Shown here: positions 1 to 13,842 of the stretch, one piece after another
How the letters are laid out: each line of letters begins with the position of its first letter
How positions within the stretch are numbered: position 1 is the first letter of the stretch
NCBI GenBank assembly: GCA_043815135.1
Contig: JBDRJJ010000077.1
Coordinates: 1-13,842 of the forward strand
DNA: 13,842 nucleotides
From: Candidatus Micrarchaeota archaeon
GTDB lineage: Archaea; Micrarchaeota; Micrarchaeia; Burarchaeales; JAKAKT01
Direction: 5' to 3'
Notes under the pieces: model-generated
Told to the model about the DNA's origin: nothing
The model's input: only the letters and a program-made list of their open reading frames with translations
The model's database searches: none
Program-made: the position numbers and the translations under genes

Positions 1-73
1 GCCCGCCTTTTCCCTTCTCTTTCTGGAAAGCAGTCTCCGGGCTCTCGAGGGCCTCCCTCCAAAACGAGAACAT
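1..73 (-). CDS. Possible 5' end of a CDS running off the left edge (hypothetical; first 24 codons only)
   Basis: The ATG at 73 (minus) opens a frame, MFSFWREALESPETAFQKEKGKGG..., that stays open to position 1. A palindromic ATTTAAAT box lies ~35 nt upstream. It is too short to assign. Plus-strand frames ending at 78 or 90 are alternative explanations. Confidence 0.25.
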   Translation of the reverse strand, partial: MFSFWREALESPETAFQKEKGKGG

Positions 74-107
74 GCGTGAGATTTCCATAAGCTGGTTTAA
101 CACTGTG

Positions 108-115
108 ATTTAAAT
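108..115. promoter_or_regulatory. Palindromic TATA-like box ATTTAAAT between divergent starts (73 minus, 138 plus)
   Basis: It is the only strongly A/T box in the 64-nt spacer. It lies 23 nt upstream of ATG 138, which implies a leaderless or near-leaderless mRNA, and 35 nt upstream of the minus-strand ATG at 73. Confidence 0.4.
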
Positions 116-137
116 AACTGTTTGCGATAGTTCACTC

Positions 138-467
138 ATGAACGAGCGGAATGCCGTCCTGGTTGTTGCAATAGCCATTGTGCTCGTTCTCGCGTCCATC
201 CTTTTTCTCCCGAAATTCCAGGAGGCTACAAAACCGGTCCCGCAAACCCAGACTCCGGAATACTGCGAGTCAAAAGGAGCTGCATACAAGGGATTCACAA
301 ACGGTTGCATGGACTCGTGCATTCTTGCGAGGAATCCGGATGTTGTTTGCACCCAGTCGTTGACCTCTGGCTGCGACTGCGGGAAGGAAAAGTGCTGGAA
401 CGGTTTCGAGTGCGAGCCGAACCGCGGAGAGGGCTTCGCCCCCTCCCCAGTTCCAGGGTCCTCCTGA
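138..467 (+). CDS. Small membrane-anchored or secreted cysteine-rich protein (hypothetical)
   Basis: ATG start and an N-terminal hydrophobic segment AVLVVAIAIVLVLASILFL. This is followed by 8 Cys within ~55 aa (CESKG..GC..SC..VC..GCDC..KC..EC) and a Pro/Gly-rich tail. Preferred over the antisense ORF 110..523, whose product is low-complexity. Confidence 0.6.
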   Translation: MNERNAVLVVAIAIVLVLASILFLPKFQEATKPVPQTQTPEYCESKGAAYKGFTNGCMDSCILARNPDVVCTQSLTSGCDCGKEKCWNGFECEPNRGEGFAPSPVPGSS

Positions 468-509
468 CCCTCCCCCCTTAACGAACTGAAAGCGCCAGCT
501 ACCAAAACT

Positions 510-520
510 AAAATAAAAAA
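510..520 (-). terminator. Oligo-T tract (TTTTTTATTTT on the minus strand) downstream of the PAC2 gene
   Basis: The plus strand reads AAAATAAAAAA, ~47 nt past the minus-strand stop at 567. Archaeal termination typically uses oligo-T runs. Confidence 0.35.
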
Positions 521-566
521 CAAGAAACTCGGATGGTTCTCGATTTCCCGAGCCGAACTGATGCGC

Positions 567-1298
567 TTATTGGTACATCGGCCCGAGCCCTTCCACCCGT
601 TTGTAATGGTCGTGCGCGACTTTCGCGTTCTCCATCACGTCCTTAATCTTCGACTCGATGGTCTTGGACTCGTTCACGAGCTCTGCGGTGTCTATATCGA
701 CCCCTATAAGGGCCCTGAGCTTTTCAATCACCATCGCAGCGGCGAGCGGGTCCATGAAATCAGGTTTCGCCTCTGCAAGAAGGGATGCTGCGGGGAACCC
801 TTTTGAGGCGCACTCAGCAAGGAGCACGCCGCTCACGCCGGTAGTCGCGCCTTCCTTTATCCTCTTGACACCATTCGCCTCAAGCTTCTTTGCAATCTCC
901 GGGGTGCTCGCGATTCCGAACACCTCTTTCTGCTCGGCCTCAATCGAAATCCCGCCGAGCGAATAGATGGAGCTCACCTTGTGCTCTCTCGCCCACTCGG
1001 TTATTTCCGAAGCGAGGTGGTGTATCACTCCCATCGGGATTGTGAACTCGCTGAAAAGTACGACGAGGTTGTGCTTTTTCGACTTGTAAATCCTGGCAGG
1101 ATGGAGGGGCACGTAGTTATGGACAGCTGCAATCGGGGGGAACTTCTCGGAGACGATGTAGCCGAGCGGCTCCATCTTGAGCTTGTCGACAATGTAGCTT
1201 GCGGCAATAGTCCCAACGAGCCCAACTCCCGGGAATCCCTCAATCAGTATCGGCGACTTCAAGTCGAACTTCGAAACCTCTTTTATCCTGACGCTCAT
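567..1298 (-). CDS. PAC2-family proteasome assembly chaperone (archaeal COG1938-type)
   Basis: KSPILIEGFPGVGLVGTIAASYIVDKLKMEPLGYIVSEKFPPIAAV, followed by the PARIY..., LGGIS..., GATTGVSGVLLAE and DPLAAAMVIEKL blocks, matches the PAC2 pattern as I remember it. I use the internal ATG at 1298 (MSVRIKEV...; 243 aa, the usual family size) rather than the track start at 1493. That start would add 65 non-family residues and overlap the divergent gene. A TTTATAAA box sits 41-48 nt upstream of 1298. Confidence 0.8.
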   Translation of the reverse strand: MSVRIKEVSKFDLKSPILIEGFPGVGLVGTIAASYIVDKLKMEPLGYIVSEKFPPIAAVHNYVPLHPARIYKSKKHNLVVLFSEFTIPMGVIHHLASEITEWAREHKVSSIYSLGGISIEAEQKEVFGIASTPEIAKKLEANGVKRIKEGATTGVSGVLLAECASKGFPAASLLAEAKPDFMDPLAAAMVIEKLRALIGVDIDTAELVNESKTIESKIKDVMENAKVAHDHYKRVEGLGPMYQ

Positions 1299-1338
1299 AA
1301 AATCCCTCTCAAGAATGAGTAGGCATTCCATCCAGCTC

Positions 1339-1346
1339 TTTATAAA
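1339..1346 (-). promoter_or_regulatory. TATA-like box TTTATAAA upstream of the PAC2 start
   Basis: Palindromic A/T octamer 41-48 nt upstream of the ATG at 1298, in the divergent intergenic region. Confidence 0.4.
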
Positions 1347-1387
1347 CCTTTTCAGATTCTTCCAAAAAGAATCCGAAGGTCGATACA

Positions 1388-1395
1388 TTAAAATA
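1388..1395 (+). promoter_or_regulatory. TATA-like box TTAAAATA upstream of the plus-strand pilin-like operon
   Basis: Lies 31-38 nt upstream of the TTG at 1426. A GGTG lies 7 nt before that TTG. Confidence 0.3.
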
Positions 1396-1425
1396 CCATC
1401 CGAGAAATAGGTACGGTGCTCTCCA

Positions 1426-1749
1426 TTGCTAGATATAAACGCCCTCGTTTCGGTCTCTTGTTTCATCCTCTTTATGACAGGGGTCTTGTTCATCTATTAC
1501 CTCTCCAAAACATCGCAATACAATGAGGCATCCGAACTCCGGGCAAAACGGAGAATCGAGGACGTTGCGTATTATCTCTCGAAAATGGAAGAGCAGATAG
1601 AGGATTCGGAGTCGCAGCTCCAGAAGAAAATTGATGTCCAGGAGCTTGACACGAGAATAAACCTCTCAATATACGAGAACCTCGTCACAAGAGCGCTTCC
1701 CCAGAAGCTGAGCGCCAGGAAGCGAAAGGTGAGGGAAGATGACGATTGA
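1426..1749 (+). CDS. Single-pass membrane protein with a charged coiled-coil-like tail (hypothetical)
   Basis: The TTG start at 1426 is needed to include a full hydrophobic helix, ALVSVSCFILFMTGVLFIYYL. The next in-frame ATG (1474) would truncate it. The rest is heptad-like and charged (ELRAKRRIEDVAYYLSKMEEQIEDSESQLQKKIDVQELD). The gene overlaps the next one by 11 nt. The start codon is uncertain. Confidence 0.55.
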   Translation: MLDINALVSVSCFILFMTGVLFIYYLSKTSQYNEASELRAKRRIEDVAYYLSKMEEQIEDSESQLQKKIDVQELDTRINLSIYENLVTRALPQKLSARKRKVREDDD

Positions 1750-2464
1750 GGAACTAGGGCTGAGCTCGCAATCGCTTGTGCTGATGCTAGCGACTGCGCT
1801 GTTCCTCTATTGGCTTATGCGATACGCGGGTGGCCTGAAGCGGGAGGTGCACGAGAATCGCGCGAAGCTAGAGGAAGACATGCGCGAGCTCGAGGAGGTG
1901 GCGAAGAAGCTCGAGAACGACCTGGACAAGATGTACGGCAGGCTCGATGCCAAGGCGGACCAAACGCAGCTGGACCTGAAGCTCGAAGAGCTTGAGCGGA
2001 AGAGGGCGCAGATGATACAGAGCGCAGTGCAGCTCAAGAAGAAGGCCCAGGCATCGGTCGAGCTGATTGCCCTGTTCACACTGCTCCTGCTCCCAATAAT
2101 CGCCGGCTTCATTTACGCGTACTCCACTGTTTCAGACTCAAACAAGTTCAAGGCTGATGTCGCCCTGGACAGGATTGGGTCGACGGCAGAGCGGCTCTAT
2201 GTTGAGGGCCCGGGGGCAAGCGCCCAGGTGTTCGTGGACCTTCCCGGAAGCATCGACTCCGCGTCATCATACATTGGCTCTCCCTCTGGGGGGGAAGGGC
2301 CGTATCTATCGCTTAACGTATCCGGCTCGGAAACATTCAGGCTCCTTGCCTCCAACATGTCCGGGAACTGGCAGAATACGACCGGGGGGAAGGTGAAGCC
2401 CGGGTTCAATGCCTTCAACATGACGGTGAATTCATCCGGTTGCGTCGTCATTGTGCCGAGGTGA
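1739..2464 (+). CDS. Chimeric protein: N-terminal TM + coiled-coil module fused to a class III signal peptide (QxSxExxxL, DUF361-type) pilin-like domain
   Basis: ATG preceded by AGGTGA (1726-1731). Residues 1-90 form a TM helix (SLVLMLATALFLYWL) plus a charged heptad region. Residues 92-120 read MIQSAVQLKKKA|QASVELIALFTLLLLPIIAGFIYAY, an exact QxSxExxxL motif followed by a hydrophobic helix. The C-terminal domain has 5 N-x-S/T sequons. Confidence 0.7.
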   Translation: MTIEELGLSSQSLVLMLATALFLYWLMRYAGGLKREVHENRAKLEEDMRELEEVAKKLENDLDKMYGRLDAKADQTQLDLKLEELERKRAQMIQSAVQLKKKAQASVELIALFTLLLLPIIAGFIYAYSTVSDSNKFKADVALDRIGSTAERLYVEGPGASAQVFVDLPGSIDSASSYIGSPSGGEGPYLSLNVSGSETFRLLASNMSGNWQNTTGGKVKPGFNAFNMTVNSSGCVVIVPR

Positions 2465-2468
2465 GCTG

Positions 2469-2846
2469 TTGAGGGCCCAAGTCGCGATTGAATACGTGTT
2501 TGCAGTTTTCATGTGGCTGTTCGTGTGCACGGCCGTCTCATACGCGATAAGCCCATACATATCCGCCCTTGCGTCCCAGTCATCTCTTCGCGCCTATTCC
2601 TCCCAATCAGCCTGGCTTGGCGGGATAGGCTCATCTGATGTTGATGGCCTGAGATTCGCATATCGCCACACAAGGGTTGATGGCAACCTATCCTTCAACA
2701 ACACTTCGGTTGTGCTCGCAACGAAGGGAGACGAGTCCATAGCGGACTATGCAGCCAACTACTCATACTCCGATTTGATTGAGCGGGGCGATAAAGTGCT
2801 CCTGAGGATTCAAGACGGAACTCAGGTTGCAGTGAAGGTGGAATGA
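2469..2846 (+). CDS. Pilin-like protein with a very short class III signal peptide (MRA|QVAIEY...)
   Basis: The TTG at 2469 lies 4 nt after GAGGTGA (2458-2464). The product begins (M)RAQVAIEYVFAVFMWLFVCTAVSYAI, with Q+1, E+5 and a hydrophobic helix, and carries 4 sequons. The track start (TTG 2451) is the alternative and would give a 9-aa leader, MCRGELLRA. Confidence 0.65.
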   Translation: MRAQVAIEYVFAVFMWLFVCTAVSYAISPYISALASQSSLRAYSSQSAWLGGIGSSDVDGLRFAYRHTRVDGNLSFNNTSVVLATKGDESIADYAANYSYSDLIERGDKVLLRIQDGTQVAVKVE

Positions 2847-3347
2847 TTGAGGGCACAAATTGCTTCAATCGACCTCCTGCTATCAACAATAGCCCTCTCG
2901 GTACTCGCCCTCACGCTAATAACATTCATAGAGGCCGAAATCAGGAACACGGAGTCCGCGACCGCAGATGAGAGGCGCGATGCGTTCTCCTTTGCAGCAG
3001 TTCAAGAGCTCGCCCTCACCCCGGGAAGTCCGGAGAACTGGGACATCGATAGCTGCGAGAGAATCGGCCTCTCCTGCGCTGAAGGGGAGCTTTGTGCTGA
3101 AAAAATCTCCCTCCTCTCCTCGCTTTATTCGTCCGATTATAACGGGACAAAAAGGCTCCTGGGCCTAGGGGCATACGATGTTTCAATCCTCATATGCGCG
3201 CCTTACGACTATTCATCATGCGATTACAACTTCTCAACGCAGGCGAGGGAGGACGACCGCGCGGGCTCAAACCACGTCTCAAGGGCGGAGGCGCTCTCGA
3301 CACTGGGGGGAAAAACAGTTTCAGTAATCATTTACGCCTGGGAGTAG
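2847..3347 (+). CDS. Pilin-like protein with a very short class III signal peptide (MRA|QIASIDLLL...)
   Basis: The TTG at 2847 lies 4 nt after AGGTGGA (2836-2842) and immediately follows the upstream TGA stop. The product begins (M)RAQIASIDLLLSTIALSVLALTLITFI. The globular part has 5 Cys and 2 sequons. Confidence 0.65.
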   Translation: MRAQIASIDLLLSTIALSVLALTLITFIEAEIRNTESATADERRDAFSFAAVQELALTPGSPENWDIDSCERIGLSCAEGELCAEKISLLSSLYSSDYNGTKRLLGLGAYDVSILICAPYDYSSCDYNFSTQAREDDRAGSNHVSRAEALSTLGGKTVSVIIYAWE

Positions 3348-3348
3348 G

Positions 3349-3807
3349 CTAGCAGTCCGAATACTCCATCTGGTCGTAGACTCCGTTTTCAGCCACAACT
3401 GATATCCGGTTGTATCCTGTTGGGAGCGCAGAAGACGTATTGAATCGGGCAAGCTCCCCAGGCCTCCAGGCGTCAATAGTCGAGTATTCTACCCAGGAAT
3501 TGTCCCTATATAAGTGGATTGAATTAACCCCGAGCGCTGCGCCGCTCAGGAACACGTTAGTTGCATTCGCGTTTATGAAAGACGAGCCCACATTCTTAAC
3601 ATAGACATAAGTCGACCCGCCAAGATAGCAGGAGTCTCCGGTTATCTTTATCGAGGTCCTGAGCTGGGAGGAAAGGGCATCAGACTTTGCGTTGAAGCTT
3701 CCTGCAAGCGAGCTGACCGAAATAGACACGACCCCGACAATCGCGAGCGCGACTATCACGGACGCTATGAAGAAAATCGCCTCTGTGACGCTTGTTCCGA
3801 ATCCCAT
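3349..3807 (-). CDS. ArlF/ArlG (FlaF/FlaG)-family-like protein, short form
   Basis: The N-terminus, MGFGTSVTEAIFFIASVIVALAIVGVV, has no basic leader. That matches the unprocessed archaellin-like N-termini of FlaF/FlaG as I remember them. It is followed by SQLRTSIKITGD...YVYVKNVGSS, a beta-sandwich-type pattern. An AGGTG lies 4 nt upstream of the ATG. Which of ArlF or ArlG it is cannot be decided. Confidence 0.6.
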   Translation of the reverse strand: MGFGTSVTEAIFFIASVIVALAIVGVVSISVSSLAGSFNAKSDALSSQLRTSIKITGDSCYLGGSTYVYVKNVGSSFINANATNVFLSGAALGVNSIHLYRDNSWVEYSTIDAWRPGELARFNTSSALPTGYNRISVVAENGVYDQMEYSDC

Positions 3808-3818
3808 GAATACACCTG

Positions 3819-4784
3819 CTAGCTGCAGTCGTAGGTCGCACGCGCAGTCGCGCCGTTTTCGGTGACCACCGAAACAGCGTGTTCCTCGCTGCTGCTACTC
3901 ATATCGTAAAATACTATATTAATGTTTTTAGCCGGGGCAATCGTGAGGGCGCTCAAGTTCGAGTGGGAGTAAGTGACGACTAAATATGGGTCATTTTCCC
4001 TTCCGAAGGACTCGGTCTGCCACGGTCTGGCTATCGCGTAGTTGTTGTTGCCAGGGTCCCAATTGCTCCTCAGCTCGAAATCAGTGTCCCCCTGCCTGTT
4101 TATGTCGCTCTTTGGCACGCTCATGTTCTTCCAGCCAACTGTCCCGAGATAGTTGCTCGTGGCAAAATACGTGAAGTTGTTCCAGGCGGATTGGGTCAGG
4201 ACCCCGATTGCGTTGAATCCATAGTAATAATCGACATTCCAGGTCACGCTCGTGTCGCTCACAGTCTCGTTTACCTTCAGGTACAGCTCGGCATCGGTTA
4301 TGTCCGCCCCGTCGTTTAGGGAGGAGGTGTCGAAGCTGAAGTAGCTCCGATAATACGTGTCCCCGCCCCTCCTGTCCCTCCCTATCCAGGACACATTCGT
4401 AGTATTGTAAACAGTATAAGACGAGCCGTCAAATTGAATGTACCCGTCAGCACTGCTCGAGGAATAGAACTTCGCAGTCGTAGTCGCGTTCTTCAGCTGG
4501 AGAACCTCGTTGTTGTCGAACACGGTGAGCTTCCTGAAAGCGAGCTGCGTTGAGCCCGTGTTGTTGACTACCACTGTCAGGTTATACTTATTGCACGACC
4601 CCTGGACCGAGATGCCCGTTATTTGAAGCGAGGACTGCTGGGCCGAGGAAACGATTTGCCCCTGCTCCCCCAAGCCACCTGAAATGCCCCGAATCCCGGA
4701 TTCGACCACCGGGTAGGCAATCACGAGCGCCCCGGCTACCCCCAACAGAATTATTATCACTGCAGCAGAGGCGCTTAACCCCAT
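3819..4784 (-). CDS. ArlF/ArlG-family-like protein with a ~175-aa inserted beta-rich (DNRLRE-like) module
   Basis: N-terminus MGLSASAAVIIILLGVAGALVIAY, then SSLQITGISV...YNLTVVVNNTGST. The C-terminal strands (HAVSVVTENGATARATYDCS) align with those of the 152-aa neighbour (RISVVAENGVYDQMEYSDC). Residues ~100-275 have no counterpart there and contain RSYFSFDTSSL, ITDAELYLKV, SVTWN and DPYLVVTY. There are 9 N-x-S/T sequons. Confidence 0.6.
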   Translation of the reverse strand: MGLSASAAVIIILLGVAGALVIAYPVVESGIRGISGGLGEQGQIVSSAQQSSLQITGISVQGSCNKYNLTVVVNNTGSTQLAFRKLTVFDNNEVLQLKNATTTAKFYSSSSADGYIQFDGSSYTVYNTTNVSWIGRDRRGGDTYYRSYFSFDTSSLNDGADITDAELYLKVNETVSDTSVTWNVDYYYGFNAIGVLTQSAWNNFTYFATSNYLGTVGWKNMSVPKSDINRQGDTDFELRSNWDPGNNNYAIARPWQTESFGRENDPYLVVTYSHSNLSALTIAPAKNINIVFYDMSSSSEEHAVSVVTENGATARATYDCS

Positions 4785-4816
4785 TCAGTTCCCCGAATAG
4801 GAATCGCTACAGCTGC

Positions 4817-4824
4817 TTAAATTA
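4817..4824 (-). promoter_or_regulatory. TATA-like box (TAATTTAA on the minus strand) upstream of the 3819..4784 gene
   Basis: Lies 33-40 nt upstream of the ATG at 4784, directly after the oligo-T tract that follows the MinD-like gene. Confidence 0.35.
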
Positions 4825-4831
4825 CTTTTGG

Positions 4832-4844
4832 AAAAAAGAAAAAA
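4832..4844 (-). terminator. Oligo-T tract TTTTTTCTTTTTT (minus strand) abutting the MinD-like stop codon
   Basis: The plus strand reads AAAAAAGAAAAAA at 4832-4844, and the stop codon (minus) is at 4845-4847. This is a typical archaeal oligo-T terminator signal. Confidence 0.45.
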
Positions 4845-5591
4845 CTAGAAGAACCTTGCGACAAGCTGCCTGAAGTAGCTCGGAGGCGAGTACGAAACAT
4901 CCGCAAGCGCTGCCCCGAATTTCTTCATCTCCACCGAATACTTGCTGTACGGCTTGTGGTGGACGACCGGTCTTCCATATTCGACGCTCTCAATCACGTT
5001 CTCGTCGTATGGGAGGATTCCGAGAACATCTGCCCCAATCCAGTCCTCTGCTTCCTTCTCGACCTTGCCCCAGTTCCTCCTGACCTTGTTCACCACTGTC
5101 CCGAGGACATCGAGGCCATGCTTCTCAGCAACCTTCTTGGTCTTCAAAGTGTTCGCATACGAGGTGATTTCCGGGGTAGTAAGGAGCACCACCTTGTCCG
5201 CGAGCTTCATGGATTCCACGGTGTTCTCGCCCAATGTCCCGGGCGCGTCCAGGAGAATCACGTCTGAGATGCCTTCCATGTTATCGACGATTTCGCCCAT
5301 GTGCTTGGGCTTCACAACGCTCATGTCATCTACAGATAAGCTTGAAGCGACTACTCGCACCCCGGTCGGGTGGTCGAACACAGCGTCCTTCACATGGACC
5401 CCCTCTGCAACTACGTCGTGTATTGTCTTCTTCGGAAACGGCGGGCCGAGGATGCACCCCAAGTCCCCATTAGTAAGGTTCCCGTCCAGAATCACAACAT
5501 CGACTCCGAATTGCGATAGCGCAATGCCAAGGTTCGCCACAAAGTTGCTCTTTCCAACCCCTCCTTTTCCTGAGGCCACAGTTATTATCAT
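4845..5591 (-). CDS. MinD/ParA/FlhG-family ATPase (deviant Walker A)
   Basis: MIITVASGKGGVGKSNFVANLG carries a deviant Walker A (KGGxGKS) with the signature lysine. Other motifs are VVILDGNLTNGDLG (switch region) and VILLDAPG (Walker B). The C-terminal YFRQLVARFF could be an amphipathic membrane-targeting helix. I use the ATG at 5591, preceded by GCGAGGG, and not the GTG at 5651. Confidence 0.85.
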   Translation of the reverse strand: MIITVASGKGGVGKSNFVANLGIALSQFGVDVVILDGNLTNGDLGCILGPPFPKKTIHDVVAEGVHVKDAVFDHPTGVRVVASSLSVDDMSVVKPKHMGEIVDNMEGISDVILLDAPGTLGENTVESMKLADKVVLLTTPEITSYANTLKTKKVAEKHGLDVLGTVVNKVRRNWGKVEKEAEDWIGADVLGILPYDENVIESVEYGRPVVHHKPYSKYSVEMKKFGAALADVSYSPPSYFRQLVARFF

Positions 5592-6177
5592 ATTTATCCC
5601 TCGCCCATTTTTTCCTAAGCTGGTGTTTAAGATAAGCCGCCTTCTCCTCACGGGAAAGCGAATCGAAATTCACGTTGTCCCATAAGCTGGCAGTTTCAAC
5701 TTCAGTAATAGCGGGAGCAGCCTTGCTGCCCTGGCTTTTTTCCTCAACAATAATCGCGTTCTCCAGCTCCATAATCGGGTCGAAAGGCTCTGCTTTCTTC
5801 GGCATTTCGGGTCCCTGGGGCCCGCTCACGTCCCCGGGCAGCACTTTCCCAAGCGAATCCGCGCTCTCGCAAACCTTTGCCTCCGCCTCGCACTGAGTCG
5901 CATCCTGGGAGACCGCGATGTCTTTCAAGGAAAGCTTCGGTTCGTCTATCTCCCCGTTCTTGACTTTCCAGTAGTACATTTTCTCCATTTCAAGCTCAGC
6001 CCCTATCACGTCTGATGGCAGGCAATACCCAAGCTCCCTGACATTCCTTATGAACCCTTCCCAGTTGACGTGGTCCCAGGACCCATCATTGGCTCTCACA
6101 AAATCTTGCATGAGGTTGGAAGATTTGAGCCTCTCGAGCTCATCCGTATCGAAAGCTATCGCCGACTGCTCTTCCAT
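5470..6177 (-). CDS. Acidic hypothetical protein; the 3' end overlaps the MinD-like gene out of frame
   Basis: ATG at 6177. The ~190-aa body is acidic (WDHVNWEGFIRNVRELGY..., EMEKMYYWKVKNGE...) with no motif I recognise. The last ~40 codons (WARDKYDNNCGLRKRRGWKEQLCGEPWHC...) are an out-of-frame reading of the MinD P-loop region, so the true C-terminus is doubtful. Confidence 0.55.
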   Translation of the reverse strand: MEEQSAIAFDTDELERLKSSNLMQDFVRANDGSWDHVNWEGFIRNVRELGYCLPSDVIGAELEMEKMYYWKVKNGEIDEPKLSLKDIAVSQDATQCEAEAKVCESADSLGKVLPGDVSGPQGPEMPKKAEPFDPIMELENAIIVEEKSQGSKAAPAITEVETASLWDNVNFDSLSREEKAAYLKHQLRKKWARDKYDNNCGLRKRRGWKEQLCGEPWHCAIAIRSRCCDSGREPY

Positions 6178-6332
6178 CTTGTTTACCCCGGACTTTCAAA
6201 CTGGTCGCTAAAATTGTCCCTGCCGGGGTATTTAAGCATTTGCTTTCTTCCACTAATTTTCGAGGGAGAGAGCCAAAACGAATTAACGGTTCAAGCAGAG
6301 TCCCATAGCTTCAACGATTGCAAACGCTAAAC

Positions 6333-6340
6333 ATTTAAGT
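6333..6340 (+). promoter_or_regulatory. TATA-like box ATTTAAGT upstream of the hydrogenase operon
   Basis: Lies 34-41 nt upstream of the ATG at 6374, within a 196-nt divergent intergenic region. Confidence 0.35.
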
Positions 6341-6373
6341 TCATCCTGTTCCAATCATTTTGCTCGTGGTTAG

Positions 6374-7318
6374 ATGCACAGAATGGCGAAGGGCGACCTT
6401 TCAAAGTTTCTCGATTTCCTCTCGAAAAGAGGAGAGCTCATAGTTCCTGTGAAAAGGGACGGGGTTTCATTCTTCAAGGGTTACGAGAAGGGCGACAGGC
6501 TTTTCTTGGGCAAGGGAAATACGGACTATTCCCCGAAGCAGTTTTTCTTTCCATACAAAGAAGTAATGTATTATTACAGCAAGCAGGGGGACTTCGAGTG
6601 TGCGCAGAAGCCATCAAAGAGAATCCTCTTCGGGGTTCGGCCCTGCGACCTTCATGCAATTGCAGTGACCGACATGTTCTTTTCAGACGAGCCGGCGGAT
6701 CCGCACTACCATGAAAGAAGGAGGAACACCGCGCTCATTGCAGTCGACTGCACGACCCCCGGGAAGAACTGCTTCTGCGATTCGCTTGATAAAAGGAACC
6801 CAATCGGCCACGACATACTCATAACAGTCGACAAGGAATACTACCACGCAAGCTCTGCCACCCAGGAAGGGAAGAATATTCTCGAAGAGAGCGGACTATT
6901 TGCCGAAACAGATGACTCCCCCAAGATTAAGAAAATCCCATGCAAGAAGAAGGCCGAACCAGTCGACCAGTCCAAAGTCAAATGGGAAAAATGGGGGAAG
7001 GCGTGCTTTGCCTGCGCTGCATGCACAAGCGTCTGCCCCACCTGCACGTGCTTTGATGTGGAGGACGAGATTCAATTGAATGGGGGGAAGACCGAGAGGT
7101 CAAGGATTTGGGCGTCCTGCTTCACCAAGGATTTCACGACAGTGACTGGCGGCCACTGCTTCAGGCCGGAGAGGAAAGAGATGCTGAGGCAGTTTGTGAA
7201 TCACAAGTTCCCATATTTCAAGGAGAAGTTCGGTGTGACGATGTGCGTCGGCTGCGGGCGATGCATCACCGTTTGCACTGCAAAGATTGACATATCAAAA
7301 ATGATTAGCGGAAAATAA
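6374..7318 (+). CDS. hydB: Group 3b [NiFe]-hydrogenase (sulfhydrogenase) beta subunit, AsrA-like 4Fe-4S protein
   Basis: Two ferredoxin-type motifs, CFACAACTSVCPTC and CVGCGRCITVC, plus the CDLHAI and CTTPGKNCFC blocks. It is the first gene in a beta-gamma-delta-alpha order, as in the Pyrococcus hydBGDA operon. The start could be 6383 (MAKGD...). Confidence 0.8.
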   Translation: MHRMAKGDLSKFLDFLSKRGELIVPVKRDGVSFFKGYEKGDRLFLGKGNTDYSPKQFFFPYKEVMYYYSKQGDFECAQKPSKRILFGVRPCDLHAIAVTDMFFSDEPADPHYHERRRNTALIAVDCTTPGKNCFCDSLDKRNPIGHDILITVDKEYYHASSATQEGKNILEESGLFAETDDSPKIKKIPCKKKAEPVDQSKVKWEKWGKACFACAACTSVCPTCTCFDVEDEIQLNGGKTERSRIWASCFTKDFTTVTGGHCFRPERKEMLRQFVNHKFPYFKEKFGVTMCVGCGRCITVCTAKIDISKMISGK

Positions 7319-7355
7319 TTATGCAAAAATTGAATGGAATGTTGTAGGTGCTCGA

Positions 7356-8150
7356 ATGGAAGACCCGTATTTACCAAAGAAAGTGAAAATCCTCAAAATC
7401 ATACAGGAGACTTCCGACATCAAGACCTTCATTGTTGAGAACGTCCTCCCAGCGCATTCCCCCGGTCAGTTCGTAGAACTTACAGTTTACGGGGTTGGCG
7501 AGGCCCCAATCTCAATCTCGAGCGCCTACCCGGATATGATACTCACCGTGAAAAAACTCGGCACAGTGACGAGCGCCTTGTTCGAGCTAAGGGAGGGAGA
7601 CTGCATCGGCATTCGCGGCCCCTATGGCAAGGGGTGGCCGATGGAGCAACTGAAGAACAGGAACGCAATACTCATCTGCGGAGGAGTTGGGCTTCCGCCG
7701 CTGAGGGGGATAGTCTACTCGAGGCTCAAGGAAAAGAGCGGCTCGACCATTCTCTGCTACGGGGCGAGGACCCCGGAAGACATGGTCTACAGGAGCGAGC
7801 TTGAGGACTGGACCAAAAACGGAATTTCAGTTAATACCACTGTCGATACCTGCCCGATAGGCTGGAAAGGCAATGTCGGAGTCGTAACCTGCATCATGGA
7901 CAGGGCATTAACGAAGGACGAGAACGCAATATGCGTGATGTGCGGACCCCCGGTGATGATGAAGTTTGCGGCAAAGATGCTCATCGACAAGGGTTTTTCC
8001 AAGGACCAGATTTTCGTTTCATTGGAGAGGATGATGAAGTGCGGGGTCGGAAAGTGCGGCCACTGCATGGCGGGCGGAAAATGCGTCTGCAAGGAAGGAC
8101 CTGTTTTCAGGTTTGATGAACTGGAGGGTCTTCCGGAGAGAATGCTGTGA
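7356..8150 (+). CDS. hydG: Group 3b hydrogenase gamma subunit (FAD/NAD(P)-binding, 2Fe-2S; AsrB/PyrK-like)
   Basis: GQFVELTVYGVGEAPISISS is the flavin-binding barrel, CGGVGLPPLRG is the GGxGxxP nucleotide-binding motif, and the C-terminal CGVGKCGHCMAGGKCVCKEGPVF is the 2Fe-2S motif. An AGGTG lies 7 nt upstream of the ATG. Confidence 0.85.
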   Translation: MEDPYLPKKVKILKIIQETSDIKTFIVENVLPAHSPGQFVELTVYGVGEAPISISSAYPDMILTVKKLGTVTSALFELREGDCIGIRGPYGKGWPMEQLKNRNAILICGGVGLPPLRGIVYSRLKEKSGSTILCYGARTPEDMVYRSELEDWTKNGISVNTTVDTCPIGWKGNVGVVTCIMDRALTKDENAICVMCGPPVMMKFAAKMLIDKGFSKDQIFVSLERMMKCGVGKCGHCMAGGKCVCKEGPVFRFDELEGLPERML

Positions 8151-8154
8151 TAAC

Positions 8155-8919
8155 ATGAAGAAGAAAAGAGTCGCAATATTCAGCCTGACCTGCTGCGCGG
8201 GTTGCCAGCTTGAAGTTCTTGACAACCCGGAGCTATTGGACATGCTCGAACACATCGACATCGTCAAGTTTCCGATAGCGATTGCAAGGAACGAGCCGGG
8301 CCCTTATGACATCGTATTTGTTGAGGGAATGGTCACGACTCCGGGAGAGATAGAAATCGTAAAGCGGATTAGGGGCAGCGCAAGATTCCTCATCGCAATT
8401 GGCGCCTGCGCCTGCTACGGGGGAGTCCCGACAATAAGAAACATGCTCCCGCAGAGAGAAGCAGAGTCAATAGTCTATGGGGACAGGAACGAGCACATCC
8501 GCTCGATAAAGCCTACAGGGGTCTCCGAATACGTGAAGGCCGATTACCTGATTCACGGCTGCCCGATAAACAAAGACGAGTTCTCGCAGGTGGTGAAGGC
8601 CCTTCTTGCAGGCAAGCTCCCGCGGGCACACACGCATTCGGTCTGCGTAGAGTGCAAGGCAAAGGGAAACAAGTGCCTATTCAACGAGCAGATATGCATG
8701 GGGCCCATCTCAATTGCAGGCTGCGGGGCAACATGCCCCAGCAACGGCCTTGCCTGCTACTCGTGCCGGGGCCCGAAAGAGGACGCGAACGTGGATGAGT
8801 TCATAATTCTCGCAAGAAAGCAGGGATATCTCGATGCTGAAATCAGGGGACTCCTCCAAAAGTTCGCCTGCACGTCCAAGTACAAAAAATATCTCGAGTG
8901 CCTAGATGGCGAAAAGTGA
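8155..8919 (+). CDS. hydD: Group 3b [NiFe]-hydrogenase small (delta) subunit
   Basis: MKKKRVAIFSLTCCAGCQ, GACACYGG and HGCP match the proximal-cluster ligands of hydrogenase small subunits. CVECKAKGNKC and AGCGATCPSNGLACYSCRGP supply further clusters. I use the ATG at 8155, 4 nt after the gamma stop, rather than the track start at 8113, which overlaps gamma. Confidence 0.85.
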   Translation: MKKKRVAIFSLTCCAGCQLEVLDNPELLDMLEHIDIVKFPIAIARNEPGPYDIVFVEGMVTTPGEIEIVKRIRGSARFLIAIGACACYGGVPTIRNMLPQREAESIVYGDRNEHIRSIKPTGVSEYVKADYLIHGCPINKDEFSQVVKALLAGKLPRAHTHSVCVECKAKGNKCLFNEQICMGPISIAGCGATCPSNGLACYSCRGPKEDANVDEFIILARKQGYLDAEIRGLLQKFACTSKYKKYLECLDGEK

Positions 8920-8928
8920 GTTGTTCCT

Positions 8929-10194
8929 ATGGCGGTAATAAAACTTGACCACATCACAAAAATCGAAGGGCACGGCAGCCTGATTGCCAAGGTCGAGAAC
9001 GGTTTTGTTAGCGAGGTGGAGATGAGGGCCGAGGAAGGGGTTCGCTTCTTCGAGGCATTTGTGCGGGGCCGGAAGTTCCACGAGGTCCCGATACTCACTT
9101 CGCCGATTTGCGGGATATGCAGCCAAGCCCACGTGCTTGCGTCGATTTCAGCGATAGAGCGGGCAATCGGGGTGGAACCCTCGCAGCAGACGAAGGAGAT
9201 GCGCGAGCTCTTGAACATAGGTCAGTACATACAGAGCCACAACATCCATGCGCATTTTCTCGCACTTCCGGATTACCTAGGTTACGGTGACGCCATACAG
9301 ATGATGGACAAGCACGGGGATGCGGTAAGAAGGGCGCTGAAGTTCAAGAGGTGGGCGAGTTCGTTCTGCACCCTCATGGGCGGGAGGGACATGCACCCCG
9401 TGGCCGCGCAGGTGGGGGGATTCACGCATTTCCCGGACAAGAGGAGGCTCTCGGAGATGCTGAAGCTTTTGAAAGAACTGCGGCCAGAGGCAATGAAAGT
9501 CGCTGAGCTCTTCGGCTCTCTCCAATACCCTAAGTTCAAGAGGAAGAAGCCCTACGGCTCCCTTTCAGCAGACAAGGGCTATCCGCTAATCTCTGGTGAC
9601 ATAACCATCGGCTCGATGACGTTCAAGCCCCACGAATACAAGGACTACATTGTCGAGTCAATAAAACCTTATTCTCCGAGCAAGTACTCGCTTTTCAAGG
9701 GTGAGAGCTACTTTGTCGGTGCGCTTGCGAGGGTGAACAACAATCTCCCAAGGCTCTCTGACAACGCCAAGGTGGCAATCTCCCATTCCGAAATAAACTT
9801 CCCGAACGACAACACGTTCGCAAACAACTTTGCCCAGGCAATAGAAATAGTTCATTGCGTGGACAGGGCAATCGAGATACTCGAGAACGCAAATTTCAAG
9901 AAAGAACCCTGGGACCTGAAGAAGATAAAGGTTAATGACGGGAGGGGAGTAGGCACCGCCGAAGCCCCGCGCGGGACGCTCTACCACGATTACACGATAA
10001 GGAAAGGGCTCGTGGAGTCAGCAAACATAATCACCCCAACAGTTCAGAATCTCAACTGCATCGAGGACGACGTGAAAGCATTCCTGCCGGGAATTCTTGA
10101 AAAAGACGAGAAGACAGTAACCATGGAGCTCGAGAAGCTCGTCAGGGCTTTCGACCCCTGCTGCTCCTGCTCGGTTCATTTCATGAAAATCTAG
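8929..10194 (+). CDS. hydA: Group 3b [NiFe]-hydrogenase large (alpha) catalytic subunit
   Basis: N-terminal KIEGHG and PICGICSQAH (CxxC Ni-Fe ligands). C-terminal DPCCSCSVH (second CxxC) is followed by only FMKI before the stop. The 421-aa length fits the short group 3 large subunits. Confidence 0.9.
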   Translation: MAVIKLDHITKIEGHGSLIAKVENGFVSEVEMRAEEGVRFFEAFVRGRKFHEVPILTSPICGICSQAHVLASISAIERAIGVEPSQQTKEMRELLNIGQYIQSHNIHAHFLALPDYLGYGDAIQMMDKHGDAVRRALKFKRWASSFCTLMGGRDMHPVAAQVGGFTHFPDKRRLSEMLKLLKELRPEAMKVAELFGSLQYPKFKRKKPYGSLSADKGYPLISGDITIGSMTFKPHEYKDYIVESIKPYSPSKYSLFKGESYFVGALARVNNNLPRLSDNAKVAISHSEINFPNDNTFANNFAQAIEIVHCVDRAIEILENANFKKEPWDLKKIKVNDGRGVGTAEAPRGTLYHDYTIRKGLVESANIITPTVQNLNCIEDDVKAFLPGILEKDEKTVTMELEKLVRAFDPCCSCSVHFMKI

Positions 10195-10202
10195 GTGGGG
10201 GA

Positions 10203-10727
10203 ATGAAAGCAGATGCTTTCACAATTCTATTGTGCATTTTCTTTATCGGCTGTGCCACCAATAGCAACACGGAGGCGGTTCAGATGGGAGAACTCAAGAT
10301 TTCAAGCCAGGCTTTCAACCACAATGGAATGATTCCGGCGAAATTCACTTGCAAAGGGGAAAACATCAGCCCCGCGCTCGAGATTTCCGGAATCCCGAAT
10401 GGGGCAAAAAGCCTCGCCTTGATTGTGGACGACCCGGATGCTCCGATGGGAACGTGGGTGCACTGGGTAGTCTGGAACATCCAACCAATCCAAAAAATCG
10501 ATGAGGGCTCGGTGCCACCAGGCTCCTCCCAAGGGATAACTGACTTCGGGAAACCCGGGTATGGGGGGCCTTGCCCGCCTTCTGGGACCCATAGGTATTT
10601 CTTCAAGCTTTATGCTCTTGATTCTGTTCTGAACCTGCCGCCAACTTCTAAAAAATCAGACCTGGAGAATGCGATGAAGGGACACATCCTTGAGAAAGCG
10701 GAATTAGTGGGTTTGTTTTCGAAATAG
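10203..10727 (+). CDS. YbhB/YbcL (PEBP / Raf-kinase-inhibitor-like) family protein with a lipoprotein-type signal peptide
   Basis: DDPDAP, W.HW.V.N, GYGGPCPP.G.HRY.F.LYALD are PEBP hallmark motifs. The N-terminus, MKADAFTILLCIFFIGCATNS, is a hydrophobic core plus an FIGC lipobox-like motif. The start lies 8 nt after the hydA stop and is preceded by AGGTGGGGG. Confidence 0.85.
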   Translation: MKADAFTILLCIFFIGCATNSNTEAVQMGELKISSQAFNHNGMIPAKFTCKGENISPALEISGIPNGAKSLALIVDDPDAPMGTWVHWVVWNIQPIQKIDEGSVPPGSSQGITDFGKPGYGGPCPPSGTHRYFFKLYALDSVLNLPPTSKKSDLENAMKGHILEKAELVGLFSK

Positions 10728-11108
10728 TTCGCTCAGCAATTCCCCAACTTCCCCTACTGCCTCGCTTGCTTCCATCCCCCCGGGGATTCCCACAACCTTT
10801 ATCGCTTTTCCCTCTTTTGCAAGCAGCTTCAGATAAAACGCGACATCGATGTCATGCGCAGTAATCGTTCTCGAGGTTTTCAGCTCCTCCACATCCACAA
10901 ATCGAACCCGCTCGAGCCCCTTCACAACGTCAAGGACAACAACGGAATCCAGCTCGCTTGCGGAAAGTTTGTCAATCTCCCCGAAATCAAGCCCGCACTC
11001 GATAACCTCGAGCCCGCGGAGTTTTCTTTTTTTGATTATTTTTCCCACTTCGAGCGCAAGCCTGTCTTTTTCATTATGGGAATTGCCGAAGCAGAGCAGT
11101 TTCATCAT
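10704..11108 (-). CDS. Hydrogenase maturation endopeptidase (HycI/HybD-family-like)
   Basis: KLLCFGNSHNEKDRLALEVG matches the GNxxxxDD-type motif, VVVLDVV the second acidic ligand block, and TAHDIDVAFYLKLL the conserved His block. The 134-aa size and the location beside a hydrogenase operon also fit. The family is divergent, so this is motif-level only. Confidence 0.65.
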   Translation of the reverse strand: MMKLLCFGNSHNEKDRLALEVGKIIKKRKLRGLEVIECGLDFGEIDKLSASELDSVVVLDVVKGLERVRFVDVEELKTSRTITAHDIDVAFYLKLLAKEGKAIKVVGIPGGMEASEAVGEVGELLSELFRKQTH

Positions 11109-11117
11109 AACGGCCCC

Positions 11118-11867
11118 CTAACTCAGCACGTTTGCCTTGTTGAGGTTGAACATTCCGTATCCTACCGCAATAAGCGCCCAAGTGGAGAAAAGCACCAAGA
11201 AGAGCAGCTTCCACCACCTGCCTTTCGAGCGCTCAAGGTGGAAGTCGAACCCATGCGCGACTATGTGCGAGACCAAATAAATCGCCGCGACATTGATGAA
11301 GCCTTCCGCGCCCCGGGTCCAAGGATAAGAGAGCGCAATAACCGCAAGGACAAGGCCATGAATAAGGCTGTCCTTTACCCCGTGATTCACGGAAATCCTT
11401 AGCTGCGCAAGAAACGCAGTCACAAACAGAACTACCATGGCAGCAGCGAACATCGAGCCCATGGCCGAGATGTTCGTTCCCTGAATCCTGATTCCCAAAA
11501 AAAGCATCGCATACGGGGCAGCAATAATCGCAATCATCGAGCTCCAGCTTCTCATTGAGGGGAAAATCGAGTGGTAAGACCAGCTCTCGACAAAAATGCT
11601 CCTGCCTTTCGGGTCCTCGAACACCCTCCCAGCGTAGACGGACCTCTTCCCATACTTCTTTTTCTTGTCCTCAGTCCTTATGCGGGAGAGTACATTGTCC
11701 TCCCCATATGGCCCCTCATAGCCGCTCGGGGTTTCAATGCGCACATGGTCCTCGGGGATATCATACTCAGGGGTCTTGTTGCTCTTGGGCATGAACCCCC
11801 CCGCGCTGTTATCCCATTGGAAAGTCCAATCATCGGCCGTCTTTTTATTCCTACGTGCCCTCGCCAT
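11118..11867 (-). CDS. Hypothetical membrane protein (soluble basic N-domain plus ~5 TM helices containing His residues)
   Basis: ATG at 11867. The ~100-aa hydrophilic N-domain is followed by hydrophobic segments (MIAIIAAPYAMLFLGI, MGSMFAAAMVVLFVTAFLAQL, LIHGLVLAVIALSYPW, INVAAIYLVSHIVAHGF, WWKLLFLVLFSTWALIAVGYGMF). It ends 9 nt before the protease start on the same strand. No family recognised. Confidence 0.6.
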   Translation of the reverse strand: MARARRNKKTADDWTFQWDNSAGGFMPKSNKTPEYDIPEDHVRIETPSGYEGPYGEDNVLSRIRTEDKKKKYGKRSVYAGRVFEDPKGRSIFVESWSYHSIFPSMRSWSSMIAIIAAPYAMLFLGIRIQGTNISAMGSMFAAAMVVLFVTAFLAQLRISVNHGVKDSLIHGLVLAVIALSYPWTRGAEGFINVAAIYLVSHIVAHGFDFHLERSKGRWWKLLFLVLFSTWALIAVGYGMFNLNKANVLS

Positions 11868-11888
11868 CGATTAGTTGTAAAGCAAACA

Positions 11889-11898
11889 ATATAATAAA
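11889..11898. promoter_or_regulatory. A/T-rich box ATATAATAAA in the divergent spacer between the membrane-protein gene and the NfeD gene
   Basis: Lies ~22 nt from the minus-strand ATG at 11867 and ~20 nt from the plus-strand GTG at 11918. It is flanked by a short inverted repeat, AAACAA/TTGTTT (11884-11889 / 11901-11906). Confidence 0.3.
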
Positions 11899-11917
11899 CG
11901 TTGTTTCTAATTATTTC

Positions 11918-12352
11918 GTGGTTGATTTCGCTATAGGCAAGGTTTTTATCGTCGTGGGAACCCTAATGCTTGCAGGCGAGCTCGCAATTCCCGGTTTTTT
12001 CATGGGTGGGGTGGGGGTCGCATTCATTGTAGCAGGTGCCCTCATGGAATTGGGAATCAATTCCCCGGAATGGATTGCAACTGCAAGCATTCTGGCCGGC
12101 TTGTTCTCAATACTATTCTTTTATTTCGTGGGCAGGTGGCTCACAGGCCACGTCAAGGTCGCAACCGGCACAGAGTCCATAGTCGGGGCGAGGGGAAAGG
12201 TAATCGAGTCGCTTGATGAGGGCAAATGCGTTGTCAAGATAAAGGGCGAGGACTGGAGTGCTGAATGCGAGGGCAGGCTCAAGAAAGGGGAAAAGGTAGA
12301 GGTAACGGGACACGAGGGAGTCCACCTGACAGTTAAAAAAGCAGAGGACTGA
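11918..12352 (+). CDS. NfeD-family protein, short form (TM helices plus C-terminal OB-fold; no protease domain)
   Basis: Hydrophobic N-half (GELAIPGFFMGGVGVAFIVAGALMELG..., ILAGLFSILFFYFVGRWL). The C-terminal GARGKVIESLDEGKCVVKIKGEDWSAECEGRLKKGEKVEVTGHEGVHLTV is the typical NfeD OB-domain pattern. It sits directly upstream of an SPFH gene, the classic pairing. The start is ambiguous: GTG 11918, GTG 11954 or ATG 11966. The track start at 11855 would overlap the divergent gene. Confidence 0.75.
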   Translation: MVDFAIGKVFIVVGTLMLAGELAIPGFFMGGVGVAFIVAGALMELGINSPEWIATASILAGLFSILFFYFVGRWLTGHVKVATGTESIVGARGKVIESLDEGKCVVKIKGEDWSAECEGRLKKGEKVEVTGHEGVHLTVKKAED

Positions 12353-12356
12353 TGGA

Positions 12357-13217
12357 ATGTCGTTCTTCTATGTATTGCTCGCTGCAATCGTCCTGAGCAT
12401 TCTTTCAAGGACGATACTTGTCCTAGACCAGTACGAGCGCGCGGTCAGGTATAGGCTAGGCAAGTTTCTCGATGTTCTTGGCCCGGGAGTCACAATAATA
12501 TGGCCTGGGCTGGATGCGGTCGAGGTCGTGGACATGCGGGTGAAGACCCTCGACATACCCGAGCAGAAGGTCATAACAAAGGACAATGCAGTGATAATGA
12601 TAGATGCATTCCTGTACTACGTGCCGGTGAGGCCGGACCTTCTCATCCTAAAAGTAAAGGACTTCGAGTATGCGATAGTCCAGCTCGCCCAGACTACACT
12701 CAGAAGCATCGTTGGAGAGCACACCTTCGACCAAGCAATATCGAACAGGGAGCAGGTGAACTTAGAGATTATGGACAAGCTTGACGATGTGGTCGAGAGA
12801 TGGGGCGCCAAGCTTATTGCCATAGAGATACGGGAGCTCCTTCCAGCTTCGAGGAAACTCACGTTCGCAATGAACGTCCAAGTAGCTGGGGAAAGAAAAA
12901 GGCGCGCGGCAGTCCTTGAGGCAGAGGGGTTCAAGACTGCAGCTATTCTGAACGCCGAGGGAGACAGGGACCAGGCCTGCATAGAGGCAGAAGGCACTAG
13001 GCAGGCGATGATAATACTGGCAAACGGCGAGGCGGAGGCGCTGAAGAGGGTGGCTGTCCAAGCTTCCGAGAGCATAACCGGGCCTGCGATGACGCTCTGG
13101 CAGTTGGGGATGGTCGAGGAGCTAGGCAAAAACAAGGACTCGACCCTCTTGATGCCGTATAACATTAAGAGTTTAACAAAGGCTTTCCGAGGAATCGAAG
13201 GAAAGCGGGGGGATTGA
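12357..13217 (+). CDS. SPFH/band 7 (stomatin/prohibitin-like) protein, divergent paralog
   Basis: N-terminal TM helix, then YERAVRYRLGKF..GPG, ITKDNA, LAQTTLRSIVGE and a C-terminal AVLEAEG..AILNAEG repeat-helix region. It starts 4 nt after the NfeD stop. Confidence 0.85.
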   Translation: MSFFYVLLAAIVLSILSRTILVLDQYERAVRYRLGKFLDVLGPGVTIIWPGLDAVEVVDMRVKTLDIPEQKVITKDNAVIMIDAFLYYVPVRPDLLILKVKDFEYAIVQLAQTTLRSIVGEHTFDQAISNREQVNLEIMDKLDDVVERWGAKLIAIEIRELLPASRKLTFAMNVQVAGERKRRAAVLEAEGFKTAAILNAEGDRDQACIEAEGTRQAMIILANGEAEALKRVAVQASESITGPAMTLWQLGMVEELGKNKDSTLLMPYNIKSLTKAFRGIEGKRGD

Positions 13218-13218
13218 A

Positions 13219-13842
13219 ATGGCTGACGTGACAGTGTGGGTTTTTGTTTTGTCGATAGTGCTTGGAGTAGTAGCACTTCTACTGGCCCTTTCGGCTATAA
13301 AGATTTTCAAGGAATACGAACGGGGGGTCAAGTTCACCCTGGGGAAATTCACCGGAGTGATAGGCCCTGGTTTCACCATCATAATACCCGTAATAGAAAA
13401 GGCAGTAATGGTCGATTTGCGTACGAAGACTCTCGAGGTCCCGAGACAGGACGTCATCACGAAGGATAATGCGACAGTCGGAGTCGACGCAGTAATATAC
13501 TACAAGGTCACTGACCCGGCGAAAGTCGTTCTCACTGTCGAGGACTTCGCATATGCAACAGTACGGCTCGCCCAGACGACTCTGAGGAGCATCATCGGCG
13601 ACATGATTCTCGATGATGTGCTCAGCAAGAGGGAGGTCATAAACACAAAGCTTCGGACAACCCTCGATGAGGCGACCGACAAATGGGGAGTGAAAGCAGA
13701 AGCAGTCGAGATAAAGGAAGTCGAGCCTCCCACTGCAATACAGGATGCGATGACAAAGCAGATGGCAGCAGAGAGAACCAAGAGGGCAACTATTCTCGAG
13801 GCAGAGGGAAGCAAGCAGGCAAAGATTCTGCAGGCAGAAGGG
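13219..13842 (+). CDS. SPFH/band 7 stomatin-like protein, canonical paralog (3' partial; runs off the window)
   Basis: Not in the ORF track because no stop is reached. My own translation from the ATG at 13219 gives MADVTVWVFVLSIVLGVVALLLALSAIKIFKEYERGVKFTLGKFTGVIGPGFTIIIP...ITKDNATV...LAQTTLRSIIGD...EIKEVEPPTAIQDAMTKQMAAERTKRATILEAEG, and the frame is open to 13842. It starts 1 nt after the previous stop. Confidence 0.85.
   Translation, partial: MADVTVWVFVLSIVLGVVALLLALSAIKIFKEYERGVKFTLGKFTGVIGPGFTIIIPVIEKAVMVDLRTKTLEVPRQDVITKDNATVGVDAVIYYKVTDPAKVVLTVEDFAYATVRLAQTTLRSIIGDMILDDVLSKREVINTKLRTTLDEATDKWGVKAEAVEIKEVEPPTAIQDAMTKQMAAERTKRATILEAEGSKQAKILQAEG

Follow-up and report, generated by a model that had tools for sequence, protein, structure and literature searches.

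The convergent eight-gene locus of the window, i.e. the entire 13.8-kb Micrarchaeota contig of 13,842 nucleotides, has in our judgement about an even chance of being a rearranged, envelope-associated accessory locus of an archaellum-type machine, in which the arl locus was broken after arlG and the genes for motor, filament and peptidase lie elsewhere. The minus-strand operon encodes an acidic protein, a MinD-type ATPase and an ArlF/ArlG pair, and the plus-strand operon encodes a small membrane protein (g1) followed by three class III pilin-like proteins (g2, g3 and g4). The first-pass annotation regarded this layout as foreign to arl loci and proposed either an accessory module for machinery encoded elsewhere or a hybrid system. 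The layout is less foreign than it appeared, because each of the four plus-strand genes has a homologue in the more distant contig L010, where they directly face arlC, arlD/E, arlF and arlG. These arl genes of L010, together with the grouping of the ArlF/G proteins, make the locus look like a rearranged arl locus to which a pilin-like operon was added, and not like a free-standing hybrid system. As noticed before, archaellin, T2SSE ATPase, T2SSF platform protein and A24 prepilin peptidase are all missing among the window ORFs scanned, and archaellin, ArlH, ArlI, ArlJ or peptidase were found neither in the window nor within 10 kb of the module in L001, L003 and L004. Hence, the reading as an accessory module for machinery encoded elsewhere stands.

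Gene layout, conservation and selection

All eight ORFs are present where the first-pass annotation had placed them, and the two sets meet head-on at 3348 with a gap of 1 nt, the plus-strand stop ending at 3347 and the minus-strand stop occupying 3349-3351. The eight-gene synteny does recur in relatives, being found in at least five Micrarchaeota contigs. The dN/dS values of the five genes tested ranged from 0.04 to 0.13 at unsaturated dS (ArlG 0.038, g2 0.063, g4 0.11, g3 0.13, and ArlF), and on these values and the synteny all eight genes are real. It is therefore very improbable that they are decaying leftovers of motility or pilus systems that were lost, without any working structure. The host is a tiny DPANN archaeon with a reduced genome, loss of motility is generally ascribed to DPANN (PMC5498576), the contig is devoid of core machinery and the acidic gene carries a frameshift at its 3' end; however, the ORFs are intact in every relative examined, the motifs and Cys pairs are invariant, the frameshift touches only terminal codons, and the remnant reading is largely refuted by the selection analysis.

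The plus-strand operon is separated from a divergent PAC2 gene (true start at about 1298; 243 aa in relatives) by an intergenic region at 1299..1425, in which AT-rich candidate TATA-like elements were read near 1339-1346 (TTTATAAA) and near 1388-1395 (ATTAAAAT). The corresponding divergent region between the acidic gene and a hydrogenase operon (6178..6373) is also AT-rich with candidate TATA-like stretches.

The more distant L010 keeps a convergent six-gene core at 40-41% identity, in which ArlC (with the FlaC motif) and ArlD/E (PF04659) precede ArlF-ArlG and replace the acidic protein and MinD. We infer from the conserved adjacency only that ArlF/G and the pilin-like proteins function together, and convergent adjacency is weaker evidence than co-transcription. 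Hence, the two sets might instead be independent neighbours, a residual arlF-arlG operon that includes a general MinD next to a minor-pilin operon serving a pilus encoded elsewhere, whose adjacency would reflect shared ancestry and low rearrangement and not joint function. Such an arrangement would fit the convergent orientation, which precludes co-transcription, and the finding that pilin sets are often encoded apart from ATPase and platform genes (PMC4858521); moreover, all close examples come from one phylum-level group, the convergent six-gene core is known from two independent lineages only, and PAC2 and hydrogenase also remain adjacent in several relatives, as expected from general synteny conservation. 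We nevertheless consider it unlikely, because the six-gene core persists at 40% identity although the hydrogenase flank is replaced in L004 and both flanks differ in L010, and because the two operons end almost at the same point in the window, L001 and L002, their stop codons being only a few nucleotides apart.

The ArlG- and ArlF-type proteins

Profile matches and tree grouping indicate that the 152-aa and 321-aa products of the minus strand are ArlG- and ArlF-type proteins, as had been suspected from their N-termini. The ArlG-type protein (3349..3807, minus strand), encoded by the last gene of its operon, combines an archaellin-like N-terminal helix (MGFGTSVTEAIFFIA) with a beta-sandwich and has conserved Cys60 and Cys152. 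It matched PF01917 (Arch_flagellin) with 60.4 bits (cut-off 29.5) and NF052591 with 69.5 bits (ArlG E 3e-19), and is 31-36% identical to named or operon-embedded ArlG. The ArlF-type protein (3819..4784, minus strand), with conserved Cys64 and Cys320, has a core of aa 1-98 and 282-321 that is split by an inserted beta domain, and matched NF052590 (ArlF) with E 1e-13 over aa 1-101. Among the NCBIfam profiles, ArlG and ArlF were the top matches of the two products. Its 141-aa L004 orthologue is free of the insertion and gives a full-length ArlF match at 60.6 bits. The two families are paralogous (ArlF-type versus ArlG-like family, hhalign probability 92.6%), their profile scores are in the range of operon-embedded DPANN ArlF/G, and in a crude tree the module ArlF groups with canonical ArlF and the module ArlG with canonical ArlG.

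The inserted ArlF domain of roughly 180 aa (about aa 98-282; 3939..4493, minus strand) occurs in the window and L001-L003 but not in L004 and L010. It is an all-beta, DNRLRE-like domain, possibly with a jelly-roll or carbohydrate-binding-module-like fold. The NF033679 profile gave E 4e-5 at 23.8 bits, below the 34-bit cut-off, and the AF2 model is weak (pLDDT 57). At E values of about 1e-4 to 1e-3, the Foldseek matches, to BcsB and to a CBM for chondroitin sulfate, are a hint only.

In euryarchaeal-type archaellum loci (arlB-arlC/D/E-arlF-arlG-arlH-arlI-arlJ) the order of ArlF and then ArlG is the same as in the window, and archaellin-like N-terminal helices occur in both cases. The nearest homologues outside the clade are found in such operons, namely six other ArlG relatives (L007, L008, L013-L016) in ordinary arlF-G-H-I-J order, and L010 retains the upstream arlC and arlD/E. 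In contrast, arlG of the window is not followed by arlH-I-J, the contig has no archaellin gene, an acidic protein and MinD stand in place of arlC/D/E, ArlF bears its 180-aa insertion, and a convergent operon with Q(+1) class III proteins is attached. This four-gene plus-strand set is absent from the DPANN arl loci L007, L008 and L013-L016, within 10 kb on each side where the contig allows. The conserved Cys pairs of the window ArlF/G are also missing from the canonical L007 ArlG.

MinD and the acidic protein

The 248-aa product of 4845..5591 (minus strand) is, as annotated earlier, a deviant-Walker-A ATPase of the archaeal MinD type, which scored 202.4 bits against TIGR01969 (cut-off 201.75), contains GKGGVGKS and also matched CbiA/ParA families of Pfam. 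Comparison with its relatives, which have 248-250 aa, puts its start at 5591 and not at 5651. It shares 92% identity with the L004 copy, and its C-terminus SYFRQLVARFF is amphipathic in appearance. Upstream lies the gene of an acidic soluble protein (5594..6177, minus strand), which in the window is inflated to an ORF of 235 aa by a 1-nt deletion near 5607; with the stop corrected to 5594-5596, the protein has 194 aa and a pI of 4.5. The frameshift affects the four terminal codons only and may be an assembly error. A variable acidic linker connects two conserved blocks of the protein, which occurs in all five Micrarchaeota loci (5/5) and is absent from L010. It matched no Pfam or NCBIfam family, and showed no similarity to ArlD/E (hhalign probability 0.1%). 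MinD and the acidic protein occupy, in the clade of the window, the operon position that is held by ArlC-ArlD/E in L010.

Several archaeal T4P loci are accompanied by MinD-like ATPases (PMC4858521), and in Haloferax the archaellum is positioned by MinD4. Like the window protein, MinD4 of Haloferax volcanii is an archaeal MinD-family ATPase, whose tie to an archaellum-type machine is functional (archaella and chemosensory arrays). However, MinD4 is encoded outside the arl operon, whereas in the window the MinD gene immediately precedes arlF-arlG and is accompanied by the gene of the conserved acidic protein.

The plus-strand proteins

The 107-aa protein g1 (1426..1749, plus strand) is predicted to have a short N-terminus, a single TM at aa 6-24 and a cytoplasmic tail that is helical and charged and follows the positive-inside rule. 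The module of a TM and a coiled coil claimed earlier was thereby confirmed as a TM with a charged helical region. In g2, the N-terminal third is a paralogue of g1 (hhalign with the g2 family: probability 74%, E 2.7e-5; reciprocal hmmsearch cross-matches E 2e-6 to 8e-3). A g1 homologue is present in L010 (E 8e-20). ArlX of Thermoproteota archaella, which supports the motor core, resembles g1 and the N-terminal part of g2 in having an N-terminal TM followed by a cytoplasmic helical or coiled-coil region, and in its location beside stator genes. However, searches of Pfam and NCBIfam revealed no sequence similarity, g1 and the g2 N-part are much shorter, and one copy (g2) is fused ahead of a pilin. 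Because L010 also has ArlC/D/E, proteins of the g1/g2 type are not a simple replacement.

The 241-aa g2 (1739..2464, plus strand), which overlaps g1 by 11 nt, consists of TM1 (aa 6-24), a cytoplasmic hairpin (aa about 25-98; helices predicted at 10-69 and 75-98), a length-variable linker, the class III (prepilin-type) motif K102-A-Q-A-S-V-E108 (2042..2062, plus strand), a hydrophobic alpha1 with a strong TM at 107-125, and a six-strand beta domain. It is a single ORF in 17/17 homologues, which share no conserved internal start. K102, [AG]103, Q104, S106 and E108 are invariant in 11-17 g2 homologues including that of L010 (41% identity), and cleavage is predicted at A103|Q104. In the AF2 model (helix 105-156, strands 161-240, pLDDT 80-89; N-terminal part at low confidence) g2, the sole pilin-type product modelled, appears as a pilin-like "lollipop" with a long helix and a beta head; Foldseek with this model found no similar solved pilin. 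The 131-aa g3 (2451..2846, plus strand) overlaps g2 by 14 nt. Its motif is R8-A-Q-V-A-I-E-Y15 (nt 2472-2495), and besides a TM helix it has a small, beta-rich domain carrying NxS/T sites; its homologue in L010 was found at E 6e-21. The 166-aa g4 (2847..3347, plus strand) starts immediately after the g3 stop and has the motif R2-A-Q-I-A-S-I-D9, a TM helix and an extracellular Cys-rich domain with a conserved G60-x-P62-x-x-W65. A search of 1.84 billion proteins gave 80 representative g4 homologues at E<=1e-3, and those read begin with KGQ, RGQ or KAQ.

The proposed Q(+1) class III nature of these three proteins was thus upheld, with one correction. The QxSxE motif holds for g2 only, while the pattern shared by all three is an invariant [KR][AG]Q with an acidic residue at +5 or +6 and a following hydrophobic helix. 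In g2 the motif is internal, behind the TM and hairpin. Among 1825 six-frame ORF segments of 15 sequences, motif plus hydrophobic tail had 22 matches, all in the g2/g3/g4 families, plus one antisense false positive; hence, the motif is not a chance match. By the predicted positive-inside topology, it lies on the cytoplasmic side, which is the side of cleavage by prepilin peptidases (PMC10191384). In contrast, the label "DUF361-type" was not sustained, since PF04021 scored below its cut-off of 23.7 bits for g3 (12.6), the internal g2 segment (12.0) and the L004 g3 orthologue (14.1, the best value), with E 0.05-0.14 for the window g3 and that orthologue, and did not match g4. By its profile matches, the g4 family is a distant relative of Pfam DUF7287, which was matched by 11/76 g4 relatives (best E 2.8e-7), while the window protein itself gave no match at E<=1. 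DUF7287 proteins are of similar length (about 160-180 aa) and share with g4 a class III-like segment at the N-terminus and a G-x-P-x-x-W region.

Archaellum or pilus

Class III signals with Q(+1) are typical for pilins of the Epd type and not for archaellins. The locus might hence be part of an adhesion pilus of the Epd/system 1 type, which would not rotate, would have recruited ArlF/G as envelope anchor and would be unrelated to swimming. Epd pili (archaeal T4P clade 1, system 1), known from Methanococcus, Thermococcus and some DPANN, likewise include multiple class III proteins in which Gln occupies +1 and an acidic residue +5/+6, and their loci often encode a FleN/MinD-family ATPase and extra small membrane proteins (PMC4858521; preprint). 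System 1 is common in Micrarchaeota, for which pili of clades 1 and 2, and in most cases no archaellum, are reported (PMC5498576, PMC8561730); the cultured Micrarchaeota relative Mia14 is reported to have two pilus systems and no archaellum genes (PMC5498576). The Q(+1) motifs in three genes and the lack of ArlH/I/J near the module also fit this possibility, which we nevertheless regard as rather unlikely. The archaellum-specific ArlC and ArlD/E of L010 are located directly upstream of ArlF-ArlG and beside the same pilin set, ArlF/G have so far been described only from archaella and in no described Epd locus, and the g4 family is related to DUF7287 and not to a named Epd pilin family. Moreover, the PF04021 threshold is not reached, and a linked ATPase, a platform gene pair, EppA and the DUF2341 adhesin of Epd loci are lacking.

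A MinD/ParA-type ATPase and several minor pilin-like proteins also occur in the bacterial Tad accessory set (TadZ/CpaE, TadE/TadF/TadG), and the g3 motif Q-V-A-I-E-Y resembles the Flp/TadE signature "xxxxEY". Tad is thought to be derived from archaeal Epd pili (preprint). However, the window has an archaeal host, contains ArlF/G, lacks secretin and Rcp proteins, and none of its products matched Pfam TadE.

Proposed function

As an accessory locus of an archaellum-type machine, the module would act at the cell envelope. ArlG and ArlF may form a stator in the periplasm by which the motor is held to the cell envelope, as is known from archaella, and the inserted beta domain of ArlF might add an envelope- or glycan-binding surface. 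MinD, aided by the acidic protein, would govern where or whether the machine assembles. A prepilin peptidase encoded elsewhere would cut each of these class III proteins (g2, g3 and g4) between [AG] and Q, and the cleaved proteins may serve as low-abundance (minor) subunits priming or capping a filament, whose major subunit, ATPase and platform would also be encoded elsewhere. Cleavage of the 241-aa precursor would yield a pilin and a membrane-anchored cytoplasmic helical hairpin in a 1:1 ratio, and the released hairpin, like its paralogue g1, could be an ArlX-like scaffold at the motor. Collectively, the locus is a conserved and previously undescribed variation on known filament machinery, with the stator genes apart from the motor genes, beside MinD and facing an operon with three pilin-like proteins.

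Gene organization and conservation of the locus

Four closely packed plus-strand genes, g1 to g4 (1426-3347), encode proteins of 107, 241, 131 and 166 aa, with overlaps of 11 and 14 nt followed by a gap of 0 nt. They face a minus-strand operon (3349-6177), for which the ORF list and family scans gave an ArlG-type protein of 152 aa, an ArlF-type protein of 321 aa, a MinD of 248 aa and an acidic protein. The same analyses placed a small Cys-rich protein at 138-467 on the plus strand; a PAC2 proteasome chaperone is encoded at 567-1298 on the minus strand. The PAC2 ORF reaches position 1493 (308 aa) and its orthologues have 243 aa; judged from these sequences, the gene probably begins with the Met at approximately 1298, which would leave upstream of PAC2 a divergent putative promoter region of 127 nt with the palindromic TTTATAAA. 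Beyond the minus-strand operon, a NiFe hydrogenase with four subunits (Fer4_22, NAD-binding/DHODB Fe-S, Oxidored_q6 and NiFeSe large subunit) is encoded at 6374-10194 on the plus strand, followed downstream by genes for a PEBP, a HycI-like protease (10704-11108, minus strand; 22.2 versus 23 bits, just under the threshold), a membrane protein, NfeD and SPFH. Within 11855-13842, the NfeD-SPFH (stomatin-like) pair is followed by another SPFH-like ORF, which begins at 13236. A NiFe hydrogenase is a notable gene set in a DPANN genome; it adjoins the module in the related Micrarchaeota contigs L001-L003, not in L004. A further conserved pair of large genes (about 760 and 315 aa) with no recorded Pfam domains lies a few kb past PAC2 in the relatives (L001 16296-19510, L003 109-3368, L004 1709-4908), and the window stops short of the matching region. 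In the family scans, no archaellin, secretion ATPase, platform protein or A24 peptidase was found on the contig.

The eight facing genes, which the first-pass annotation had regarded as a candidate surface-filament module, recur in identical order in four more Micrarchaeota contigs (L001-L004) and in the fragments L011 and L012. In L004, unrelated genes take the place of the hydrogenase flank and the module is intact. In comparison with L011 (89% nucleotide identity, dS 0.34-0.58), dN/dS values of 0.063 for g2, 0.13 for g3, 0.11 for g4, 0.038 for ArlG and 0.094 for ArlF were obtained. These ratios argue against decay; hence, the idea of a decaying remnant was rejected and is considered very improbable.

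Comparison with ordinary arl operons

The ArlG-like family was profiled against 5.8 billion proteins and the gene contexts were looked up. The nearest relative outside the clade, contig L010 (40% identity in the ArlG-like protein), encodes ArlC (FlaC-type motif), ArlD/E (PF04659), ArlF and ArlG, which convergently face homologues of g4, g3, g2 and g1 (E 1e-33, 6e-21, 4e-106 and 8e-20, respectively). It has neither MinD nor the acidic protein, and its other flank differs as well. The window in turn has no match to PF04659 or PF05377, i.e. it lacks the ArlC/D/E or ArlX component of an arl system, which in L010 is represented by ArlC/D/E. A comparison of L010 with the Micrarchaeota loci thus shows that six genes are conserved as a core, in which four genes face ArlF-ArlG. 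The genes at the 5' end of the stator operon can be exchanged: ArlC and ArlD/E are found in one lineage, the acidic protein and MinD in the other. With regard to this arrangement, a mere adjacency of two operons is considered unlikely.

In all six other DPANN contigs with ordinary operons (L007, L008, L013, L014, L015 and L016), arlH-arlI-arlJ directly follow arlG. The ArlG-type gene of the window adjoins the ArlF-type gene and ends the operon, with no arlH-arlI-arlJ behind it. Homologues of g1-g4 were not found in the DNA of contigs L005-L009 and L013-L014 to which the scan was applied. A lone ArlG-like gene is located among glycosyltransferase genes on the 137-kb contig L005 (10001-10459; 43% identity by BLASTP, 41% in the alignment), and neither ArlF nor ArlHIJ is encoded less than 10 kb away from it. 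Among the ordinary operons, the ArlI of L007 (3874-6858) has 994 aa versus about 550 aa elsewhere, and the large insertion that splits its ATPase domain is likely an intein; L015 (2734-5940) carries two tandem T2SSE-type ATPase genes after arlH in an otherwise canonical operon, i.e. a duplicated ArlI; and in the Woesearchaeota operon of L008 a second ArlF/G-like gene directly follows arlJ (14701-15162).

The ArlG-type and ArlF-type proteins

The proposed ArlF/G-like character of the 152-aa protein (3349-3807, minus strand) was supported by PF01917, since it matches Arch_flagellin over aa 6-146 with 60.4 bits versus a Pfam gathering threshold of 29.5. Its top NCBIfam matches are ArlG (NF052591) with 69.5 bits, under the equivalog cut-off of 110 bits, and ArlF with 54.5 bits. 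The 321-aa protein (3819-4784, minus strand) matches the ArlF profile (NF052590) with 51.5 bits over aa 1-101, a match confined to this part because of an inserted domain, and its last 40 residues are similar to the C-terminus of the ArlG-like protein. The L004 orthologue without insertion covers the ArlF profile end to end (positions 1-137, 60.6 bits). As controls, the canonical ArlF proteins of L007 and L008 reached 63.8 and 24.8 bits, and all tested ArlF proteins stayed below 110 bits. Altogether, ArlF/G within ordinary DPANN arl operons scored 25-69 bits (L008 ArlG 68.9), with the L007 ArlG at 119 bits as the single exception; hence, the 110-bit cut-off says nothing against membership. In a crude neighbour-joining tree, calculated without bootstraps, ArlG sequences of the module type together with those of L010 and L005 formed one group beside the canonical euryarchaeal-type ArlG, and ArlF sequences of the module type joined canonical ArlF. 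The ArlF-like and ArlG-like families are paralogous (hhalign probability 92.6%), as is known for ArlF and ArlG. A beta-sandwich fold that binds the S-layer and ArlG would be expected of an ArlF. In a sequence-profile search of the PDB, the ArlG-like family aligned only weakly, at its N-terminus, with "Flagellin" chains (E 0.019), and the ArlF-like family had no match.

The inserted domain of approximately 180 aa lies between the two parts of the ArlF-type protein (3939-4493, minus strand). It was found in four Micrarchaeota loci and is missing from L004 (12094-12519) and L010 (1598-2029), in which the orthologues have 141 and 143 aa; this patchy distribution indicates that the domain was gained or lost within the clade. 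It matches DNRLRE below threshold (E 4e-5), and a low-confidence AF2 model (pLDDT 57) calculated for the 321-aa protein retrieved generic beta domains in Foldseek, for example BcsB and a chondroitin-sulfate-binding module, a faint hint that the insertion may bind carbohydrate or envelope components. Furthermore, each stator-type protein has an invariant Cys pair, C60/C152 (3349-3807) and C64/C320 (3819-4784), the first Cys of each pair lying early in the beta domain and the second at the C-terminus. The pairs also occur in L010 and are absent from the canonical L007 ArlG, which suggests clade-specific disulfides.

The pilin-like operon

The g1 product consists of a single TM helix and a charged helical tail. 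The g2 product begins in the same way, and both are paralogues (hhalign probability 74%, E 2.7e-5; reciprocal hmmsearch matches). In g2, this part is followed by a linker that varies in length by 0-19 residues, then by K-K-[AG]-Q-[AV]-S-[IV]-E, and finally by a strong hydrophobic helix with a beta domain behind it. At the N-termini of g3 and g4 there is [KR]-[AG]-Q; position +5 or +6 is acidic, and both proteins have a TM helix. Cleavage is predicted at KKA/QASVE in g2 (TM 107-125), RA/QVAIE in g3 and RA/QIASID in g4, in the latter two before a TM helix. The class III pilin-type N-termini noticed in the first-pass annotation thus stood up to comparison, the pattern being invariant across orthologues of g2, g3 and g4. 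The three families are alike solely in this N-terminal segment, and unrelated pilins likewise share only this part. The specificity of the motif was supported by a scan of about 1,800 ORF segments from all sequences examined, in which the motif with a hydrophobic tail had only one match, on an antisense ORF, outside the g2, g3 and g4 families. By definition (PMC10191384), a class III signal has a hydrophilic cytoplasmic leader whose last residue is Gly or Ala; a hydrophobic helix of 20-25 residues comes next, and position +5 is often acidic. The short hydrophilic leader is present in g3 (9 aa) and g4 (3 aa); g2 lacks it, as 103 aa including a TM helix precede the predicted site, and otherwise fits the definition. 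The more specific label "DUF361-type" had to be given up, because the gathering threshold of PF04021 (Class_IIIsignal, formerly DUF361; 23.7 bits) was not reached by the internal segment of g2 (12.0 bits), g3 of the window and of L003 (12.6 bits) or g3 of L004 (14.1 bits), and g4 gave no match.

The AlphaFold model of g2, calculated with 17 homologues, predicts helices at 10-69 and 75-98 with low confidence and a long helix at 105-156 plus six strands with pLDDT 80-89, which resembles the classical pilin shape. Foldseek with this model found no significant match to a solved pilin (best E 0.26). The PDB profile searches returned only designed or GCN4 coiled coils for the 241-aa family and one insignificant match for the 166-aa family (E 0.32). 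A separate pilin gene starting internally at approximately 2012 was also considered and rejected, since the homologues do not conserve the Met and all 17 of them have an uninterrupted ORF. The g4 family comprised 80 representative proteins (E<=1e-3) among 1.84 billion, and the homologues whose starts were read have KGQ, RGQ or KAQ. DUF7287 is matched by 11 of 76 g4 relatives at E<=0.01; of ten whose scores were examined, one (P0159) has 27.7 bits versus a gathering threshold of 27. The g4 of the window has no match at E<=1. No mention of DUF7287-9 was found in a literature search, and a DUF7287-type relative had no tblastn match among plasmids. For the 241-aa family, genomes and metagenomes were scanned with peptide patterns of low specificity, which returned close Micrarchaeota relatives only; hence, its true distribution is under-sampled.

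MinD and the acidic protein

The MinD protein just reached the curated cut-off of TIGR01969 (202.4 versus 201.75 bits) and carries the deviant Walker A motif GKGGVGKS (pattern KGGxGK[ST]). Its C-terminus, ...PPSYFRQLVARFF (4845-4890, minus strand), looks like an amphipathic membrane-targeting helix, as is found at the C-terminus of bacterial MinD. Two blocks are conserved in the acidic protein, which matched no family in the Pfam and NCBIfam scans. Its identity as a divergent ArlD/E was rejected (hhalign probability 0.1%). The 235-aa acidic ORF is an artefact of a 1-nt deletion near 5607 ("aaaaaatggg" in the window versus "aaaaaattggg" in L004; site within 5594-5651), which shifts the last four codons and extends the ORF by a tail of 40 aa, with 121 nt of overlap with MinD. 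With the base restored, the protein ends with ...RKKLGEG-stop, 2 nt before the MinD ATG, as in all relatives. Either the assembly is wrong at this site or the frameshift is genuine.

Functional interpretation

ArlF and ArlG are described as forming the archaellum stator and are regarded as unique to and defining for the archaellum (PMC12488501; preprint 10.64898/2026.04.22.720090). Given this role and the presence of ArlC/D/E in L010, an archaellum-type machine is the most economical reading. We give about an even chance to a split archaellum, of which the eight genes would be an accessory locus. The arl locus would have been broken after arlG, ArlF/G would act as the anchoring stator, and MinD might determine the placement of the machine. 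The pilin-like operon would contribute added minor subunits and scaffolds, or could be a neighbour that serves another pilus. A peptidase would process the three minor subunits, and a scaffold might be released from the g2 precursor.

Several points stand against an archaellum. Neither the window nor the 10-kb flanks of the module in L001, L003 and L004 encode ArlA/B, ArlH, ArlI, ArlJ or a class III peptidase. Moreover, Gln at +1 is a trait of Epd pilins. From clade 1 pilus loci, MinD-like ATPases are known together with numerous minor pilins and additional membrane proteins (PMC4858521), and a cultured Micrarchaeota relative was reported with pili only (PMC5498576). A pilus that has co-opted ArlF/G would fit these observations and is a possible, if doubtful, alternative; against its Epd or system 1 version, neither a system 1 ATPase, two platform genes nor EppA were found in the window or the examined flanks of L001-L004 and L010. 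On account of these counterpoints, the probability was therefore graded across the split archaellum, the co-opted stator, mere adjacency and decay. A more far-reaching proposal, which we regard as rather improbable, is that a DPANN lineage possesses an ArlF/G-anchored type IV filament machine with Q(+1) pilin-like proteins as dedicated subunits instead of archaellins. The precursor "leader" of one subunit would be a membrane-anchored coiled-coil protein of 103 aa, and a single cut by a prepilin peptidase would release filament subunit and motor scaffold in equal amounts. If true, this would represent a new class of type IV filament system, in which the archaellum stator is uncoupled from archaellins and the class III signal is newly used as an internal processing site.

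All parts of the locus belong to known families or kinds. In the literature consulted, we found no description of ArlF/G detached from arlHIJ or paired with MinD in one operon, no description of the four-gene set g1-g4, and no precedent for a class III site behind a transmembrane leader or membrane-anchored helical domain. ArlF and ArlG are currently regarded as archaellum-defining markers and as the parts that enabled rotation; here, they are conserved under strong selection, yet encoded apart from the motor genes, in one operon with a MinD-type ATPase and opposite a dedicated pilin-like gene set, which is relevant for specialists in archaeal cell surfaces and DPANN biology. If the two operons cooperate, either some DPANN archaella have additional minor subunits and are controlled by a different cytoplasmic module, or a pilus can make use of stator proteins. 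Both possibilities would have a bearing on how type IV pili gave rise to rotation and on the way in which ultra-small symbiotic archaea attach to hosts or move towards them.

What the first reader, a model, noticed from the sequence alone, without database searches (positions are those of the whole stretch)
1739..2464. Prepilin embedded behind a ~100-aa TM+coiled-coil leader, with a nested canonical start at 2012
The exact QxSxExxxL motif (KKKA|QASVELIAL) sits at residues 101-112 of a 241-aa ORF, not near the N-terminus. Upstream of it lie a full TM helix and ~60 residues of charged heptad-like sequence. An in-frame ATG at 2012, preceded by GAAGAGGG, would give a textbook prepilin: MIQSAVQLKKKA|QASVE... 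(150 aa). By the positive-inside rule the full-length form is topologically coherent: N-out TM1, cytoplasmic coiled coil, basic KKK at the cytoplasmic face, and the pilin helix heading out. A prepilin peptidase could therefore cleave it into an anchor protein plus a mature pilin. Either reading, two nested products or a polyprotein-like prepilin with a giant leader, is unusual for class III signal peptides, which are normally short.
Basis: partly seen in the sequence, partly recalled or inferred. Interest (0 to 1): 0.65.

Follow-up and report, generated by a model that had tools for sequence, protein, structure and literature searches.

The report
Pilin fused behind a membrane protein
In a small group of tiny uncultured archaea (Micrarchaeota), a pilus-subunit gene is fused in frame behind a complete small membrane protein, so the site where the pilin-trimming enzyme normally removes a few residues lies about 100 residues into the protein.

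Summary
ORF 1739-2464 (241 aa) reads TM helix, about 70 aa of heptad coiled coil, KKKA|QASVELIAL at residues 100-112, the pilin helix, then a beta-rich head with five N-glycosylation sequons.

It is a real, conserved gene fusion, not an artefact. Eighteen relatives (40-94% identity) keep one open frame. The leader is under purifying selection like the pilin part (pN 0.14-0.30, pS 0.54-0.95).

The nested ATG at 2012 is not conserved. It is CTC (Leu) in the sister genus, and there is no Met near the site in the most distant fused relative.

New here: the leader is a full-length copy of a free-standing 85-125 aa TM+coiled-coil protein family found in other Micrarchaeota (hhalign 98.4%, E 8e-15). 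The closest unfused ortholog is a 145-aa pilin with leader MRA|Q, lying inside an archaellum operon.

The cut-site residues are kept: -2 K/R, -1 A/G, +1 Q, +3 S, +5 E in 19 of 19. The genome encodes an A24 prepilin peptidase. One cut would most likely release two working proteins, but this is inferred, not shown.

Published leaders are 6-30 aa. This scan noted the same fusion earlier in another genome (e1-2477570).

The parts
1426..1749 (+). Upstream 107-aa gene (TTG start): short N-tail, one TM helix, charged helical tail. It is a stand-alone paralog of the leader and overlaps the next start by 11 nt.
   Evidence: ORF. (BLASTP against the leader, E 7e-6). (hhalign of the two families, 96.2%, E 2.3e-9). 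(found only in the genomes that also carry the fusion).
1727..1735 (+). Shine-Dalgarno-like AGGTGAGGG, 3 nt before ATG 1739.
   Evidence: A GGAGG or GGTG motif 5-10 nt upstream of the conserved ATG is present in all five genomes. The same GGTG core precedes pilin2, pilin3, the ArlG-like gene and other genes of the window.
1739..2464 (+). Fused ORF, 241 aa: membrane coiled-coil module joined to a class III pilin-like protein.
   Evidence: 18 relatives of 234-262 aa keep one open frame over the full length.
1766..1819 (+). TM helix 1 (residues 10-27), predicted N-terminus outside.
   Evidence: hydropathy; no K/R and two acidic residues before it, five K/R after it. (helix 10-37 in the model). 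W25 and R28-Y29-A30 are invariant.
1820..2035 (+). Cytoplasmic charged heptad (coiled-coil) region, residues 28-99. A variable-length linker (0-21 aa inserted in relatives) follows its end.
   Evidence: 3.5-residue periodicity. (helices 41-69 and 75-98). (insertions). (pN 0.10-0.32 against saturated pS).
2012..2014 (+). Nested in-frame ATG (Met92). Present in this genus only.
   Evidence: ATG in G000, G001 and G002; CTC in G004 and G005. M in 7 of 18 sequences, L in 9, I in 1, deleted in 1.
2036..2050 (+). Basic cluster and predicted prepilin-peptidase site, K100-K-K-A103 | Q104.
   Evidence: across 19 fused proteins, -2 is K (18) or R (1), -1 is A (18) or G (1), and +1 Q, +3 S and +5 E are each 19 of 19. 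All four GCN codons are used at Ala -1.
2048..2122 (+). Pilin alpha-1N hydrophobic helix (TM helix 2), residues 104-128.
   Evidence: KD up to 2.53. (a continuous helix of 52-56 residues starting at the site).
2123..2461 (+). Extracellular part: the rest of alpha-1 plus a small beta-rich head. N-glycosylation sequons at N193, N206, N213, N227 and N231.
   Evidence: sequons. (AF2 of the mature part: pLDDT 72.9, helix 2-57 then seven strands). (66 homologous clusters).
2469..2846 (+). Second pilin-like gene. Likely TTG start at 2469, giving MRA|QVAIEY (3-residue leader).
   Evidence: GAGGTGAGCTG before the TTG; orthologs have [KR][GA]|Q close to their N-terminus.
2847..3347 (+). Third pilin-like gene, MRA|QIASID.
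3349..3807 (-). ArlG-like protein (archaellin-type N-terminal helix), convergent with the pilin genes.
   Evidence: PF01917, 3.4e-16. (NF052591 ArlG, 3e-19, below the curated cut-off).
3819..4784 (-). ArlF-like protein with an inserted DNRLRE-like segment.
   Evidence: NF052590 ArlF, 1.1e-13 over residues 1-101; DNRLRE domain, 4e-5. Both are below their curated cut-offs.

Best explanation
ORF 1739-2464 is a genuine gene fusion that is conserved within one lineage.

A complete copy of a small free-standing membrane protein has been joined in frame to the first of three Q(+1) class III pilin-like genes. That protein has an N-out TM helix and about 70 residues of cytoplasmic coiled coil. The three pilin-like genes belong to an archaellum-linked gene set. 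The whole 241-aa protein is translated from ATG 1739.

It should insert as a helical hairpin: N-terminus outside, coiled coil in the cytoplasm, pilin helix crossing outwards, and a glycosylated head outside. That places the intact K-K-K-A|Q-x-S-x-E site at the cytoplasmic membrane face, where the genome's A24 prepilin peptidase works.

The most likely mechanism is a single cut after Ala103. This would regenerate the two ancestral products:
- a 103-aa membrane coiled-coil protein, which is a paralog and likely partner of the upstream gene's product;
- a 138-aa mature pilin starting at Gln104.
The two would be made in 1:1 amounts at the same place.

Shown: the fusion, its conservation, translation of the leader, the origin of the leader, retention of the site, and presence of the peptidase. 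Inferred: the topology, the cleavage, and any function of the released leader.
For: Fusion conserved:
- 16 full-length relatives of 234-262 aa at 62-94% identity.
- A further fused cluster, P0019, at 40% identity that keeps W25, R28-Y29-A30, K88-R89 and other leader residues.
- No stops inside any genomic match.
- The start ATG and its SD are conserved in five genomes.

Leader translated:
- pN 0.14-0.30 against pS 0.54-0.95, similar to the head domain at pN 0.10-0.24.

Leader equals a free-standing protein:
- The leader profile finds open frames of 89-139 aa in 18 other genomes of the class. These correspond to called proteins of 85-125 aa.
- hhalign of leader against the free-standing set gives 98.4%, E 8e-15, over 80 columns, almost end to end.
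- The paralogous upstream gene gives 96.2%, E 2.3e-9.
- Control: the leader against an unrelated coiled coil (ArlC) gives 0.3%.

Ancestral state is short:
- The syntenic ortholog in G013 is 145 aa with leader MRA|Q.
- Among 66 homologous clusters, only the two fused ones start the pilin module beyond about residue 27.

Site kept:
- -2 K/R, -1 A/G, +1 Q, +3 S and +5 E in 19 of 19, with four different Ala codons at -1 and a variable linker just upstream.

Peptidase present:
- Peptidase_A24 at 28.9 bits (cut-off 26.5), 311 aa, with DVFNNRNVPN and GGAD motifs.

Topology:
- Charges and sequons fit the proposed orientation.
- There is a helix break exactly at residues 99-104 in the model.

Background knowledge: a pilin's N-terminus packs in the filament core, so a 100-aa TM extension is incompatible with normal assembly. 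Yet the pilin part is as strongly conserved as in unfused relatives.
Against: - No experimental or read-level evidence of cleavage.
- No prepilin peptidase is known to remove a leader longer than about 30 residues or one that contains a TM helix (PMC4471445, PMC10191384).
- The window's own protein does not reach Pfam PF04021.
- The full-length model is of low confidence (pLDDT 54).
- Conservation of the site residues could also reflect constraints on the helix rather than on cleavage.
- TM1 is only marginally hydrophobic by Kyte-Doolittle (1.62).
- The function of the free-standing family is unknown, and its other genomic contexts are not pilus loci.
Confidence: 0.6

Rival explanations
1. The fusion protein is not cleaved. 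It stays as a two-TM protein whose pilin-like half is permanently tethered to a cytoplasmic coiled coil. For example, it could be a basal, anchoring or terminating subunit, comparable to ArlF/ArlG, which keep their pilin-like N-terminal helix unprocessed.
For: - No precedent exists for peptidase removal of a leader of about 100 aa that contains a TM helix (PMC4471445, PMC10191384).
- ArlF/ArlG-like unprocessed pilin-like proteins sit next door.
- The variable linker before the site would also suit a flexible tether.
Against: - The residues a peptidase needs stay invariant over 40-94% identity while the adjoining linker varies freely: small -1 (A/G), basic -2, Q+1.
- The only change at -1 is between the two residues allowed there.
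- The leader equals a protein that works untethered in other lineages.
- The pilin half is conserved like its unfused, processed-type orthologs.
Confidence: 0.25
2. Two nested products. Ribosomes also, or mainly, start at ATG 2012 and make an ordinary 150-aa prepilin with a 12-residue leader. The long form is then a second or minor product.
For: In this genome and two same-genus genomes, an in-frame ATG lies 12 (or 30-31) codons before Q+1. In two of the three genomes it is preceded by GAGGG.
Against: - Codon 92 is CTC in G004 and G005. Those genomes have no in-frame ATG/GTG/TTG within 22-28 codons of Q+1.
- Position 92 is L or I in 10 of 18 relatives and is deleted in one.
- P0019 has no Met within 65 residues of the site.
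- GAGGG is lost in G001.
- SD-like cores are common in this GAG/AAG-rich region, with 13 four-mers in 309 nt.
- Real starts here use GGTG.
- No A/T-rich promoter-like box lies upstream of 2012.
- Met/Leu alternation is normal at a heptad core position.
Confidence: 0.1
3. Artefact: a mis-assembly, a sequencing frameshift or a wrongly extended ORF joining two separate genes.
For: None beyond the unusual architecture. The genome is a fragmented MAG (196 contigs, 71% complete).
Against: - The same continuous frame is found in at least 18 independent assemblies from several sources.
- Synteny is conserved.
- The leader shows protein-level selection.
Confidence: 0.01

Closest known systems
Archaeal Q(+1) class III signal-peptide pilins (Pfam PF04021 Class_IIIsignal / DUF361; the EppA-type substrates of Methanococcus maripaludis such as EpdA-E)
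   Same: [KR]-[GA] | Q-x-S-x-E-x-x-x-L followed by about 20 hydrophobic residues, then a small head. Thirteen of 26 homologs of the mature part match PF04021. The operon neighbours pilin2 and pilin3 carry the same site.
   Different: In those pilins the motif sits 3-27 residues from the N-terminus. Here it sits at residue 103, behind a TM helix and a coiled coil. The window's own protein does not reach the Pfam model.
Long-leader bacterial pilins (type IVb and Tad/Flp; Streptococcus sanguinis PilE)
   Same: They are the known upper end of leader length, and they are removed by an A24 aspartic peptidase at the cytoplasmic face.
   Different: Published leaders are 6-26 aa, or about 15-30 aa for type IVb (PMC4471445). 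A 26-aa archaellin leader was called unusually long (PMC12448462). All are hydrophilic, and none contains a TM helix or corresponds to an independent protein.
ArlF / ArlG (archaellum stator proteins with unprocessed pilin-like N-terminal helices)
   Same: They are membrane-anchored pilin-like proteins in archaellum loci, and they are direct neighbours here. They are the best analogue if the fusion is not cleaved.
   Different: ArlF and ArlG have one TM helix at the very N-terminus and no conserved peptidase site. The fusion has two TM helices and an intact site.
Modular pilins (for example S. sanguinis PilB and PilC)
   Same: An extra functional module is grafted onto a pilin.
   Different: In those proteins the module is C-terminal, extracellular and stays on the pilin. 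Here it is N-terminal, cytoplasmic or membrane-bound, and lies before the cut site.
ArlX (FlaX) and PilN/PilO-type monotopic TM + coiled-coil accessory proteins
   Same: One N-terminal TM helix followed by a coiled coil, encoded beside type IV filament genes.
   Different: No sequence relation was detected. No such family appeared among Pfam or NCBIfam hits at E <= 0.1, and ArlC gave hhalign 0.3%. The free-standing relatives of the leader are mostly not in pilus loci.

Membership tests
Type IV pilin-like protein with class III signal peptide (archaeal Q+1 / PF04021 type) | Small residue (G/A) at -1 preceded by basic residue(s) | tested here: met
   K-K-K-A at residues 100-103. Across 19 fused proteins, -1 is A (18) or G (1) and -2 is K (18) or R (1).
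Type IV pilin-like protein with class III signal peptide (archaeal Q+1 / PF04021 type) | QxSxExxxL motif opening a hydrophobic helix of about 20 residues | tested here: met
   Q104, S106, E108 and L112. KD 2.0-2.5 over residues 103-132. Q, S and E are each 19 of 19.
Type IV pilin-like protein with class III signal peptide (archaeal Q+1 / PF04021 type) | Motif at the N-terminus behind a short hydrophilic leader (6-30 aa in the literature) | tested here: not met
   The leader is 103 aa (96-122 in relatives) and contains a TM helix. Homologs have 3-27 aa. Literature ranges come from PMC4471445.
Type IV pilin-like protein with class III signal peptide (archaeal Q+1 / PF04021 type) | Match to the curated profile PF04021 | tested here: not met
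   No hit for the window's protein at E <= 0.1 or E <= 1. Thirteen of 26 homologs of the mature part do match (best 9.8e-5).
Type IV pilin-like protein with class III signal peptide (archaeal Q+1 / PF04021 type) | Homology to bona fide short-leader pilins | tested here: met
   phmmer finds 66 clusters at E <= 1e-3, and 64 of them have the site near the N-terminus. The syntenic 145-aa ortholog is 44% identical.
Type IV pilin-like protein with class III signal peptide (archaeal Q+1 / PF04021 type) | Lollipop fold: long alpha-1 helix plus beta head | tested here: inconclusive
   The AF2 model of the mature part has pLDDT 72.9, helix 2-57, then seven strands. Foldseek against the PDB gave no match at E <= 0.001. 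A profile search of the PDB gave an archaeal flagellin as best hit, at E 0.019 only.
Type IV pilin-like protein with class III signal peptide (archaeal Q+1 / PF04021 type) | Processing by a prepilin peptidase and assembly by a type IV machinery | not testable with these tools
   The genes are present in the genome: Peptidase_A24, T2SSE ATPases and T2SSF platforms. Cleavage itself was not observed.
Free-standing Micrarchaeota TM + coiled-coil small-protein family (uncharacterised) | Sequence homology over TM helix and coiled coil | tested here: met
   hhalign of the leader against the free-standing set: 98.4%, E 8e-15, 80 columns. HMM hits at E 1e-7 to 6e-12 in 18 genomes.
Free-standing Micrarchaeota TM + coiled-coil small-protein family (uncharacterised) | Independent gene of 85-125 aa, paired with a second small TM-helical gene | tested here: not met
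   The leader copy has no stop and runs on into the pilin. The pairing is kept: the upstream gene 1426-1749 holds the partner's position. Its similarity to the partner set is weak (43.8%).
ArlX / ArlC-type archaellum coiled-coil components | Detectable sequence relation | tested here: not met
   hhalign against G013 ArlC gives 0.3%. No Arl coiled-coil family appears among Pfam or NCBIfam hits at E <= 0.1. No ArlX sequence was compared directly.

The most novel reading that the evidence does not exclude
The prepilin peptidase acts here as a polyprotein-processing enzyme. It cuts an internal class III site that lies behind a transmembrane helix. This releases a functional bitopic membrane protein (the 'leader') together with a mature pilin. 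It would be the first natural case in which a class III leader peptide is itself a protein with a life of its own. It would also show that A24 peptidases accept membrane-anchored leaders of 100 aa or more.
Probability: 0.55. Interest if true: 0.72.

Novelty: new variant of a known kind. Interest (0 to 1): 0.6.

Why it matters
Class III signal peptides are defined by a short hydrophilic leader, and prediction tools (FlaFind, PilFind, SignalP) assume the site is N-terminal.

A conserved natural protein with the site about 100 residues in, behind a TM helix, matters in three ways:
- It would stretch the known substrate range of prepilin peptidases.
- It would give a simple natural test of what these enzymes recognise: local site or whole leader.
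- It would show a new way of coupling the production of a pilin and a membrane scaffold protein 1:1.

It also means that pilin censuses miss such proteins. The case sits in DPANN archaea, whose surface filaments are thought to mediate host contact.

Tried and rejected
- Pfam and NCBIfam on the full protein and on the upstream gene gave only insignificant coiled-coil noise.
- Foldseek of the full-length model (pLDDT 54) and of the better mature-part model (pLDDT 72.9) against the PDB gave no match at E <= 0.001. The head fold stays unclassified.
- A profile search of PDB sequences gave an archaeal flagellin as best hit, at E 0.019, through the N-terminal helix only.
- A second word-index search with the 150-aa nested product returned only the same fused family and no close short form.
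- A relation of the leader to the archaellum coiled-coil protein ArlC was rejected (hhalign 0.3%).
- The bacterial-type promoter and terminator scan was uninformative for an archaeon.
- P0019 and P0018 came from the representatives library. They could not be looked up for genomic context under the tools' rules, so I did not try.
- The tree of mature parts leaves open whether the short P0018 is a secondary loss or fission of the leader, or a mis-called start.

Full report
**What is in the sequence.** ORF 1739-2464 (+) is open and encodes 241 aa. Its parts, in order, are:
- a short acidic N-tail (MTIEELGLS);
- a hydrophobic helix at residues 10-27;
- about 70 charged residues whose hydrophobic periodicity peaks at 3.5 residues (0.89, against 0.42-0.49 at neighbouring periods);
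- the block K100-K-K-A103 | Q104-A-S-V-E108-L-I-A-L112;
- a strongly hydrophobic helix (Kyte-Doolittle up to 2.5);
- a C-terminal region of about 110 residues that carries all five N-x-S/T sequons.

The in-frame ATG at 2012 (Met92), preceded by GAAGAGGG, is there as described. The only correction is that the basic-plus-motif block spans residues 100-112.

**Organism and neighbourhood.** Relatives are annotated as Candidatus Micrarchaeota MAGs. The window is contig C77 of a 0.95-Mb, 71%-complete assembly.

The plus-strand genes are packed tightly:
- a 107-aa TM + coiled-coil gene (1426-1749), overlapping the next start by 11 nt;
- the fused ORF;
- two further pilin-like genes whose likely TTG starts give three-residue leaders, MRA|QVAIEY at 2469 and MRA|QIASID at 2847.

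Convergent on the minus strand are an ArlG-like gene, an ArlF-like gene and an archaeal MinD. No A/T-rich box lies inside the fused ORF upstream of 2012. TATA-like boxes lie in the divergent intergenic region 1299-1425 (this is a direct reading and therefore an inference).

**Is the fusion real?** Yes.
- A search of 5.8 billion proteins returns 16 full-length relatives of 234-262 aa at 62-94% identity, plus one truncated call.
- Genome searches find the uninterrupted frame in all four other genomes of two genera of the family, with no stops. Gene order is conserved: PAC2 | TM-coiled-coil gene | fusion | pilin2 | pilin3, convergent with the ArlG-like gene.
- An all-against-library phmmer search with the mature part finds a second, more distant fused cluster, P0019 (251 aa, 40% identical overall). 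Its leader aligns end to end and keeps W25, R28-Y29-A30, E45, E59, K72, D74 and K88-R89.
- The start ATG is conserved. A GGAGG or GGTG motif precedes it by 5-10 nt in five genomes.

**Is the leader translated?** Nei-Gojobori counts on five genomes give pN 0.14-0.30 for residues 1-100, with synonymous sites near saturation (pS 0.54-0.95). The pilin helix gives pN 0.03-0.20 and the head gives 0.10-0.24. The leader is therefore a protein-coding region under purifying selection in this frame.

**Is the nested start selected?** No.
- Codon 92 is ATG only in the window's genus. It is CTC (Leu) in both genomes of the sister genus, which have no in-frame ATG/GTG/TTG closer than 22-28 codons to Q+1.
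- Across 18 proteins, the position is M in 7, L in 9, I in 1 and deleted in 1.
- P0019 has no Met within 65 residues of its site.
- The GAGGG before the ATG is lost in same-genus genome G001.
- SD-like four-mers are frequent in this GAG/AAG-rich stretch, 13 in 309 nt.
- Well-defined starts of the window use a GGTG core, which the nested ATG lacks.

Some initiation at 2012 in this particular genome cannot be excluded. It is not the conserved way the gene works.

**Where the two halves come from.**

*The pilin half.*
- Among 66 homologous clusters, the pilin module begins at residue 2-27 in all but the two fused clusters. The site consensus is [KR][GA]|Q[ASTV][ST]xE.
- Half of a sample of these homologs match Pfam Class_IIIsignal, PF04021.
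- The nearest unfused ortholog (G013, another family of the order; 44% identity) is 145 aa and starts MRA|QVSFEY.
- It is the first of the same three-pilin series. There it lies in a complete archaellum operon: arlB, arlB, arlC, arlD/E, arlF, arlG, pilin1-3, convergent with arlJ and arlI.
- Among 41 relatives, ArlD/E (all 41 searched) was found only in the six genomes that hold close pilin1 orthologs. Archaellins, checked in five of the genomes, were present in the four of those six that were examined and absent from G003.

*The leader half.*
- It is homologous to the upstream 107-aa gene (BLASTP E 7e-6; hhalign 96.2%, E 2.3e-9).
- More tellingly, it is homologous to free-standing proteins of 85-125 aa found in 18 genomes of other families of the class.
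- Against a set of five of these, hhalign gives 98.4%, E 8e-15, over 80 columns, which is nearly the full length of both.
- An unrelated coiled coil (ArlC) gives 0.3%. The signal is therefore not mere composition.
- In all five loci inspected, the free-standing genes come as a pair with a second small TM-helical gene just upstream. They end in basic tails (RKKR, KSRR, STRK). They do not sit in pilus loci.

*Inferred history.* A two-gene membrane coiled-coil module came to lie upstream of pilin1. Its second gene lost its stop and the pilin lost its start. A tree of mature parts puts 17 fused proteins in one well-supported clade (98/96). P0019 and one short protein (P0018) form a weakly joined sister group. 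A single origin is not excluded, and one later loss or a mis-called start is possible.

**How it most likely works.** Charge distribution and the sequons predict N-out, coiled coil in the cytoplasm, and head outside. This puts K-K-K-A|Q at the cytoplasmic face, where A24 peptidases cut (PMC10191384).

The residues such enzymes need are kept in 19 of 19 fused proteins:
- -2 is K or R;
- -1 is A (18) or G (1), the only two residues allowed there;
- +1 Q, +3 S and +5 E are invariant.

All four Ala codons are used at -1. A linker that varies by 0-21 residues lies immediately upstream.

The genome encodes an A24 peptidase (28.9 bits, cut-off 26.5) with DVFNNRNVPN and GGAD motifs, as well as T2SSE and T2SSF proteins. 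Both structure models break the helix exactly at residues 99-104 and then run a helix of 52-56 residues into a small beta head.

One cut would give back the two ancestral proteins. The N-terminal product would be a paralog, and a plausible coiled-coil partner, of the upstream gene's product. I put this at about 0.6. The main rival is an uncleaved two-TM tethered pilin-like protein comparable to ArlF/G, at about 0.25.

**Comparison with what is known.** Reviews give leader lengths of 6-26 aa, or about 15-30 aa for type IVb, and describe leaders as hydrophilic (PMC4471445). A 26-aa archaellin leader was called unusually long (PMC12448462). The archaeal type IV pilus census does not mention pilins with long or membrane-spanning leaders (PMC4858521).

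The protein works like a class III pilin precursor but fails the defining feature 'short N-terminal leader'. I therefore file it as a new variant of a known kind. This scan had already noted the same architecture in another genome (e1-2477570). My analysis was done independently on this window and agrees with it.

**Limits.**
- Cleavage, topology and function were not observed.
- The head fold has no significant match in the PDB.
- The function of the free-standing family is unknown.

Noticed in passing
L030 (G013:C2:3000-20000), 4064-12304: In another Micrarchaeota family, the three small Q(+1) pilin-like genes sit inside a complete archaellum operon: arlB, arlB, arlC, arlD/E, arlF, arlG, pilin1-3, convergent with arlJ and arlI. 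Among 41 relatives, close pilin1 orthologs were found in exactly the six genomes with ArlD/E. A pilin triad as an archaellum-linked set is not part of the canonical seven-component description.
   Followed up: partly
L041-L045 (for example L044 1459-2096, L043 1483-2045): Free-standing relatives of the leader occur in other Micrarchaeota families as conserved tandem pairs of small TM + helical genes (about 85-102 aa and 102-120 aa). They often overlap by 4 nt and lie in unrelated genomic contexts. This is an uncharacterised two-gene membrane module.
   Followed up: partly
window 2035-2036 (between residues 99 and 100); alignment A1 columns 100-118: Relatives carry insertions of 1-21 residues exactly between the coiled coil and the basic cluster before the cut site. 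One lineage has an acidic DDEEEAEEKKGSQKG linker.
   Followed up: partly
window 2451-2480 and 2836-2858: Both downstream pilin genes appear to start at TTG behind a GGTG motif. This gives three-residue leaders (MRA|Q), at the extreme short end for class III signal peptides.
   Followed up: partly
window 3819-4784 (-): The ArlF-like protein is 321 aa rather than about 140. A segment resembling a DNRLRE domain is inserted (NCBIfam 4e-5, below the cut-off).
   Followed up: no
window 6374-10194 (+): A four-gene cytoplasmic NiFe-hydrogenase-like cluster: a 4Fe-4S dicluster protein, an NAD-binding/FeS protein, an Oxidored_q6 small subunit, and a NiFeSe_Hases large subunit ending in DPCCSCSVH. It is followed by a PEBP gene, an NfeD gene and two SPFH genes. 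This is notable for a small DPANN genome.
   Followed up: partly
window 567-1493 (-): The listed PAC2 ORF (308 aa) is probably over-extended. Orthologs start at M(S/T/A)VRIKEV (243 aa), which corresponds to ATG at 1298. That leaves a 127-nt divergent intergenic region with two TATA-like boxes (TTTATAAA near 1340, TTAAAATA at 1388-1395).
   Followed up: no
P0018 (148 aa) against P0019 (251 aa), tree: A short-leader pilin (MPAYSNTRNG|Q) groups weakly with the distant fused protein P0019. This could be a secondary loss or fission of the leader, or a mis-called start. Its genomic context could not be examined.
   Followed up: no
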